Source: Scenedesmus sp. PABB004
Lineage: Eukaryota
NCBI GenBank assembly: GCA_014905635.1
Contig: JABVCE010000021.1
Span: 372,001 to 436,000, forward strand
Direction: 5' to 3'
DNA length: 64,000 bases
Part shown: positions 1 through 64,000 of the stretch, piece by piece
Layout of the letters: each line of letters begins with the position of its first letter
Position numbering within the stretch: the stretch's first letter is position 1
Translations under genes and position numbers: made by a program
The notes under the pieces: generated by a model
The model's database searches: none
The model's input: only the letters and a program-made list of their open reading frames with translations
What the model was told of the DNA's origin: nothing

Positions 1-1810
1 TGTCCTTCACGCCGCCGGTGCCAGAGACCTACGCCGAGCTCGTGGCGCTCGTGGGCGGCCGGCCGGCGGAGCAGCTGGCGCTCGCGATCAAGCGCGTGCG
101 CAGCTTCAACGCCGCCGCGCTCGCGGCCGACAACAAGCGCAAGCTGCAGGCGCGACCCGCGTCGCGCGTCCGGCGCCGCGCCGCACGTCCGTCTCCGCCG
201 CGCGTCGCCGCTCACCGCTGCGCCGGCGCCGCCGCGGCCGCCGGCATTGCCGCCAGGTCTTCTACGGCCTGCTGGTGCAGCACTTTGCGGCGCTCGCCGG
301 CGAGCGCCCGACGCCGGCGGCGCACCTCGACGCGCTCACGGTCGCGCTGCTGTCGCTGACGCCGGAGGTGCCGTTTTACGCCGCGACCGTCGCGCGCACG
401 CGGCTCGAGCGCCTGCACGACCGCCTTGCCGCCGCGCTGTCCGACCCGCTGGCGGCGGGGCCGCTGCTCGGCTGGCCCGGGCCGCGCGGCGTCGCGCAGC
501 TGCGCCTCTTCGCTGTGCTCTTCCCCACGAGCGACAAGCGGCACCCCGTGACGACGCCGCTCGCGCTGCTGCTGGGCAAGTGCCTCGCGCAGTGCCCCGT
601 GGCGCGGCCGTACCACGCCGCGCTGGGGCTGCTGCTCGCCGGCATGGCGCTGCACAACGCGGCCGCCGCGCCGCGCTTCGTGCCCGAGGCCAACGCCTTT
701 GTCGCGGCGGCGCTGCGCGCGTTTGTGCCCGCGCCGCCGCCCGGCGGCAAGGCCGCGCCGGCCGCACGCGGCGGCGCCGAGCGCGACGCGGGCGCGGGCC
801 TGTTCGCGCCGGGCGTGCTCGCGCTCAGCTGCTGCGGCGCCGGCGCCGGCAGCGCCGCGGGCGGCGGCAAGCGCAGGAAGCAGCAGCAGCTGGGCGGCGG
901 CGGCGAGCAGCAGGCGCTGCCGACGCTCAACCTGCATCGCCTGCTCTCCAGCGAGCCGGACGCCGAGGAGCTCAGCAGCGACGCGTTCAAGCTGCAGCTG
1001 CTGGGCTGCGCGGTCGCGACCGCGACCCGCATCGCCGAGCTCAGCGGCGGCGTTGGCGACGCCGCGCCCGAGGTGCTCACGCCGCTGGCGGCGGCCGCCG
1101 CGGCGGCGGCGGGCGTGTGCGGGCTGCCGCCCGCGGCGGCCGCCGCGCTCGCCGCGCTGCGCGCGCGGCTGGCGGCCGCGGCCGACGCCGTGGCGGCGGC
1201 GCGCGCGCCGATGGTGCAATCGCACAGGTGGGGCGCGGCGCCGGCGCGCCCCGCCCCGCCCGCCTGCCTGCCTGCCCCGGCCACACGCACGCACGCGCGC
1301 ACGCGCGCACTCACGCCCCGCTCACCCACCAACACACCAACCCGCCCGCCCGCCCTCGCGCGCAGGGTCAAGCTCGTGGCGCCGCGTGAGTTCAACCCGC
1401 GGTATGAGGCGGACTTCAGCGCGCACGCCGACTACGACCCCGACCGCACGCGCGCGGCGGCGCGCAAGCTGCAGCGCCAGCTCGTCAAGGAGCGGCGCGG
1501 CGCGATGCGCGAGCTGCGGCGCGACGGCGCCTTCATGGCCGCGGTGCGGCGCCGCGGCGCGGCGCGGCGCGGCAGCACGGCGCGCGGCGCGCGGCCCGGC
1601 GCGGCGCCTCGGCGGCGGCGGCGCCGCTGCTCACGCGCCGCCGGCGCCGCCGCCACCGGCTTGCAGGAGCGCGACGCCGAGAAGGCGGCGGTCAACGCGG
1701 AGCGGCTCGCGAGCGAGCGCGCGTTCTACAGCGAGCTGCAGGTGCAGGAGGCGGACGCGAAGAGCGGCGGCCAGCGCGGCATGAACCCGCACCGCAAGAA
1801 GAAGAAGTGA
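1..1810 (+). CDS. NOP14: Nucleolar protein 14 (NOP14-like), 3' part; spliced, 5' end outside window
   Basis: Spliced translation gives IKRVRSFNAAALAADNKRKLQ|VFYGLLVQHF, LFPTSDKRHPVTTP, RFVPEA, FNPRYEADF..DYDPDRTRA..KERRGAMRELRRD, all typical Nop14 C-terminal motifs. Ends HRKKKK-TGA at 1810. Confidence 0.9.
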   Translation, partial: VLHAAGARDLRRARGARGRPAGGAAGARDQARAQLQRRRARGRQQAQAAGATRVARPAPRRTSVSAARRRSPLRRRRRGRRHCRQVFYGLLVQHFAALAGERPTPAAHLDALTVALLSLTPEVPFYAATVARTRLERLHDRLAAALSDPLAAGPLLGWPGPRGVAQLRLFAVLFPTSDKRHPVTTPLALLLGKCLAQCPVARPYHAALGLLLAGMALHNAAAAPRFVPEANAFVAAALRAFVPAPPPGGKAAPAARGGAERDAGAGLFAPGVLALSCCGAGAGSAAGGGKRRKQQQLGGGGEQQALPTLNLHRLLSSEPDAEELSSDAFKLQLLGCAVATATRIAELSGGVGDAAPEVLTPLAAAAAAAAGVCGLPPAAAAALAALRARLAAAADAVAAARAPMVQSHRWGAAPARPAPPACLPAPATRTHARTRALTPRSPTNTPTRPPALARRVKLVAPREFNPRYEADFSAHADYDPDRTRAAARKLQRQLVKERRGAMRELRRDGAFMAAVRRRGAARRGSTARGARPGAAPRRRRRRCSRAAGAAATGLQERDAEKAAVNAERLASERAFYSELQVQEADAKSGGQRGMNPHRKKKK

Positions 1811-2514
1811 GCGGCGGGCGGCACCCGCGCGGCGCCGGCTGGGGCGGCACCCGCGCCGGCGGCACCCGCGCTCGCGCGTGGCGGCGATCGCGCGCGCGCG
1901 CGCACGCGGCGCGCCTGGTGAGCGGCGTAGTGAGAGCCGTGGCGTGCGGGCGGCAACTGCGCGCGGGCCCTCGCCGCCGCGGCGTATCCTCCGACGACCG
2001 CCGCGGCGGCAGAGCCGCCGCGCCGCCCCCGACCAGCCACAGCGCCCGTCGCACCGCCAGCGACCGCACAGCGACCACGCCGCAGCGCGTCAATTGGCGG
2101 GCAGGTCGCGCCGCACCGCGAGCAGCAGCGGACGCCCGCACCGCGCTGCTGTCCTCAATTCGGCGACAATTCGCTGCTGCTAGGTGGCGCAGCTGCTTCA
2201 AGCTGCTGAGCGTCGTGCGAGGGAGCGCCGCGGCAGGTGCGCGGCGGCGAGCGGCGAGGCGAGGACAGCGCACGCGCGATGGCCGGCCCTGGCGCGCCAG
2301 CTGCCGTCGGCCCCAGGGGTCGCAGACCCCGTCAGCGCTGCGGCACGGGAGCGGCGGGCGGCCACGCGCCCTGGTGGCGCTGGGGTGGCCCGCGCTGCGG
2401 CGGCGCTCGCCGCGCGCCGCGATCCGGCTGGTGCGGGCCAGGGCGCCCGCTGGCGCCGCTCCAGCCCGCTCACCGCGCCCCCATGTGCTTGCCGCAGGCG
2501 CACCGGCGCCCGGC

Positions 2515-4888
2515 ATGCGATGCGTGCAGCAGGCAGGGGCGGGCCGCGCGGCGCGGCAGCGCTGCGCGGCGGCGCCGCAGCACGCGGCGCTGCGGCGGCC
2601 CGCCGCGCGCCAGCTGGCGCGGCCAGCGGCGGCGCTGGAGAGTGCCGGGCGTTGCAGAGCAGACGTCAGTGCAGGCAGCAGGGCGGGCGTCGCCCGTGGT
2701 AGCAGCAGCAGGTGCAGCGACAGCAGGAGCAGCAGCAGCAGCGGCAGCAGCGGCTGCGGCAGCAGCGCGGCGCAGCGGCGCCGGCTGCGAGCGCCGCCGT
2801 GCGGCGCCTGGGGCCGGCCGGGCGGCGGCAGCGGCGCGCCGCCGGGCGACCCCTGGGCGTCGCCGCCGGGCGCGGCGGGGGCCGGCGGCGCGGCCGCGCC
2901 GCCGGCCGGCACGGAGCAGCCCGGCGGCGGCGCGCCGGGCGCGCTGGACAGCTACGACCCCTGGGACGACGCGCGGTCGCCCGACGGCCCGCGGGCGGCG
3001 CGCCGGCGTACGAGGCGACCGACTGGGGCTGGGACGGCGCCGGGCAGGACTGGGACCCCGCCGCGGGGCTCGCGCCGGAGCAGCTGGCCGACCTGGAGCG
3101 CGACTACCAGGAGCAGCTCGATCGCCGCAGGCGCGCCGGGGCGGGGCGGCCGGGAGAATTCAGCGCGCGCGACGCAGGGAGGGGGGGAGCGCCTCCAGGG
3201 GGAGGGCGGGAGGGCGGGGGGCAGGCGGCGCGCGGCGCGCGGCGCCGCAGCCGGCGCCGCTGCCAACGCCGCTGCCGCTGCCGCGCAGGGGGCTGGAGAA
3301 CCCGCCGCGCGACAAGTGGATCACGCCGCTGCTGGACTGGCAGTCCATCTACGGCGCGTTTGACCCCGACCAGTCGCGCACGGAGGACACGATGGCCGAC
3401 GAGGCGCTCACAAACAAGGAGGAGAGCCGGTGGGTGTGGGTGGGTGGGGGAGGGGGGGGAGGGGGAGGGGTCGCGCAGGAGGGACGCGCGCGGCGCGGCG
3501 GCCGGGCGGCGCGCCGCGGCGCCGACGCTCACGGCCGGCCGCCGCCGCCGCCGCCGCTGCGGCGCCGCAGCGAGGCGCTCGCGTTTGCGGGGCGGCTGGT
3601 CGTAATCCCCCTCATCACCGGCGCGCTCATCAGCCGCGCCATCACCGACCCCGTGCTCTCCTTCAGCCTGCAGGCGCGCCCGCCGCGCCACGGGCCCGCC
3701 CGCGCCGCCGGCGCCGCCGCGCAGCGGGGCCCTGCTAAACCCCGCCTGCGTCCCCCCCCCCCCCCCACACCCCCACCCCCACCCACCCACCCATTCGCAG
3801 AACAACCCCGACGCGTTCAGCATGACGACGCGGCAGAAGATTGAGGGCGCGTCCGCGGTGCACCTGGAGGAGACGCGCGTGAAGATGATGGTCGCCATCG
3901 GCCAGGCGCCGCCGCTCGACGACGCGGGCATGCTCGCGCACCTGCACGAGTACGCGCGCGAGGTGAGCGAGAAGGACGCCCCCCGGCGCGGCGCGCGGCG
4001 CGGGAGAGCGGCGCGCCTCGCGCGCCCCGCCCGGCCACGCACCATCGCAGCGCATGACGTGCGGGCACTCCCCCGCCCTTTCCCCCCCCATGCCGCGGCG
4101 CCTGGCCGTCTGCCACACACACGCACACACACACGCACGCGCGCACGCACGCAGGTGCAGGAGGAGGAGCGGAGCAAGAACGAGGCCAACCTCATGACGC
4201 TCGTGAGCGACAGCATCAGCGCGATGGCCTTCTTCGCGCTCTTCGTCCGCGACACGCCCGGCCGCACCGCGCTCTTCTGCACCATCGGCCGCCTCTTCGA
4301 GGGGCTCAGCGACATCGCCAAGGCGCGGGCGCAGCGGCGCGGGCGCAGCAGCGGCGGCGCCCGCCGCGCACCGTCACGCTCGCTGCACACGCTCGCGCAC
4401 TCACGCTGAACGCACGCGCACGCACTGAACATGCACGCGCACGCGCTGAACACGCACGCGCAGGCGGTGATGATCATCCTCGTCGCCGACACGCTGCTGG
4501 GCTACCACTCGGAGGAGGGTGCGTGGGGCACGCCGCCGCGCCCGCCCGCGCACCGCGCAGCGCCCGCGCCGCCACCACGCTCCGTCCGCCGCGCGCTCCA
4601 CCGCATTTTCCCACCACGCACACACACAGCACGCTCAATCACGTGCAGACACACAATCTCAACGCAAGCGCTCTCACGCGCGCCGCCGCCGCCGCCGCAG
4701 GCTGGACGGGGTTCCTGGACCTGCTGCTGGGCCACTACGGCATCGAGGTGGAGGAGGAGAACATCGTTCTCTTCGTGGGCATCATTCCCATCGCGATAGA
4801 CGTGCTTTTCAAGTATTGGATATTCATCGGGCTCAACCGCATCTCGCCCGGCGCCGTCGTGACGATCAAGCAGCTCGACCGCCACTGA
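2515..4888 (+). CDS. Nuclear-encoded CemA/Ycf10-family plastid envelope membrane protein; multi-exon, apparent 1-nt frameshift near 2988
   Basis: Arg/Ser/Ala-rich transit-peptide-like N-terminus. C-terminal exons give LFEGLSDIAK|AVMIILVADTLLGYHSEEG|WTGFLDLLLGHYGI..FVGIIPIAIDVLFKYWIFIGLNRISPGAV, matching the CemA signature (D.F.G.HS..GW...D..FKYWIF..LNR.SP). Confidence 0.85.
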
Positions 4889-4934
4889 TCGCGTGTTTTT
4901 GGGCTGGCGAGCCGCCGAGAGTGCCTACTCCACG

Positions 4935-4989
4935 GCGCCAGGCGGGGCCGCGCTCTGAGGCGAGCGCGCGAGGTCGGCTGTCCCGCCCA

Positions 4990-5028
<39 letters not shown>

Positions 5029-5650
5029 GGTTCACCTCACTGCGTGGCCTGCTGAGCTGCACGCCGTGTGAGTTTCTGTGCTGATCGCTGTGCGGTGCGC
5101 GAGGCAGCCCAGAAACTCACAACCGGCGCAACTCCCGCCAGCGAGCGGCGGCCACACCCCCATCGCGCCCCTGCTGTCCCGGGACACTCCCCGCGTCTCC
5201 CGGCCGCGACGAGCCGGCGTTTGCGGCCGCAGTCGCGCGCGAGGGTCGGGAGCATCGCGACCGCGACCGACACCAGCTCGCGACGCCGCCCCGCCCCGGC
5301 ATGCAATGACAAGCCTCCAGCGCTGCCGGTCAGGAGCTCCCCGCCGCAGCGCAGTGCCGACGCTCCGCTGGCCGGCGGCGGCGGTGAAGCAGCGGCGACG
5401 CGCGCCGCTCCGCGCCGCGCTGCCGTCGGCCGCCGAGCGGCCGCCCAGCCGCTCCGGTCGCTCCACTGGTCGCTCCACCGGTCCACGCATGACGCAGTGC
5501 GGCGACGCGCGCGAGCCGCTGCTGCACCGGGAGCAGCAGCGCACGGAGCGCTCGTCGCCGCCGCCGCCGCCGGAGCCGCCAGCACCGCGGCCGCCGCGGG
5601 CCGACTGGGGCAGCCTGCGGCTGCACAAGGGCGCCAAGGTCTTCCCCGCC
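4935..5650 (+). pseudogene. Diverged, truncated duplicate of the upstream region and exon 1 of the DiT gene (counterpart ~9350-10182)
   Basis: 5306-5650 encodes MTSLQRCRSGAPRRSAVPTLRWP...DAREPLL...ADWGSLRLHKGAKVFPA, nearly the same as 9839-10182. Similarity stops abruptly after KVFPA. Confidence 0.85.
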
Positions 5651-5679
5651 GCGGTGGCCGGCGGCGGCGGTGAAGCAGC

Positions 5680-5897
5680 GGCAGGGCGGGGCGGGCCGGG
5701 CGCGGGGCGCGCGTCGCGCGTCGCGACGCGCGCGAGGTTCGGCTGCTGGCGGCGGCGGCGCCGCCGCCTGGTTCGCCTGGTTCGCCTCACTGCGTGTGGG
5801 CTGAGCCGGTTGAGTTGTTGTGCGCCGCACAGTCCAGTTGGTAATAATCGGCGCCAGGCGGGGCCGCGCCAGCCGTCGCGGGCGCCCGCTGGCAGCG
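5680..5897 (+). repeat. Left copy of a ~210 bp near-identical direct repeat (right copy 9296-9504)
   Basis: ggcagggcggggcgggccggg...gagccggttgagttgttgtgcgccgcacagtccagttggtaataatcgg...ctggcagcg occurs at both sites; the left copy has an extra 9-bp tggttcgcc. Confidence 0.95.
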
Positions 5898-5973
5898 TCG
5901 CTCGGCCGCGACGAGCCGGCGGTTGCGGTCGTGACGATCAAGCAGCTCGACCGCCACTGAGTCATGCCTGACG

Positions 5974-6077
5974 GAAAATTAATTAAATTTTCGGTTCGGT
6001 AGACGGCAGTTGCGCGGTTCGGTAGACGGCAGTTTCGCTGCGCTCGCGCAGCCGCGGTACCGCCGACCGGTCGGCGG
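5974..6077. repeat. AT-rich imperfect palindrome, 20-bp direct repeat pair and 18-bp perfect palindrome
   Basis: gaaaattaattaaattttc (5974-5992); cggttcggtagacggcagtt at 5992-6011 and 6015-6034; ccgccgaccggtcggcgg (6060-6077). Confidence 0.9.
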
Positions 6078-6813
6078 CGACAGCTGCGCGTCGAGGCGCT
6101 CACGCCAGCCCTGCTCGCGCTGGGCGTGCTGCTGCTCAGTTTGCCATGCGGTTAGCAGCAGAGTGCACCGCTCCAGTCCGGGGGCGCGGCGCGGCGGCGG
6201 GCGCGGCGCGCAGACTGGTTTCGCGGCGGCCGCGCACAGCGCGGCGGCGCGCGCACGCTGGCGCGCGGCGGTCAGGCCGCGCGCGCTTTGCGCGCAGAAC
6301 GGTGGCGCGCCGGCCGCCCGCGGCGCGGCGCCGCAGGTTCTGTCGTCCTGTCACAAGGCAGCTGCCCGAGCGCCGTTGCGGCCGCCGGAGGCGCGAGGGG
6401 CCGCCGCACCGCCCACTCGCCCTCGCTCACGTCACGCGCACACCACGGCGCCCGTGCCCGCCCCTCCCAGGGCCGGCGCGCGCGCAGCAGAGGGCGCGCC
6501 GCCGCGAGCGCCGGCGCTCGCCGCCGCCACGCCCGCCTTCCGCGCCGCCCCGCCGGCCACACGCGGCTGATCACGGTGCGCAGAGGCGCCTGGCGCGGCG
6601 CGGTGGGCGGGCGGCGCGGGGCTGCGCGGCGGCGGGCGGTCATCGGCGCTGTCTGCCGCAGCGCGCCGCCGCCCCGGGCCGCCGCGCCGCGCCGCCCACT
6701 TCCCCCTGACGCACTCCCCGCTCCCGATACGCCCACAGGCCCGCCGCGCCCGCCCCTCCCAGGCGCTCCCGCGCGGCGGGGCCTTCAACTCCTGCGCACG
6801 CGCCGCGACCACC

Positions 6814-9094
6814 ATGGCGTCGCGCAGCTCCATCAGCAGCGACAGCGCCAGCAGCGCCGCTGCCAGCAGCAGCGACGACGACGGCGGCGGCGCCTACTAC
6901 GTGTCGCCCGCCAAGCTGCGCGCCACGAGCGCGGTGCGGGGGTTGGGCCCGCGGCGGCGTGCAGGCTGGCAGCGCGCCTGCCGCCGCCAGTCGGCCCAGC
7001 CCCTGACCACACACCCTTCACACCCCTTCCTCTGATGCGCGCGCGCAGGGCGACGGCGGCCCGCGCGCGCGCGCGGCCGGCGGAGGCGCCGGCACCAGCA
7101 GCGCCGCCGGGCCCAGCGGCGACAGCAGCGCCCAGCCGCGCAAGCGCAGCACGCCGGCCTACCTGCGCGACGAGCAGGAGCCCATCCCGCCTGCGGCCCC
7201 GCGCGGCGCGCGCGGCGCCGCGCGCGTGGCGGCCAAGCTCGCCGCGCAGGCGGAGCGCGCGGCGGCGGGCCTGGCGGCGTTCTTCTCCGAGCGCTGGGCG
7301 TACCGCACCGACGTGAGCAGCGATTGCGCGCGCCGCGCGCGGGCGCGCTGCCGTGGCAGCAGGCCCTGCCAGCACGTGCACCCCACGCCCTCCCGCGCGC
7401 GCGCGCGCGCGCGCCCAGAACGGCGAGGTCGCGCTGGTGTACGGCGGGCCGGGGCTTCCCGAGGACGTGCGCGCCAAGGCGCGCGCGCTCATCACGGCGC
7501 TGGGCTACAAGCGCGGGCGCGGCGGCTGGAAGGTGAGGCGCGCGCGCACGCAGGGGCCCTGCGCCGCGGCGATGCGCAGCCCAAAGGCGACGCGCTCCTC
7601 CAGCAGCCTCACCCTCATACACACGTCTGCGCCAACAGGCCGGCAAGGGGCACTTCCACCGCAACACAGACCAGCTGCTGAGGACGCTCGAGGGCCGCCA
7701 GCTGCTGCACCTCGTCAAGCCCATCATCGACGACCTCAAGGCGCAGACCGGCTACATCGGCGCCGACGCTGAGCTGGTGGTGCAAGCGGGCAACCAACAG
7801 CCCGACCACCGCGACACGTTCACCGGCGCCGACTGGTTTGAGCGGGTGAGGCTGCGGCGGCGGCCCGGCGGCGGCGGTGCAGCGCTCCAGCTAGCGTTGC
7901 GCCCACCTCCTGCTCCAACGCCGACTTGCCGCCAACGCGCGCGCGCAGGCTGGCGTCGAGCTGCCGGCGCAGGGCGCGGCCGGCGCGCCCGCGCTGGCGG
8001 CGGCGGCAGGCGCGGCGGGCGCGCCCGCGCTGGCGGCGGCGGCAGGCGCGGCGGGCGCGCCCGCGCTGGCGGCGGCGGCAGGCGCGTCGGGCGCGCCCAT
8101 GCTGGCAGCGGCGGCAGGCGCGGCGGGCGCGGCCGCGCTGGGCGGCGAGGGCGAGCTGCCCAGCTCCTACAAGCTCGAGCGCGTGCCTGGTGGCTTCCGC
8201 ATTCTGCTGGACCTGGAGCCCACCGGGAAGCGCTCCGTGATCTACAAGATCCTGCGCGGCCGCAACCTCCACCAGGTGTGGCGCACGCGCGCGCAGCAAC
8301 GCCGCCTCAGGGGCTTATGCGGGCGCTGCGCAGCCCCCCACCCCCTCTCACTCAAAAGAAAACGGCGCTCCCGCTGGCGCAGGTCAAGAAGATGCGGTGG
8401 GGCATGATCGCGATGAACGCCGCTGCCGCCGGCTCGGGCGGCTGGCGCCACGGCCGCCCCATGCACCACGGCCGCTACGGCGACGGCGGCACGGTGCGCT
8501 GCGCTGCGCTGCGCGCCAGCCGCTGCGCACAGCCGCCGCCGCGCACGCCGCGCGCGCCCACCCCAGGCACCACCTCGCCCATCCGCGCAGATGAGCATCG
8601 ACGTGGCGCTGCCGGTTCTGGCGGGGCCGGAGAAGCAGGGCGGCGTGCCCGGCGCGTCGCTGCAGACCAAGGCCTGGTCCGTCTTCAACCACGGCGGCCA
8701 CGGCGCCTCGCTCAACGACGCGCCGGCCGTGGGCGGGCGGCGCCGCGGCGCGGGCAAGCCGCCGGCTGCAGAGGGCGCGGCTGCACGCGCCGCGGCCGCC
8801 GCCGCCGCGGCCGCCGCCGCCGCCGCCGCGGCGGCCGCCGCCGCGGCGCAGGCCGAGCTGGCCAGCGACGAGGAGGACCACGAGGAGGAGGAGCCGGAGC
8901 AGCACTGCTGGTACTGCGGCACCACCCGCACGCCGCGCTTCCGGCGCGTCGGCCGCCACTGGTGGTGCAACGCCTGCGCCGTCCAGCAGCGCAAGGCCCC
9001 GGCGGCCTTCGACGTCGCGAGCCGCCCCTGGAAGGGGTGCGGCGACGACGGCTGCGCGGGCTGCCTGCACCCGGCGGCGGTGGCGGACAGCTAG
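6814..9094 (+). CDS. Putative 2OG-Fe(II)/AlkB-like dioxygenase domain fused to a C-terminal GATA-like zinc finger (about 7 exons)
   Basis: GT-AG introns at ~6934-7048, 7313-7418, 7533-7638, 7846-7948, 8276-8382 and 8494-8590 join one frame: ..AELVVQAGNQQPDHRD..FRILLDLEPTGKRSVIYK..WGMIAMN..MHHGRYGDGGTMSIDVAL..CWYCGTTRTPRFRRVGRHWWCNAC. The Zn finger is clear; the dioxygenase call rests only on motif order. Confidence 0.6.
7973..8140 (+). repeat. 36-bp coding tandem repeat ([12 protein letters not shown], about 4.5 copies)
   Basis: Unit ggcgcggcgggcgcgcccgcgctggcggcggcggca repeated in frame inside an exon. Confidence 0.9.
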
Positions 9095-9105
9095 GTACCT
9101 AGCTG
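9088..9105. repeat. 18-bp perfect palindrome overlapping the TAG stop codon
   Basis: cagctaggtacctagctg; the stop is at 9092-9094. Confidence 0.95.
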
Positions 9106-9108
9106 CCC

Positions 9109-9228
9109 GCCGCCCGCCGCGCTGCCTGGCCGCCGCCTGTCTGCGCCCGTGCTACCGGTAGCACGGGCGCCCGTGCTACCGGTAGCACGGGCGCAGACAG
9201 GCGGCGGCCAGGCAGCGCGGCGGGCGGC
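9109..9228. repeat. Perfect 120-bp palindrome containing two nested 24-bp palindromes, followed by 20-bp tandem repeats to ~9260
   Basis: Arm 9109-9144, gcccgtgctaccggtagcacgggc twice (9145-9168, 9169-9192), then the reverse-complement arm 9193-9228. Followed by repeats of ggcggccaggcagcgcggcg. Confidence 0.97.
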
Positions 9229-9295
9229 CAGGCAGCGCGGCGGGCGGCCAGGCAGCGTGGGCGGGCGAGAGCGGGCGCCAGGGCAGTGGAGGAGT

Positions 9296-9504
9296 GGCAG
9301 GGCGGGGCGGGCCGGGCGCGGGGCGCGCGTCGCGCGTCGCGACGCGCGCGAGGTTCGGCTGCTGGCGGCGGCGGCGCCGCCGCCTGGTTCGCCTCACTGC
9401 GTGTGGGCTGAGCCGGTTGAGTTGTTGTGCGCCGCACAGTCCAGTTGGTAATAATCGGCGCCAGGCGGGGCCGCGCCAGCCGTCGCGGGCGCCCGCTGGC
9501 AGCG
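9296..9504 (+). repeat. Right copy of the ~210 bp direct repeat (left copy 5680-5897)
   Basis: Base-by-base match to 5680-5897 apart from one 9-bp indel. Confidence 0.95.
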
Positions 9505-9838
9505 GCCAGGGGGAGCTGCACGGTGCTTGCCGGGCGGTCTGCCGCGTCGCAGTAGGTGCAGAGGTCGGCCGGGTTCCCGTGGGATGTGCTGATCGCTGTG
9601 CGCTGCGCGAGGCTGTGCGGGGCACCTGCTGACAGAACCCAGCAGCGGCGGAACGTAACCGCAGCGAGCGGCGGCCGCACGCCAGTCGCAGTCTCCCGCC
9701 TGCCCCGGGACGCTGCCTGCGTCGCTCGGCCGCGACGAGCCGGCGGTTGCGGCCGCAGTCGCGCGCGAGGGTTGCGTCGGGAGCGGGCGGCCCTCGCGAC
9801 GCCAGCCCTCTCGCGACGCCGCCCCGCCCCGGCATGCA

Positions 9839-11782
9839 ATGACAAGCCTCCAGCGCTGCCGGTCAGGAGCTCCCCGCCGCAGCGCAGCGCCGACGCTCCG
9901 CTGGCCGGCGGCGGCGGCGCAGCAGCGGCGCAGCCGGCGCGCGCCGCTCCGCGCCGCGCTGCCGTCGGCCGCCGAGCGGCCGCCCAGCCGCTCCGGTCGG
10001 TCGACCAGTCCGTCAGGCATGACTCAGTCCGGCGACGCGCGCGAGCCGCTGCTGCCGGTGCTGCAGCGGGAGCAGCAGCGCGCGGAGCGCTCGTCGCCGC
10101 CGCCGGAGCCGCCGGAGCCGCGGCCGCCGCCGGCGGACTGGGGCAGCCTGCGGCTGCACAAGGGCGCCAAGGTCTTCCCCGCCACGGCCGCGGTGGGGCT
10201 GGGGCTGTTCCTGCGCTTCGCCGTGCCCACGCCGGACGGCGTCACCGAGCAGGTGCGCGGCCTGCCCCCGCTCACTGGGGGCCTCGCCCGCCCCGGCGCT
10301 CGCCGGCGCGCGCGCTGACCGCCGCCCGCCGACCCCCGCCGCCGCGCAGGGCTGGTCGCTGCTGGCGCTCTTCGCGACGATGGTGTCGGGCCTCGTGTTT
10401 GCGCCGCTGCCGACGGGCGCGTGGGCGCTGCTCGGCGCGGCGGTCGGCGTCGCGGGGCACGTGCTGACGTTTGAGGAGATGTTTGCCGCCAGCAACTCGT
10501 GCATCGTGTGGATGGTCGTCGCGTCCTTCTTCCTCGCAAAGGCGCGTGCGTGTGTGCTGCGTGCACAGCTGCGGCCGGCGCGCGGCGGGCGGCGCCGGCA
10601 GCGCGGCAGCGGCCGGCGGGCGGGGCGGCAGCGCGCGGGTGGCCCCCTTCGCCGCAGCGCGCTGCCCGAGCCCGCCGCCGCCGCCGCGGGCGCCGGCGCG
10701 CAGGGGTTTGAGAAGACCGGCCTCGGCGCACGCATCGCCAACACGCTGCTCACGCGCGTCGGCGGCGGCACGCTCGGCCTCGCGGTCGGCCTCGCGGGCG
10801 CGGAGGCGCTGCTGAGCCCGGTCATGCCGTCGACGACGTCCCGCGCGGCGGGCATCTTCATGCCCGTCATCTCAAGCGTCTCCGCCGCGGCCGGCAGCCT
10901 CCCGGGTGCGCGCCGCTGGACCCGCAGGGCTGCCGCGCGGCGCTGCTAGCTGCAGGCGCGGCGCGGGGCGGCGGCGCTGCGCGTGCCGGCGCGCCGACGC
11001 GGCCGCCGCCGCCGGCGCCCCGCCGTGCAGGGCAGCCAAGCCGGAAGCGCCTCGGCGCGTACCTGACTCAGAGCCAGTTCCAGTCTTCGGTCCACTCCTC
11101 CAACTTTGTGATGACGGCGGCGGCGCAGAACCTGCTGTGCCTGCAGCTCGCGGGCGCCGTCGGCGTCGCGCTGCCCGACCCGTTCGCGCTCTGGCTGACC
11201 GGCTCCTGCGTGCCCGCGGCGCTGGGTGCGCGGCGCCGGCGCGCCCGTAGCACGCGCAGCGCGCGCGGCGGCGCCCCCCTGCCCGCTCACGTCGCTCGCC
11301 CGGGGCCACCCGCCCGCGCGCGGTGGCGCGGGGCCGCCGCAGGCGTCGTGCTGACGCCGTGGCTGCTGTTCAAGCTGTGGCCGCCCGAGGTCACGTCCAC
11401 GCCTGACGCACCCGCGGCGGCGGCGGCGCGGCTGGCTGAGATGGGGCCGCTCTCGGTCGACGAGGCCATCATGGCCGCCACGATGCTCGGCGCGGTCGGC
11501 CTCTGGGTGCGCGCCACGCGAGCGCGCCGCCGCCGCCGCGCGGGGCAGGCCACGCGCGCGCGCACGTACGCACCTGTTGCGGCGGCCCGCCGCCGGGGCC
11601 GACGCGACGCGCGGCGTGCTCCGCGGCGCCGCGCAGGTGTGCGGCGGCTCGCTGGGCATCGAGCCTGTCACGACCGCCCTGCTCGCGCTGGGCGTGCTGC
11701 TGCTCACGGGCGTGCTGTCCTGGAAGGACTGCCTCTCAGAGAACCCGCCCTGGGTGGGCGCGCCGCCGCCGCCCGCGCGCAC

Positions 11783-11817
<35 letters not shown>

Positions 11818-12455
11818 GCCCCTCGCTCACCCCGCCTCGCCGCCCGCCCGCCCCGCCTCCCCGCCGTCATCGCCATCGCCACATCGCCGCTCGCAGGACA
11901 CGCTCGTCTGGTTCACCATATTAATCAGCATGTCGCTGGGCCTGCAGTCGGGGGGCGTGATCGGCGCGTTTTCGGGCTGGGCGGGCGGGCACCTCGCGGC
12001 CCTGAGCCTTCCCTGGCCGGCGCTCTTTGCGGGCCTTCACGCCGTGTTCTTCGTGGTGCACTACGCCTTTGCCTCGCAGACCGCCCACGTCGGCGCGCTG
12101 TACGCGCCCTTCCTGGCGCTCATGCTCGGCGCGGGTGCGCGGTGCTGCGCGCGGGGGCCGCCTGCTGGCGGGCGGGCGCTGCCGCGGCGCCGTCCCGACC
12201 GCCGCCGCGCCGCGCGCGCGCGCGCGCGTGCGCGCAGGCGTGCCGCCGCAGCTCGCGGCGATGAGCCTCGCCTACAACGTCGGTCTCTTTGGAAGCCTCA
12301 CCCACTACGCGAGCGGGCAGGCCGCGGTCTACACCGGCGCGGGCTTCCTGAGCACGCGCGACGTGTTTGTGCAGGGCGCCGCCGCGGCGGCCGCCAACCT
12401 GCTGCTCTGGGGCGGCGTCGGCATGGCCTGGTGGAAGGTGCTCGGCTGGTGGTGA
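9839..12455 (+). CDS. DASS-family dicarboxylate transporter (2-oxoglutarate/malate translocator, DiT-like); multi-exon
   Basis: GWSLLALFATMVSGLVFAPLPTGAWA, WMVVASFFLAK|GFEKTGLGARIA, LSPVMPSTTSRAAGIFMP, TAAAQNLLC, HYAFASQTAHVGALY, LTHYASGQA, WGGVGMAWWKVLGWW-stop. Confidence 0.93.
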
Positions 12456-12742
12456 TGGTGGGGCATTGCCGCGCGTGCGGACCGATTCTTTGGGCGTGAT
12501 GCACGCGGGGCGTTCATTCGTGCGGCGGCCGCGGTTTGGCGGCGGCCGCGGTTTTTTGCGGTTTTCTGAGCTTCGCCCGCGCCGCGGCTCCAGCGCTTCG
12601 GACGCTGGACGTATGCCTGCGCGCCGTGTGCGGACGCCTGCCGCGACGAGGGGACGCGCGGGCGCGCCGTGAAGGCAGCGAAAGGAACGAGCCGCACCAG
12701 GCCCGCGCCGCCCGGCGGCCGCCGCCAGCCCCGCGCAGCACC

Positions 12743-13854
12743 ATGGCGGACCTGGCGCGCATGATCGACAGCTACGCGCGCCAGACGAAGCAGTACGGTG
12801 GGCGAGCAGCGCGTGCGACGGCGGCGACGCGGCCGCCGACCGCCGCGCGCCGCGGCCCGCGCGCACCGCCCAGCGCTCAGCCGCCAGCAGCCCCCGAGCG
12901 CGCCCAGCACGCGCCTGGGCGCGCCCCACACGCGCCTGGGCGCGCCCGGATCGCTTCCCGGCGCCGCCGCCGCTGCGCCGCCCGCGCCACGGCGCCCGCT
13001 GCGCCCGCCGCGCGGCGCCGCAGAGGACAAGATCGCCGGCGCGGCGCAGCAGGCCGACGTCCTCACCAAGGTACCGCGGCGCTGGCCTTGTGTGGCGCGC
13101 GCAGCGGGCGGCGCGGCGCGGCGCGCTGCCCACCCACGCGCTGTGCCCCTGCTCCTCCGCCGGCCGGCGGCACGCAGGAGCTGGGGGAGGCGCGCGCGCG
13201 CGCCGCGGAGCGCCGTGCCGCCCTGCAGGACGCGCAGGAGCGGTGCGGGGAGCTGGCGTCGGAGGCGGAGCAGAAGCAGGGCACGATCGCCGCGCACCAG
13301 GCGCGCCGCGCGTGGGCCCCAGGGGGCCCGCACGCGCGCGTGGCACGGCCGCGGCCCACGCCGCGGCTGGGCCCCGCCGAGCGCCGCCGGGGCCGCGCCC
13401 GCCCGAGCAGGCCGCCAACGACGCCGCCAGGCGCAGCATCGCCGAGGCACAGGCGGTGCGGGGCGACACGCAGGACGCGCTGCGCGCGGCGCAGGAGGAG
13501 TTCATTCAGCGTGCGCGCGGCGGCGGCGGCGGCTGCGGCGTGCAGAGCTGCGCGGCGCGGGGCGGTCTGCGGCGCGCGCGCCGCGCGCGTCCAGCCGCCC
13601 GCCGTGCACGGTGCGCACGTGCGCACTGCGCAGGGAGCGCCGAGCTCGAGGCGGACGCGCGGCGCCTGCTGGACGAGCTGCGCGCCGCGCTGCGCAAGCC
13701 CGGCGCGCTGGAGGCGGTCAGCGCCGGCATGTCGGCGCCGGCAGAGGGCGGCCCCGGCGGCGAGGCGCAGGCGCAGCAGGCGGCAGCCGCGCTGGCTGAG
13801 CTGGTCGGCGGCGACGCGGCGGACGGTGCGGCGGCGCAGGAGCGCGGCGGCTGA
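12743..13854 (+). CDS. Hypothetical coiled-coil protein; spliced, 3' end uncertain
   Basis: MADLARMIDSYARQTKQY|EDKIAGAAQQADVLTK|ELGEARARAAERRAALQDAQERCGELASEAEQKQ..|AANDAARRSIAEAQAVRGDTQDALRAAQEEFIQ.. shows a heptad-like helical pattern across introns. Confidence 0.6.
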
Positions 13855-14109
13855 TCAGTCAGCGTGCGGGCCGGCGGCGGGCGGGCGGGCGGGCGTGTGG
13901 CACATTGATCCGCCGTGCCAGGCCGCTCCCGTGCGGCCGCACATTGCTCTCCCGATAGGGAGAGCAGCTGGCCAGCGCAGACGAGGCAGCCCGGGTGCCG
14001 GCGGCGCGCATCACCCCCGGCCGGCCGCTGCTCGGCCTCGGGACGCCGTCGCATGCGGCGGAGCTGAGCTCAGCCCGGCGCGTTGCGCCGACTTCACAAC
14101 CACCACCGC

Positions 14110-14272
14110 TCATCGCCGCGCACCCAGAGGGCAACAGAGGGCTGCCACCGAGCCGCATAGCCGATCCCAGCCAGCACTACTCGCTCGCCCGGCTGCCGCG
14201 CGGCGGCGCCGGCGGCGGGCGCCGCGCGCCGTGCGGCGCCGGCTGCGGCTCCGCGCCGCCGCCGCCGCCGCC

Positions 14273-14306
<34 letters not shown>

Positions 14307-16722
14307 GCGAGCTGCGGCTGCCGCGGCGGGAGCGCCCCGCCGCGTCGGCCTCTGCCTCTGCCTCGGCCGCCTCCTCCGCGTCGGGCGGCGCCGCCCACGC
14401 GCCGGCGCCGCCGCCGTCGTCGCCCTCCGCGCCATGCTGCAGCCAGCGCTGCTGCGCCAGGAACTCAGCGATGAACGAACGCTCGGCGGCGGGCACGCCG
14501 CCGCCGCCGGGCTCGGGCGTGCCGCGGCCGGCAGTGCCACTGCCGGCGGGCGCGGCCGCGGGCGGCGTTGCCGCACGGCCGGCCGGCGGCGGCGACGGCG
14601 GCGGCGCGGGCACGGGGCTGAGCAGCGCGCGGTCGCCGCCGCCGCCGCCGCCGGCAGGCGCGAGCGCGGGCGGCGGCGGCGGTGGCGGCGGGCTGCCGCC
14701 AGCGGGCGTGCCGGCGACCGTGCCCCTGCTGAGCAGCCTGCCGGCGCGACGGGGCGGGGCGCGTGAGCCCTGCGGCGCGGCAGCGCGCGCCGAGCGCAGC
14801 GGCAGCGCCTGGCCCGCGGTGCGGCCGCGCCGGGCGCGCGCGCGGGCGCACCGTTGCTTGCGCTGCACCTCCTGCAGCTCCTTTGCGAGTCGGCCCACCT
14901 CGCTGCCCTCCAGGGCCCGCTCCGCCAGCCACGACGCGGCATAGCCCATGCTGGAGGCGGCACGGCGGGGCAGCGGCGGTGGCGAGTCGGCGTGGCGTGC
15001 GCGGCGGCAGGCCAGCGGGCCGGCGCGGCCGCCAGGCTGCCGGCCGCGCGCGGGCGCGGCGGCGCCGGCCCGGCCCGCACCTGAACAGCACGGCCGCCTG
15101 GTAGCGTGTGAGGAGGCCAAAGAGGCTGCCCACGAAGAGCAGGAGGAGCAGCAGCAGGCCGAGCGCCGCGTCCGCGAGCCAGCAAAGCACGTTCACGAGC
15201 CGCCGCGCGGGCTGCCAGCGCGGCAGGAACGCGAGCAGCAGCCGGCCGACCAGGCGGGCGAGCTCAAACTCAACGTAAAACAGGCGCACCACGAGCGGGC
15301 CCAGCCAGCGCTGCGCGGCGCGCGGCGGGCGCGGCGGCGTTGAGGCGGCGCGGCGGCGCGCGCGCGCGGCCGGGGCAAGGGCGGCGCGGCGCGGCAAAGG
15401 GCGCCGCGGCGCGCGGGGCGCGCCTGGTCCTTGTGGTGGCGGCGGCCCTGGATGGCGAGAAAGACGACCAGCACCACCAGGCCCGCGCCGCCGGCGAGCT
15501 TGGCGCCAAACTTGATGAGCCGCGACATCACCGCGTGCCCCCGCACCGCCTCGAGCCGCGTCGCCTGCGCCCAGAACGCCCACAGCAGCAGCGCCGCCGC
15601 GTTGAGCATGCAGACCAGGAGCACAGACTTCCTGCGAATGGAGAGGCGGTGCGGTGGCGGCGCCGCGCCGCGCGCGTGCGTGGGGCGGCGGCCGCCGCCG
15701 CGGTGCCCGCCGGGCCGAGCGGCGCAGCGCCGCAGCACGCAGCATGCAGCAGCGCGCAGCGCGCTCAGCACGCTCAGCGCCGCACCACCAGGTGTCCAGC
15801 ATTCCCTCCACGGCGTAGCAGAGGATGACGGCCGAGGGGAGCAGGTAGAGCGCGCCGCTCAGCGCGCCCAGCGCGCGCCCGAGCTGCACGCCCGCGTCGT
15901 CGGCGGCCTGCGCGAGCTGCGCCTCGTTCCACTGCCGCCAGAGCAGGCGCCCCGCGCCGGCGGGCTGGTGGCCGCGCAGCCACGCGACAAACTCGCGCCC
16001 CGCCTCCTGCGCGCCGCCGCCGCGGCGCCGTGCGCACGTCAGGGCACGCCGCGGGGGGCTGCGCGCGGCGCTGCGGCCGCGCGGAGCAGCGCCGCGGCCC
16101 GCGGCCGCGCGGCGCGCCTTGTTGCGGTCCCACGAGAAGCCAAAGGGGTTGAACCACGCCGGCGCCATGAGCAGCCCCAGCACCACGAGCACGTAGCTCC
16201 AGACCGCCGCAAAGCCCATCGGCAGGCCCAGCGCGCCCGCGACGACCAGCAGCAGCAGCAGGTGCGCTGCGGCGGCCGCGGCGCGCGCGTGGGCGCGCGT
16301 GGGCGCGCGAGGCGGACGCCGGGCGGCGCGCGGTGGCCGTTGCCCGCCCGCGCCCTGGGCCAGCGCCGCGCGCGTGCCGCGTGCGCCGCCGCGCACCGCC
16401 AAACCACATGTGCGAGCGGGCGTACGCCTGGAAGAGGTCGACGAACGGCGTCGCCGCGAGCTTGTAGCCGCGCCCGGTCGCGCTGTACTTTGCGCCGCCG
16501 TACGCGACGTCCGACGCAAACGCGTGCGCCGTGGTCTGGCCGCGGAAGACGTAGAACAGCAGCGAGCCAGACACGAGCTGGCGCAGCACGTTTTTGAGCG
16601 TTGCGAGCAGGCCGTCCTCCTGGTAGGTGTGCGCGGCGGCGGTCGGGGTTTTGCAACGCAACGCGGTCGGGGTTTTGCAACGCAACGCGGCGGCGGGGCT
16701 ACGGTGCCGCGGGCGCCAGGGC

Positions 16723-16753
<31 letters not shown>

Positions 16754-19700
16754 GGCCGCCTCACCAGCCAGACGGTCGCCACGTACGTGAGCAGCGAGAG
16801 CGAGCCGAGCTGCAGCAGCTGCAGGCCGCCGACGAGGGTGAGCAGGTCGTCCACCACGGCGGCGCTCCCGCCGGCCGGCGCGGCCGCGCGGCGGCTGCTC
16901 GCAAAGAGCGCCAGCAGCAGCACCAGCCACGCGTTGACCAGCAGGCTGTACATCAGCAGTGCTGGGCGGCGAGCGGGCGCGCGGGCGCGCGCGGGCGGTG
17001 AGTGCAGGCGGTGAGAGCGGCGTGGCGCGGCGCGCGCGGCGCGGGGCGTGTGGCGGCCGCGGCGGCGGCGCGTGGCGGCACCGCTGCGCACTGGTGTTGA
17101 TGAAAAAACCGTTGCCTGCAGGGCCCGGCGCGAGGCGACACAGCGCGGCGTTGTTGGCGGCCAGGCCGCGGGCAGGCGGGCGGGCGGTCGGCGTGTGTGC
17201 GCGGTGGGGCGCGCGCGGGGCGCGCGGGCCCGCGGCCGCCGCGGCCCGGCCGGCGGCGCGGCACACCGGTGTGGTACCAGGTGAGGAGGCGCGGCATGCT
17301 GAAGCGCCGCGCGAGGCGCTGCACGTCGCGGCTGATGACCTGCTCGCCGTTGCCGCCCGCGATCTGCAAGGGGTTGCGCGGCCGGGGCGGCGGCGGCCGC
17401 GCGTGGCGCCGCGGAACGGGCGGCGGCGCGCACGGCGCGCGGCGCGGCCCTGGCCGCGCCGCGGCGCAGCGGGCGGACTCGCGCGGGCGCGCCTTGGCCT
17501 CAAAGGTGTTGATCGACTCGAAGCCCATGTCGCGGCCCTTGCCGACGGCGATGTAGTCGACGTACGCCACGCCGCGCCCGCGCAGCATCAGGCCGTACCC
17601 ACCAAACACGTCCTCGCTCACGTGCAGGCCCTTGGTCGCCTGCGGCGGCGGCGGCGCCGCCGGCGGCGGCACGTCGGCAGGCCGGCGGCTGCGGACGCCC
17701 ACGCCTCGACAGAGCCTTGGACTGCGTGTGGCGCAGCGCAGCGCCGCCGCCCGGGCCGCACCTTGCTCACGCCGCCGCTGGTCATCACGAAGAGCTTGTC
17801 CCACACGTCCGGGTGGCCGTAGTGGAAGCGGCAGCCGCCTGCGCAGCACGGCGGCGGGAGCGTGGGCGGAGCAGCGCAGCCCGCTGCCTGCGCAGCGGCC
17901 GCGGCCGGCCGCCTCGCGCAGCAGCCGCCCGGCGGGCGCGCGCCGCACCGGGGTTGTGCATCAGGCGCTGCACCGTCGTGCCGAAGCTGCGCTCCGTGGC
18001 GGCCGCAAACTCGGCGAGCGCGCCGCTGTCCTCGCTGAACACCCACTCCCTGAACCCCACCAGCGCGGGGCCGAGCCGCGCGCCCCGCCCGGCGCCGCCG
18101 CCACAGCGCCAGCGCCGCGGCGGCGCGTCGCGCGGCGCGCTGCGCACGCCCGCGGCGGCGCCGCCGGGGCCATCGAACTCTGCCAGCAGGTTGGGCAGCT
18201 TGAGCGCCTCGGCCAGGTAGGAGTCCTGGTTGCAGTCGATCGTCTGCAGCGCCTCGCCGTGGCAAAAGGGCAGCGCGTGGTTCTGGTTCTCTGGCTTGCC
18301 CTCGCCCAGGATGACGCCGCCGTTGGTCTCGAGGTTCATCGGCAGCCGGATCCTGCAGGCCGGGCCGGGGGCGGGGTCGGCGCTGCGCGGGCCGGGCGAG
18401 AGAGACCGCGCGCGGCGCAGGCGGCCCCCCTGCGCTCCCCCACACGCGCGCGCCCGCCGCGCAGCGCCCGCCGCGCTGTGCGCGGCGCGCACCGGTACTG
18501 CTCGGCCACGCCGCCGGCAGACTCGCTCCAGCGCAGCAGCACGCTGTACTGGCGCAGCAGCTGCGGCCCCGCGCCGGCCTTGGTGCGGAGGCGCGGCCCC
18601 GCGTTCACCGCGCCGCCGCCCGCCTGCGTGGCGCGCGCGCGCCGCCGTCCGCGTTGCCACCCATGCCGCGCCCGCGCCGCGCCCGCGCCGCGCCGCCGCC
18701 GCCCAGGTTGCTGCCCCGCCGGCCGCGCACCTGCACAGCCACCGCGCCCGGCGGCGGGGCGCTGAGGTTTTCGGTGTCTATGTAGGCCAGCGCCAGCGCA
18801 GCAGCGTAGCGCCGCGCGAGCACGGCGCGCACGCAGTGGCTCAGCCAGCGGCGCGGCACGCCGCCGTCATTCTGAAACTCGCCCAGCGCCTGACTGTGCG
18901 AGCGGGCGCGGGCGGGCGCGGCGGGCGCGCGCGGTGCGGGGCGCGGGGCGCGGGCGTGAGCGCGGCGGGCTGCGCGGCTGCCCGCTGCGGGCACGCGCGC
19001 CGCGGCGTGTCAGCCCAGCCGGCAGCGCCCCGCCGCCCGCCCGCCGCCCGTCGCGCCTCGACACGACGTAGCTGAACTTCTGCCTTGCCAGCAGCTGCGC
19101 CGCGCGCTGCACCACCGCCTCCAGCCACGCGCTGCGCTCGCGCGCGTCCACCGCCACGCTGTCGCCGCCGCCGCCGGCCGCCCCCGCAAGCGCGGCCGCC
19201 GCCGCTGTGAGCTCGGCCTTGCGCTGCATCAGCACCAGCTGCTGCAGCGCCTGGCGGGGCGCGGGCGGCGCGCGCGTTGGCGTGGGGGCGCGCGGCGCGG
19301 GCGCACGCGCCGGGCGCCGCGCGCGTGCACGAGCGGCACGTGGTGGCGGCGCCGCCGCCGCCTGGGTTTAAGGGTTTAGGCCGCTGCCGCCGCCTGGGTT
19401 TAAGGTTTTAGGCCGCTGCCGCCGCGCGCACCGAGTGATAGTGCATGATGCCATGGACGGTCCGCTCCAGCAGCTGCCCGCGCATGGACGCCCACACGAG
19501 CAGCTCCTCGCGCCAGCCGTGCAGCACGCCGCCTGCGGGCGGGCGGCCGCGGCGCCGCGCCGCGCGCCGGCGGCCCGGCGTCAGCGCGGCGCGGCCGCCG
19601 CAACGGCGGCGGCGCGGCCCGCCCCCGCTGCGCGCGCGTCGCGCGCCGCCGCGCGCCGCACCGGGCGCAAAGTGCTCGGGCGTGACGTCGCCGGGCTTGG

Positions 19701-22700
19701 CGGGGCAGGCGGGCCCCAGCGTCGCGCGCACGTCTGGCCGCGTGATGACGCGCTGCGCAAAGTTCTTCCACTCGGCCACGTACGTCGCCTGGAGATACTT
19801 GAGCGTCTGCGCGGCAGCGGCCGCGGGTGCGTGGGCGTGTGCGCGCGCCGCAGGCGGGCGGCTGCTGGCCCGGGCGCGGCGCCGCCGCGCGCCGGCGGCC
19901 GGCGGGTCCGGCGCGGCGCGCGCGCCTCGGTGCGCTCGCCGGCGGGCGTGAAGAGGGAGCAGGGGTCGCCCGGGCGCAGGCGCGGGGCGCCCATGTCGGC
20001 GAGCGCGGTGGGCTCGTCCAGGGCGTACAGCACGTCCTCCCCGTAGTGCGGCGTCAGCGTCGTCATGCTGGCGGCGTTATAACGCGCGCAGCGCGCTTAT
20101 GTGAGCCGGCGCTTGAAACGCGCAGCGGGGACGCCGGCGCGGCGCGCGCGCGCGCGTGTGCTTGCAAGCGCCGGCACGGCGGCGCGCCGCACCTGCGCAT
20201 GAGCGCGACCGGCGGCGCGGTCGGCAGCAGCGGGTTGTGCAGGGAGGAGGCGAAGAAGCACAGCACGCGCGCCGCCTCGGGGCTGGCCGGCGCCGCGGCG
20301 CCGCGCGTGAGCGCGAGCATGTCCAGCAGCCAGGCGGCCACCTGCTGCGGCAGCGCCGCCGAGGCGCGCCACGCGTCGGGCCGCGCGCCGCGCGCGCCGC
20401 CGCGCCCGCAGCCGCCTCGCCGAGCGCCTTGGCCGCGCCGCCGCCGGCCACGGCCGCCACGGACTTGAAGGCCTGCTCCAGCAGAAGCTGGCTGTCAATG
20501 TCAGACAGGTCAATGGCCTGCAGCGGTGCAGTGCAGTGCGGCACGGCGGCAGCGCGTCAGCGCGGCTGCGGGGGCGGCGGCGCCGGCGCGGCGGCGCGCG
20601 CGGCGGCGGCGGCGGGTGCGGCGCGGCGCGGCGCGCACCGGCGCGGGGCCGGCGTCGTCGCCGCCCGCGGCGGCGGCGAGCTTGGCGTGCAGGCGCTGCA
20701 GCAGGTCGCGGCAGTCGACGAGCGCGGCCGCGGCGGCCTCCACGGTGCGGCTGCTGGCCACGCGCGGCGGCGCGCCGCCGCACTCGGCCGCCAGCCGCCG
20801 CGCCTCGTCGGTGGGGACGAGCATCAGCTGCGCCAGCTCGTCCTCCTGGAGCAGCCCGAGCGAGGCGAGCAGCCAGGCGAGCAGGTTGAACGCGCGGCAG
20901 ACCGCCTCCTCCTGCGTGAGGCTGCTGATGCCGGCGGCCGCGACCTCGACCGCCGCGCCGGCGACGACAAACCTGCGCGCGGGCCGCAGCACGCGTCCGT
21001 GCCGCGTGAGCCCGGCGCCGCGTGGGCCCGGCGCCGCGCGGCGCGGCGGCGGCGGCGCGGCGGCGCGCGCGCCGTGCCTGGGCGGCAGCAGCCAGGCGCC
21101 CTGCGCCGGCGCGGCGCCGTGGGCGAGCGTCTCGTAGCGCAGCCGGGCCGCCTCGTCGTGGCTCAGGTGGTCGCGCGCGCGCAGGTCGCCCACGACGCTG
21201 TCCCACGCTGCAGCAAAGAGCACCTCTGACGGCGGGCAGCGCGGCACGCAGTCCAGGAGCGGCGGCGCCGCGGCGCGCGCCCCGCCGCCGGCGCCGGCGC
21301 CGGCGCCGCCGACGCTGCTGGCGCGCCGCGACACGGCCGCCGCGGCGGCCGCCTCGGCGGGCACGTGCGCGCTGGCGGGCAGCAGGCGCTGCGCGAGCTT
21401 GCGGCTGAGCCCGGGGAACGCCCAGACCAGGTCGCCGACGCCCCTGCGCGTGCCGGGCGGGGCGGCGTGAGCGGCCCACCTCCGGTTCCCCCCGCCGGCA
21501 CGCGGCGCGGCGCCCCCCGCGCCCGCAGCTGCCGCGCCGCGCGCACTTGACGTGGCCCACGCGGCGGTGCAGGCCGAGCACGGCGGTGCTGTAGAGGGCA
21601 CCCACGAGCTGGAAGATGAGGCCGGTGTCATAAAAGACCAGGAACGCGGCGGCGACCCACATGCTCCACACCAGCAGCACCGCGTCGACCCACGCCCACC
21701 CGCTCGCGGGCGGCAGGCCAGAGTCGAGCGGTGGCGAGAGGCGCGAGAGCAGCGCGCGCGCGGGGCCCTGGCGGCGGGCAGCGGCGGCGGCGGGTTGTGG
21801 CGGCGAGCGCGGGCGAGGCGGGGAGGCGCGCGCCCTCTCTCGTTCTCCATCTGTCTCTGTCTGCCTCGCGCATGCGCGCGCGCGCATGCTGCCCTGCCAG
21901 CCCAGCACACGCACCTGTGCGAGCGGGCGCAGCACGACGAGGAAGTCAAAGAGAAACTTCAGGCACAGCACGACGCCCCACAGCCCGCACGCGGCGGCGT
22001 AGCGGGGCAGGTCGTGGCTGCCCGACAGCGCAGAGTACGGGAAAAAGTGCTCCGCGGAGCGCCTGCGGCGGCGGGCAGGCGGGCGGGCGTGGGGGGTGTG
22101 AGGCACTCGTGCGCCGACGGCGCGGCAGGCGGGCGCTGCCCCGCCCGCCGGCCTGTTGGCCCGCTGGGGCGCCGGCGCGCCGCCCCGGCGCCGGCGAGGC
22201 AGGCGCGCTCACCGAGCCTCCTTGTGGCTGAGGAAGCCCAGCCAGCCCTGCGCGCGCGGCGGGAGCGCCTCCGCGCAGCGCTTGGCGAGCTGGTGCAGCG
22301 CCCACGCCGCGCCGTACGCGGCCGACGCGAGCGCCCAGAGCGGGACGCGGCCGCCGCCCGGCAGCGCCGGCGTGCGGCCGCCGAGCGCGCGGTGCAGCGG
22401 CCAGCTGGGCAGGTGGCTGTCGAGCAGCACCCACACGCAGCCAAACCAGAAGAGCAGCGTGACGCAGTTGTGTGCCGCGAGCGCCGCGCCGCCGTGCACG
22501 GGCGGCGACACGCGCACAAGCGAGCCCTCGCGCTGCCGCCGCGTCTCCCACTGGCGCGCCCACCACGCCGCGGCGCGCGACGCGGGCCCGCGCGCCGCCT
22601 TGGCCGGCGCGCCGCCGCCGGCGAGGTCGCCGCCCGTCTCGGGCGCGGGCGCCTGCACCCGCACCGCGCTCGGCGGCGTGACGAGGTGCAGAATGGTCAG

Positions 22701-25328
22701 GTCCTTGGCCACGTGCAGCGCCGCGTGCGCGAGCAGCGCCCACGACGCGCAGAGCGCCACCGTCATGCCGTGCGCGGCCCAGAAGCGGCGGCCAAAGAGT
22801 TCGGGCAGGAAGCCGGAGCAGGCCGGCAGGCGCTCGCCGCTGCCGTCGAGGCAGACGTCAGGGATGAGGTACGCCTGCGCGGCGCGGCGCAGCGCGGCGC
22901 GCGTCGCGCGACGCGCGACGCGCGCCAGGCGGGGGCCGGCGCCGCCGGCGCGGCGCACAGCCCTCACGACAGCCTCCCCCCTCCCACAAAAAAACGCGCG
23001 CGCACCATGAGGCTCCACCACACGAGCAGCACCGCGTGCAGCGTGAGCAGGCGGCTGAACGCGACCGCGACCGCGCCGAGGCTGCGCGTCTCGACAAACG
23101 TCTTGCCCAGCCGCCCGCCCGCCCAGAGCTCGTCCGTCACGCGCAAGCTCGCGCCGAGGTGGCTGACCGGCGCGCTGCCGGCAACGCCGTCGGGCGCGCC
23201 GCCGCAGCCCGGCAGCGTCGCGGCGCGCAGCTGTCCGGCGAGCAGGTCCAGGCGCCGGTAGCTCCGCGGGTAGCGCCCCCGCGCCGCCTGCGTGGCGGGC
23301 CGGAACGCGAGCGCGCGGTGCGCGAGGCCGCCGCCGGGCGACGGCGACGCGTAGCTCGCCACAAACGCGGCCGACTCGGCGGCCTGCGGCGAGGCGGCGG
23401 CGGCGGCGGCGGCGGCGGGCTCGTTGGCGCGCGCGGTGCGCCCCCGCGTGCCCGGGCGGCGCCGGGCGTGAGCCGCACACACCTTGCGCTCAAAGAGGAG
23501 CAGCAGCCGGTCCCACGGGTCGGCGCCCGCGACCTCGCCGGCGTCCTGCGCCGCGCCGCCGCCGCGCCGCGCCGCGCGCGCGTCGCCGGCGAGCGCGCGG
23601 ACGAGGTCCAGCAGCACCTGCGGCGCCGCGCGCCGCGCGGTCGGCGCGCGGCCCGCGGCGGCGCCGCCGCGCTGGGCGCGCTGCCCGGCTGGCCTCCCGC
23701 AGGGGGCCACGCGCGCGCGCGCGCGCCGCACCGCAGGGATGCAGGCCGACTCATTGGCGTCGTCGTAGCCGAGGCGCAGCGCCGGCTGCTCCCCCGCCTC
23801 GCCCATGAGGCCGACCTGCTCCGCCAGCAGGTTGAACGCCGGCTGCACCGCCATGTCGAGCGCCACGCAGCCGTCGCCAAAGAAAGAGAGCTCGTCGTCC
23901 AGCAGCGCCGCCAGGTCACGGACGCCACGCCCCTGCGCCACGCGGCGCGCGCGTGGGGCGCCGGCGGCGGTCCGGCGGCGCGCTGCGGGCGCGGCGCACG
24001 CGTGCGCCCCACCTGCACGTGCAGGCGCTGGAGCCCGGCGCACTGCTGCGCCGCCAGCGACGTGACGCCGGCCCCGCCGCCCTGCGCCTGCCCGCCCGGC
24101 CGGCCCGTGGTCCACACATCCGGCGAGTATGACCAGCTGCAGTCGAGCAGCGCGCCGCGAATGAACGCACTGCCGCGCGCATTGCGCGCCGGCAGCAGCG
24201 CGCCGCGCACAAAACCCCGCGCCAGCACCGCCGCGGCCGCGTCAGGGCCCAGCCCGCCGCCGCCGCCGCCGCCGGCCCAGGCCAGCGGCGAGAGCGCGCA
24301 GCCCGGGTCGCCCAGCAGCGTGCAGGCCTGTGCGCGCGGGCGCCGGCGGCGGGCGCCGTCAGCGGGCCGCGGGCCCCACCGGCAGCAGCTGCCAGCGAGG
24401 GAGGGGTGTGCCGCGCGCGCCGCCTCGCCGCGCGGCGCATCGCACCGCGGCGTGGTTGGCGCTGGCGCGCATGAGGTGGAAGAGCAGCCACAGCAGCTCT
24501 GGTGTGTGCCGCAGGTTAGCCGCTTCGCTCCAGAGGCAGAAATACAGCGCCAGCTCGCCCAGCTCCCCCACCCAGCCGGGGCACGCCGTCACGAGCAGCG
24601 GCTGCTCGCCGCCGCCCGCGCCGCCGCCGCCGCCGCCGCCGCCGGTGCCGCCGCCGGTGCCGCCGCCGCCGCGGTGGCCGCGCCGCGTCCGGGACAGCTC
24701 GCGGTCCACCGCCGCCACGCCCGCCTTGTGGCGCCACGCGGCATACGGCGCAAACACGGCCGCGTGCAGCGAGCCCACGGCGCCGGCAAACACGTCGTCG
24801 GCGCTCCCACCGCCTGGCAGGCGGGCGCGGGCGTGGGCGCGGGCGGTCGGCCGGCAGCTGCCGAGCGCCCGGCGGAGCCGCGCCCCAGCAGCGAGCGGGC
24901 GCCCCCGGCGCGGCGCCCGCCCCGCCCCGCACCCGCGCCCTGCGCGACGACGGCCGCGCGGTCGCGCAGCAGCTGCACCAGGTGGTCCCCCGCCGCGCCG
25001 CTCGTCGCCGGCACGACCTCGCCCGCCTGGCCAACCTCCTGCGAGGCGTTGAATGCCTGGAAGCCGAATGCGCGCGCCTGCACGTGCACCGCCTGCGCGC
25101 AGCGGCGCGAGGTGGTTGCGGCGGTTGGCGCGCCGCCAGCGCGCAGCGCCCATGGCGACGCGGCTGCAGCCCCCCGCCGCCGAGCCCGGCAGCGGCGGCC
25201 CCCACCAGCTCCACCGCCACGCCCCAGGGCGCACGCCAGGGCCCCAGGCCGGCCACGACCGCCGCCGCAGCCTCGTCCACGGGCGGCAGCAGCGACGGTG
25301 CGGAGCTGCCACTGCCGTCGCGCGCCAT
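14110..25328 (-). CDS. Callose synthase / 1,3-beta-glucan synthase (GT48), paralog 1; many exons, termini approximate
   Basis: FGFQ, LYFCLWSEAANLRHTPELLWLLFHLM, GYDDANES, KTFVETRS, FFASSL, TTLTPHYGEDVLY, EWKNF, WASMRGQLLERTVHGIMHY, KFSYVVS, ILGEGKPENQNHA, QTIDCNQDSY, GFREWVFS, RFHYGHPD, SEDVFGG, GKGRDMG, GNGEQVISRD, YGGAKYSATGRG, YARSH. Confidence 0.93.
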
Positions 25329-25384
25329 CGCGGCGGCTGCCCGCTGAGCGGTGTGAGGGCTAGCGCGGCATCGCCGAGTCGCTC

Positions 25385-26050
25385 CCAGGCCGCGCGAGCG
25401 CGCCTAGCAGCCTCCTGGCGGCCGCGGAGCTGGGCGCAGCCAGCGGCGCCGCTGGCCTGAAGCACGGAGCACGGCGGCGCCGCGGAGCTCGCGCTGTGCT
25501 CGTGAGGTGTGTCTGACTGCCTGCGCGGGCTGAACCAGGCGAGCAGCTGCGGGCGCGGTTCTGCGCGCCGCATGCGCCGCAGCTGCCTCGCCGCCGTGGG
25601 CCCAGCTGCGCGCTCGCTGGTCCGGACACCCCAGCTCGAGGCGGCGCGCGCGCGGGCACTGGCTCGCAGGACCGACAGCCGGAGCGATGCCCCCGCCCTC
25701 CTAGCCCCGCCGCGCCGCGCCGGCAGCAGCGGCGGCGCTGCGTGCCCGGGCGGAGCGCCGGCGGGTGGCGCCCTGAGGCGGCGCCATGCTGTATCCACTG
25801 AGCGCCGTCCGGGCCACGCAGGCGGTGGGTGCGGTGGCAGCGAGGGGCCGCCGCGGGCCGGCCGCGCGCTGATCGAACGCCCCAGCAGCGCGTTCGACAG
25901 CTGCCCGCCCGCGCTTGACCGCCGGCGCCGCCGCTGGCTCCCAGGGCGTCTACGCGCTGGCCGAGGCGTTCGGCTTTCAGCAGTTCAACTTCTCGCCCGC
26001 CACGCAGGAGTGGGTCGCCGCCAGCGCGGGCCTGGCCGCCAACCAGCTCA
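25385..26050 (+). pseudogene. Truncated duplicate (~665 bp) of the upstream region and first exons of callose synthase 2 (counterpart 30832-31490)
   Basis: Near-identical DNA to 30832-31490 including an intron. Encodes GVYALAEAFGFQQFNFSPATQEWVAASAGLAANQL, then similarity ends. Confidence 0.92.
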
Positions 26051-26186
26051 GCGCGGCTTTCACGACGCCACACCGCCACAGCTCACGTTCGTTTGTTCGA
26101 GTGCTTTATAATACATCCGCCCGGTTCCACGCACAGCACCAGCGTTTCGTTTCCCACCAGAAGCGGGAGCTCCCATGCACGCCCGC

Positions 26187-26886
26187 TCACACCACGCTGG
26201 CCGCCGCCGCGCGCACGACGGGCGCGCTGCCGGGGGCGGCCCCGTGCGCGCTGAAGCTCTTGATCGACGTCAGCTCGGCCTTGGACATGTTGCTGCGGCG
26301 CGCCGCGCGGCAGAGCGGCGGTGAGCGCGGGCGGCGGGCGGCAGGCGGCAAGCGGCGGGCGGCGCACGCCGGCGGCCCCGCCCGCGCGACGCACTCGAGC
26401 TTGGTGCCGGTGCGCAGGCAGTCGATGGGGTGCACCGGCGCTGCCTCGTTCGGGTGCTTCGCCGGCCCGTACCTGCGCGCCGGGGTTGGCTCGCTCAGAC
26501 GGGGGGGGGGGGGTGCGTGCGCTGCACGGCCGCGGCGGCGCGGGCAGCGGCGGCACGGGGCGGGGCCGGCTCGGCCGCGCAGGGGCCGCGTCGCGCCTCT
26601 CGGGGAACAGCCTCCGCCGCTTGAGGTAACACAGCATGGCCAGGGAGCCGATGAAGATGCCGCCGAGCACGCACGCGATGATGATGCCCGCGACGGCGCC
26701 CTTGCTCAGCCCCGAGCCCGGGTAGATCGTTGGCCCCGGCAGCGCTGCAGCGTTGCCAGCGTTGTAGTTAAATTGTCCGAAGCCCAGGTCTTGAGAGAGG
26801 GACCCGCCCGCCTGCGCCGCGGCCGTGGCGGCGAGCGCGGACAGCACCAGCGCTGCCGTCGACGCGGCTCCCCCCGCGCCAGGCAT
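26187..26886 (-). CDS. Small single-pass type I membrane protein of unknown function; about 3 exons
   Basis: Signal-peptide-like AALVLSALAATAAAQ, short ectodomain, GLSKGAVAGIIIACVLGGIFIGSLAMLCYL TM helix plus KRRR stop-transfer, spliced tail ending VRAAAASVV-stop. Confidence 0.7.
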
Positions 26887-27161
26887 TCCGTGAGATGCGT
26901 CTCAATCGGCGAGTACAGCTTCGTCGGCCACGCCAAGCGGGGTTCTGGCGGTTGAGTGCAGCGGGTGGCCGAGTGGGGCTTTCGCCGCGGCGGCACCTTG
27001 CCCCCCGAAGAGCATCTCCCGGCGACGCCCAGGAATCAACCGCTTTCGTCGATCGGCCGTCCTCACCAGCGGCGCGCTTTGCTGTGTTCGCGCCCACAAC
27101 GCCTGGACCGGCGGTCGAACGGCGGCACCAGCTCACACCAGTTCAGACTACCTCGGCAGCC

Positions 27162-27890
27162 ATGGCGGCGGGCGCGCCCGACATCCTCTGGATCGTGGTG
27201 GTTGGAGGTGAGCGCGGCGGCGCGGCGCGGCCGCGGCGGGCCGGCGAGGCGGCGGCGAGCACGGCGCGCAGCGCAGCGCCCATGGCCATTATTCGCCCCG
27301 CCTGGCTCGCCCTGACCCGCCCGCGCCTCCCCGCGCTCAGGGATCGTCGCTTGGATGATGGCCTATGGCATTGGCGCCAACGGTGGGCCGCCGCTGCGCG
27401 CGGGGGGTGCGAAACGGGGCCGTGGCCGTGCTGCTGCGCCGGTGACGCACCGGTGACGTTGCCCCGCAGACGTCGCCAACGCCTTTGCCACGTCCGTGGG
27501 CTCGCGCACGCTCAAGCTCAAGTGGGCCATCGCGATCGCGGTGGTCATGGAGACCATGGGCGCCATCTTCCTCGGCGGCAGCGTGTCGAGCACCATCAGC
27601 GGCGGTGCGGCCCGCGCCGCGCCGCGCCGCGCCCCGCGCCGGGCGCGTGAGCCCGCGCGCCGCAGCCGGCCGCGCCCGGTCATGCGCGCGCGCGCCCGCC
27701 CACCCGCCGCGCAGGCGTGGCTGACCCCAAGACCTTCGCCAACACGCCAGACATCTTTGCCTATGGTGCGCCGCGGCGGTTGACCGATCAACGCCACGCC
27801 GCGCCCGGTCAACGCTGCGCCGCACCGGCCCGCCGCCCCCAGCGCCGCCCGCCGCCACCCGCGCCCACGCGCCCGCCCGCGCCCGCCCGC

Positions 27891-27931
<41 letters not shown>

Positions 27932-30402
27932 GCGCAGGCATGCTCTGCGCGCTCACGTCCGCCGCGTTCTGGCTGCTGTTTGCGACGTACTGCGAGCTGC
28001 CCGTGTCGACGACGCACTCCATCGGTGCGGGCGGCGCGCAGCGCCAGGGGCGCCGCCGCGCGCGGCCCCCACGTCCGCCCGCCGCGGCGGGGGCAGCCGG
28101 AACCCGGGGCGCCCCGGCCGCCGCCGCCGCCCCGCGCCGCGCGCCCTCCTGCCCGCTCCGCCTCGCCCCGCGCGCCCCTCACCCCTCCCGCCCGCGCGTG
28201 ACGCGGCGCGCAGTCGGCGGCGTGATCGGCTTTGCGCTCGTCTACAAGGGTGGCAGCGCGGTGATCTGGTGCGGCCGCACCTCGCAGTTTCCGTACGTCA
28301 CGGGCGTGGTGGTCATTATCGCGAGCTGGTTCATCAGGTGCTGCGTTCGCCCTGGCCCCTGCCGCCCCCTTTCCTCGCCTGCCTCTCTCACCCCCGCCCA
28401 CCCGCCCGCCGTCCCGCCCGCGCGCCTGCCCTCCAGCCCCCTGCTCGCTGGCATCATGTCGTACATCCTCTACACCATCCTCCGCCTCGGCGTGCTGCGC
28501 GGCCCCAACTCGCCGCGCAAGGCGATCTGGTGCCTGCCGCTGCTGCTGCTCATCACGCTGTTCGTCAGTGCGTGCACGCGCGCGCGCGCGCGCGGCTGGC
28601 AGCGCCCGCGGGTCAACCCGCGGCCGCCGGTCAAACGCGGCCGCCGGTCAACCGCGGCCGCCGGTCAAACGCGCCCGCCCCTCTCTCCCTCCCCGCACAT
28701 GTCGCCAGACATGTTTTTCATCCTCTACAAGGGCGCGAAGAACATCGTCAAGCTCGACATCACCACCGCGATCTGGGCGTCCGTCGTCGCCGGCGCCGGC
28801 GCGGCGCTGCTCGGCGCCGCGATCGGCGTGCCGCTGCTGTTCAGGCAGCTCAAGGTCTGGGACAACACCATGTGAGCGCCCGCCGCCGCGCGGGCGCGCG
28901 CGCCGCCGCCCCGGGGGGGGGCCGCTGCGGGCGCCGCGGCCCGGGCGCCGCGGCGCCGGCCCGTGGCCCGGCCTCACTGCTGCTCGCGCGCGCGCGCGTC
29001 CCCGCACCCCCGCCCGCAGCACGGACATGGAGAGCAGCGGCAAGGCGGTGCCCAAGGTGCTGCCGACGCTGCGCGGCAAGGCCGAAGTCGAGGGCAAGCA
29101 GGCGCTGCCCAACTGGATGATGGCGCGCGACGTCGACCCCAAGGACCAGAGCGTTGCCGCGTACTGGCAGCGCGCCAAGAACGGGATGTTTGGCGGCCTG
29201 CAGCAGGACATCTTTGCGGTGCGCCAGCCGCGGCGGCAGCCAGCCGCAGCGACGGCGCCACGCGCCTGCGTGCGGCCGCACCGACTGGCACCTGCGCCGC
29301 CGCCGCCGCCGCCGCGCCGCGCGCGACGCGCAGGCCGTCGACAACGACAGCTCCCTCAGCGACATCCACGACGCCGCGGAGGCCTTTGACCCCCGCACCG
29401 AGCAGGTGTTCAAGTACCTCCAAATCATCTCCGCCGCCGCCATGTCCTTTGCGCACGGTGCGCCGCCCGGCCGGCGGCGGGCTCAACTCGGCTCGGCGGC
29501 GGCGCCGCCGGCGCTGCCGCCAGCGCTGCCGCCGGCGCCGACGCCGCGCCGCGCGCCCTCCGCCCGCCGCCAGGCGCCAACGACGTCGCCAACGCGGTGG
29601 GCCCCTTTGCCGCGATCTACGGCATTTACCAGTACGGCTTCATCTCCCCAAAGAGCCAGGTGGAGCCGTGGATGCTCGCCGGCATCGGCGCCACGGGGTG
29701 CGGTCGCCGCGGCGCCCGATCGAGCCCCGCCCCGCCTCGCCCGCCGCGGCTGCCGGCCGGCGGCCGCGCCGCGCCGCGCCGCGCCGCCTGATCACACGCT
29801 GCCGCCGCGGCCGCAGCATCATCGTCGGCCTGGCGACGTGGGGCTGGCGCATCGTGCGCGTGCTGGGCGTGAAGCTGACCGCGATCACGCCCGCGCGCGG
29901 TTTTACGATGGAGACCACCACCGCGCTCGTTACCGCGTTTGGGAGCTACCTCGGCATCCCCCTGTCCACCACGCAGACGCACGTCGGCTCGACGACCGGC
30001 GTCGGCCTCGCCGAGGGCCGCCGCGGCGCGGTCAAGTGGAGCCAGCTGTGCCGCATGTTTGCGGGCTGGGTGTTCACGCTGATCATCGGCGGCCTGATCA
30101 GCGCCGCGATCTTCGCGTGGGGCACGTTTGCGCCGAGCAAGGCGTTTGGCGGGCAGATCTTGCAGTACCAGCGCCAGATCCAGTACACGACCGACGCGCA
30201 GCTTGCCGCGCTCAACGCCTCGGCGGCCGCCAACCCCGCGGCCGCGCCGCCCGGCCTCGCGGCGACGGCCAAGGAGTGGGCCGCGCTGACCGGCAACTCC
30301 AAGAGCCACGTGTGGCCCGCGACGACCATCGCGGCGTCGGACGTGCTGCCGATCGCCAACCAGACCGGCGAGATGTACAAGGCCATGGCGGCCGCGCCCT
30401 GA
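27162..30402 (+). CDS. PiT/PHO4 (SLC20) family phosphate symporter, PTB-like; multi-exon
   Basis: Both PiT signatures ([18 protein letters not shown] and [16 protein letters not shown]), plus [16 protein letters not shown] and [19 protein letters not shown]. Confidence 0.95.
28611..28671 (+). repeat. Four ~17-bp tandem units containing GGTCAA in a PTB intron
   Basis: ggtcaacccgcggccgcc ggtcaaacgcggccgcc ggtcaaccgcggccgcc ggtcaaacgc. Confidence 0.85.
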
Positions 30403-30774
30403 CTGAGCGTGTGGGTGGGAGGAGGCCTCGGGTGATGTGCGCCGGTCTACGTGCAGTCGCAGGACTACGCTGACCAGTGTTGAACAGAGGCAGAACTTCG
30501 TTGACTTCAACAAACTTGAATCATGAGGGCCTCGCTCGGCGACCCTTGGGCTTTCGGACAACGCCCCGTGCATGTGGGCACATGTGGATGTGCATGTGGC
30601 TCAGGCATGCCAACGCAAGCGTGCAGGGCGGGCGGCGGACTTCTTTGGGGCGTTAGGCGCGTGCCCCAGCCGGGGCCTGCGCGCCGCGGCGGGGCGCGCG
30701 GCGGCCGCGAATTGTCGGACCCCCAACGAAAACGAACGTCTTGCATAAAGAAAGCGCGCGAACTGCCGCGCCAA

Positions 30775-30779
30775 TGTAA
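30775..30779 (+). promoter_or_regulatory. Candidate TGTAA polyadenylation signal of the PTB gene
   Basis: TGTAA lies ~370 nt after the stop in a lower-GC 3' region; TGTAA is the established chlorophyte poly(A) signal. Confidence 0.5.
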
Positions 30780-31226
30780 AGAGCTACTATGGAGTCCCCC
30801 GGCACCGAGCGCCTTCACTGAGCCGTCGCGGCCAGGCGGCGCGAGCGCGCTCTGGCGGCCGCGGAGCACTGGGCGCAGCCAGCGGCGCCGCCGGCCTGAA
30901 GCACGGAGCACGGCGGGCGCCTGCGGAGCTCGCGCTGTGCTCGTGAGGTGTGTCTGACTGCCTGCGCGGGCTGAACCAGGCGAGCAGCTGCGGGCGCGGT
31001 TCTGCGCGCCGCATGCGCCGCAGCTGCCTCGCCGCCGTGGGCCCAGCTGCGCGCTCGCTGGTGCGCACACCCCAGCTCGCGGCGGCGCGCACGCGGGCAC
31101 TGACTCGCAGGACCGACAGCCGGAGCGATGCCCCCGCCCTCCTAGCCCCGCTGCGCCGCGCCGGCAGCAGCGGCGGCGCTGCGTGCCTGGCCGGAGCGCC
31201 GGCGGGTGGCGCCCTGAGGCGGCGCC

Positions 31227-32541
31227 ATGCTGTATCCACTGAGCGCCGTCCGGGCCACGCAGGCGGTGGGTGCGGTGGCTGTGAGGGGCCGCCGCGGGCC
31301 GGCCGCGCTGATCGAACGCCCCTAGCAGCGCGTTAGACAGCTGCCCGCCCGCGCTTGACCGCCGGCGCCGCCGCTGGCTCCCAGGGCGTCTACGCGCTGG
31401 CCCAGGCGTTCGGCTTTCAGCAGTTCAACTTCTCGCCCGCCACGCAGGAGTGGGTCGCCGCCAGCGCGGGGCTCGCCGCCGACCAGCTCAACGCGCTGCT
31501 GCGCGATGCGGCGGTGCGCCGAGCAGCGACCAGCGCGCCGCCGGCGGGCCTGTCCGTGGTGGGCTCGCGCCCGCCGAGCGCGAGCGGCGCGGCGCCGGAC
31601 GAGGCGGCTGCGGCGGCGGCGGCCGCCGCGGCGACGGCGGCGTGGCAGCAGGCGGTGCTGGACGTTCACGCCGAATACTTTGAAGAGCAGAGCCGCTGGG
31701 CCGCGCAGCTCGGCCTGCCCGCGCCGCCGCCGGCGCTCGGGCGCGCCGCGAGCCCGGGCGACCGCGCGGCCGCGCTGCTGCTGGAGCTGGCCCTGCAAGC
31801 GCTCATCTACGCCGAGGCGGCCAACCTGCGCCACACGCCGCACCTGTGCTTCCTGCTCCACCACATCATGCGCAGCAGCGCGCCGTTTGCGCAGGCGCGC
31901 ACGCACGCGCCTGGCGCGACCGCCGCGGTCCCGGCCGCTGCTCGGCCGGCGGGGGCACGCCCGCGCGCTCACGCGCACGCGCTGCGCCGCGCCGCGCCGC
32001 GCCGCGCCGCGCCCCGCCGCAGGCGGCCGCAGCGTTCGCCGCCCCGGGCGCGCCCCCGCAGCCGCCGCACTGGCGCTATTGGTTCTCGTGGCCCGCGGCC
32101 GACTGGCCCAGCCGGCCCAACGGCTACGACGTCACCAGCCTGCGCCGCAACCTGCTGCAGCAGCTGCACCTCGGCTGCCCAGAGGCGCTGCTCCGCCGCG
32201 GGCCGGCCGCGGCGCCGGGCGCCGAGGCGGCCCACGCGGCGGCGCTCGGCGACGCGGCGCGCGGCGTGCTGGCGACGTTTGCGGAGCCCGCGCACCGCGC
32301 GCTCGCCGAGGCGCTGCTCGCGTCGGTGCTGGGCCTGTTTGGGCGCGACGAGCGCGGCCAGCTGCTGCCGGACCCCCCTGCGGGCGGCCCGCCGCGCGGG
32401 CAGCAAGTCTTCCTCAACTGGGTGAGGCACCACTGCAGCCGCCGCCGCTGCGCGCCAGCCGCCGCTGCGCCCGAGCCACGCCGCGCCACCGGCAGGCGGG
32501 GGCGGCCCGCAGCCAGCTGGCAGCGCCGCCGCACACGCCCC

Positions 32542-32572
<31 letters not shown>

Positions 32573-35500
32573 TGTGCAGGTGGTGCAGCCGCTGTTCTTT
32601 ATCTTTGCCGAGCAGATTGACCTTGCTGGGCAGCAGGGCAGGGAGGAGCCGGCGCTGCGCCTGGGGTACGACGACTTTGACGAGGCCTGCTGCAGCCCCG
32701 CCCGCGTGGCGCGCCTGCTCGGCCAGCTGCGCGGCGCCGACCCCTGGGCGGCGCTGCTCGGCGCGCTCGCGCCGCCGGCCGCGCCGGCGGCGGCGGGGGG
32801 CAAGGCGCGCGCGCGCAAGGAGCGCTACCCCCGCAGCCTGGAGCGCCAGCAGCTGCTGGCCAGCCTGCCCGCGCTGCTCGCGCCCGCCGGCGCCGACGCG
32901 GCCGGCGGCGCCGGGGGCCTGCCGGCGGTGCGGCACGAGTCCGAGGACCTCGCCACGGTGCGGGGCGGTGGCCGCCGCGGCCCGCGCGCAACCGCCGGCG
33001 CCCAGCCCGCGCCGGCACGCCGCCGCCACCGCAGATCTACGCGCGCGCGCGGCACGGAGCAGACTGGTGGGTGCGGCAGCTCTTCCGCACCAAAACCTTT
33101 GTCGAGGCGCGCAGCCTCGCCGCGCCTTTTGTGGCCTACTGGCGCGTTTATGCTTTCCACGCCGCCCTCTTCGCCGCCATGGCCGCCGTGGTGCGTGGGT
33201 TCTGTGTGGGGGCGGCGCGCGGCTACGGGGCGGCGTCCCTGCACGCTGCCCCACCGCGCTCGGCGCCGGCGGCCTGGTTGCAGCGCCGCGCCTCCCCCGC
33301 CGCCGCCGCCAACCCGCCGCCGCCGACCTGGCCGCCGCCGCCGCCGCAGACGTTCATGGTCCGCTTGCGGCCAGCGCTGCTGGCGGCCGGCGACACGCCG
33401 GCGCAGTGGTGGTGGCGCGTCGCGGCGGGGCTCGCGCTCGGCACGGCGGCCGACGCGGCGATGCGCGGCGCGCGCTGCGCCGCGCACCTGGTGCTGCTGG
33501 CGCACCAGGTCTGGCCGGCGCTGCGCGCGCCGCCCGGTGGGGGCCCGACGGTCTTCTTGCATCCCTTCCCCGCGCGCGCCTGGTGGCGCGCGCCGCTGCA
33601 CGGCCTCGGCCTCGCGCTCTGGGCGGCCTGGGCGGGCGTGCTCGCGCTCTGCGTCGTCCCGCTGCTCGCCGCCGCGCCGGTGCCGTTCCTGCGGCCGGTG
33701 TTTGACGTCCTGCACGGCCCGGGGCGCGCGCCGCCGCGCGCGCCGCTCTGGCTGCTGCCGCCTGGCGCGCACGCGCTCGTGCTCTGGGGCGGCGCGGCCG
33801 CGCGGCAGCGCGCCGGCTACGCGATGACGTGGCCCGCGCTCGCGGCGGCCGCCGCCGCGGCGCTCGCGGGGCGGCGCCCCGGCCGCCGCGCCGCGCCGCA
33901 CGCCGACTGCGCGGCCGACCCCGCGGTCGAGGCCCTCTTCTTCCCCGCCACCGCGCTCGCGGTCGAGCCGCGCCGCTGGCTTGCCAACGCGGCGCTCTGG
34001 GGCGTCGTGCTGTCGGTCAAGGTGGCCTTCGAGGCGACGTGCGTGGTCTACCCCCTCACCGGCGTCATGCTCACGGCAAGGCGTCAGCATGCTGAGGACA
34101 CTGCGCCCGCGCGCGGCCTGCGGCACCACGCCTCGCCGCGCCGCCCTGACGCACGCGCGCCGCCTCCTCCTGAACCCTCAACCCTAAACCCTAAACCTTT
34201 GACCCCCGCAGCTCACGAGCGGCGGCGGCTTCTGCTTCCTCAAGCAGCTCGACGACCCGGAGCCCCCGGGGCACGACCACACCGTGGCCTGCCCGCTCAG
34301 CCACGCCGCGACGCTGTGCGCGCTCGCGGTGCCCGCCGTGCTGCTCAGCCTGTGCGACACGGGGCTGCTGCTCAGCGTCGTCGGCGGCGCCTGGTCGGCG
34401 GCGCTCGGCTTCCGCCGCGGCGTGGGCAGCATCAAGTGTGCCGCAGCCCTGCCGAGCGCGCGGTGGCCGAGCGCCGCCCTGCGCGTCGCAGGCGCAGCCG
34501 CCGCCGCTGACCCCTGCCGCTGCCGCCGCGATGCCCGCCTGGCGCAGGAGCTGGTCGCAGCTTGTGAGCCGCTTCCAGCCGCTGTTGGAGAGCTATCGCG
34601 CCCACTGCGTGAGCCGCGGCGCGCTCGCGCTGCACCTGGCGCGCTGCTCGCAGCTCGACCCCGGCGCGGCGCTGCAGCAGGTGCGGGCGCCGGGCCGGCA
34701 GCGCGCGGCCGGGCCCGCCGTTACGCGCCGCTGCGGCCAGCGACTCGCGGTCGGCCTGCCGCCCCGCTCCGAGCCGCTGCCGCCGCCCTCGGCTCGGCAA
34801 ACAGGTGAGCCTGGCGGCGCTGGCCGCCGGCTGGAACGCGCTGGCCATCGACCTCCGCCAGCGTGACCTGTTGAGCAACCGCCAGCTCGCTTGCCTCCTG
34901 TTTGAGTCGCTGCAGCTGGAGCCGGAGCAGCTCGAGGAGCTGCAGCGCCGCAAGCTGCCCACCGTGCTGCCGGCCAGGTCGGCGCGCGCGCGCGCGCCGG
35001 GGCGGGCCGCGCGGCAGCAGCCCGCGGCGCCGCCGGCGGCCAAGCGGCGGCGGCGGCGGCGGGGCCTGACCACGCTGCGGTCACTCGCCGCCTCCTGCCT
35101 GGCAGGTGCTTCATGGTTGGTGCGGTGCCCGAGCTCGCTGCCGCGCTGCCGGGCTCCGCGCAGCACCTGTGGGTGGCGGAGATGGGGTGGGCTTGGTTCG
35201 TTTGGGTCTGCCTGCAGTGCGGCCTCGTCACGCCGGACGAGGGCAAGGACCTGGCGCGCCTGCAGCTCCCGCACCCGCCCGCGCAGCGCGAGCACATGCG
35301 GCGCCGCCTGCGGCTACTGGCCGAGGCGGTGACCCTGCTGCGCCTGCTCAGCGCGTCGGCGAGCCCCAGCAACGTCGCCGCCGCGGCCGCCGACGCGGCG
35401 CGCGCGGCCGCGTGCGACGGCGTGCCCCTCGCCCCCGCCGCCGGCGGCGGTGCCGCCGCGGCCGCCGCCGGCTCCCGCGGGCTGCTGCACGGCGTGCCCA

Positions 35501-38500
35501 CGGCCGAGGGCGAGCGGCTGGCGCGCTGGCAGGAGCTCAAGGCGTGCGTGGCTCAGCTCATCATGCACCTCGAAGAGGAGGTGAGCCGAGCTGAGCTGAG
35601 CTGAGCTGAGCAGCGCCGAGGCGGGCTGAGCCCAGGCGAGCGCCGTCCGGCGCCGCGCCCAGGCCCCGCCCGTCCCCACTGCCCGCCCGCGCGCAGGTGG
35701 AGGGCCTCAGCCTGCCGGGCGCGGCGGCGCTGCCGCGGCTCAAGGCGCGCTGGGCGCCGTACCTCGACCGCGAGCGCGTGGCGGCGGCCTACAGGTGAGC
35801 CGGCGGCCGCGGCGCCGCGGCGGCGCTCGGCGCGGCCGCGCGACGGCGCCCGAGCCGCCGCCGCCCGCCCGCCTGCCGCGCGCACGACGCGCAGGCGCGA
35901 CCAGGAGCAGCTGGCGCTGGGGCTGTCGGACGCGCGGCGCCGCGAGCTCGCCGCGCGGCGCCAGCGCGAGCAGCGCCAGGAGGCGGCGCGCGACGCGGCG
36001 CACATGGCCGATGTGCTCGCGCGCCTGTCCGCGGTCGGCGCGGCGTCGGCGGCGGTCGCGCAGGCGGCCGGGTGGCTCGTTGACGTGCTCACGCTGCACC
36101 AGTCTGACTCGGTGCCGAGCCAGGCCGAGGCGCGGGGCGTCATCCTGAGCTTCGCCGCCAGCCTCGCCGACCCGGGGCTCGCGAGCCCGCCGTCGCTGCA
36201 CGTCGCGCCCAGCCTCACCACGCTGGTCCCACACTACGACGTGAGGCGGCCGCCGCGGGGCGGCCGACGCAGTGCCCCGCTGCGCCCGACGCCGGGCCTC
36301 TGTCCGGCCAGCGCCCCACTCGAGCGCCGCCACCGCCTTGCCGCCGCCGCCGCGTCCGCCTGCAGGAGGAGGCCATGTATGCCCTCACACCCGGCGACGC
36401 CCTCGCCGACCTGCGCGCGCGCGCGGCGCTGCAGCGGGGCGGCCGCCCCGCGAGCGCGACGCCGCCCGCGCCCGCGCCGGGGCCGGCGCCCGCGCCGGGC
36501 GGCGGCCCCGCGGGGCGCGAGAGCCTGGCCTGCCTCATGTCTGACGACGGCTGCCCCACGCCGACCATGGCCTACCTCCGCAGCAATTTTGGCGCGCCCA
36601 GGTGGGCTGGCAAGCGCACTGAGGCCCGCACGCGCGCGTCGGGCCCAGGCGCGGGCCGTGCCACGCGCGCGACACGACGTGCCGCCCGCGCCGCCGCAGC
36701 GGGCGGGGGCCGAGCCAGTGGGCCAACTTTGTGGAGCGCGTCACGGGGCTCGCCGCGGCGGCGGGGCTCGACCGGCGCGCGCTGCCGGAGCGCATCAACG
36801 AGGTGCGCTGCGCTTCGCGCCGCGCTGTGCGCCGTGCGCTGCATGCTGTGCGCGGCGCTGTGCAGGCCCCCGTGCCGACCGCCGTCCCCTGCCCCCCCCC
36901 CTGCCCCCCCCCCTGCCCCCCCCTGCCCCCCCCTGCCCCCCCCCCCCCTGCCCCCCCCCCCCCCGCTGCAGTACCACTTCCTGCCAGGCGAGCCGCTGCA
37001 CCCCTGGAAGGAGGAGCTGCTGCTGTGGGCGAGCTGCCGCGGGCAGCTGCTCGCGCGCACCGTGCGCGGCCTGCTGAGCTACCGGGCTGCGCTCGCGGCG
37101 CTCGCTGACTTCGAATACCCCCGGCCCGCGCCGGGCGGCGCCGCGCTGGCGCTCGACGTCCCCGCGCGCGGCGGCGGCGGCCTCGCGGCGTCCGCACCGG
37201 CGGCGCTCGCGGCGGCGCGGCGCAGCAGCGCCGGCGGCGGCGCCGGCGCCGGCGCCGCGGCCGGCGGCACGGAGGCGCTGCGGCTGGGCGCCGGCGAGCT
37301 GCGGTCGGCGGTGCTGGACGACCTGCTGGACGCGAAGCACGGCCTCATCGTGAGCAGCCAAAACCTGGGCGCGCTCGCGGCGCGCGGCGCCTCGGACGCG
37401 CGCGCGGGGTGGCTCGTGCACAGCGTGCGCCGCCTCATGGACCGGCACCCCAGCCTGCGCGTCGCGTACGTCGACGCGGCGCCGCTGCTGCGCGGCGGGC
37501 GGCCGGGGGCCGGGCCCGCGCTGTCGCGCGGCGCGAGCGTGCTGCTCGCGAGCGAGCGCCAGCGCCGCCTCGCCGCGGCGGTCGGCGTGCACCTGCACGA
37601 GGAGCAGTACCGGTGAGCGCGAGACGTCCGCTGGCGGCCCGCCCGCGTCTCCACCGAGCGCGTGCGCGGCGTGCTGCCGCTGCGCCGCTCGTGTGCGCGC
37701 CGCTCACGCCCGCACGCCCGCGCGCGCCCGCGCCCCGCCGCACACGCCGCAGCGTGCAGCACCCCATCAACTTTGAGTCTGACCGCGGCGTCATCCTGGG
37801 CGAGGGCAAGCCGGAGAACCAGAACCACGCGCTGCCCTTTTGCCACGGCGAGGCGGTGCAGACGATCGACTGCAACCAGGACTGCGTGGTCGCTGAGGGC
37901 CTGAAGCTGCGCAACCTGCTCGCGGAGCTGCTGCCGCCGGGCTGGGCGTCGCCGCCGCGGCCCGCGAGCCTGCAGCGCCGCCTGGGGCCGCTGCTCGGCG
38001 GCGGCAAGGACACGGCGGCGGCGGCGCCGCCGCTGCCGCCCGCGCGCGGGCGGCGCGGCACGGCGCCTGGGGCGCCGCAGCTTATGGATGACATGCCCCG
38101 GGGGCGGGGGCGCGTGGCGCTGGTGGGGTTCAGGGAGTGGGTGTTCAGCGAGGACAGCGGCGCGCTCGCCGAGTTTGCGGCCGCCACGGAGCGCAGCTTC
38201 GGCACGACGGTGCAGCGCCTGATGCACAACCCCGGTGCGGCGGGGCGGGGCGCAGCCACTCAAGCGGCGCGGCCACTCGCAAAGGGCCCGCGCGCTCACG
38301 CGCGCGCCATCTGGGCGGCGGCGCACCGCAGGGGCCTGCCGCTTCCACTACGGCCACCCCGACGTGTGGCGGCGCTCGTACGTCGCCACCTGCGGCGGCG
38401 TGAGCAAGGTGCGGCCCGGGCGGCCGCGCTGCGCTGCGCCGCGCGCAGTCCAAGGCTCTGTCGAGGCGTGGGCGTCCACAGCCGCCGGCCTGCCGACGTG

Positions 38501-41004
38501 CCGCCGCCGCCGCGGGCGCCGCCGCCGCCGCCGCCGCAGGCGACCACGGGCCTGCACGTGAGCGAGGACGTGTTTGGTGGGTACGGCCTGATGCTGCGCG
38601 GGCGCGGCGTGGCGTACGTCGACTACATCGCCGTCGGCAAGGGCCGCGACATGGGCTTCGAGTCGATCAACACCTTTGAGGCCAAGGCGCGTGCGCACTC
38701 GGGCGCCGCTCCGCGGCGCGGCCAGGGCCGCGCCGCGCGCCGTGCGCGCCGCCGGCCGTTCCCCGGCGCCACGCGCGGCCGCCGCCACCCCGGGCGCGCC
38801 GCGCGCAACCCCTTGCAGATCGCGGGCGGCAACGGCGAGCAGGTCATCAGCCGCGACGTGCGGCGGCTGGGCGAGTGCCTCGACTTCACGCGGCTCATGA
38901 CCTTTTATCACACCGGTGAGGCTGCCAGCTAGCTAGCTGGCAGGGCCCTTGGCGAGGAGGGCGACGGGGCTGGCGCGGCAGCGGCAACGCGCCCGCCGCG
39001 CGTCGGGGCGCCCCGCAGGCAACGGATATTTCATCAACACCGCGCTCACGATGCTCGGCGTGCACGCGACGCTGTGGGCGCTGCTGCTGCTCGTGTTTGA
39101 GCGCGCGTACGGCCCCGAGGGCGCCGCGCTGCGGGGCTGGCTCGGCGGGCTGCAGCTGCTGCAGCTCGGCAGCCTCGGCATCGTGGTGCACTGGATCACG
39201 CTCGCCCTGGAGGTGGGGCTGCTCCGCAGCGTCGCGGCGCTGCTGCGCCAGCTGCTGCAAGGTGTGTCCGCGCGCGCGCGCGCGCGGCGCGGCGCGCGGC
39301 GCGCCGCGCGCGCCGCCGCGCGCGCCGCCGGGAGCGGAGCGACCGAGCTGCTGAGCTGCGTGCGCGCACCACCCCCGCAGGGAGCCTCATGTTTGCTGTC
39401 TTCCGCGCCCAGACCAGCGCGTCCGCGTTCACGTCCGACCTGCTCTTCGGCGGCGCGCGCTACGCCGGGACCGGGCGCGGCTACACGCTCGCGCACACAC
39501 CCTTCCGCGAGCTCTGGCGCCGGTGCGCGCGCTGCGCCCGGCGCACGCTTTCCCGCCCACCCGCCCGTGCCGTCCTCCCCGCCCGTGCCGTCCTGCCCGC
39601 CTGCCCACACGCCCGCCGCCCTCGCGGCCCGGCAGGTACGGTCGGTCTCACATGTACTTTGCCGCGGTGCTGCTGCAGTATGCGGTCGCCGTTGTGGCGG
39701 CGGGGCACGTCGGCGGCGGCCGGCAGCTGCTCGTCCTCTGGGCGCCGCTCGTGGTGGTGGTCAGCCTGCTCTTCGCGCCCTTCTGGTTCACGCCCTTTGC
39801 CTTCCGCACCAAGACAGTGCTGGTGCGCCGGCGCGGCAGGCAGGGGGCTGCACGTTCCCGCGCCTCACGCCTCCCACGCGCGGCGCCGCCGCCGCCCACA
39901 CGCGCCACACGCCGCCGCCGTGACACCGGCAGGCCGACATCGACGCGACGCAGCGCTGGTTCGCGTCGCCCAGCACCACCGACAGCTGGCGCGCCGCGTA
40001 CGCGGCGTGGTGGGGCGCCGCGACGGGCGCGGGCGGGCGGCAGACGGGGCGCCTCGGCGCGTGCCTGCGCGCGCACGCGGCGAAGCTGCCCTCGCTCGTG
40101 CTGCTGCTCGCGGTCGCCACGCGCGTCGACCTGCGCGAGGACAGCCGGCTGCCAAAGTATGGGGTGCCCCTCGTCCTCGCGGGTGCGGCGGCGCCGGCGG
40201 CGCGGCCCGCACGGCCGGGCGGCTGGCCGGCTGCAGCGCGCGCCGCTGACCGCGCGCGCGCCGCCGACCGCGCGGGCGCCGCGCCGCTGCCGCCGCTCTG
40301 GCCCGCGCGCGCGCAGGCGGCGTGGTGCTCATGGTCGCCGCGATCCAGGCCAGCCGCGCCGTCGCGGCGCGCTCCGCGCTGCGCCACGCGTGGCCGCGCC
40401 TCGCGAGCAACGCCGCCGGCGTCGCGCTCGTGGGCGGGCTCGCGGCGTCGGGCTTTGCGACCACCGGCCGCGCCGGCGAGCTCGGCAACCCGCTGCTCGT
40501 CCTGTTTGGCCTCGTGCTGCTGCTCCGCCTGCTGCCGCTGTCCGCGTACAACCCCCTCCTGCGCCGTCCGCTGGCCGGCCTCGCGGCGGGCGTCGCGTAC
40601 GCGGCCGACGCGGCGCTCGCGTCGCTGCTGCTCGGCGGCGCGTTCGTGCTGAGCCTGTTCGACCTCCTCACCGGCCTGCAGGCGCGCGCCGGCCGCCGGC
40701 AGCCGGCGCCGCCGCCGCCGCCGCGGCGCACGCGGCGCCCGCGGCCGGCCGCCTGTGTTGACCGCGCCGCCACTTGCCCCGCCGCCGCCCCCGCCACCCC
40801 CGCCACCCCGCCGCCGCTGCCGCCCGCGTCCGCCGCCAGGCGCAGCTGCTGTTCAACCACCGCTTTGCGCGGCAGGTCATGGCGGACGCGAGCCTGGAGA
40901 CGAGCGAGGTGCCGGGGCTGATCACGCAGGCCCTAGAGCTGCAGCGCCGCCTTCGCCGCGCGGAGCGGGATCGCGCGCCCGGCGGGGGCGGGCCCGCGCG
41001 GTGA
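31227..41004 (+). CDS. Callose synthase / 1,3-beta-glucan synthase (GT48), paralog 2; many exons, start uncertain (could lie near 31014)
   Basis: AFGFQ, ALIYAEAANLRHTPHLCFLLHHIM, LGYDDFDEA, KTFVEARS, SFAASL, TTLVPHYD, WANFVER, WASCRGQLLARTVRGL, LRVAYVD, ILGEGKPENQNHA, QTIDCNQD, RFHYGHPD, SEDVFGG, GNGEQVISRD, FGGARYAGTGRG, YGRSH, QLLFNHRFAR. Confidence 0.93.
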
Positions 41005-41090
41005 CGCGCGGGCGGCGGCCAGGGCTCTGGCTGCGGCGGCGGTCAACGGGGCGGGGAGAGCGGCGGTCGCCCTCTGTGACCGGCGCACAG

Positions 41091-44000
41091 TCACGATACC
41101 GCAGCGGCGGCAGCCGCGGCGCCGCGCGCCGCGCCGTCCTGCAGGCACGCGTGCGCCGACTTGCTGCGCCGCCCGGCCGGCGCCAGCGCGCCCGGCGGCG
41201 GCCAGCGCGGCGCGTCGCCGCCGCCCGGCCACAGCCTTCCGCTGGCGCCGCCGCTCGGCGCGGCGGTGGCCGCCCACTCCCAGCTGGAGCCTCCCAGCTC
41301 GAGGCTGCTGCACACGAGCACGCCGTTGACGGTCTCCCGCTGCTTGTCCAGCAGCCCCACATAGCGCGCTGCGTCGAGCGCGCCGCCTTGGCCGCCGTTT
41401 GCTCGCCGGCCCGCCGTGACGAGTCCGCGCCAGCCGCCGCCGCCGCCGCCGGGCGCCGCCGGGGCTGCGGCGGCGCCGGCGCTGCAGCACGCCTCCTCAT
41501 CCCCTTGCCCGCCGAGCAGGCCCCTGGCGGCGCGGTGCATGGGGTGAGGCGGCGGGCAGGCGCAGCCCGCGCGCGCGCCCAGCGCTGCCGGCTCACCCCA
41601 GCTCCGGCAGCGCCGCTGCAAGGCTCTCGTCCGCCCTGGCCCGCGCCTCGCGCAGCACATCGGGGTTGCCCCACCTGCCGGCACGCGGCAGGAGGGCCGC
41701 GCGTGAGCGCCGGGGCCAGCTCGGCAGCCTCGGCCGCCGCCCGCACGCGCGCGTGTGCGCGCGCACCTTCCCAGCAGTCGCCGACGGCCTTTCTTCTTGC
41801 CGCCGCCCCTGCCGCCGCTGCCGCCCGCGGCGCTGCGCCGCGTCGCCGCGACCGCGGCGGCCAGCGCGGCCTGCTCGCTCACGAGCTGCTGCAGCAGGCC
41901 GACCAGGCCCGGCGCGCGCAGCAGCACCGCCGCCTCGTCCGGCGCCAGCGCGCCGTCCTGCTGGCGGGGCGCGGTGCCAGCTTCTGCGCCTGGGATGCTC
42001 GGCCTGCCGCCGTGGCTGCCGCTGCCCGCGGCTGGCGCTCCCCCGGGCGGGGCGGCGGTCGCCCGCTCCAGCTGCGCCATCGCCTGCGCGGCCGACAGCC
42101 GGGCCAGCAGCTGCTGCGCCGCGGACGCAGCCGTCGCGTTGCCCGGACGCACGCCCTGCTGTTGGCTGCTGGAGCTGCTGGCGGCCTGGTTGCTGCTGCT
42201 GATGGGCCCCAGCTGGCTGCTGCTCGCCTTGCTGCTGCTGCTACGGCTGCTGGTGCGGCTGCTGACGCCGCTGGCGGCAGCGGCGCCCGCTGCCGCAGGC
42301 TGGCCCGGCGTGCACCCGCCGCCGCCGCCGCCGCCGCAGCTGCCTGCCGGCTGCAGGGCCGCGAGCAGCGCCGCAACTGAGCTCGGCAGGCCGCCCCCCG
42401 CACCGCCAGCGGCTGCGCCGGCGTCGCTCTCGGTGCCGGCCGCGCCCACGCTCGTCAGCAGCGCCGCGATGCGGCTGCTGAGCTGCTCGATGCTGCTGCT
42501 GATCGCGGACACCGCAGCCGCTGCCGCCGCCGCGGCCGCCGCAGCCGCGGCCGTGTCGTCGTCGCCCGCCAGCTGCAGCTCGCCCGCCGCCGCTGCCCGC
42601 GCGCCGGCAGCGGCGCAGGCCCGCCCGTCAGGCGCCGGCGGCCGCTCCTCCTCCTCGGACGACTCGTCGTCGCTGTCGGTGCAGGCGTCGTCGTCCTCGC
42701 CAGCACCCGCGCCGGCAGCCAGCAGCGCCGCGAGCGTGGGGCTCGCCGGCGGCGCCGCCGCGGCGCCGCCCGACGGCGCCGCGGCCAGGAGCTGCGCCGC
42801 CAGCTCCGCCGCGGCGGCGCCCTCGCCGTCCCAGTAGTCCAGCAGCGTGCGCACGAGCGCGCAGCCCATCTCCTCCAGGTGGCCTGGCGGCCGCGCAGGG
42901 CGCGTCGGCGCGTCGGTCGCGTCGCTGCTGCGGCCGCGGGGCGCCCCTTGTGAGTCCGCGGCCGTCGACCCGCCCGCCCAGCACCCGTGTTGAAGTGGTG
43001 GCCCGCGTGGCGCCCGCCCGCCGCGCCGCAGAAGCTCGCCTCGATCGTGAAGGCGTTGACCAGGCCCAGCTCACGGAACGCGACCACGCGCCCCGTGCCG
43101 GCCTTGGACCGCTGCACCTGCACGCGCGCGCGCCGCGCGCGCGGCGCGGGTCTGAGCGAGGCGCGGCGGCGACAGGGCCCGCCGGCGGCGAGCGCCATGC
43201 CGCGTGGCGGCCGCGCAGCCGTCGTGGGTGCAGCGCGCCTTGAAGTTGCAGCCGCGGTAGGTGAACAGGTGCGGGGCATTCACGGCGAGCATCAGCGGAA
43301 ACAGCCGCTCCTGCACGCGGCTCGGCACGCCGGGCGCGCCGCCGACGCTGCCCGGGCCGGGCGCCGGCCCCGCCGCCTGCCCGGCGGGCCCGTCCTTGCC
43401 GCGCTTTTCGCAGCCGTACATGAACACGCCCTGCCGCTGCGAGTGGCCGTGCATGTCCACAAACAGCGCGACCTGCGCGGTGGCGTCGACGCGGCGCCGA
43501 GGCGGAGGCGTCGAGGCGGCGCCGAGGCGGTGTCAACGCGGCGCAGCGCGCGCGCCCCCCAGCGACGCGCCTCGCGCTCCGCGCTCAGCGCCCTGATCAT
43601 CGCCTTGAGCGCCGCGATGGCCGGCTGCAGCCGCGCGTCCGGCTCCTGCGGCGCGGCAGTGGCGGCGGCGCGCGCGGTCGGGGCGCCGCCCGGCGCCGGC
43701 GCTGGCCCGGGCGGCCCGCGCGCGCGGCTGCGCGCGCGCTGTGTGCTGCGCCTGCCTCGCGCGCGCGCCTGCCACACGCGGTTGAGGTCGAGGCCGGCGA
43801 GGCTGCAGCGATAGTTGCCGGCGATCACGCCGTCGGGGTTAAGCATCGGCACGACCTGCCAGGCGGTGGGCGGGGCGGGCAGCGGCGGCGGCAGCTCAGG
43901 GCTGCTGCGGCGGCGCGCCAGCAGACACGGGAGGGAGGGGGCCGGGGAGGAGCCCCACACCCCGGGCGCCCGCCGCGGCGGCGCCGCCGCGCCTTGAACA

Positions 44001-46086
44001 CAAAGCGCTCGCGCAGCGCCGCGCCGTCGCCGCCGGGTGCGAGCAGCTGCTGCAGCGCCCCCTGCATCAGCCACGACGCGTTGGTCTCACCCGGGTGCAC
44101 GCGCGCTGCGGCGGCGGCGGCGGCGGCGCGCGCGCGTGGGCCGACGCCGCGCGCCCGGCAGGCCGGCCGGCGCGCGCGGCGTGCACAGCGCGCGCAGCGC
44201 ACCCGACAGCACGACGCCGCGGCGCCGCGGCAGCGGCGTGCCGTCGTCGGGCGGCGCGGTGATGGTGAGCACGTCGACGGCGTTGCCGGCGAGGCTGAGC
44301 GCGAGCGTCTTGCGGCGCAGCACGACGCGCGGCCGCGGCTCCCTGCAGAGCGCCACGAGGTGGGCTTGCAGGTCGGAGTAGCCCAGCGGGTAGCAGTGGG
44401 CCAGGTGCACCAGGTCGTTTGCACCATGAGCCACCTCGAGTACAAAGCTGGGCGCGGGGCAGCGCAGGCGGCGGATGCTTGGCGCCGGTCGGCCGGACCC
44501 CGGCGGCGGCCGCGCCGCGTCGCGGCGGCGCGCGCCTGAGCGTGAAGTGCGGCTGCCGGCCCGCGCGCGCGGCGTTGGGGCCGTACGCGACGTCGCGCCC
44601 CGCGCGCGCCCAGCCGACGCCGGCGCGCGCGAGCGCGGCAGCCGAGTGCGCGAGCGGGCGCATGCCGGCCGTGGCATAGAGGGAGTCCCCCTTCATGAGG
44701 TTGATGATGTTCAGGCGGTAACCCACGCCCGGGCGCGCGTTTGACAGCGCAAAGAAGAACCTGGCGGCCGCCGCAGCCGCCGCGGAGCCGACGGGGGGCG
44801 GCGGACGCGGGCTGGGCGCCAGGCGCCGGGCGGCGGGCGGCCGGCGCCGGCGCGCCGCGTGCGCACCACTGCGTGTGGCCGCGCGTGTTGATGTCGGGCT
44901 GCAGCACCAGGTCGTACTCAAACTCACTCACCTGGCAGCGCGGCAATGACGGCGCTTGTGTGAGTCGGAGCGCCGCGCCGGCGCCGTGGCGGCGCGCGCG
45001 CGACGGCGCACCTGCACCGCGCGCCGCAGGTTGCCGCCCTCGAACCGCGACTCAAACACGAGCGTGCCGTCCTCGGGGCCGGTGGGGAGGTACCAGGGCT
45101 CCAGCCCGGGCGCGTACGCGAGCGCGGCCGCGGCGTCGCTGCCCCCGCTGGCGCGGCGGGCGTCGCCGCAGCAGTCGGCGCCGCCGGCGCCGTCGGCGCT
45201 GCACGCTGTCGACGGCAGCAGGCTGTCAAAAACCAGGCGGTTCAGCAGGGCGCCCGGCGGCGCGGCCGCGCGGGCCGCTTGCCGCGCGGCCAGGCCCGCG
45301 CGCGCCGCCTCGGCGTCCACCGGCGCCAGCGGCTCGGCGTGCGGCGGCGGCACCGCGCTGCGCGGGCCGAGCCGCGGCGGCGGGCGCAGCAGGCAGGTGC
45401 CGCTGCGGGCGGGCAAGTTGGGCACGGCCACGCCGTCGGGCGGGCGCAGCAGCAGGCCCGGCACGTGGCGCGCGCCCAGCTGGGGCGCCGGCAGGCCGTG
45501 CGTCCGGTCGCGCAGCGCGGCGCCCGGGGCCTGGCCGGCGCTGCTGCCTGGCGCGCGCCGCGCCGGTGCCGCCACCGCGGCCGCGCCGCCGGCGCTGCCG
45601 CTGCATGGCGGCCCGGCCGCGACGCGCTGCTGCCAGCTCGGCGGGCTGCTGGCAGTTGCTGGCGCCGGCGCCGCCAACGCCTGGCCGCCGGCGCCGCCGG
45701 CCGGTTGCGCCGCCGGGCTCGGGCGCCAGCCCTCGGCGCCCGCGCCTGCGGTTGCAGCAGCAGCTCCCAGCTCAGCAGCAGCGCTGTGGGCCGGCGCGCG
45801 CGTGCCGGTGCCGCACCGTGCTGCCGCCGCGCGCCGCCCGCACAGCGCGGGGCGAGGCTGAGCACCTCGTCCAGCAGCACGGGGTCGCAGCTCGCGGAGC
45901 ACCCCGGCAGCGCCGTCCGGCCCGTGCCGTGGCCGTCGCTCAGCAGCTTGAGCTCGCTCTGCGGCGCGCGAGCAGCGGCCGGCGCTGAGCAGCGAGCAGC
46001 GGCCTGCTGGCGGCGCTGCCAGCGGCGGGCGGTCCTTAGGGCGCGACTATGCGTCGGCGCAGAGAGCGTACCAGCAGGTCAGCCAT
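41091..46086 (-). CDS. Cytosolic carboxypeptidase (M14D, CCP/AGBL/Nna1-like tubulin deglutamylase); multi-exon
   Basis: [112 protein letters not shown]. Confidence 0.92.
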
Positions 46087-46307
46087 GGCGCTCGAGCTCG
46101 CCCGCCTCTTACGGGGCGCGCCGGCGCTGCGCCATCTCCCGCGCCGCCGCGGCCGCCGCGGCTGCGCGGTCGTGGGGCAGCGGGGCGCGAGCAGCTGCCC
46201 GTTGGACGCACGTTGCGAAACCAAGGGCTGACAGGCGCGCAAGTCAGCGACGGCGGGTTTCAACGCCGGTCAACGAGCCGCCTCCTGGCCATCGCCTCCC
46301 GCCGCCG

Positions 46308-47403
46308 TCACCGCCCGCCCGGCCGGAAGATCTGCCCGAGGGCCTCCCAGGGCGACACGTCCCAGCTCTCCACGTGCCGCGCGATGCGGTTGGACTCCGC
46401 GTTGAGCGTGTACACCGTGGCCCCCAGCACCGACACGCGCGGCCGCCAGGGCAGCGCGAGCCCCGTGTCGAGCGTCCACGTCGCGCGCAGCAGCTGCTGC
46501 TGCGGCTGCGCCTGCTGCGCCTGCGGGAGGCGCTCGATCGAGAGCAGCTCGATGCGCGGCGCGGCGAGGAAGGGGACGAGCAGCTGCAGGTTGCGCTCCC
46601 AGAGCGCGAGGCCGCTGAACGACACGGTCGGGTCAACGAACTCGCAGTCCTGCGCGCAGCGGGCGCAACGAGGTGAGAAGCGCAGCCGCGCGGCGCCGCG
46701 GCGCTGCTGGCGCCCGCGCGGCGCCGCCGCGCCGCCCCCTTCCCGCCTTTCCCGCCCGCGCCTGTTCGTAGATTGAGGCGTCGATGACGCCTGAGGCGCA
46801 CCGGTGCGCCGCGGCGCGGCGCGGCGCGGCGGGGCGCGGACGGCGCGGTCTCAGCTGCGGCGCGCGCAGCGCAGCACGCGCCAGGCCGCGCAGCGCGGCA
46901 CAGCAGCACAGCGCAGCGCAGCGGCGCACCGGTCACAAAATACGCGTTGTCAAAGTCTGCAGACAGGCGGGCCATGAGCCCCTCGACGTCCCCCGGCGCG
47001 AGCGGCGCGGCGGGCGGCGGGCGCGCCGCCGCGATGCGGTCAAACGCCTGTCGCCTGCGGCGCGCGCGTGCGGGCGGGCTGTCGGCGCCGGCGGCGCCAC
47101 ACGTGCGGGCGCAAGGAGGGCCGCGCCGCGGCGTGCGAAAGGCCGCGCCGCCCCGCACCCGACGCCGAGCGCGCGCAGCGACTCGGTCAGGGCCGCGACC
47201 AGCGCCGACACGACCGCGCTGCTGCCGCCCGGCACGGGCGCCTGCTGCTGCCGCTGCTGCTGCCGCTGCTGCTGCTGCAGCGGCGGCGCAGACCGCTCCT
47301 GCTGCCGCGCCTGCTGCGCCGCCCGCACCGCCACCAGCGCGCGCCGCCGGTGGGTGGCGGCCGGCGCCAGCGGCGCCGCCGTGAGCGGCCGCCCGAGCTG
47401 CAT
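46308..47403 (-). CDS. DUF2358 / SnoaL-like (NTF2-fold) protein, probably plastid-targeted
   Basis: LSADFDNAYFVTG|VIDASIYEQ|DCEFVDPTVSFSGLALWERN..LPWRPRVSVLGATVYTLNAESNRIARHVESWDVS; transit-peptide-like N-terminus. Confidence 0.8.
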
Positions 47404-48125
47404 TGCGGACGGCGGCGCCTCGGGTGGTGGTCGGCGCGCGGCCGGCGGGGCGGCGCGCGGCGGCGCGCTGCCACGTTCTCAGCGGCGGGCGCGGTGCCGG
47501 GCGCTTTTTTGGGGGCGGATCCGGCTGAGGGGGGCGCAGCGAAAATGGAACGTCGGCGGACTCGTTCGCCTGAGCCCCCGCGGTGCTCGTCGCGCAGCCC
47601 CGCCCGCCCGCCCTCCCGCCGCTGCTGCCCGCGCGCAGCCAGTCGATCGCGGACGCGCGCACCGGTGCGCCTGCCTCGCCCAGCGCACACCGCCCGCCCT
47701 CCTGCATCTCGAGCGCCCCGCGCCGCGCGCCATGGCGCTGCGACACCCGCTGCAGCGGCCTCAGGCAAGCCGATCGGGCGCGGCAGCGTGTGGCGCGGGC
47801 GCGGGGAGGCCTCGCGCTCGCGGCGCGCTGGCGCGGCGCCCAACCCCCCGCCGCTGCTGCCTCGCCGCAGGCCCGCAGCGGCGCCGCCGCCGCCGCCGCC
47901 CTACCGCGCGGCGCCAGCGCCCGCCGGCCTCTGGCCCTGCGCGCCGCCGGCGGCCGCGGCCCCGCCAAGGAGCCCGCGCCCGCGCCCGCGGCGGACGCAG
48001 ACGCGGCGCCCACGCCGCCGCCGCAGCAGCAGCAGCCGCGCCGCAGCCGGCGCAGCCGCGCCGCGAGCTCCGCGCCGTCGTCGCCAGGCGCAGCGGCCCA
48101 CGCTGGTGCGGGCTGGCCGGAGCGC

Positions 48126-48521
48126 ATGGGCGCGATCCAGGGCCTCATGGCCCGCGCGCAGGAGCAGCTGGCCCGCGCGACGGCGCTGTCGGGCGCCGAG
48201 CCGCACCTCGCCGCCGCGCTGCGGGCCAAGGCGGACGGCCACCTCGAGCTGCTCATGCAGCTGGCCGAGGCGGAGTCGCGGTGCGCGCGCGGCGCGCCAG
48301 CAGCGGCGGCCGCAGCGCCCGCGCCGCGCGCCCGCGTGCGCCCCGCCGCGAGCGGCGCCCGCCGCCGCCGGCGCCGACCGCCGGCCGCCGCTCACGCCAC
48401 GCCGCGCTGCAGGCACCTCGCCGGAGGCTCCTCGCCCGAGCAGGTGCAGCAGCGCCTCGCGCAGCTGCAGGAGCAGCTCGATGCAGAGCAGCAGGCCGCG
48501 CTGGCCGCCCTGCAGCGCGAG

Positions 48522-48562
<41 letters not shown>

Positions 48563-48616
48563 GGCCGCGTCGTCGCGCCCCGCCGTCGCGGTTGCGGCGG
48601 TCGGCCCCTCCGCGGC

Positions 48617-48656
<40 letters not shown>

Positions 48657-50303
48657 CAGGAGCTGCGCGAGCTGCGCGAGCAGCTCGAGGCGGCCGAGGC
48701 GGCGGCGGCGGACAGCCAGGCGCTGCGCTTTGACTTTGACCGTCTCTGCCAGCAGAGCTTCAAGCTCTCGCGCCGCCTCGAGGCGGCCGAGGCGGCGCGG
48801 GCAGAGGCGGAGCGCGAGCTGCTCGACGCGCGGGCCACGCTCGCGGCGTCGGTTGAGGAGCTGGGCGAGCACCGGGAACTTCAATTGCAGTATGACAAAC
48901 TCTGCCAGGACCAGTACCGCCTGTGAGCGCCCGCGACGGCCCCGCGCCGCGCCCGCGCCGCGCGGCGCGACCTGCCGGGGCGCCCACCTGACGCCGCGCC
49001 CGACACCGCACCGCAGGCGCATGGCGCTGCAGCAGGCACACACCCAGGGCACGGACGCCGCGAGCTCCGCTGCCGCGCTCGCCGCGAAGAACAAGCAGGA
49101 CGTCGCCTGGCTGATGGACGCCCACCGCCGCGAGATGGCGGACGCGCACGCGCGGCAGCAGCAACTTGTGGACGACATCCAGGCGCTGCGCATGCGCCTG
49201 CTCGAGCGCGAGCAGCAGCTGTGGGGCCAGCAGGCCCCGGGCGGCGGCGGCAGCGGCGGCGGCGGCGGCGGCGGCGCCAGCGCGGCGCCTCCCGCGGCCG
49301 CGCCGGCCCCCCGCCGCCGGCGGTGGACGAGGCGGCCATCGCGCTCGCGGCGCAGCAGGACGCGCAGCTCACGGAGCTGCGCGCCGCGGCCGAGGCGCTG
49401 GCGTGTGAGAAGGAGCAGCTGATGGGCAGCCTGCAGGCGATGCAGCGCGAGCAGGCGGTGCTGCTGCTGGAGCTGCAGAGCGTGCGCGACGCGGCGGCGG
49501 CGTCGGAGCTCGCCGCGCCGGGGCCGACCGCGCAGGAGGCGGCGCTGGTGCAGCAGCTCGCGGCGGCGGAGCAGTCGCGCAACTCCCTGGTCGAACAGGT
49601 GCAGGCGCTGCAGGCGAGCCTGCGCGAGGCGCGCGAGGCGGCGGCCGCGGCCGCGGCGGCGCCCGCGCCCGCGGCCGCGCCCGCGCCCGCGCCTGCCGGC
49701 GAGGCGGCGCTGGCGGCGGGGCGGCAGCTGAAGGAGGTCAAGGCCGAGATGGTGCAGCTGCGCGGCCAGCTCGCGGTGACCCGGCGCGAGCTCGCCGCCG
49801 CGGCGGGCCGCGCCGAGGCCGCCGAGGCGGCGCTCGCGGCGCGCGCGGCCGAGTATGAGGCGCGGCTCGCGCAGCTGCAGGCGTGGTACGGCAAGCAGGC
49901 GGCCGTGGGCGCGGCGCTGCGCAAGGGGAGCACCAACCCGGCCGCGGTCGGGCACGCGAGCACCAACCGCTTCTGGGTGCGCCAGGAGCTGGTCTTTGAG
50001 TTTGCCAAGCATTGGGTCGCGGCCGAGGCGGGCATGGCGTCGGCGCCGGGCTTCCTCGCGCTCACCGTCACGCCGCTGCCGGGGCTGACGCCCGACGGCG
50101 GCATGGACCTGGTCGTCACGAGCCTGTGGGACGGCGCGGCCGCGTTCCAGGCCTGGCGCAACGGGCCCGCCGGCGCGGCCGCGAGCCACGTGCCCGCCGG
50201 CGTGTTCCAGTACGTCCCGCCGCGCGGCGGCGGCGTGCCCCTCGACTTTGTGCCCTTCCGCGACGACGACGACGGTGCCGGCGCGGCGGCCAAGCAGCAG
50301 TGA
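48126..50303 (+). CDS. Long coiled-coil protein with C-terminal ABM (antibiotic biosynthesis monooxygenase / IsdG-like) domain; frame break at ~49234-49312
   Basis: Extended Q/E/A/L coiled coil, then TNRFWVRQELVFEFAKHW..APGFL..VVTSLWDGAAAFQAWRNG..H, the usual ABM pattern. Confidence 0.7.
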
Positions 50304-50832
50304 CGCGCGTCGCGAAGATCAGGGGCGGCGCGAAGATCGCTGCGAGAGGTGCCGGCCGCCGCGCGCGGCGCCGCCCGCCGCCGCGACGCGCCAGCCACGC
50401 GCGGGCCGGTGGTCGGCGCGTCCTCCCTCGTGCATGTGACGTGACTCGCAGGGCCGCGGCGCAAGGGCGGATCGGATTCGCGGCCGCCGTTCGGCGCGCG
50501 CCGCGGAACGCGCTCCGCCAGCTGCGCGGCAGCATCGGCGCCAGGTCCGTCAGCCATTACCTGCGCACTCGACGGCGGCGGAGCGCCGTCTCGCGGCGCG
50601 CCTGAGCGCAGGGGGCCAGGGTTGTCCGCGCGAGGCCGCCGCCGCGAGGGTTGCAGGGCGCGAGGGTTGCAGGGTTGTGCGCGCTGGAGGACTGGGGCCT
50701 GCGCCCGCCCGCGCCACGTCACAAGCACACCACAGCGCCGATCACGCGCCGCCTGCGTCGCGCCGCGCCTCACTCCTCCGCTCGCGCCGAGCAGCAGCGC
50801 CCGCGGGCCATCTGCCCCCCGCCCGCGACGCC

Positions 50833-55844
<5,012 letters not shown>

Positions 55845-56866
55845 CGCGGTGAGAGGGGCGCGTGAGGCGCGGCGCGGGCGCCCCCATCGACACCGCGCCG
55901 GCAAGGCGTGACGCGAGCGCCATCTGGCCAAGCGTCGTGACGCGCGCGCGGGGCAGTCCTCGTTGGCGCGCCGCCCGAGGCGTGAGGCGCGCGGGACGCG
56001 CGCGGGGGCGGGGCGCCCCCGCCGACCCTCCCGCAGCGCGGGGCGGGGCGGGCGCGGCCGGCAGCCCCGCCGTGGGCGCGCGGGCGGCGGGGGGGGGGGG
56101 GGGTCAGCGATGCGGCAGCGGGGGCTTGCAATGGGGCTGCGCTCATCGTGTGCTGCGCTGGGCTGGGATGTGTCTGCGTGGCTGCGGGGAGGGGGCGTGC
56201 GGGCGGGCAGCTGCGCGAGGCGGGCGCGCACCGGGCCGCGGCGCTCGCCGGCGCCGGCGCTGCGCCCCTGTGGGGCGGCGGCCGGGCGGGCGGGGCGGCG
56301 CAGCCGCAGCGTGCACTGCTGAGTGCAGGGATGTGATCCGCATTCGTTGCGCCGGCCAGCAGCGCGGCAGGGGCGTGAACTGCTGCAACCGTGCTCCGCA
56401 CGCCGGCGCCGCCTCGATCGACCTTTGCGCGGTTACTCTGCAGCCCCGCCGCTGCAGCGCGCGACGCCCGTGCGCGCCCGCCGGCGCGCACTGTGACTGG
56501 GCGCGGGCGGCGCCCCGGTCGCGCGCGGGCAGCCGCCGCCTGCGCCGTGCGTGCAGCGCAGCGCAGCGCAGCCGCCCCGTGCTCCCGGCGGCCAAAGAAT
56601 GACGGTGCCGCGCCAACCGAGCAGCCAATCTGATGGCGGGCCCCCAGCCCCCTGCGCCCCGCTGCGGCCCGCGCGCGGCGACCAACCCCGCCCCGGCGCC
56701 GCCGCCGGCGCAGCGGCTGCGCTGCGCCGCCGCCGCGGGTCCCCGCTGCGCCCTGTCCCCCGCTGCTCGCCAGCGCCAGCTGCTCCCGGCGAGCCCTGCC
56801 CTGCCCTGCCGCGGCGGCGGCGCCGCCGCCGTCCGATTCGACCCAGCCGCGCCGCGCGCGGCCGCG

Positions 56867-58721
56867 TCAGCCCCAGCGCACGATCGCGCCGGCCCAGGTG
56901 AGCCCCGCGCCAAAGCCGGCCATCGCGAGCACGTCGCCGGGCTTGACCTTGCCCCCCCGCACCGCCTCGTCCAGGGCGAGCGGTATGCTCGCGGCGCTGG
57001 TGTTGCCGTACTCAGCGAGGTTGCTCACCACCTGCGCGCCGCGGCGGCGCGGCGGCGCGGCGGCGCGGCGGCGGGCGCGGTCGGCACGGGTCGGCGGCGA
57101 GCCGACGCGGCGCGGCGCGCGTGCGTGCGCCCCGCCGCCGCCCGCGCCGCGGCGGCCCGCGCACCCGCTCCGCGGGCAGGCCGAGCCGCGTCGCGGCGGC
57201 GTCGAGGATGCGCTGGTTGGCCTGGTGCATGACCAGCCAGTCCACGTCCTCCTTGGCCAGCCCCGCCTGCTCGAGCGCGGCGTCGATGACTGCCGGCACG
57301 CTGCGCACCGCAAACTTGAAAACCTCCTGGCCCGCCATCGCGACGTTGCCGTACGACGCGTCGGTGCTTGCCGCGCCTCCGTCCTGCGGGCGCGCGCGCG
57401 CGGGGCGTCAAGCGCGGCGGGCGGCGCGTGGGCGCGGCGCGCGGCGGCGCGGCGCGCGGCCGCAACGGCAGGCGCGGCGGGCGGAATGGCGGGCGCGGCG
57501 GCGGCGGGCGCCGGCGGCGCCCACCTGGAAGGGCTTGCCGCCGCAGCCGCTGTACATGGCGTGCAGGCTCTTCTGCCCCCGGCCGTCGCTGTGCATGTCG
57601 ACGCCCAGCAGGCTGCACGGCGCGCCGTCGGGCGCGGCCGACACCAGCACCGCGCCGCAGCCGTCGCCAAAGAGGATGCAGGTGCCTGGCCGTACGCGGC
57701 GCGGCGCGCGGACGCGTGAGCGCGGCGGCGCGAGCGCGGCGGCATGAGCGCGCGCGGGGCACCGGCGCTGGCCGCGGCCGCCGCTGGCACGATCGCCGCC
57801 GCTACTGCTGCGTGCCGCCGCCCGGCGCGCGCACCGCGGTCGCGCCAGTCGACGACGCGGCTCATCGCGTCCGCGCCGATGACCAGCACGTGCTTGGCCA
57901 TGCCCGTGCGCACGTACTGACTCGCCGTAACCAGGCCCAGCACAAAGCCGCTGCACGCCGCGGTGAGGTCAAACGCGACTGCCCCGGTCGCGCCGAGCGC
58001 CGCCTGGACCTGCGAGCGTCGCGCGGCGGGCGGTGCGGCAGGTGGGCGACGCTGCCCGACCCCCTGCCCCTGCTGCTGCTGCAGCTGGTGGTGGTGGTGC
58101 TGCTGCTGCTCTCGCTGCTGCTGCTGCTGGTGCTGCTGCTGCCGCCGCTCCCGCCGCCGCCGCCGCCGCCGCCGCTGCTGCTGCGCCGCCGTCGTCGCCG
58201 CGCAGCGCGCCGGTGCAAGCCCCATTCGCCGTCCCCGCCGGCCCAGGGCGGCGCCCCACTCCCCGCTCCACGGGGCGCCCGGCGGCGGCGCCTGCGGCGC
58301 GGCGGCGCACCTGGCAGGCGCCGCCGAACGCGTCGTCGGGCGTCGACGTGGCCATGATCACCATGTTGACCTCCTCCGCGCTGACGCCCGCCATCTCCAG
58401 CGCCCGACGACTCGCCTCGACGGCGTGCTCGCCCATGGTCTCGCCCTCGGCCAGGACGTGGCGCCGCCTGATGCCAGTGCGGCTTGCAATCCACTCGTCG
58501 CTGGTCTCGACCCATGCCTCCAGGTCGGCGTTGCTGAGCACCGTGGACGGCACGGAGCTGCCCACGCCCGCCAGCTTGCAGCCCACCAGCGCCTGCGCCG
58601 CGCTGGCGCGCACGGCGCGCGCCCGGGCGCGCAGCGTGCTCGGCCTGGGCGCCCGGGCGCTCTGCGTGAAGGCGCGCGCCCCGCCCGCCCGGCAGGGCGC
58701 GGCGGAGGCGCCGGCCTGCAT
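56867..58721 (-). CDS. fabH: Beta-ketoacyl-ACP synthase III (plastid KAS III)
   Basis: [27 protein letters not shown] (catalytic Cys), [50 protein letters not shown]. Confidence 0.97.
58070..58185 (-). repeat. CAG/CAC/CGG trinucleotide tract inside KAS III intron 1
   Basis: (ctg)n, (tgg)n and (ccg)n runs lie within the intron 58010-58310. Confidence 0.85.
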
Positions 58722-59085
58722 GCTCGGCGCCCTGATCGCGGCGTTGGGGGGCGCAGTGCTGCCTCAGGCGCGCGGGCCGGGCATCACTGCTGCCAGCTGC
58801 AGCTGCCGCGAGCGACCGATCAGGCGCGGCTCACGGGACGCGCGCGCAGGAGTCCGGGTGGAGCGGACACGGCCGTCGGGCGCCAATGGGTCGAGGACGA
58901 ACGCGCTTAGACCGCGCGGGCGTTATGTGCCGAGGGCGCGCCCAGGACCGTCGCGGTGGTCGCGGTCGCCGCGTAGGCGGCCGCTCAGCTCGATCCAGCG
59001 CCCGCCCCGCCAGCCGGCGCCGGCCGCGCTCCGCCGCCGCCCCGCGCGGCGGCTGCTGCCGCAACCGTCGCCGAGGCGCGCGGCG

Positions 59086-60999
59086 ATGCGGGCGGCGCGG
59101 GCCGCCGCGGCCGCGTTCGCTCGGGCCCTGGCGGCGGCGACGCCTTCACCAGCGGCGCCGCTGCAGGCGGGCGCGGCGTGCGCGGCGCCGCTGCTGGCGG
59201 CGGCGCCACCCCTGCTGCAGTTGGGCGCCGCGGGCGCGGCGCGCCCGCAGCAGCTGCCGGCGGCGGCCGGTTACCACCGCGCGACGCACCGCGCGCGCGC
59301 GCTCACGGTGCAGCTGCGCGCGGCGGTCGCCTGGCCCGACCTGCGCCACCTGGTGGACGCCAGCGGCGGCACGGGGCGGCTCAACGCGCACCACCTGGCC
59401 GCGCTGCTCCAGCAGCTCGCGGCGCTCGCGCCGGCGCCCGCGCTCGCGCCCGCCGCCGAGCGCGCGGCGCTGCAGGCCTTCAGCGCCGACGTCGTCGCGG
59501 CGGTGCGCGCGCGGCTGCGGCAGTTTGACGCACTCGGCCTGGGCATCGTCGCCACCAACCTCGCGCGACTCGGGGTCGACGTGCGCGGCGGCGGCGCCGG
59601 CGGAGCCGGCGGCGGCGGCAGCGACGGCGGCGCCGGCGCCGGCGGCTTGCTCGCCGGGCTGCTCGCGGCCGCGGCGAGGCAGCTGGCCCCGCCGCACGTG
59701 GCGGGCCCGCGCGAGATCAGCTTGCTCTGCGGCGCGCTCGCCAGCCTGCTGCAGCAGCAGCGCCTGCAGGCGGCGCCGGAGCCGGCGGCGGCGCTGGCGC
59801 AGCAGCTGCAGCGCCTGCAGGCGCAGGCGGACGGCGGCGGGGCGCCGGAGCAGCAGCAGCAGCGGCAGCAGCAGGGCCAGGCGCTCGCGGAGCAGGCAGC
59901 GCTGCAGGCGCTGGTGCAGGCGATGACGGCGCGCCTGCGCGCCCTCGCGGCGAGCGGGCGGCTGGCGGGCGCGGACGCCGGCCGCGTTGGCCTGGCGGCG
60001 AGCCGGCTGGCGGCGGCGGTGCAGGCAGGCGGCGGCGGGCCGGCCGCCGCGCCGCTGCAGCTGCAGCGCGACGTGCAGCAGCTGGTGATCGTGCTGGCGC
60101 GGGCGGCGGCGGAGGCCCCAGGCCCGCCCGCGCCGGGCCTGCCGCTGGCAGAGTGCTGCGGGCTGCTGGCCGCGCTGGCGCGGGCGCGCGCGTGGCCGGG
60201 CTGGCCATGCCTTCGCGGCCTGGTCCAGCAGCACAGCGACGCGCTGGGCGAGGGAAGCGGCGCCCTGAGCAAGGGCGCCGCCGCCGCGGGCGGCGGCAGC
60301 CGGCTGACCCCCGGGCTGGCGCCACGGGCGCCGCCGCAGCCGGCCAGGGGCGCGCAGCAGCTGGGCGCGCCGGCGCCGCGCGGCCGCGCCGCGCGGCGCG
60401 AGGGCGAGCCTGCGGAGGGTGATGCTGCGCTCGATGCTGACGTGCTGGCGCGGTCCGTGGCGTCGACCTTGTGGGCGGCGGGCCGGCTGCTGGAGCTGCA
60501 GCAGCAGTCGCTACAGCGCCGCCTGGTGGGGGGCGAGCAGCCGGCGGGCGAGGCGGCGCAGGAGCTCGCGCGGGAGCTGGCAGAGTGCAGCCGGCTCTGG
60601 CAGAGTGCAGCGGGCACGCTCGCAGCCGCCACGGAGGCGCTGCCGTTCTGCACGCCGGTGCAGCTGGCGCAGCTCGGCAGCGGCCTGGCCAGGCTGGCGG
60701 GCGCCAGCACCGCGCTTGCTGAGGCGGCGAGCGCCGCCGCGCGCGACGGCGGCGGCGGCGGGTGCGCCGGCCTGCGCGACGCCGCGCAGGCGCTGGAGGA
60801 GCGGCACCTGCGCGGCGCGCCGCTGCGCCGGCTGTTGCAAGCACACGTCGGCGCGGCGGGCGCGCTGCTGCCGCTGATGGCGCCGCCGCAGCGCGCGCAG
60901 CTGGCGTTGGCGTTTCGGCAGCTGGGCGTGGTGCTGCCGCCGGCGATGCGGCTGGTTTTTGAGCGGGACGCCGCGGCGGGGCTGCACGCGCGCCACTGA
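59086..60999 (+). CDS. Intronless alpha-helical repeat protein (OPR/HPR-like), probably organelle-targeted
   Basis: 637-codon open frame from ATG 59086 with a presequence-like N-terminus. Degenerate repeats: FDALGLGIVATNLARLG, GPREISLLCGALASL, CTPVQLAQLGSGLARL, MAPPQRAQLALAFRQLG. Confidence 0.6.
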   Translation: MRAARAAAAAFARALAAATPSPAAPLQAGAACAAPLLAAAPPLLQLGAAGAARPQQLPAAAGYHRATHRARALTVQLRAAVAWPDLRHLVDASGGTGRLNAHHLAALLQQLAALAPAPALAPAAERAALQAFSADVVAAVRARLRQFDALGLGIVATNLARLGVDVRGGGAGGAGGGGSDGGAGAGGLLAGLLAAAARQLAPPHVAGPREISLLCGALASLLQQQRLQAAPEPAAALAQQLQRLQAQADGGGAPEQQQQRQQQGQALAEQAALQALVQAMTARLRALAASGRLAGADAGRVGLAASRLAAAVQAGGGGPAAAPLQLQRDVQQLVIVLARAAAEAPGPPAPGLPLAECCGLLAALARARAWPGWPCLRGLVQQHSDALGEGSGALSKGAAAAGGGSRLTPGLAPRAPPQPARGAQQLGAPAPRGRAARREGEPAEGDAALDADVLARSVASTLWAAGRLLELQQQSLQRRLVGGEQPAGEAAQELARELAECSRLWQSAAGTLAAATEALPFCTPVQLAQLGSGLARLAGASTALAEAASAAARDGGGGGCAGLRDAAQALEERHLRGAPLRRLLQAHVGAAGALLPLMAPPQRAQLALAFRQLGVVLPPAMRLVFERDAAAGLHARH

Positions 61000-61596
61000 G
61001 CGAGGGGTCACCGTCCCCCGCCCCGACCGCCGCCCCCGCTATTGGTACATCCTGCGTCGTGGGGCCTCCAGGTCTGTGGTCGGGCCACAGCAGGCCATGC
61101 CAGCAACGCTCGATCGAGTACACACGTACGTGCTGGCGGCAGCGCCGGCTGCCGCCGCGCGAGAGCACACGGGGCGCGGCTGCACGCCGCCTGCCGCACG
61201 GCAGAGAGAGACAGCCGCACAGGGCTTTGACAACGCGCACACACACGCCTGAACCCTCGCCCACGAGCCCCCACACGGCCCCACGGCGGAGCGTCCCAGC
61301 GCCGCCTGCCGGGGCGACCACCCGGCCGCCGCCGGCGGCGGCCGCCCGCAAAACCAACTACAGCGACCAGGGGGCGCCGCAGCGGCGCCCTGTTGTACAA
61401 ACTGCCCACGTCGCCCGCCTGACGGCTAGCGCCGGGGCGCAGGCCCCCGCGCCAACGCGGCGTGCTCCGCGCCGCCGCTCTGCACTCCCGCTGGCCCCTC
61501 GCCGCCAGCCCGACTGCTCCCAAGCCCTCCCCGGCGCTCGAGCGCCTCGCCCGCCCCGCACTCGCCCCGCCCCGCCCCCCGCGGCGCCGCCGCCCG

Positions 61597-63348
61597 TCAG
61601 CGCCGCAACCGCGCCGCCTTGACGCCGCCGCCGCCCGCGGCGGCCGCCTTGGCGGCCTTGGAGCCCGGCCCAGCGGGGTGCAGCGTGACGCTGACCAGCC
61701 CCCCGTCGTCGCCGTCGCGCGCGAGCCCCCCAGACGAGGCGAGCGCCGCGCCGGCGCGGCCCGCGGCCGCGGCGGCCGCCGCGCGGCGCTGCGCCTTGTC
61801 CAACACAGCGCGGAAGGTGGCCAGGTACGGCTCCCACAGCGGCGGCGGCGACTCCAGGTCGCTCTGGGCGTTTGGCGGCGGCGCGGGCGGCGAGTCGGCG
61901 CGAGCGCGCGGGCGCGGAGCTGGGCGCGCTGGCTCGGTGCCCTGCGCCAGTCGCGCCGCCGCCGCCGCGGCGCACCTTGCTGATGCCGGCGAGGACGCCC
62001 ACCTCCTGCGGGCTGGGCTCGCGCGGCAGCGACGGCAAGCTCCAGCCCTGCGCCGCACCGCGGGGCAGCAGGCGGCGCGTCACGCGGCGGCGCAGCCGCG
62101 CCGCGGCGAGGCGCGCGCCCACGGCCGCCGCGCCGCGCGCGCCCGCGCGCGCGCGCGCACCAGCTGCGCGAGCGACTTGTTGCCCTTGCGCTGGTTACAG
62201 GCCATGCATGCTGTCACGAGGTTGGTCCAGCTGTTGGCCCCGCCGCGGCAGACCGGGACCACATGGTCCAGCGTGAGCTCGCGGTCGGAGCCGCAGTACC
62301 TGGCGCGGGCGGACGTGGCGGCGCAGGTGAGGCGCGGGCGAGGCGCGGGCGAGGCGCGGGTGAGGCGCGGGCGAGTGGCGCCCCGCGCCGGCCGCCCCCG
62401 CGCCGGGCCGCCCCCCCCCCCCCCGCGGCGGCTCACTGGCAGCGGTGGTGGTCGCGCAGCATCACGTTCTTGCGCGTGAGGCTCAGCCGGCCGGCAAAGT
62501 CGTGCACGTCGACAAACGCGCGCACGCGCAGCACCGCGGGCAGCGGGTGGGCCTTGTACGCGCTGTACGCGTAGCCGCTCGCGTGGTACTCGAGCACGTC
62601 GACCTTGCCGCCCTCGTCCATGACGACCGCGCGGAACCAGCTGACCACGTTGACCGGGAGGTAGCGCGAGTCGAGCACGAGGCACCTGCGCACAGGCGCG
62701 TGCGCGTGTGCGCGGCCGTTTGCGTTTGCGGCCGTTTTTGTTTGCGTGCGACTGCTTGCGCGCGATTGATGGCGCCGGCGGCGGCGGCGCCCGCGGCGGC
62801 GCCCGCAGCGGCGCGGCGCGAGTGCGGGGCGCGCCCCCGCACGCACGCACGCGCGCGCACCTGTAGGCGGACGAGCGGCCCGCGCCCGGCGCGCCGCGCG
62901 GCGCGTCGAGCTCCTCGTCCGAGGAGAAGCAGTCGGGCTCGCGCGGGGCCGCGAGCGGCGCGGCGGGGACGATGTTGTTGGCCACGCCGGCGCCAAAGCC
63001 GAGCGGCGGGCTGCCGCTGAAGCCGAGCGGCGGGTTGGCCAGCGGCAGCGGCGCCGCCGCCGGCGTCTGCTGCTGCTGCTGCCGCGGCGCGGCGGTCGAC
63101 ACCGCGGCGCCCGCGCCGGCGCCGGCCACGGCGACGCCCGCGGCGGGCGCGCCCTTCTTGGGCTTGCCCGCCTTGGCCGGCGCCGGCGCGCCCGCGCCCG
63201 CGGCGGCGCCGCTGCCGCCCAGCACGCGCAGCAGCGAGCGCCGGCCGCGCGGCGCGAGCGCCGCCGCCTGCCGCGGCGCACGCAACGGCGCCGGCGCCGC
63301 GGCGCCGCCGCTGCATACCCGCGCGGGCGGGCCGCGCAGCAGCAGCAT
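61597..63348 (-). CDS. HNH endonuclease-family protein (McrA-like Zn-binding type), probably plastid-targeted; multi-exon
   Basis: [82 protein letters not shown]. Confidence 0.92.
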
Positions 63349-64000
63349 CGTCGCCTGCCTGCGGACGAGAGAGCAGCGGCGGAGCAGCAGCGGTTGGCGC
63401 CGCGCGCGCGCCGCGGTCGCGGTCGCCCCAGGCGCTTTCTCGCGTGCACTCGGGCGAGATCTGGGACGAGCGGCGGGCCGGGAGAGTGGCTGGCGGGCCG
63501 CGACCCGGGTTGCGCGCCAGGCTGGAGCAGCGTGCGCTGCTCGTGGGGCGCATGCAGCCGCCCTGCAGGCCTGCGCAGCACTCGTGCACGCCGCCACGGC
63601 CAGGCCGCGCGCCGTCGCGCAGCGGCACGGGCTGTCGCGGCTGCTGCGCGCCAGGCAGCGCGCTCGACATCGCGCGCCAAGTTTGAGCCCCCCGCGTCCT
63701 GCCGCCTGGCCACGCCGCTGCATGAGGCTGCGCTGAACCGCGTGACTGTCACGGAGCTGCGTGTGCGCCATCCGCCAGCGCACGCGGGGCGCGCGCACCT
63801 TTGTGAGCGACGCACGGCGCGGCGCCTCACGCGCGCTGCTACGGGCGTGGCTGCCTGATCCGAGCTGACGCGAGCTGCGGGGTGCGCGGGTGCTGTGCGT
63901 TAAAGAAGGCCAGTTCGGTGGGCGGGGGTTAGCGGCGGCGCGCGACGTCAAACGCGACGATTCTTGATGCCCATGTACTGCCCCAGCGCGCGCAGCCGCT

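Follow-up and report, generated by a model that had tools for sequence, protein, structure and literature searches.

Templated patches and abutting palindromes at the borders of a one-gene segment between a CemA-family gene and a DiT-like gene

A single gene lying in a segment between near-identical direct repeats, with palindromic structures at both ends, raises the question of whether the segment is a mobile or inserted cassette, as an earlier note on this DNA had proposed, or whether its borders arose in another way. The segment was analysed within a window of 64 kb, the whole stretch of DNA under study, and all positions refer to that window. CemA and DiT, the neighbours named in the earlier note, were confirmed by Pfam matches: PF03040 matched the CemA-family exons (E 5.6e-19 and 2.9e-10) and PF00939 (Na_sulph_symp/DiT-like) the DiT-like gene (E 9.3e-20 to 1.7e-27).

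3305–4888, + strand: last six exons of a CemA-family gene (PF03040), with the stop codon at 4886–4888
4964–5660, + strand: copy A, a truncated DiT-like upstream region, 5' UTR and approximately the first 55 codons (alignment to copy B)
9340–12455, + strand: copy B (upstream region, exon 1), running into the intact DiT-like transporter gene (PF00939, alignment)

The DiT upstream region and exon 1 thus flank the segment, as had been noted. Positions 5124–5654 aligned with 9646–10187 at 84.7% over 557 columns, and short matches stretched copy A to 4964–5105. A CemA-like last exon was also encoded at six metagenome loci (69–82% amino acid identity). The only one of the six with 10 kb of downstream sequence (L002) contained neither a DiT-like gene nor any other shared gene there. 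The divergence of these relatives puts an empty-site comparison out of reach, and they speak neither for nor against CemA directly followed by DiT, the ancestral state put forward in the earlier note.

The direct repeats reported at 5680–5897 and 9296–9504 were present. In a pairwise comparison, 209 of 209 bases were identical, and the only difference was a 9-nt tandem duplication (CTGGTTCGC) carried by the left copy, giving repeats of 218 and 209 nt, respectively. The left repeat was one of five exact patches that followed one another without gaps, each matching a template elsewhere in the window.

5655–5975, no strand assigned: templated chain of five gapless exact patches (exact matches within the window)
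5655–5682: patch 1, direct copy of 5369–5396
5680–5897: patch 2, the left repeat, equal to 9296–9504 plus the 9-nt slip; the longest patch (218 nt)
5895–5928: patch 3, direct copy of 9719–9752
5928–5960: patch 4, equal to 4856–4888, the CemA end including its stop codon
5956–5975: patch 5, reverse complement of 10009–10028, the only inverted patch of the five
9296–9504, + strand: the right repeat, read as the template of patch 2; its own flanks are unique sequence

Exact 18-mers from elsewhere in the window covered 321 of the 321 nt of the chain, compared with a mean of 3.6 nt (maximum 54 nt) in 200 dinucleotide shuffles and 0–49 of 321 nt in twelve control windows. Consecutive patches overlapped by 3, 3, 1 and 5 nt. 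Against approximately 1 nt that we estimate for chance, these overlaps support microhomology at the switches, although not decisively. The templates were located 0.3–4 kb away with the segment in place; with the segment taken out, all five were within approximately 0.85 kb of two chromosomal ends. A self-comparison of the window placed no template of any patch inside the one-gene segment, and templates were drawn from both diverged DiT copies. Because the two repeats differ by no substitution, compared with 84.7% for the DiT copies, the patches would postdate the DiT duplication; the DiT 5' copies probably stem from this older duplication. Judged from these alignments, the left repeat appears to be one link of a local copy chain and not the terminus of an element.

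Further structures were found between the chain and the gene.

5975–5991, no strand assigned: A/T-only run AAAATTAATTAAATTTT, without a template in the window
5992–6034, no strand assigned: two exact 20-nt direct repeats (5992–6011 and 6015–6034) with a 3-nt spacer
6060–6077, no strand assigned: perfect 18-nt palindrome CCGCCGACCGGTCGGCGG
6108–6138, + strand: 31-nt stretch identical to 11676–11706 within an internal exon of the DiT-like gene

The direct repeats and the 18-nt palindrome agreed with the earlier description of the left end. The AT palindrome described for the same end was present as the only A/T-only run of at least 10 nt in the 64 kb, and it was imperfect as a palindrome. The 31-nt copy was nested in a looser 67-nt match (85%). 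Restriction-site-like palindromes (TTAATTAA, GGTACC and ACCGGT) were considered as signs of an engineered cassette and judged uninformative; the window contained 5 GGTACC and 12 ACCGGT sites, both under the 17 expected from composition.

At the right end, both of the nested palindromes that had been described were recovered, together with a tandem repeat.

9082–9111, no strand assigned: 30-nt palindrome with one mismatch and a perfect 18-nt core (9088–9105)
9109–9228, no strand assigned: perfect 120-nt palindrome with 60-nt arms and no spacer
9203–9267, no strand assigned: 20-nt tandem repeat of 3.2 copies, containing the right palindrome arm

The shorter palindrome was centred 2 nt past the stop codon of the enclosed gene, its core spanned that codon, and it abutted the longer palindrome with a 3-nt overlap (9109–9111). 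The centre of the longer one was a doubled 24-nt palindrome. Its 60-nt arms compared with 15-nt arms for the runner-up perfect-arm palindrome in the 64 kb. The embedding of its right arm in the 20-nt tandem repeat suggests that the right arm is the original one. The predicted RNA fold of 9075–9275 had an energy of −188 kcal/mol (z −13.4). A search of 4500–10500 against Rfam returned no family, and the hairpin gave only miRNA-precursor-like matches below threshold (33.4 bits, with the gathering score at 66.7).

The single gene reported for the segment corresponded to one predicted model.

6814–9094, + strand: predicted seven-exon gene of 548 aa (GT-AG model), with exons at 6814–6933, 7049–7312, 7419–7532, 7639–7845, 7949–8275, 8383–8493 and 8591–9094
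8900–8989, + strand: GATA-like zinc finger, CX2C-X16-CX2C (sequence and fold searches)

All of its introns were GT-AG, in phase 0 and 97–115 nt long. The period-3 signal coincided with the exons, and no period-3 signal was detected in the flanks. GC3 was 0.92–0.98 in each of the seven exons, like that of the CemA and DiT exons. Exon 4 had no homologue among the longer proteins of a word-indexed collection and none at E ≤ 0.001 among 1.84 billion representatives; none was found for exon 7, either whole or as residues 97–167, and neither exon matched the viral contigs. The ESM Atlas, queried with selected exons, gave weak leads only (best 0.85 and 0.84), one cluster of which (0.82) was GATA-bearing and from Chlorophyta. 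The gene appears host-adapted, with a composition like that of host genes and no relatives detected by the single-exon queries.

The earlier note had called the product a DNA-modifying 2OG-Fe dioxygenase with a GATA finger. For the finger, a phmmer search of solved-structure sequences gave GATA-2 (E 0.0016), and the best 13 Foldseek matches listed for the finger model were all GATA-type fingers. The top match (4hc7_A) had a probability of 0.97, an rmsd of 1.3 Å over 33 columns and E 0.16, for a weak model with a mean pLDDT of 65.8. Pfam GATA (PF00320) reached only 12 bits (E 0.17), below the gathering cut-off of 26.8. The protein shares with GATA zinc-finger factors the four cysteines and TP-(F/W)-RR in the loop. 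The loop of the usual GATA finger comprises 17–18 residues, whereas that found here has 16, and the remainder of the 548-aa protein has no detectable relative. A GATA-like finger is thus weakly supported, on sequence and model comparisons. The dioxygenase assignment gained no family, solved-structure or homologue support from single-exon queries, although the candidate domain would span exons 3–7. No dioxygenase match was obtained when Pfam was scanned with each exon singly, admitting E values up to 10, when selected exons were compared with PHROGs, solved-structure sequences and the ESM Atlas, or when exon 4 was searched against the 1.84 billion representatives. The protein contains an HRD motif and later histidines, which do not in themselves point to the double-stranded beta-helix fold and HxD...H triad of 2OG-Fe(II) enzymes. 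Without dioxygenase support, the analogy to transposons carrying TET/JBP genes is baseless for this locus.

Gene-capturing transposons include Pack-MULEs and Helitrons, and TET/JBP genes are carried by KDZ transposons. Gene-capturing transposons are defined by their ends, target duplications, multicopy status and association with a transposase. The likeness of this locus to them is a host-type gene between repeats; it differs from them in lacking such ends, a target duplication and a transposase within the 64-kb window, where one copy lies. It differs from KDZ transposons in that single-exon queries of the 548-aa gene gave no sign of a 2OG-Fe(II) domain, whether TET/JBP or other. The best local alignment between 5961–6200 and 9061–9300 scored 22 in direct and 26 in inverted orientation, compared with 22 ± 3 (maximum 34) for shuffles, and no inverted terminal repeats or shared termini were found in these two intervals. 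No short target-site duplication abutted the segment; the flanking repeats were those of 209 and 218 nt only, and the left one was parted from the segment by two more patches. Neither the gene nor its ends had another copy in the window, and neither the 28-nt unit of the palindrome nor the 20-nt repeat at the left had an exact match in the viral contigs (0 matches each). The earlier observation that no transposase, integrase or Rep was visible was upheld by the period-3 analysis, which gave no coding signal for a second region of this kind, or for a reverse transcriptase, in the segment. LTR retrotransposons have LTRs with TG..CA ends on either side of gag/pol, and these features were absent; the internal region is one intron-bearing gene of cellular type with no other coding signal, and the repeats start with GCAG and end with GCG. 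Helitrons have 5'-TC and CTRR-3' ends with a 3' hairpin and insert between A and T. Such ends were not seen by inspection, as CGGTTC follows the AT run, and CTAG at 9091–9094 falls in the region of the stop codon, with G as the next base.

The locus has been rearranged, as the earlier note held, and its two junction-like boundaries indicate that the one-gene segment was possibly inserted; the proposal that it is mobile was not sustained. Five exact patches with their templates and overlaps occupy the left boundary, and two abutting palindromes the right. We lean towards the explanation that the segment, approximately 5976–9096 (or 6139–9096), was recently a free-ended fragment that was joined by template-copying, error-prone end joining. 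On the left, the chromosomal end at approximately 5654 would have primed repeatedly at microhomologies of 1–5 nt and copied five nearby stretches from either side of the break, one of them reversed, and the extended end would finally have been sealed to the gene fragment. On the right, the end of the fragment, 2 nt beyond the stop codon, may have folded back and copied itself to give the 30-nt palindrome, while the chromosomal end at 9169 may have done the same to give the 120-nt palindrome, the two fold-back products meeting at the 3-nt overlap. This order of events, and an enzyme activity of polymerase-theta or MMBIR type, are what we infer from the junctions. For the fragment, an origin at another place in the genome and excision with rejoining in place are about equally probable. 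A randomly captured fragment would not be expected to hold just one gene, apparently whole, and to stop 2 nt past its stop codon, as this segment does; the segment is also placed exactly between the two older DiT 5' copies. Both observations speak against this explanation.

Comparison with described repair systems was consistent with such joining. The locus had the features by which filler junctions are recognised, namely full coverage by exact copies, microhomology at each switch and templates in both orientations. At polymerase-theta-mediated end-joining junctions of T-DNA and CRISPR breaks in Arabidopsis, the filler is described as assembled from multiple short stretches identical to sequence close by; these map to the break end on the opposite side, and microhomology averages 2.4 bp (PMC10923293). 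The chain found here likewise consists of exact nearby copies with overlaps of a few nucleotides at the joins. This locus differs in its natural origin within a nuclear genome that is alga-like, in the insertion of a host-like gene instead of T-DNA, and in the length of the 218-nt patch and of the 321-nt chain (up to 484 nt if extended to 6138). Since this patch, and templates up to 4 kb away, exceed the usual polymerase-theta fillers, MMBIR fits better. Synthesis-dependent microhomology-mediated end joining (SD-MMEJ) in Drosophila, in the account of PMC2943611, produces inverted repeats by snap-back synthesis and direct repeats by loop-out; the palindromes of 30 and 120 nt at this locus resemble the former, and its 20-nt direct repeats the latter. 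Published inserts comprise a few to tens of bases, whereas a 60-nt arm with nested palindromes would imply far longer or repeated copying. MMBIR/FoSTeS is a replicative form of template switching, and its switches at microhomologies are described as a source both of templated insertions and of complex rearrangements (PMC8421209). Templates in the kilobase range and copies of 218 nt and approximately 700 nt make this a better fit than pure end joining; the locus differs in having no large copy-number change and no sign of replication involvement.

Alternatively, the gene may be a long-term resident that was never free, with the chain and the palindromes produced independently of each other, by local template switching or slippage where the intergenic DNA is fragile, perhaps provoked by the palindromes themselves. 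Host-like GC3 and introns are in line with a resident gene, and the fragility of palindromic sites is described in PMC7999016 and PMC3855049. A further indication comes from a second gene block at 26051–30851 (a small membrane-protein gene and PHO4), which precedes a glucan-synthase paralogue and is flanked by 646-nt copies of the 5' end of the downstream gene. Despite this equal flanking architecture, no patch chain was found at the block, so that duplication and fillers may be unrelated and the zinc-finger gene long resident. We nevertheless regard a resident gene as unlikely, as it would require two recent exact events right at both borders of one gene, the right-hand templates all skip the adjoining 3.3 kb of gene sequence, and the two palindromes abut like a pair of processed ends.

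An artefact of assembly or library preparation could have arisen through in-vitro template-switch chimeras, for example during whole-genome amplification, or through mis-polishing in a region of 79% GC. Chimeras of in-vitro strand displacement likewise show microhomology and inversions, and every odd feature of the locus is 100% exact. We consider such an origin quite unlikely, given that the left repeat departs from its template by a 9-nt slip, that the features are restricted to one locus in 64 kb with 0–49 of 321 nt in the control windows, and that the enclosed gene is intact with clean splice sites. A non-autonomous element or a transposon that captures genes (Pack-MULE, Helitron or LTR-like), with the structured ends and repeats as its termini, would account for a single gene between near-identical direct repeats and palindromic ends; it is highly improbable in view of ends without direct or inverted similarity beyond shuffles, a left repeat that is one of a series of unrelated local patches and is separated from the AT run by 78 nt, and the lack of a target duplication, of coding signal for mobility functions and of further copies in the window or the viral contigs.

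If the assembly is correct, this locus would be an unusually legible case from nature of break repair that copied templates in several steps, preserved on both sides of a gene that is itself intact, in an algal-type genome with very high GC content. Direct repeats and palindromic ends can imitate a mobile element, which calls for caution in transposon annotation; the locus yields no new enzyme-carrying transposon. Together with the older PHO4 case, it hints that such repair shapes gene order and makes partial promoter and first-exon duplicates. A broader and doubtful proposal is that this genome relocates whole genes by copy-and-paste break repair into the 5' regions of other genes, where a duplication of 0.65–0.85 kb of promoter and first exon(s) keeps the target intact. 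Gene-sized fragments captured in this way would bring their own promoters. Two such architectures occurred in the 64 kb, and the zinc-finger locus would still have the fresh filler and fold-back scars of the joining. A CTAG-palindrome motif was also considered as common to this locus and an inverted duplication at 17264/38918, and was rejected: the latter consists of two paralogous glucan-synthase genes, with a 22-nt palindrome in one only.

The window had a G+C content of ~79% throughout and, since its genes carry introns that are short and bordered by GT-AG, comes from the nuclear genome of an alga-like eukaryote. The analysis was based on this 64-kb window and on public collections. The one-gene segment (~5976–9096) had the following neighbours:

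CemA-family gene, ending at 4888, left of the segment
DiT-like transporter gene (Na_sulph_symp), right of the segment

An earlier note had claimed a flanking duplication, direct repeats and structured ends at this locus, and all three were confirmed; what it observed is real and exceeds chance by far. Both sides of the segment carried the region upstream of DiT together with the beginning of its exon 1 (84.7% over 557 columns), on the left as a truncated copy (copy A) and on the right leading into the intact gene. The direct repeats, 5680–5897 and 9296–9504, were identical over all 209 common bases and differed only in that 9 nt were tandemly duplicated in the left copy. AATAA occurred twice in 64 kb (5843 and 9450), each time within one of the two repeats. 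The structured ends comprised:

5992–6011 and 6015–6034, exact 20-mer pair
6060–6077, perfect 18-nt palindrome
9088–9105, perfect 18-nt palindrome across the stop codon
9109–9228, perfect 120-nt palindrome, 60-nt arms, no spacer

The 120-nt palindrome had an RNA fold of −188 kcal/mol (z −13.4), and the arms of the other perfect-arm palindromes in the 64-kb window reached at most 15 nt. The AT run at 5975–5991 was the sole A/T-only run of at least 10 nt in 64 kb.

At the left boundary, every base of 5655–5975 lay within one of five exact copies of other sequences in the locus:

5655–5682, from 5369–5396
5680–5897 (the left direct repeat), from 9296–9504
5895–5928, from 9719–9752
5928–5960, from 4856–4888, spanning CemA's stop codon and the 30 coding bases before it
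5956–5975, inverted, from the reverse complement of 10009–10028

Consecutive patches overlapped by 3, 3, 1 and 5 nt. Of the chain's 321 nt, 321 lay in 18-mers with an exact match in other parts of the window, against a mean of 3.6 (maximum 54) in 200 dinucleotide shuffles and 0–49 in twelve control windows. Its templates were drawn from both diverged DiT 5′ copies, and the chain is therefore younger than the DiT 5′ duplication. Accordingly, the left direct repeat is a link within the patchwork and does not mark the end of an element. Right of the chain came the AT run, the pair of 20-mers, the small palindrome and one further exact copy:

6108–6138, 31 nt, identical to 11676–11706 inside an internal DiT exon

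The right boundary consisted of two palindromes. The segment's final 15 bases, ending 2 nt past the stop codon, were followed by their own reverse complement with one mismatch (9082–9111), and the last 3 nt of this palindrome (9109–9111) also belonged to the left arm of the larger, 120-nt one. Since the right arm of the 120-nt palindrome sits inside a 20-nt tandem array, it was probably there first and was copied to give the left arm. In the simplest reading, two DNA ends would each have folded back and copied themselves, then annealed at GCC; repeated fold-back rounds would fit the doubled 24-nt palindrome in the middle of the 120-nt one. The array (9197–9264) resembled 10565–10628, which lies in the non-coding gap, probably an intron, behind the second DiT-like exon (83% over 70 columns, E 4.7e-10, local search); both stretches have low complexity and a high GC content, and the likeness may be another old patch or chance.

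A seven-exon model (6814–9094) with canonical GT-AG borders gave an uninterrupted 548-aa protein; all six introns were phase 0 and each exon length was divisible by three. Codon-position composition was examined, since long ORFs arise easily at such a GC content. GC3 was 0.92–0.98 in every exon and GC2 far lower (0.38 in exon 4), resembling the CemA and DiT exons, and the period-3 signal was confined to the gene's exons, being absent at 5657–6745 and 9095–9980. On these grounds 6814–9094 is one real-looking, host-adapted gene. Exon 5 contained a 36-nt tandem repeat within the coding sequence (7965–8147, 5.1 copies, 91% identity), encoding a 12-residue Ala/Gly/Pro-rich unit roughly five times over, between the two better-conserved-looking halves of the protein.

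A second direct-repeat pair was found at 25415–26055 and 30852–31495 (96.3% over 646 columns). Both copies comprised the 5′ part of the downstream glucan-synthase paralogue (promoter, exon 1 and a portion of exon 2), and only the right copy ran on into the gene. The surroundings were:

~16400–25400 (minus) and ~31226–39532 (plus), head-to-head 1,3-beta-glucan synthase paralogues (Pfam PF02364, FKS1_dom1)
26051–30851, stretch between the repeats
~26230–26890 (minus), apparent small gene, by eye, no Pfam match
~27164–30402, PHO4-family phosphate-transporter gene

The PHO4 block occupied the spacer separating the 5′ ends of the paralogues, whose nucleotide identity was 80–87% (17264–18323 against 38918–37782). 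Neither fillers nor a patch chain occurred at its junctions. TGTAA, the green-algal polyadenylation signal, occurred once in 64 kb, at 30775, just past the PHO4 gene. One paralogue carried a perfect 22-nt palindrome, CTGCCAGCTAGCTAGCTGGCAG (38922–38943), with no counterpart in the other. This palindrome and that at 9088–9105 were both built around CTAG, which was rare in the window (14 sites against 112 expected from composition).

Published work describes fillers or templated insertions made by iterative microhomology-primed extension and release, often copying the opposing break end, with junctional microhomology of ~2.4 bp (PMC10923293), and inverted repeats from snap-back and direct repeats from loop-out synthesis (PMC2943611). 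The locus anatomy matches these signatures. MMBIR, a form of replicative template switching (PMC8421209), fits the 218-nt patch and the kilobase template distances at least as well. The locus is most aptly classed as a natural and well-preserved case of a known kind of event: templated, microhomology-primed break repair. We somewhat favour one recent event that involved the segment with both its ends free, because no patch template lay inside the segment, all five templates of the chain come to lie within ~0.85 kb of the chromosomal ends once the segment is removed in thought, and the right junction is a double fold-back. A segment from another locus and one cut out and rejoined in place are both compatible with it. 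However, the segment holds exactly one whole-looking gene, ends just past the stop codon and lies precisely between two older DiT copies, and the PHO4 locus has the same outer architecture without a patch chain. This recurrence argues that flanking duplications of the kind occur generally in the genome, untied to this gene, and would be compatible with its long residence here, which we consider unlikely. The boldest surviving reading, recurrent gene relocation by this repair route with target-preserving duplications, is similarly doubtful, and an artefact is also unlikely.

The novel mobile cassette with a nucleic-acid dioxygenase, as first proposed, found no support. The segment ends were unlike (similarity 22 direct and 26 inverted; shuffles 22 ± 3, maximum 34) and lacked a short target duplication. 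No other copy resembling the ends or the gene occurred within the 64-kb window, the end motifs matched nothing in viral contigs, and by period-3 signal there was neither a coding signal besides the gene nor a transposase-type region in its flanks (5657–6745 and 9095–9980). Six metagenome loci encoded CemA-like last exons (69–82% identity); downstream synteny was readable in one of them (L002), whose 10 kb lacked a DiT-like gene and was not otherwise syntenic with the window. Towards the ancestral order proposed in the earlier note, CemA followed directly by DiT, these relatives are neutral. No dioxygenase was matched when each exon was compared with Pfam (E up to 10), selected exons with PHROGs, and exons 4, 5 (C-terminal part), 6 and 7 with the sequences of solved structures, or in word-indexed searches, viral contigs or the ESM Atlas, and exon 4 gave 0 matches among 1.84 billion representatives; the queries were single exons rather than the spliced protein, so a domain spread across exons 3–7 could escape them. 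An HRD motif and later histidines were present and were not taken as evidence for a dioxygenase.

The gene that the presumed repair surrounds is lineage-specific and encodes a GATA-like finger. This C-terminal CX2C-X16-CX2C finger was the sole part of the protein resembling anything known. It resembled GATA-2 (E 0.0016, solved-structure sequence search) and stayed below the cut-off in Pfam GATA (12 bits, cut-off 26.8). A fold model of modest quality (mean pLDDT 65.8) was also searched, and among the matches listed the top 13 were all GATA-type fingers; the best had a probability of 0.97 and an rmsd of 1.3 Å, but E 0.16. In copy A (5077–5971), the DiT-like start codon was kept and the open frame continued across the chain of patches, ending with a stop codon at 5969–5971. 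The copy A promoter was directed at the zinc-finger gene, ~1.3 kb downstream, and its capture by, or read-through into, that gene is conceivable.

What the first reader, a model, noticed from the sequence alone, without database searches (positions are those of the whole stretch)
9088..9260. Perfect 120-bp nested palindrome able to fold as a T/Y-shaped hairpin right after a stop codon
Seen: architecture A(36)-P(24)-P(24)-A'(36), where P is itself a perfect palindrome, so the strand can form one long hairpin or a T-shape. An 18-bp palindrome overlaps the TAG just upstream, and 20-bp tandem copies of the arm follow. Established: T-shaped hairpins of about this size are the architecture of parvoviral/AAV terminal repeats, and perfect spacerless palindromes are normally unstable. 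Inference: either a functional terminus or origin of a hairpin-replicating element, a scar of repeated fold-back synthesis, or a 3'UTR dsRNA source of small RNAs.
Basis: partly seen in the sequence, partly recalled or inferred. Interest (0 to 1): 0.8.

Follow-up and report, generated by a model that had tools for sequence, protein, structure and literature searches.

The report
Young fold-back palindrome after a stop codon
A perfect 120-base DNA palindrome just after the end of a zinc-finger gene in a very GC-rich, alga-like genome is real in the sequence, but it looks like a recent DNA-copying accident and not like the end of a virus-like element.

Summary
Window 9109-9228 is a 120-nt, 100% complementary, spacerless palindrome built A(36)-P(24)-P(24)-A'(36). 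An 18-bp perfect palindrome lies over the TAG stop at 9092-9094, and three 20-nt tandem units follow. In 100 dinucleotide shuffles the longest arm was 18 nt, against 60 here.

The parvoviral reading fails. The best fold is a plain 58-bp hairpin; the T-shape is 13.8 (DNA) to 18.1 (RNA) kcal/mol worse. There is only one copy in 64 kb. No Rep or transposase domain lies nearby, and the flanks are cellular, intron-bearing genes.

The cluster has no paralogue and sits 20 nt from a mosaic of local segmental duplications. In one metagenome run, a roughly 1.3%-diverged relative carries the right arm exactly, but its contig departs 8 nt left of the centre.

Best reading (0.6): a young, possibly strain-specific inverted duplication made by replication template switching. 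If transcribed, it would give a perfect 3'UTR hairpin. Function, expression and raw-read support could not be tested. Interest is low to moderate.

The parts
8417..9094 (+). Open frame (probably the last exon) of a gene with a divergent GATA-type zinc finger (CX2C-X16-CX2C, about 8906-8995), ending in TAG 9092-9094
   Evidence: translation. GC3 = 1.00 over 8861-9091. Pfam GATA is only E = 0.04, 14 bits against a cut-off of 26.8. phmmer against 1.84 billion representatives gave 29 hits at E <= 1e-3, the best 7.1e-9, all on the finger. 8 of 8 top hits scanned carry PF00320 above threshold.
9079..9114 (.). Older quasi-palindrome over the stop codon: 18-nt arms with 16 of 18 paired, perfect 18-bp core 9088-9105, centre 9096/9097. 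The right arm is a reverse-complement copy of the last codons plus the stop.
   Evidence: (I25), (9082-9111 self-inverted, 93%)
9109..9228 (.). Perfect spacerless 120-bp palindrome, centre 9168/9169
   Evidence: 100% over 120. With one 1-nt/2-nt bulge it extends six more pairs to 9102-9236 (97% over 136 columns).
9109..9144 (.). Arm A (36 nt); holds one reverse-complement copy of the 20-mer at 9115-9134
9145..9168 (.). P copy 1, a 24-bp perfect palindrome, centre 9156/9157
9169..9192 (.). P copy 2, identical to copy 1, centre 9180/9181
9193..9228 (.). Arm A' (36 nt), reverse complement of A
9203..9262 (+). Three tandem 20-nt units (100%, 100%, 85%). The first unit and 6 nt of the second lie inside A'; the rest runs beyond the palindrome.
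   Evidence: (D4)
9282..9504 (+). Local repeat 'Y', 94.4% identical to 5666-5897; it starts 20 nt after the tandem units
5655..5960 (+). Mosaic of four short templated patches joined head to tail: 28 nt (= 5369-5396), 232 nt (~9282-9504), 42 nt (~9711-9752) and 33 nt (= 4856-4888). It is context showing serial local copying at this locus.

Best explanation
The palindrome cluster is a young product of local DNA-copying errors: replication or repair template switching, also called fold-back synthesis. It lies in the 3' flank of a GATA-like zinc-finger gene of a very GC-rich, alga-like eukaryote.

Inferred sequence of events:
1. A short palindrome already existed at the present centre.
2. A nascent strand switched template there and copied the neighbouring roughly 60 nt (P + A' + 6 nt of the next 20-mer) in reverse complement. 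This extended the short palindrome to 120 bp in one step.
3. The 24-bp P, the 36-bp quasi-palindrome over the stop codon and the 20-nt tandem units are earlier or later events of the same kind, either fold-back or slippage.

No dedicated function is needed to explain it. If the stretch is transcribed as 3'UTR, the RNA would carry a perfect 58-bp hairpin. In green algae such a hairpin can be cut by Dicer-like enzymes, so an incidental effect on the host mRNA is possible.

Shown here: the structure, its non-random nature, its uniqueness in the data at hand, the preferred fold and the rearranged neighbourhood. Inferred: the mechanism, the order of events, the young age and the 3'UTR location.
For: 1. 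The arms are exact reverse complements over 60 nt with no spacer. A single reverse-complement copying event gives exactly this. [quoted passage not shown] Passages of PMC5453318 describe the four-point model, in which 31% of high-confidence human-chimp events create an inverted repeat.
2. Several independent centres lie within 184 nt (9096/97, 9156/57, 9168/69, 9180/81), together with 20-nt and 24-nt tandem copies. This points to repeated local miscopying.
3. The oldest-looking palindrome is a reverse-complement copy of the gene's own last codons and has since diverged at 2 of 18 pairs. The 120-mer has 0 mismatches, so it is younger.
4. The neighbourhood is a patchwork of locally copied pieces. 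They run from 28 to 543 alignment columns at 84-100% identity, and include a head-to-tail chain of four patches at 5655-5960. Repeat Y starts 20 nt after the cluster.
5. The arms have no paralogue. P occurs only in the palindrome within the window. It has 0 exact matches in metagenome contigs, viral contigs and genome contigs, and there is no blastn match in plasmids or phages.
6. Run X1 holds a close relative: a 238-nt contig on 7704-7941 with 3 differences. Its 104-nt contig matches 9161-9232 exactly over 72 nt, then continues for 32 nt unlike the window. A 50-nt contig equals 9203-9252. The right end at 9232 and the 50-nt contig are what a k=31 graph of the window predicts. The departure at 9160/9161 is not predicted. 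It fits an allele that has the right arm and only an 8-nt-arm palindrome at the centre.
7. There is no sign of a mobile or viral element.
Against: - No outgroup or ancestral sequence could be obtained, so the defining test of a template-switch mutation (derived state against ancestral state) was not done. No relative of the gene was found in metagenome contigs: 576 pattern matches, none confirmed.
- The X1 evidence is one contig of depth 2 whose letters I could not see. No record bridges the centre with 31 nt on both sides. That contig could instead mean the window's left arm is an assembly error.
- A 60-nt copied fragment is long compared with the short-range events described in the passages I read.
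- A perfect spacerless palindrome of this length is expected to be unstable (passages of PMC7999016). Its persistence could therefore reflect selection or homogenisation, not only youth.
- Whether the genome holds other copies is unknown, because no genome is held for this window.
Confidence: 0.6

Rival explanations
1. Selected 3'UTR RNA hairpin. The palindrome is kept because the mRNA of the GATA-like regulator folds into a perfect 58-bp stem that a Dicer-like enzyme cuts. This would lower the mRNA in cis and yield small RNAs, as for UTR-embedded precursors in Chlamydomonas.
For: The palindrome starts 15 nt after the stop codon on the coding strand. The RNA minimum-free-energy fold is one uninterrupted hairpin: -151.5 kcal/mol for the 120-mer, and z = -15.0 against 200 shuffles for 9075-9270. 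Passages of PMC4817775 report 13 C. reinhardtii mRNAs with miRNA structures in their UTRs, 26 with siRNA precursors in UTRs, and direct DCL3 cleavage of such mRNAs. The abstract of PMC10710096 says template switching supplies such hairpins.
Against: There is no evidence of transcription, of a poly(A) site or of small RNAs. The Rfam matches are generic hairpin hits far below threshold (mir-214 at 33.4 bits against 66.7). No conservation could be shown. The one relative seen appears to lack the left arm. Whether this organism has a Dicer is not known. Even if the RNA is cut, that would be a consequence, not proof of selection.
Confidence: 0.12
2. Assembly or sequencing artefact. The left arm does not exist in the organism, and the assembler folded the path back through a short real palindrome.
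For: The only public run found does not bridge the centre. Its contig leaves the window's sequence at 9160/9161, 7 nt before the turn-round point that a k=31 graph of the window predicts at 9154. Hairpins of this strength are hard to sequence.
Against: Both flanks are unique and collinear: the coding end lies on the left, and on the right come repeat Y, then the promoter-like stretch and first exon of the transporter gene. Fold-back chimeras normally continue as the reverse complement of what came before, and this sequence does not. X1 is a roughly 1.3%-diverged relative, not the same clone, so a difference there does not contradict the window. The right arm, P and the tandem units are reproduced exactly in X1.
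Confidence: 0.12
3. Small fold-back or MITE-like transposable element, whose arms contain short tandem subrepeats as fold-back elements do.
For: It is a compact element made only of inverted arms. The 20-nt subrepeats run about 1.7 copies on the left and 3 on the right, with the outer copies degenerate.
Against: There is no second copy in 64 kb and no copy in three public collections. The 10 nt on either side share no direct repeat, so there is no target-site duplication. No transposase domain lies nearby. No terminal-inverted-repeat relation exists with the other end of the gene segment. The rest of the genome could not be searched.
Confidence: 0.05
4. Terminal hairpin or replication origin of a hairpin-replicating (parvovirus/AAV-like or hairpin-telomere) element integrated here.
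For: The size (120 nt) and the A-x-x-A' layout recall the 125-nt T-shaped part of the AAV terminal repeat (passages of PMC5511163).
Against: The T-shape is disfavoured by 13.8 (DNA) and 18.1 (RNA) kcal/mol, because the two inner palindromes are identical where AAV has distinct B-B' and C-C'. There is no second terminus in 64 kb. No Rep/NS1 or capsid domain was found in 53 + 51 ORFs. GAGCGAGC occurs 8 times in the window but never in 9000-9300. No match was found in viral contigs. The flanks are cellular genes.
Confidence: 0.01

Closest known systems
Short-range template-switch mutations (Ripley quasi-palindrome model; four-point model, PMC5453318; hairpins created in one event, PMC10710096)
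   Same: One arm is an exact reverse-complement copy of adjacent sequence. A short pre-existing palindrome sits at the centre. Other local copying errors cluster around it, and there is no associated gene.
   Different: The arm is 60 nt and there is no spacer, so it lies at the long end of what those papers describe in the parts I read. Several nested rounds occur at one site. The ancestral state was not observed here.
AAV / parvoviral inverted terminal repeat (PMC5511163, passages)
   Same: GC-rich, about 120-125 nt self-complementary, with an outer stem plus two inner small palindromes.
   Different: The inner palindromes are identical, so the whole is a perfect palindrome whose best fold is a plain hairpin. 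There is no GAGC-repeat Rep-binding element, no D region that can be recognised, no second copy and no rep/cap genes. It is embedded between cellular genes.
UTR-embedded miRNA/siRNA hairpins of Chlamydomonas mRNAs cut by DCL3 (PMC4817775, passages)
   Same: A long fold-back in what is probably the 3'UTR of a protein-coding gene of a green-alga-like organism.
   Different: No small RNAs, no transcript and no Dicer gene have been shown here. The stem is perfect and the loop is minimal.
Long genomic palindromes as fragile sites, such as human PATRRs (review PMC7999016, passages)
   Same: A spacerless, perfect or near-perfect palindrome above 100 bp, expected to extrude hairpins or cruciforms and to be polymorphic.
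   Different: It is GC-rich, not AT-rich, and no rearrangement breakpoint has been mapped to it.
Fold-back (FB-type) transposons and MITEs (recalled, not from a call)
   Same: Made only of inverted arms that contain short tandem subrepeats.
   Different: No target-site duplication, and no second copy in any data searched.

Membership tests
AAV/parvoviral ITR | Present at both ends of a linear genome of a few kb that encodes Rep/NS1 and capsid | tested here: not met
   P occurs only inside this one palindrome in 64 kb. No Rep, NS1, capsid or transposase family was found in 53 ORFs (>=110 aa) overlapping 5500-12500 or in 51 ORFs (>=380 aa, plus two shorter) across the window.
AAV/parvoviral ITR | T-shaped fold from two different inner palindromes (B-B', C-C') on an A-A' stem (PMC5511163) | tested here: not met
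   The inner palindromes are identical. Simple hairpin -98.7 against T-shape -84.9 kcal/mol (DNA), and -151.5 against -133.4 (RNA). The minimum-free-energy fold of 9075-9270 is the simple hairpin.
AAV/parvoviral ITR | Rep-binding element, a GAGC tandem repeat in the A stem (motif as printed in PMC5511163) | tested here: not met
   GAGCGAGC has 8 matches in the window, none between 9000 and 9300. This is the AAV2 motif only; other parvoviruses differ.
AAV/parvoviral ITR | Terminal resolution site and D region nicked by Rep | not testable with these tools
   Needs the cognate Rep protein and a biochemical assay.
Template-switch mutation product | The inserted fragment is the exact reverse complement of nearby sequence | tested here: met
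   60-nt arms, 100% complementary, adjacent.
Template-switch mutation product | A sister lineage or allele shows the state before the event | tested here: inconclusive
   A relative in run X1 matches 9161-9232 exactly, then differs for 32 nt. This is one contig of depth 2, and its letters were not visible. No other relative was found.
Fold-back/MITE transposon | Multiple dispersed copies | tested here: inconclusive
   None in the 64-kb window and none in three collections, but the organism's genome is not held.
Fold-back/MITE transposon | Target-site duplication at both ends | tested here: not met
   The flanks 9099-9108 and 9229-9238 share no direct repeat.
UTR hairpin precursor of small RNAs (Chlamydomonas type) | Lies in a transcribed UTR and folds into a long stem | tested here: inconclusive
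   The fold is shown, and the position 15 nt after the stop is shown. Transcription is not shown.
UTR hairpin precursor of small RNAs (Chlamydomonas type) | 20-24-nt small RNAs map to the stem and depend on Dicer | not testable with these tools
   No RNA run is listed for this sequence.
Known Rfam RNA family | Score at or above the family's gathering threshold | tested here: not met
   The best hit is mir-214 at 33.4 bits against 66.7. All 4 matches lie below threshold.

The most novel reading that the evidence does not exclude
The palindrome is a selected cis-regulatory device. It would be a perfect 58-bp hairpin directly behind the stop codon of a transcription-factor gene, letting a Dicer-like enzyme destroy the mRNA and release small RNAs. 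It would have been born in one step by template switching and would still be polymorphic between strains, which would make it a regulatory hairpin caught at birth.
Probability: 0.1. Interest if true: 0.5.

Novelty: new member of a known kind. Interest (0 to 1): 0.25.

Why it matters
As a single locus it matters little. It is one more example of replication template switching writing a perfect hairpin into non-coding DNA.

It is somewhat unusual in three ways: its length (60-nt arms, no spacer), its nesting, and its place directly behind a stop codon in a genome stretch of about 79% G+C.

If the hint from run X1 holds, that a close relative has the right arm but not the left, the locus would be a natural before-and-after pair for such an event. 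If the hairpin is transcribed, it would show how a gene acquires a Dicer-sensitive 3'UTR in one mutational step.

Tried and rejected
- Whole-genome search for P: not possible, because no genome is held for the window.
- Exact search for P in metagenome contigs, viral contigs and genome contigs: 0 loci each.
- Relatives of the gene's C-terminal 77 residues in metagenome contigs: 576 pattern matches, none confirmed by tblastn.
- blastn of 9079-9282 against plasmids and phages: no match.
- Public runs: only one was listed, X1, a metagenome holding 0.06 of the sampled words. No RNA holder was listed. Laid as contigs, no record bridges the palindrome centre, and several bins have no cover.
- Rfam at E <= 1: only sub-threshold generic hairpin hits.
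- Terminal-inverted-repeat relation between the two ends of the gene segment (5931-6300 against 8991-9300): only short GC-rich chance matches.
- Co-occurrence of GGTACC- and ACCGGT-centred palindromes at both ends of the segment: after listing all 5 and 12 sites, no shared context, so treated as chance.
- The 22-bp palindrome over a TAG at 38922-38943 looked like a parallel. It follows a GTGAG splice-donor-like site inside the glucan-synthase gene, so it is probably intronic.
- Earlier notes of this scan: nothing for this genome or its look-alikes. The sequence look-up gave one unrelated hit sharing 2 of 49 words.
Full report
**The observation**

- The repeat finder reports arms 9109-9168 and 9169-9228: 60 nt, 100% complementary, nothing between them.
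- The inner 48 nt are two identical copies of a 24-nt unit P (9145-9168, 9169-9192), and P is itself a perfect palindrome.
- The outer 36 nt on each side are A (9109-9144) and A' (9193-9228).
- Upstream, an 18-bp perfect palindrome (9088-9105) covers the TAG at 9092-9094. With two mismatches it extends to 18-nt arms, 9079-9096 / 9097-9114 (I25).
- Downstream, a 20-nt unit occurs three times in tandem: 9203-9222 and 9223-9242 identical, 9243-9262 at 85%. Its reverse complement lies once in A.
- Allowing one small bulge, the big palindrome gains six more pairs, to 9102-9236.

**Chance**

In 100 dinucleotide-preserving shuffles of the window the longest perfect arm averaged 10.9 nt and never exceeded 18. 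The observed arm is 60 nt. The window as a whole also has more short palindromes than its shuffles: 39 centres with arms of at least 9 nt against a mean of 6.7. Most of these are CG-type low-complexity runs.

**Setting**

The window is about 79% G+C throughout. No prokaryotic genome is held for it. Its long frames match eukaryotic families, several of them split over frames as by introns:
- Nop14
- 1,3-beta-glucan synthase
- PHO4
- KAS III
- a sodium:sulfate-symporter-type transporter

I read it as a plastid-bearing, green-alga-like eukaryote. That is an inference.

The frame ending at TAG 9092-9094 is coding: G+C at codon positions 1/2/3 is 0.70/0.60/1.00 over 8861-9091, and the periodicity vanishes downstream. 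It encodes a CX2C-X16-CX2C finger.
- The finger is below Pfam's GATA threshold (E = 0.04).
- Its only relatives among 1.84 billion representative proteins are 29 weak hits on the finger, the best at 7.1e-9 and none at 1e-10 or better.
- All 8 of the top hits that I scanned are GATA-finger proteins.

The next gene on the same strand is the transporter, whose first exon lies near 9900-10190. The palindrome therefore lies 15 nt after a stop codon, most likely in the 3'UTR. No transcript data could be had.

**The fold**

For both DNA and RNA the minimum-free-energy structure of 9075-9270 is one uninterrupted 58-bp hairpin with a 4-nt loop, plus a small hairpin from the stop-codon palindrome. The z-scores are -16.5 and -15.0 against 200 shuffles.

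Scoring the two shapes on the 120-mer gives:
- DNA: -98.7 kcal/mol (hairpin) against -84.9 (T-shape)
- RNA: -151.5 against -133.4

The T-shape can be drawn only because P is palindromic. Because both P copies are identical they also pair with each other, and that pairing wins. In the AAV terminal repeat the two inner palindromes differ, so the T is the only full pairing (passages of PMC5511163).

**The virus-like reading**

This reading finds no support.
- P occurs nowhere else in 64 kb, even with 3 mismatches.
- None of 53 frames of at least 110 aa overlapping 5500-12500 matches Rep, NS1, capsid or transposase families. The same holds for the 51 long frames scanned window-wide.
- The Rep-binding GAGC repeat printed in PMC5511163 is absent from the stem.
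- P has no exact match in viral contigs.

**The mobile-element reading**

This reading is also weak.
- The flanks show no target-site duplication.
- The other end of the gene segment has no matching terminal repeat.
- No copy exists in metagenome, viral or prokaryotic collections, nor in plasmids or phages.
- The organism's own genome could not be searched, so dispersed copies are not excluded.

**What the neighbourhood shows**

A self-comparison of 4400-10600 reveals that the locus is a patchwork of local copies.
- 5139-5654 matches 9662-10187: 84% over 543 columns. This is the upstream region and first exon of the transporter, so 5490-5654 is a pseudo-first-exon.
- 5666-5897 matches 9282-9504: 94.4% over 232 columns.
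- 5887-5928 matches 9711-9752: 95%.
- 4856-4888, the last codons and stop of the upstream gene, recurs exactly at 5928-5960.
- 5369-5396 recurs exactly at 5655-5682.

Thus 5655-5960 is a chain of four short patches (28, 232, 42 and 33 nt) copied from places within a few kb. This is the pattern expected of serial template switching during replication or break repair (an inference; the mechanisms are named in PMC5453318). The palindrome cluster itself has no paralogue. It ends 20 nt before the copy of the 232-nt repeat at 9282.

**The one look at reads**

Only one public run was listed, X1, a metagenome holding 6% of the sampled words. Laid as contigs, it holds a close relative and not the same clone: a 238-nt contig lies on 7704-7941 with 3 differences.

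Two contigs touch the cluster.
- A 50-nt contig equals 9203-9252.
- A 104-nt contig matches 9161-9232 without a difference over 72 nt, then runs on for 32 nt unlike the stretch laid.

I simulated a k=31 graph of the window. It predicts breaks at 31-mer starts 9198, 9203/9207 and 9223/9227, and a self-loop at 9153/9154.
- The 50-nt contig is one turn of the 20-nt repeat cycle.
- The right end of the other contig at 9232 is the predicted boundary.
- Its departure at 9160/9161, only 8 nt left of the centre, is not predicted.

The simplest reading is that the relative has P, A' and the tandem units but a different sequence where the window has the left arm. It would then have only a 16-bp palindrome at the present centre, which is the kind of seed from which a template switch would extend a long perfect palindrome.

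This rests on one contig of depth 2 whose letters I could not see. It equally allows that the window's left arm is an assembly error. No contig bridges the centre.

**Mechanism**

I commit to the following at 0.6. It is a young inverted duplication by template switching, seeded at a short central palindrome. About 60 nt (P + A' + 6 nt) were copied in reverse complement in a single event.
- Before or after that event came the fold-back that made P and the slippage that made the 20-nt tandem.
- An older fold-back copied the last codons and the stop. It is the only palindrome here that has since picked up mismatches (2 of 18 pairs).
- Template switching is documented to create perfect hairpins in one step (abstract of PMC10710096; passages of PMC5453318).
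- Longer arms, higher identity and absent spacers raise the risk of breakage (passages of PMC7999016). This fits a young, polymorphic element better than an old one.

If the stretch is transcribed, the mRNA carries a perfect 58-bp stem. In Chlamydomonas such UTR fold-backs are cut directly by DCL3 (passages of PMC4817775). A cis effect on the host mRNA is therefore a reasonable but untested consequence.

**Rivals**

- Selected 3'UTR hairpin: 0.12
- Assembly artefact: 0.12
- Fold-back/MITE element: 0.05
- Hairpin-replicon terminus: 0.01

**Earlier notes of this scan**

Notes on other algal genomes reached the same kind of reading for shorter perfect palindromes of 36-71 nt. They are unchecked AI notes on other DNA and add no independent evidence. 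So the scan has seen this class before.

**Verdict**

This is a new member of a known kind, of low to moderate interest.

**Papers and what I saw of them**

- PMC5453318, PMC7999016, PMC4817775 and PMC5511163: passages found by term search.
- PMC10710096: abstract, introduction and outline.
- Other titles: search listing only.

Noticed in passing
window 4856-5960 and 9282-10187: Local segmental mosaic. The upstream region and first exon of the transporter gene are duplicated 4.5 kb upstream (5139-5654 against 9662-10187, 84%), leaving a pseudo-first-exon at about 5490-5654. Next to it, four short templated patches are chained head to tail at 5655-5960.
   Followed up: partly
window 5975-5991: AAAATTAATTAAATTTT is the only run of 10 or more A/T bases in the whole 64-kb window of about 79% G+C. 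It lies just after the patch chain and just before a 24-nt-period tandem pair (about 5993-6035) and an 18-bp perfect palindrome at 6060-6077. It might be a rearrangement junction or a promoter element; it is unexplained.
   Followed up: no
whole window: G+C is 73-81% in every 2-kb bin, while the genes are eukaryotic and intron-bearing. That is extremely high for a nuclear genome. GC3 reaches 1.00 in the 77 codons checked.
   Followed up: no
window 8000-8147: A 36-nt tandem repeat, 4.1 copies at 91% matches, lies within an open frame upstream of the zinc-finger exon and encodes an Ala/Gly-rich repeat.
   Followed up: no
window 5715-5768 and 9331-9384: Two 18-bp perfect palindromes (a CGCGCGTCGCGACGCGCG type and a GGCGGCGGCGCCGCCGCC type) recur 36 nt apart in both copies of repeat Y. 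They are explained by the duplication.
   Followed up: yes
window 38922-38943: A 22-bp perfect palindrome containing TAG follows a GTGAG donor-like site inside the 1,3-beta-glucan synthase gene. It is probably intronic.
   Followed up: partly
window 53754-53846: Inverted repeat with 34-nt arms, 91% complementary, and a 25-nt loop.
   Followed up: no
window 62083-63999 (-): A long open frame with an HNH endonuclease domain near its C-terminus (PF14279 at 3e-12, PF01844 at 2.8e-11).
   Followed up: no
window 2880-2907: A 28-bp perfect GC-only palindrome, the longest in the window outside the finding.
   Followed up: no

Follow-up and report, generated by a model that had tools for sequence, protein, structure and literature searches.

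A 64,000-nucleotide stretch of DNA from Scenedesmus sp. PABB004, referred to here as the window, was found to carry a seven-exon gene on its plus strand, the predicted product of which ends in a zinc finger that is GATA-like as judged by both sequence matches and a structural model. We consider the chances about even that this is a real nuclear gene whose product, restricted to a narrow lineage, is a regulator that binds DNA through a GATA-type finger and has a core of unassigned fold. An earlier sequence-only reading had instead placed a dioxygenase-like fold in the core, and the evidence bearing on both interpretations is presented below.

Gene structure and protein composition

The gene lies at 6814..9094 on the plus strand, and its seven exons splice into 1647 nt, corresponding to 548 codons and a TAG stop codon (Table 1). 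The start ATG of exon 1 is found in an ACCATGG context, and on reading of the sequence no in-frame ATG was seen between the upstream stop codon and position 6814. All six introns follow the GT..CAG pattern and are uniform in length, ranging from 97 to 115 nt. In each of the seven exons, the GC content is highest at the third of the three codon positions (GC3 0.92–0.98), and the phase of this signal runs in the order 0,1,2,0,1,0,1, as required by the exon model, with shifts exactly at the proposed splice sites. The low GC2 of exon 4 in a genome of approximately 80% GC fits selection on the protein.

The encoded protein alternates in composition between low-complexity segments, with a fraction of order-promoting residues of 0.10–0.12, and more ordinary segments (0.29–0.34). 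The non-repetitive core begins near residue 109, inside exon 2, and was delimited as residues 109–400 minus residues 236–302 (~225 residues). The segment left out has a G+A+R+P fraction of 0.82; the low-complexity insert proposed in the sequence-only reading was here identified as an in-frame tandem repeat. All strings quoted in that reading were recovered in the spliced 548-residue protein, the last of them, TMSIDV, crossing the exon 6/7 junction. Exon 7 encodes MSIDVALPVL, then a Gly/Ala-rich linker, a run of poly-Ala, an acidic patch, the finger and lastly a Cys/His tail. The core ends in the same exon that carries the finger. These observations establish the seven-exon gene model together with the repeat. 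The basic patch in exon 2 might conceivably serve as a nuclear localisation signal.

Table 1 Features of the gene and its predicted product, with positions in the window and residue numbers of the spliced protein.
Feature	Position	Strand	Description
Exon 1 (aa 1–40)	6814..6933	+	GC3 0.97; Ser/Ala/Asp/Gly-rich low-complexity N-terminus
Exon 2 (aa 41–128)	7049..7312	+	GC3 0.98; low-complexity
Basic patch PRKRSTP (aa 70–76)	7136..7156	+	Exon 2
Exon 3 (aa 129–166)	7419..7532	+	GC3 0.97; belongs to core half A
Exon 4 (aa 167–235)	7639..7845	+	Least GC-biased exon, GC2 0.38; AELVVQ and H223-R-D225
AELVVQ (aa 210–215)	7768..7785	+	Exon 4
H223-R-D225	7807..7815	+	Exon 4
Exon 5 (aa 236–344)	7949..8275	+	GC3 0.92; Ala/Gly repeat insert, then FRILLDL and RSVIYK
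Tandem repeat, 36 nt × 5.1 copies, in frame	7965..8147	+	91% matches, score 299; 12-aa Ala/Gly-rich unit
FRILLDL (aa 318–324)	8195..8215	+	Exon 5
RSVIYK (aa 330–335)	8231..8248	+	Exon 5
Exon 6 (aa 345–381)	8383..8493	+	GC3 0.97; GMIAMN, W-R-H367-G and M-H372-H373-G
GMIAMN (aa 351–356)	8401..8418	+	Exon 6
W-R-H367-G	8443..8454	+	Exon 6
M-H372-H373-G	8461..8472	+	Exon 6
TMSIDV (aa 381–386)		+	Exons 6 and 7
Exon 7 (aa 382–548 and TAG at 9092–9094)	8591..9094	+	GC3 0.97
Poly-Ala run	8789..8860	+	Exon 7
Acidic patch DEEDHEEEEPE	8867..8899	+	Exon 7, directly N-terminal to the finger
GATA-like finger C487-x2-C490-x16-C507-x2-C510 (CWYCGTTRTPRFRRVGRHWWCNAC)	8906..8977	+	PDB sequence match, Foldseek, Pfam below cut-off
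C-terminal cluster C531-x4-C536-x2-C539-x-H541	9038..9070	+	Pattern only

The C-terminal zinc finger is GATA-like

The CX2CX16CX2C spacing described in the sequence-only reading was confirmed, as was the 16-residue loop, which is one residue shorter than that of the GATA-2 finger. When compared to the sequences of solved structures in the PDB, the finger was most similar to GATA-2 (chain 6zfv_A; 21.7 bits at E = 0.0016, aligned with a single loop gap), followed by five GATA-1 and GATA-3 chains (E 0.011–0.031) and two further GATA chains (E 0.38 and 0.68); every zinc-finger match at E<0.1 was a GATA finger. The residues GTTxTPxxRR and CNAC align with the GATA-2 and GATA-1 fingers. The Pfam GATA family (PF00320) gave 12.0 bits (E = 0.17) on the finger and 11.4 bits on a longer frame, under the cut-off of 26.8 bits, and the loop of 16 residues falls outside the CX2C-X17-20-CX2C spacing of this family. 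A single-sequence AlphaFold model had a mean pLDDT of 65.6, with 77–82 in the finger part, and consisted of a beta-hairpin followed by a helix. Nine of the ten top Foldseek matches of this model in the PDB were GATA DNA-binding domains, at E values of 0.28–1.4 and none ≤0.001; the model superposed on GATA3 and GATA1 with an rmsd of 1.3–1.4 Å over 32–34 columns (38–44% identity). Taken at the level of sequence and model, the finger is GATA-like.

Whether such a finger would contact DNA is a separate matter. Canonical GATA fingers have an Asn in the CxNC motif and a basic tail following the finger. The present finger has a Tyr in place of this Asn and a weak basic tail, and DNA binding is therefore not assured. 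Position 12 is occupied by Phe, whereas in the animal GATA factors, according to a preprint, it is always Trp (bioRxiv 10.1101/2022.05.20.492891). The same preprint describes the 16-residue loop as a variant that occurs in EGL-27/RERE-type GATA fingers and has arisen more than once; in Caenorhabditis, the proteins bearing atypical GATA-like fingers of the EGL-27 and CoREST types are chromatin co-regulators and not classical GATA factors (bioRxiv 10.1101/2022.05.20.492891). The Phe at position 12 and the co-regulator setting of the atypical fingers, along with the sub-threshold Pfam score and the non-significant fold matches, would suit a degenerate treble-clef module that contacts protein or RNA, or a finger of no relation whose spacing is identical by coincidence, neither of which would bind DNA sequence-specifically; ArfGAP and CONSTANS-like B-box fingers are reported with this same Cys spacing. 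We regard this alternative as unlikely, yet the best placed of those considered: the PDB matches and the aligned GATA residues described above speak against it, and neither the ArfGAP nor the B-box family appeared in Pfam at E≤10. An assignment to ArfGAP or B-box was accordingly rejected, as GATA alone was found among the finger matches in Pfam and the PDB.

The additional C-x4-C-x2-C-x-H cluster noted downstream of the finger is present (C531, C536, C539, H541) and could, from its residue pattern, form a putative second small metal site. AlphaFold confidence over this region was low, with means of 48, 46 and 39 for successive 10-residue blocks.

The core and its comparison to dioxygenases

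The sequence-only reading had assigned the core to an AlkB/TET-type double-stranded beta-helix (DSBH) from the order of its motifs, with an HxD...H metal site and the usual 2OG-binding Arg missing. On this proposal, the core would be a divergent Fe(II) oxygenase with iron bound by H223, D225 and one of the His residues further on. Without the usual Arg, it might work with some co-substrate in place of 2OG, and the finger would tether the enzyme to specific DNA sites for base modification. The residues in question do exist: HxD at 223–225 precedes H367, H372 and H373, after which comes the hydrophobic TMSIDVAL, and the two halves of the core are separated by a low-complexity insert, which is also a feature of TET proteins. 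They do not rise above chance, however, since 2193 of 5000 shuffles with the composition of the 225-residue core also contained an H-x-[DE]...(40–120 aa)...H skeleton. The strand labels and the "usual Arg position" depend on an assumed DSBH alignment that no tool result backs. In the Fe(II)/2OG oxygenases, the C5 carboxylate of 2OG is anchored by a basic residue, either Arg or Lys. Motif order is the sole basis of the dioxygenase reading and lies at chance level, so the motif argument alone cannot carry the claim. The HxD and three later His of the core do stand in a DSBH-compatible order, a point that counts against our preferred explanation.

The core matched no family in Pfam, PHROGs, NCBIfam or the PDB sequences. 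Searches of the exons against the first three libraries returned no DSBH family at E≤10 on any exon; in Pfam at this threshold, this includes both AlkB (PF13532, 2OG-FeII_Oxy_2) and TET/JBP (PF12851). The latter family was found in none of three genomes and none of 14 control genomes. Among the PDB sequences, exons 3, 4 and 6, together with exon 5 outside its repeat, matched no dioxygenase chain (TET, CMD1 or other) at E≤10, exons 3 and 6 had no Pfam or PDB match, and a frame-0 read-through of 7639–8493 (exon 4, out-of-frame sequence and exon 6) matched no Pfam family. Custom profiles were also compared with the spliced core. The AlkB profile, built from 27 bacterial AlkB sequences, scored −1.0 bits, a score reached by 520 of 2000 shuffles; the corresponding values were −1.7 bits and 598 of 2000 for 2OG-FeII_Oxy_3 (PF13640), −0.1 bits and 369 of 2000 for PhyH (PF05721), and −13.1 bits and 1873 of 2000 for the Cupin_8/JmjC-like profile (PF13621), the input of which probably included some wrong frames (lengths 745–756 aa). 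Local alignment of the core to E. coli AlkB was likewise at chance level (98 of 300 shuffles reached the score). A cross-family control indicated that these profile and sequence tests are blind to a new DSBH family, which leaves room for the proposal, whereas a homologue for testing conservation of the motif residues was not found in the searches made.

Exon 4 alone, modelled by AlphaFold, was all-helical with a pLDDT of 53.9, which is uninformative because the fragment was isolated and no alignment was used. To look for assembly into a single domain, four chains taken from exons 4 and 6, the non-repeat end of exon 5 and the beginning of exon 7 were co-folded, and gave ipSAE values of 0.00 and 0.00, evidence neither way. 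Other assignments judged on the sequence itself, namely HRD as a kinase catalytic loop, an HD hydrolase, a P-loop (VALVYGGPG) and PD-(D/E)xK, were rejected as companion motifs were absent and no profile matched.

Precedents for both parts of the oxygenase proposal are found in the literature. CMD1 is a TET homologue that uses vitamin C instead of 2OG (PMC7854593), and AlkB-clade oxygenases are documented in fusion with PHD, AT-hook and SAD/SRA domains, which bind DNA or chromatin (PMC4738411). CMD1 nonetheless retains both Arg residues aligned with the 2OG-binding pair of TET, and 2OG is described as being bound by residues that typify the individual subfamily and are not shared by all (PMC7854593). 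Little can therefore be concluded from a single guessed position that lacks an Arg, and the ascorbate use of CMD1 is not tied to a missing Arg. On present evidence, the sequence comparisons suggest that the core does not belong to any described dioxygenase family, and the tests made gave the dioxygenase reading as such no positive evidence. We judge a divergent AlkB/TET-type oxygenase to be distinctly improbable. The more specific version, in which a highly divergent Fe(II) DSBH oxygenase has gone unseen, has lost its 2OG-anchoring Arg and is directed by the GATA-type finger as a locus-targeted base modifier, perhaps with a non-2OG co-substrate like CMD1, appears very improbable.

Homologue and transcript searches

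No relative of exon 4 was found by shared words among longer proteins or by phmmer among 1.84 billion representative proteins. Searches of metagenome contigs with exons 4 and 7, of viral contigs with exon 7, and of longer proteins with the finger region gave no homologue, and no paralogue was found within the 64-kb window. The ESM Atlas placed exon 4 in clusters without a family, with a recognition value of 1535 and 0.85 as the best score, an uninformative result. The Rfam scan of the whole window gave no matches. A lookup of sequencing runs by sampled words listed no RNA run, and two DNA-type metagenome runs shared fractions of 0.07 and 0.05 of the words. In a literature search, none of the 10 titles listed out of 25 matching papers describes a GATA-dioxygenase fusion in algae. 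The absent homologues are weak evidence against a real gene, since even the conserved neighbour Nop14 had no match above 63% identity at full coverage.

That the locus is no functional gene, its frames and codon bias being decayed or mis-read products of extreme GC content, or that exon 7, which opens with an ATG at 8591, is a separate gene, is highly improbable: although open frames abound in all six frames, with 55 stop-to-stop frames ≥80 aa overlapping 5000–11000, and neither a homologue nor an RNA run was found in the searches above, the codon-position signal, the uniform introns, the low GC2 of exon 4 and a repeat unit that is a multiple of three all argue against it.

Proposed function and significance

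The explanation we prefer is a lineage-restricted GATA-type regulator. The host would be a plastid-bearing, green-alga-like eukaryote, and the gene would be restricted to a narrow lineage. The protein would comprise a disordered Ser/Ala/Gly-rich N-terminus with its basic patch, a non-repetitive core whose two parts are separated by an in-frame, expanded minisatellite, then a linker with poly-Ala and acidic stretches, and a single C-terminal GATA-type C4 zinc finger. This finger would bind DNA like other GATA-type fingers, and the protein would act as a transcription or chromatin regulator, with the acidic patch and the core providing an effector or regulatory part. That the protein binds DNA, resides in the nucleus and has a role in regulation is inferred.

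As it stands, the protein is another lineage-specific zinc-finger protein from a poorly sampled, extremely GC-rich alga, and the main value lies in annotation, in the form of a clean gene model of seven exons and a GATA-like finger whose 16-residue loop is the rarer length. The protein would gain much in importance should its core turn out to be a dioxygenase. An oxygenase that a finger aims at DNA sites, and from which the canonical 2OG anchor is missing, would add to the precedent set by CMD1 for unusual co-substrates and would suggest targeted base modification in green algae.

Comparison with known systems

With respect to AlkB, TET/JBP and CMD1, the protein is alike in having an HxD and later His residues with a low-complexity insert between them; neither a profile nor a sequence match to AlkB, Tet_JBP or other DSBH families was obtained. 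In common with the AlkBH3 and AlkBH5 fusions described in one study (PMC4738411), a nucleic-acid-binding module, here the predicted GATA-like finger, is present in the same polypeptide.

The CX2CX16CX2C spacing is also that of atypical fingers in EGL-27/RERE and in some MED proteins, as described in the preprint cited above (bioRxiv 10.1101/2022.05.20.492891), but these retain Trp at position 12 where Phe is found here. The proteins in question furthermore carry ELM2 and Myb/SANT domains, neither of which was detected by Pfam in the present protein, and a sequence relationship to these fingers was seen only in the generic GATA pattern.

The closest resemblance is to the GATA domains (PF00320; GATA-1/2/3/4 and AreA), with which the finger shares the four Cys arranged as CX2C...CX2C, the GTTxTPxxRR and CNAC residues, and a hairpin-helix model that superposes on GATA3 and GATA1. 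It differs from the GATA-2 and GATA-1 fingers in its 16-residue loop, aligned with one gap, and in the Phe replacing Trp at position 12, and from GATA domains in general in standing alone at the very C-terminus with an additional CCCH cluster behind it, and in scoring 12 bits against a cut-off of 26.8.

Gene model and protein layout

GC content is about 73–81% throughout the window (2-kb bins), and long open frames consequently occur in all six reading frames; with 80 aa as the lower limit, six-frame translation gave 55 stop-to-stop frames overlapping positions 5000–11000, so frame length by itself is no evidence of a gene here. The seven-exon model, spliced into 1647 nt (548 codons and TAG), is supported by its introns, which are all GT..CAG (115, 106, 106, 103, 107 and 97 nt in order), by GC at the third codon position, which is the highest of the three positions in all seven exons (0.92–0.98 per exon), and by shifts of the high-GC phase (0, 1, 2, 0, 1, 0, 1; 90-nt bins) at the proposed exon boundaries. 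Over 1.9 kb upstream of the gene, sustained GC periodicity was absent in the same bins. The GC2 of exon 4 is only 0.38, which in this genome fits selection on the encoded protein. The model, predicted from sequence, was taken as sound.

Along the 548-aa protein, low-complexity segments (aa 1–108, 236–302 and 401–480; order-promoting residues 0.10–0.12 by composition) take turns with ordinary-looking ones (aa 109–235, 303–400 and 481–548; 0.29–0.34). The sequence-only reading had proposed an AlkB/TET-type dioxygenase core, interrupted by a low-complexity insert and apparently lacking the Arg that binds 2OG, fused to a GATA-like finger, and this observation is borne out in part. All the strings it quoted (AELVVQ, H-R-D, FRILLDL, RSVIYK, GMIAMN, M-H-H-G and TMSIDV) occur in the spliced protein in the order described, the insert is an in-frame tandem repeat, and both the CX2CX16CX2C finger (C487-x2-C490-x16-C507-x2-C510) and a second Cys/His cluster after it (C531-x4-C536-x2-C539-x-H541) are present.

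Features of the window
Feature	Position	Strand	Basis or description
Nop14	2-1807	+	domain match
CemA-family protein	3606-4885	+	two frames, E=2.9e-10 and 5.6e-19
Gene under study, exons	6814-6933, 7049-7312, 7419-7532, 7639-7845, 7949-8275, 8383-8493, 8591-9094	+	splicing
Tandem repeat	7965-8147		36 nt, 5.1 copies
Perfect palindrome	9109-9228		120 nt; two 60-nt arms, 100% complementary, spacer 0
Direct repeat	9143-9190		24 nt x 2
Direct repeat	9203-9262		20 nt x 3
Glucan (callose) synthase	15777-25984	-	family match to 1,3-beta-glucan synthase
Glucan (callose) synthase	36108-40246	+	family match to 1,3-beta-glucan synthase
HNH endonuclease domain, long frame	62083-63999	-	PF14279 E=3e-12, PF01844 E=2.8e-11

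Genomic neighbourhood

The genes around it are unremarkable nuclear genes for a eukaryote with plastids; besides those tabulated they include a Na/sulfate symporter, a PHO4 phosphate transporter, a DUF2358 protein and a KAS III-type synthase, and no link to nucleic-acid modification was found among those in the window. The CemA frames just upstream seem to be a nuclear gene whose product is a CemA-like envelope protein. The two sets of callose synthase frames, about 10 kb apart on opposite strands, suggest two divergently oriented paralogous genes. An HNH domain is unusual in a nuclear algal gene, and the frame that carries it, at the window's right-hand edge, may belong to a mobile or horizontally acquired element. 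The palindrome begins 15 nt past the stop codon of the studied gene, with the 24-nt repeat nested in it and the 20-nt repeat extending into its right arm. The palindrome may form a hairpin in the 3'-UTR or may stem from misassembly.

The GATA-like finger

The finger scored 12 bits against the Pfam GATA model, under the threshold of 26.8. Its best match among PDB sequences was the GATA-2 finger (6zfv_A, E=0.0016), in an alignment with one single-residue gap, located in the loop, and with the GTTxTPxxRR and CNAC residues aligned; GATA-1 and GATA-3 chains followed (E 0.011–0.031). A single-sequence AlphaFold model of aa 476–548 (mean pLDDT 65.6; 77–82 in the finger) has a hairpin followed by a helix, and superposes on GATA3 and GATA1 with an rmsd of 1.3–1.4 Å at 38–44% identity. 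A Foldseek comparison of the finger model with the PDB listed 44 matches up to E=10, of which none attained E≤0.001; nine of the best ten were GATA DNA-binding domains (AreA, GATA3, GATA4 and GATA1; E 0.28–1.4). Small domains seldom attain significance in this type of search. The finger is predicted, with moderate support, to be GATA-type, in line with the earlier proposal, and may bind DNA. The CX2CX16CX2C spacing is described as common to ArfGAP and B-box fingers; neither family appeared among the Pfam or PDB matches of the finger sequence.

The putative dioxygenase core

The core is the non-repetitive part carrying H223-x-D225 and later His residues. Spliced as aa 109–235 plus 303–440, it was compared with custom profiles from bacterial members of four double-stranded beta-helix (DSBH) families and with 2000 shuffles of itself. 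The scores were -1.0 bits for AlkB (equalled by 520 shuffles), -1.7 for 2OG-FeII_Oxy_3 (598), -0.1 for PhyH (369) and -13.1 for Cupin_8 (1873). The AlkB profile used every fourth of 80 close relatives, leaving out three frames above 450 aa and a single locus taken from an unpublished genome; 4 of 30 loci were removed for 2OG-FeII_Oxy_3, and a few Cupin_8 frames (745–756 aa) look wrong. Local alignment to E. coli AlkB scored 32, equalled by 98 of 300 shuffles. As a control, true members of one DSBH family did no better than noise when scored with another family's profile (medians -4.8 to 2.5 bits). What the tests exclude is therefore that the core belongs to those families, not that it has the DSBH fold. 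An H-x-[DE] followed by His 40–120 residues later arose in 2193 of 5000 core shuffles, which makes the HxD...H skeleton a weak positive argument for a dioxygenase. The 'missing Arg' presupposes an assumed alignment to a DSBH, and the residues binding 2OG are described as subfamily-specific in the paper on CMD1, the Chlamydomonas TET homologue that uses ascorbate (PMC7854593).

Queried exon by exon, neither Pfam (all seven exons) nor PHROGs and NCBIfam (exons 2–4 and 6, the end of exon 5 outside the repeat, and two portions of exon 7) yielded a DSBH family match at E≤10. Among PDB sequences, exons 3, 4, 6 and non-repeat exon 5 matched nothing relevant (best E 0.5–3.9), and TET, CMD1 and AlkB chains were absent. 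Exon 4 had no relative by shared words, nothing at E≤0.001 with phmmer among 1.84 billion representatives, no match in metagenome contigs and no informative hit in the ESM Atlas; folded as an isolated fragment it reached a pLDDT of 53.9, too low to be informative. Co-folding of four exon pieces as separate chains gave ipSAE values of 0.00, which count neither for nor against a single domain. No paralogue of the gene was found within the window. The Nop14 domain, a conserved yardstick, reached only 57–63% identity at best (full coverage) among 5.8 billion protein clusters, indicating that the organism is without a close relative in protein databases. An orphan-like appearance there is what one would expect of a fast-evolving regulator, and the solitude of the gene is thus weak evidence of true novelty.

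Overall reading and comparison with known systems

We give about even chances to a GATA-type DNA-binding regulator that is restricted to a narrow lineage and whose core has no assigned fold. That the core is a DSBH of any kind is improbable; the dioxygenase fold is hypothetical and without positive evidence from the sequence tests. The full reading, in which a DSBH core would act as a finger-targeted base modifier, is one that we consider very unlikely.

The CX2CX16CX2C pattern is reported from Caenorhabditis, in orthologues of EGL-27 (related to human RERE) and many MED proteins, by a preprint that also argues for repeated changes in GATA loop length (bioRxiv 10.1101/2022.05.20.492891). The studied finger shares the 16-residue loop with these proteins, which by that account is an already documented variant, not a new one, and carries Phe at position 12, where animal GATA factors have Trp according to the same source. 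Fusions of AlkBH3 and AlkBH5 oxygenases to PHD, AT-hook or SAD/SRA modules, and of GATA fingers to base-modifying methyltransferases, are both described in PMC4738411. A targeted base modifier, if real, would therefore be a new variant of such documented fusions and no new kind of system.

Follow-up and report, generated by a model that had tools for sequence, protein, structure and literature searches.

Two glucan synthase genes of the green alga Scenedesmus sp. PABB004, arranged head to head and here called CalS1 and CalS2, are separated by a pair of genes that lies between two direct copies of the CalS2 promoter and first exons. This duplicated-promoter locus is a real and fairly ordinary scar of error-prone DNA repair. 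The reading that we prefer, with a probability of about 0.45, is that the gene pair (the cargo or cassette) was inserted with duplication of its target during error-prone repair of a break. In this proposal we infer the polarity (cargo in, rather than repeat copy out), the repair route and the compact ancestral synthase pair, and the choice between an insertion with a 0.68-kb target duplication and the capture of a 0.68-kb copy from 5.4 kb away is nearly even.

The direct repeat

All coordinates refer to the window, the whole 64-kb stretch of DNA that was analysed. The source genome, with a GC content of about 78.5%, is streamlined and repeat-poor. The locus contains the following features:

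15777..25328 (evidenced part only), minus strand: CalS1, predicted GT48 1,3-beta-glucan (callose) synthase paralogue (Pfam, open reading frames)
25378..26055, plus strand: left, truncated copy of the repeat, 678 bp (alignments and reading of the copy)
26187..26886, minus strand: coding sequence of a small predicted membrane protein, 180 amino acids, three exons (gene model, GT..AG introns, open frame)
26886-26528, 26472-26395 and 26292-26187, minus strand: exons of this small gene (gene model)
27162..30402, plus strand: coding sequence of an intact predicted PHO4/PiT-family Na/Pi transporter (PTB/PHO89 type), 12 exons, 603 amino acids (Pfam, gene model)
30403..30824, plus strand: transporter 3' UTR and right end of the cargo (motif positions)
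30825..31495, plus strand: right copy of the repeat, at the intact CalS2 (BLASTN, alignment; the N-terminus matches P0127)
31227..39532 (evidenced part only), plus strand: CalS2, predicted GT48 glucan synthase paralogue (Pfam, paralogy to CalS1)

Self-BLASTN of the window detects a repeat core of 96.3% identity over 646 columns (25415-26055 against 30852-31495, E = 0), which laxer scoring across the 64 kb extends to 25378-26055 against 30825-31495 (94.6% identity, 683 columns); a repeat search and MAFFT concur with BLASTN. The first-pass annotation had placed near-identical copies at 25385-26050 and 30832-31490, and the remeasured ends agree with these positions to within 7 bp. Both copies have the same orientation, start 5440-5447 bp (about 5.4 kb) apart and directly flank a cargo of 4769 bp, with intact genes on all sides of the structure. 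A global alignment separates them by 20 substitutions and six indel events, the largest of 10 bp. The substitutions are spread evenly along the repeat at about 5-6 per quarter, an evenness that does not discriminate between the polarities.

Because the copies differ to this extent, they represent two sequences in their own right, not one assembly path that was collapsed or looped. An assembly artefact, with the copies contributed by haplotypes, by strains or by a looped assembly graph, is very improbable: a single mis-join cannot put two diverged copies around 4.8 kb of unique sequence with complete genes, the transporter model made independently at NCBI is identical to the present one, and the assembly is highly contiguous, with a reported 77 contigs and an N50 of 1.3 Mb (PMC12571836). 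What leaves this reading some room is that the public runs found hold only short, low-depth contigs of a freshwater strain about 97% identical, none of which bridges a junction.

The synthase pair and the two copies of its promoter

Judged by their sequences, both synthases belong to the GT48 / FKS family and are predicted callose synthases. In CalS1, minus-strand open reading frames at 15.8-20 kb match Glucan_synthase (Pfam) in pieces of up to 104.7 bits, and FKS1_dom1 reaches 27.5 bits (cut-off 27) at about 24455-24559. CalS2 matches Glucan_synthase at 36.1-39.5 kb with 166.1 bits; FKS1_dom1 scores just 17-18 bits there, under the cut-off, with the conserved FGFQ and EAANLRHTP motifs present. 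The CalS1 model has its ATG at 25328, an exon 1 that extends to about 25206 and an exon 2 from 25092 (AFGFQ), joined by phase-0 donors and acceptor, and FGFQ lies at 25068. The core exons of the two genes are 56-83% identical in amino acids, both share an intron position 7 codons ahead of AFGFQ, and other algae have separate orthologue-like proteins for each; on this comparison CalS1 and CalS2 are genuine paralogues with an old split, placed head to head.

The right copy begins with the CalS2 upstream region (402 bp before the modelled ATG at 31227) and continues through exon 1 (31227-31265, 13 codons) and intron 1 (31266-31384, GT..AG) into exon 2, which starts at 31385, runs past the end of the repeat and codes for the stretch of FKS1_dom1 that holds FGFQ / EAANLRHTP (Pfam). 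This two-exon start is supported by the transcript-derived protein P0127 of Flechtneria rotunda (61% identical), which likewise has 13 residues ahead of the same 'GVY'. The left copy holds the upstream region, the copied ATG (25786), exon 1 (25786-25824), intron 1 (25825-25944) and the first 111 nt only of exon 2 (25945-26055); it is truncated, since its end at about 26055 falls inside the exon-2 copy, and it is a dead CalS2 5' fragment and not a gene start. The repeat had been described beforehand as the upstream region and first exons of CalS2 with a truncated left copy, and both the gene model and the P0127 N-terminus agree with this; the distance from the left copy to the modelled CalS1 ATG (25328, minus strand) is 49 nt, not about 60 bp as first estimated. 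Taking the cargo and one copy out of the distance from ATG to ATG leaves 457 nt, which reproduces the compact divergent pair that this removal had been said to yield.

The cargo between the copies

The small protein starts with a signal-like N-terminus, contains a single hydrophobic stretch and matched no Pfam family; its gene has a GC3 of 0.87 in exon 1 and a 3' UTR that extends as far as the end of the left repeat copy. The second cargo gene encodes a member of the PHO4/PiT family and predicted Na/Pi transporter, with PHO4 (PF01384) found on four reading-frame pieces (scores of 103.1 and 58.4 bits against a 33.7-bit cut-off), a GANDVAN motif in both halves, GT..AG borders at all introns and a GC3 of 0.94. 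The 12-exon model is letter-identical to P0007, the NCBI entry 'PHO89 [Scenedesmus sp. PABB004]' with precomputed domain PF01384. The gene models thus confirm the cargo as first read, namely a small membrane-protein gene followed by a PTB gene.

The two genes diverge from a spacer of 275 nt (26886 to 27162). GC3 is 0.94-0.98 in the cargo against 0.92-0.97 in neighbouring genes, indicating native codon usage, which fits long residence equally well. Downstream of the transporter, the stretch 30403..30824 contains AACGAACGT (30731-30739), ATAAAG (30745-30750) and TGTAA (30775-30779), the last 45 nt ahead of the right copy. The TGTAA that had been noticed at the cargo end is therefore present, but its standing as a signal is not borne out (two occurrences in 64 kb against 3.4 expected). 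AAACGAA-type motifs occur four times in the window against 0.23 expected, and three of the four lie in the two cargo 3' UTRs. The presence of these rare motifs in both, together with an extent that runs from one 3' UTR end to the other, makes the cargo look like one unit.

A comparison locus in the same window

The same design had been claimed for an insertion at 5-10 kb:

4853..5960, plus strand: comparison locus, the 'first insertion' (self-BLASTN, alignments, Pfam CemA and Na_sulph_symp)
9296..10183, plus strand: source copies B2 (9296-9504) and A2 (9704-10183) (self-BLASTN, Pfam)

The likeness is loosely true, but this locus is a mosaic of copies of mixed age with unmistakable template-switch patches. 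A 36-bp direct repeat (4853-4888 and 5925-5960, 35 of 36 positions), ending at the stop codon of a CemA-family gene, brackets a block of copies from the 5' region of a Na/sulfate-symporter gene: A1 (5178-5650), a 28-bp patch (5655-5682), B1 (5680-5897) and a 34-bp patch (5895-5928). B1 (218 bp) matches 9296-9504 at 95.9%, the 34-bp patch matches 9719-9752 in 34 of 34 positions, and the upstream sequence of the symporter gene plus its first exon make up B2 and A2. The mosaic patches of 28, 218 and 34 bp were copied from 0.3 kb upstream and 3.6-3.8 kb downstream; in all, four short templated patches are present at the locus, and its copies are of at least two ages (84.9% versus 95.9-100%). Both loci, within 64 kb, adjoin nutrient-transporter genes (sulfate, phosphate), and at both the left copy begins 47-49 nt from the coding sequence of the neighbour.

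We consider it unlikely that the two architectures of the 64-kb window are products of a recurrent, transposon-independent relocation of genes, in which cassettes land at promoters with target duplications of 0.7-0.9 kb and both neighbours keep their regulation. On that relocation reading such duplications would take in the entire intergenic region together with the first 40-55 codons of the gene that follows.

Proposed routes of insertion

In the event that we propose, a two-gene cassette (small membrane-protein gene and Na/Pi transporter, 4769 bp) would have entered the 457-nt spacer of a compact divergent CalS1/CalS2 pair during error-prone break repair, with duplication of about 0.68 kb of the target. 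Opposite-strand nicks about 0.68 kb apart could have been filled in and the cassette joined between the ends; alternatively, replication may have switched template in exon 2 of CalS2, used the cassette as its new template and returned to a point ahead of the CalS2 promoter. Either route would leave each synthase gene with its whole upstream region, the left copy bearing a dead CalS2 5' end, and transposase would play no part.

That the cassette instead travelled in a DNA transposon or a comparable mobile element, with the repeat as its target-site duplication, is scarcely credible. The cargo is flanked by direct repeats and two short AT-rich motifs do stand in inverted orientation near its two ends, but the shared motif sits 29 to 94 nt inside them and terminal inverted repeats are absent: aligning the terminal 200 nt in inverted orientation gives at best an internal GC-rich match. 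A transposase or integrase domain occurs in none of the 47 open reading frames across 22.9-33.8 kb (Pfam), another copy of the cassette was not found in the 64-kb window, and a target duplication of 0.68 kb is far beyond the range that transposases are known to produce. The circle integration entertained in the first-pass annotation is without support, as homologous integration presupposes a circle in which the repeat was present beforehand; what stands of that interpretation is the anatomy, with a truncated CalS2 5' copy by the CalS1 start, a two-gene cargo and an intact CalS2 after the right copy.

Which part moved

The opposite polarity has a somewhat smaller but substantial claim. Here the cassette would be ancestral between the synthases. 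A break would have opened upstream of CalS1, 49 nt from its ATG, and its repair, through template switching or synthesis-dependent strand annealing, would have filled it with 0.68 kb of the CalS2 5' region copied from the same strand 5.4 kb off, possibly with loss of the original sequence upstream of CalS1. Breaks are documented to capture DNA from close by (PMC2671141). Among human duplicons, the donor lies within 5 kb in 824 of 1,136 cases, and the proximal ones average 162 bp with a maximum of 619 bp; acceptors can be chimeric, and 2-9 nt of microhomology and target duplications as short as 4-21 nt accompany them. The comparison locus supplies a direct precedent for this rival mechanism in its short local patches, of which 5680-5897 and 5895-5928 derive from the 5' region of the downstream gene and lie beside the 36-bp duplication at the CemA stop codon, and this counts against insertion.

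Capture also needs no donor for the cargo. Within the 64-kb window there is no second copy of either cargo gene, and the 90%-identity protein cluster of the transporter has one member on one contig, so that the donor PTB locus proposed earlier as worth a search did not appear in either. For insertion, neither an empty site nor a donor is thus in view, and because copying repair leaves its donor in place, a later loss or a cut-and-paste step has to be assumed. Insertion further asks for two coincidences, in that both cargo ends fall just past 3' UTRs and no fragment of a donor-side neighbour came along; for a captured copy the acceptor would be the sole intergenic gap available, and its position no coincidence. 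The 8-bp AGCGCGGC found 9 bp ahead of the left copy and again at its very end would suit capture as microhomology, but matches of this kind are at chance level (an estimated 1.6 or so expected among the compared position pairs). A scan of metagenomes returned four loci, none of them close (GC of 54-64% and identity of 43-58%), whose upstream flanks break off at 2.6-4.4 kb.

Insertion is favoured by its non-disruptive geometry: upstream of its ATG CalS1 keeps its 49 nt and about 400 bp more, CalS2 has a full copy, and the restored spacer of 457 nt is similar in scale to the 275 nt between the cargo genes. In the ancestor that capture requires, just 182 nt (26187 to 26056 plus 25377 to 25328) would have separated the small gene's stop codon from the CalS1 ATG, and two same-strand gaps in the window, 30402 to 31227 with 825 nt and 9093 to 10020 with about 927 nt, are much longer. 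A 0.68-kb insert 49 nt from the ATG would also displace the CalS1 promoter, cutting the gene off from everything beyond -49 and offering it a promoter that faces the other way, and the donor segment would by chance have to start within about 30-50 nt of the transporter 3' UTR end. Its size exceeds the human maximum, and 5.4 kb lies just past the 5-kb bound, in the figures of PMC2671141 quoted above.

A history in two steps, with a 0.68-kb tandem duplication of the CalS2 5' region and a later, harmless insertion of the cassette at or near the copy junction, is quite improbable. Tandem duplications from staggered breaks are common (PMC8355091), and the copies of different ages at the comparison locus (84.9% versus 95.9-100%) imply that multi-step histories occur here; two independent events would nevertheless be required at one spot, the sequence bears no mark of a separate junction, and the donor is equally missing from the 64-kb window and the 90% cluster.

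If the cassette moved in, a compact genome took up a gene pair inside a shared promoter with its neighbours unharmed, and long target duplications can act as "insulation". If the small copy moved, the locus is an algal case of repair-mediated capture of a promoter and first exons, which can seed new promoters or chimeric genes. Under either polarity the practical value is modest: annotation is clarified, and with its roughly 3% substitutions the locus gives a clean, dated marker by which strains of this alga can be compared.

Comparison with known systems

The transporter resembles the PTB/PHO89 symporters of green algae and yeast in its PF01384 match and two GANDVAN motifs; its identity with a phosphate transporter of Tetradesmus obliquus is 81%, and its last exon is 46% identical to a C. 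reinhardtii protein named sodium/phosphate symporter. The cargo protein itself shows nothing unusual.

Tandem duplication via the fill-in of staggered breaks, which may or may not include filler DNA, was reportedly described by Vaughn and Bennetzen in 2014. The process treated by Schimmel et al. 2021 (PMC8355091) is similar to the present locus in that direct repeats of the target flank the joint, transposase is unneeded and foreign DNA can be trapped between the filled ends. It differs in scale: the documented repeats mostly measure tens of bp, with 43-nt overhangs in the experiments, against a repeat of 0.68 kb and trapped DNA of 4.8 kb with two whole genes at the present locus. Genes in grasses are said, after Wicker et al. 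in 2010, to have moved by double-strand-break repair with kb-sized filler, the donor copy staying in place and the flanking repeats being short. As in the present case, non-collinear genes were inserted there intact, with introns and without transposon features; in contrast, the donor was not seen here in the 64-kb window and the flanking repeat is long. Replicative template switching (FoSTeS/MMBIR) gives multi-patch mosaics, with a fork that returns upstream of its departure and a duplication flanking a templated insertion, and the mosaic at 4.9-6.0 kb looks like its product.

Repair-mediated proximal capture (PMC2671141) likewise copies nearby DNA of the same chromosome from a few kb off to a second site, duplicating exons, UTRs and regulatory sequence and building chimeric multi-patch acceptors. 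The donor at the present locus would lie a few kb off on the same chromosome, at 5440-5447 bp just past the 5-kb bin. The copy of 678 bp exceeds the 619-bp maximum, a weak mismatch since that figure is from human, another lineage. The 28-218-bp patches at 5655-5960 of the comparison locus fit the class well.

A duplicated CalS2 5' region flanks a two-gene cassette

The glucan (callose) synthase paralogues CalS1 and CalS2 lie head to head and are separated by a cassette (26056-30824, 4769 bp) that is itself bordered by two direct copies of the CalS2 5' region. The genes that surround this arrangement are as follows.

Gene map of the window up to 50 kb, from Pfam matches on stop-to-stop ORFs
1-1807, plus strand, Nop14
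3606-4888, plus strand, CemA-family gene (PF03040)
about 10.0-12.5 kb, plus strand, Na/sulfate symporter
about 15.8-25.3 kb, minus strand, GT48 glucan synthase CalS1
27.2-30.4 kb, plus strand, PHO4-family transporter
31.2 to at least 39.5 kb, plus strand, GT48 glucan synthase CalS2

The GC content is 73-81% across the whole window, and its genes have short GT..AG introns and a third-position GC (GC3) of 0.87-0.98. For the Scenedesmus sp. PABB004 genome (Calixto Mancipe et al. 2022, as cited in PMC13248705), PMC12571836 gives 39.8 Mb in 77 contigs, an N50 of 1.3 Mb, 7,092 genes, 78.5% GC and 1.31% repeats. In a protein search the Nop14 fragment is 37-60% identical to chlorophyte proteins. The CemA family is better known from chloroplast genomes; the gene at 3606-4888 is nuclear.

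Self-BLASTN of the window aligns 25415-26055 with 30852-31495 at 96.3% identity over 646 columns, and under laxer scoring the repeat grows to 25378-26055 versus 30825-31495 (94.6%, 683 columns), which bears out the near-identical copies reported in the first-pass annotation. Between the copies there are 20 substitutions and 6 indel events; the substitutions are evenly placed, about 5-6 per quarter, and the alignment is more ragged towards both edges. Beyond this repeat, the long self-matches of the whole window are limited to an inverted match between CalS1 and CalS2 (17264-18323 versus 38918-37782, 80-87% identity), direct repeats at 5-10 kb, a palindrome and internal tandem repeats. In the right copy, exon 1 consists of 13 codons from the ATG at 31227 and is followed by a 119-nt intron (GTGGGT..CAG) and by exon 2 from 31385, which begins GVYALAQAFGFQQFN... 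and runs on to ...EAANLRHTPHL..., the FKS1_dom1 core. From its ATG at 25786 the left copy runs through exon 1 and the intron into exon 2, where it breaks off after 111 nt, at about 26055; it is truncated, as had been claimed. Within the copied coding part, on our reading of the codons, three of the five differences change an amino acid and two are silent. The left copy is in direct, not inverted, orientation relative to CalS2, and for that reason its origin by ectopic gene conversion between the oppositely oriented paralogues is rejected.

The minus-strand layout of CalS1 is like that of CalS2: the ATG is modelled at 25328, phase-0 donors are possible at several positions (e.g. GTGGGG at 25205), and AVHVQARAFGFQAFN comes after the acceptor at 25092; the matching exon layouts therefore put an intron 7 codons before AFGFQ in both genes. 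When CalS2 exon 2 was searched against a representative protein library it gave 50 matches, seven of them at E up to 1e-10, and the window's own CalS2 protein was not among the four that were fetched. The database protein P0127 (Flechtneria rotunda, transcript-derived, 61% identical) has 13 residues at its N-terminus and then GVYLLSKELGFQQFN, while P0131, a Gonium pectorale fragment, resembles the CalS1 type. Both gene starts are thus supported by these sequences, and the paralogues are old; their core exons share 56-83% amino-acid identity.

The cassette and its genes

The copies had been said to enclose a small membrane-protein gene and a PTB-type phosphate transporter gene, and gene models of 180 and 603 aa confirm both. 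The small gene lies on the minus strand in three exons (CDS 26886-26187), and its predicted 180-aa protein combines a signal-like N-terminus with a single hydrophobic stretch and a basic tail. A Pfam search relaxed to E up to 1 assigns it to no family; the best match, VSP (E = 0.19), falls below its cut-off. The modelled first intron of the small gene contains, at 26503-26515, a homopolymer of about 13 G (plus strand). Across a 275-nt spacer, the transporter gene follows on the plus strand with 12 exons (27162-30402) and introns of 87-189 nt; its 603-aa product carries GANDVAN in both halves, and the gene model is identical letter for letter to the database protein P0007. Over the last exon the identity to the 603-aa NCBI protein 'PHO89 [Scenedesmus sp. 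PABB004]' is 100%, and the closest named relatives there are from Tetradesmus obliquus (81%; Tetradesmus locus tags OEZ86_000558 and OEZ85_010613), Raphidocelis (56%) and C. reinhardtii (sodium/phosphate symporter, 46%). Accessions of transporter orthologues are WIA30474.1 and WIA10421.1. Codon usage is native, the whole-CDS GC3 of the transporter being 0.94 versus 0.92-0.97 in synthase, Nop14 and other exons, and a foreign origin of the cargo is rejected because this value matches the neighbouring genes. It is also barely credible that the cargo is a transposon, as terminal inverted repeats were looked for at its ends and none was found.

The 3' ends of the two cargo genes have short words in common. 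The window has exact copies of AACGAACGT at two positions only, 26085-26093 (minus) and 30731-30739 (plus); AAACGAA is present four times versus 0.23 expected, three of the four inside the two cargo 3' UTRs, and ATAAAG three times versus 0.52 expected. AT-rich words common to these UTRs (26085-26152 minus, 30730-30750 plus) are hardly found elsewhere in the window, and could constitute a shared 3'-end or regulatory element. TGTAA is the usual chlorophyte poly(A) signal, and the cassette had been described as ending just after one. With two occurrences in 64 kb (30775 plus, 62195 minus) versus 3.4 expected, this role is not supported, and Scenedesmus sp. PABB004 may use a poly(A) signal other than TGTAA.

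Metagenomic relatives

Two DNA runs of freshwater metagenomes, both from one study, share words with the window (word shares 0.13 and 0.07), and no RNA run was among the runs that do so. Metagenome contigs on 20000-37000 are short, covering up to 606 nt of the stretch, about 97% alike and of low depth. One 196-nt contig on 25871-26069 runs beyond the left copy by 14 nt, which is under the 31 nt of the bridging rule, and was not counted; apparent joints in metagenome contigs are distrusted, their sides being 20-27 nt long at GC-rich repeats. At a poly-C stretch near 36964, contigs of unrelated organisms pile up to a very high summed depth. That the arrangement is an assembly artefact is considered very improbable.

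A CalS motif alignment against metagenomes reduced 388 pattern matches to four confirmed loci (L001-L004), all distant relatives, L002 and L003 being near-duplicates. Among 145 upstream-flank ORFs from L001, L002 and L004 (L003 left out as a near-duplicate), in flanks that end at contig ends, Pfam detected neither PHO4 nor a second glucan synthase; the four loci are uninformative on synteny because they are too distant and too short. In L004 an aprataxin-like gene (2-1084; DcpS_C/HIT plus zf-C2HE) lies upstream of the glucan synthase on the same strand, in a place where neither another synthase nor a transporter is seen.

A mosaic duplication at 5-10 kb

At 5-10 kb, the intact symporter gene is preceded, at a distance of about 4.5 kb, by a truncated copy of its own upstream region and first exon, and gene 6815-9093 sits between the two copies. 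The first-pass annotation saw here the same design as at the synthase pair; the likeness holds in description (truncated 5' copy, gene, intact gene), whereas in detail the locus is a mosaic.

Matches within the mosaic at 5-10 kb
5178-5650, matches 9704-10183, 84.9%
5680-5897, matches 9296-9504, 95.9% (218 nt)
5655-5682, matches 5369-5396, 28/28
5895-5928, matches 9719-9752, 34/34
5928-5960, matches 4856-4888 (end of the CemA CDS, stop codon included), 33/33 (35/36 from 4853)

With identities of 84.9% on the one hand and 95.9-100% on the other, the copies are of at least two ages. The young block, 5655-5960, is pieced from four short templates 0.3-3.8 kb away, and its make-up bears the hallmark of template switching in repair or replication. 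Gene 6815-9093 ends with a C-X2-C-X17-C-X2-C spacing that is GATA-type zinc-finger-like, its GATA Pfam match being weak (E = 0.17, 12 bits versus a 26.8-bit cut-off), and includes an alanine-rich tandem repeat with a 36-bp period (7965-8147). At 9109-9228, two 60-nt arms that are 100% complementary meet without a spacer in a perfect palindrome of 120 bp. This palindrome begins 16 nt past the stop codon (9091-9093) of the gene preceding the Na/sulfate symporter, and partial copies of one arm continue to 9260.

Which piece moved

Removal of the cargo with one copy leaves 457 nt from the CalS1 ATG to the CalS2 ATG, the compact divergent pair that had been predicted. In the reading that we favour, with a probability of roughly 45%, the cassette would have entered such a pair and 0.68 kb of target would have been duplicated; it is preferred because no gene is disturbed and because of the 457-nt distance it restores. 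The mechanism originally proposed is one of two nearly even readings. It is also possible, if held more tentatively, that the cassette is ancestral and that the left copy was captured during repair from a template 5.4 kb downstream. Such capture is common according to PMC2671141, is visibly active 20 kb away in the mosaic, and requires no donor copy of the cargo, none having been found in the window or in the transporter protein cluster; cassette insertion, for its part, has to place both cargo ends just beyond two 3' UTRs. The capture reading, however, presupposes an original gap of just 182 nt between the stop of the small gene and the CalS1 ATG, where two other same-strand gaps in the window are 825 and about 927 nt. 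It also requires that 0.68 kb was inserted at 49 nt from that ATG, a length exceeding the proximal captures documented in PMC2671141. The 8-bp AGCGCGGC found near both ends of the left copy is at chance level, and a two-step variant is improbable. Both cassette insertion with target duplication and repair-templated capture belong to known classes of break-repair products.
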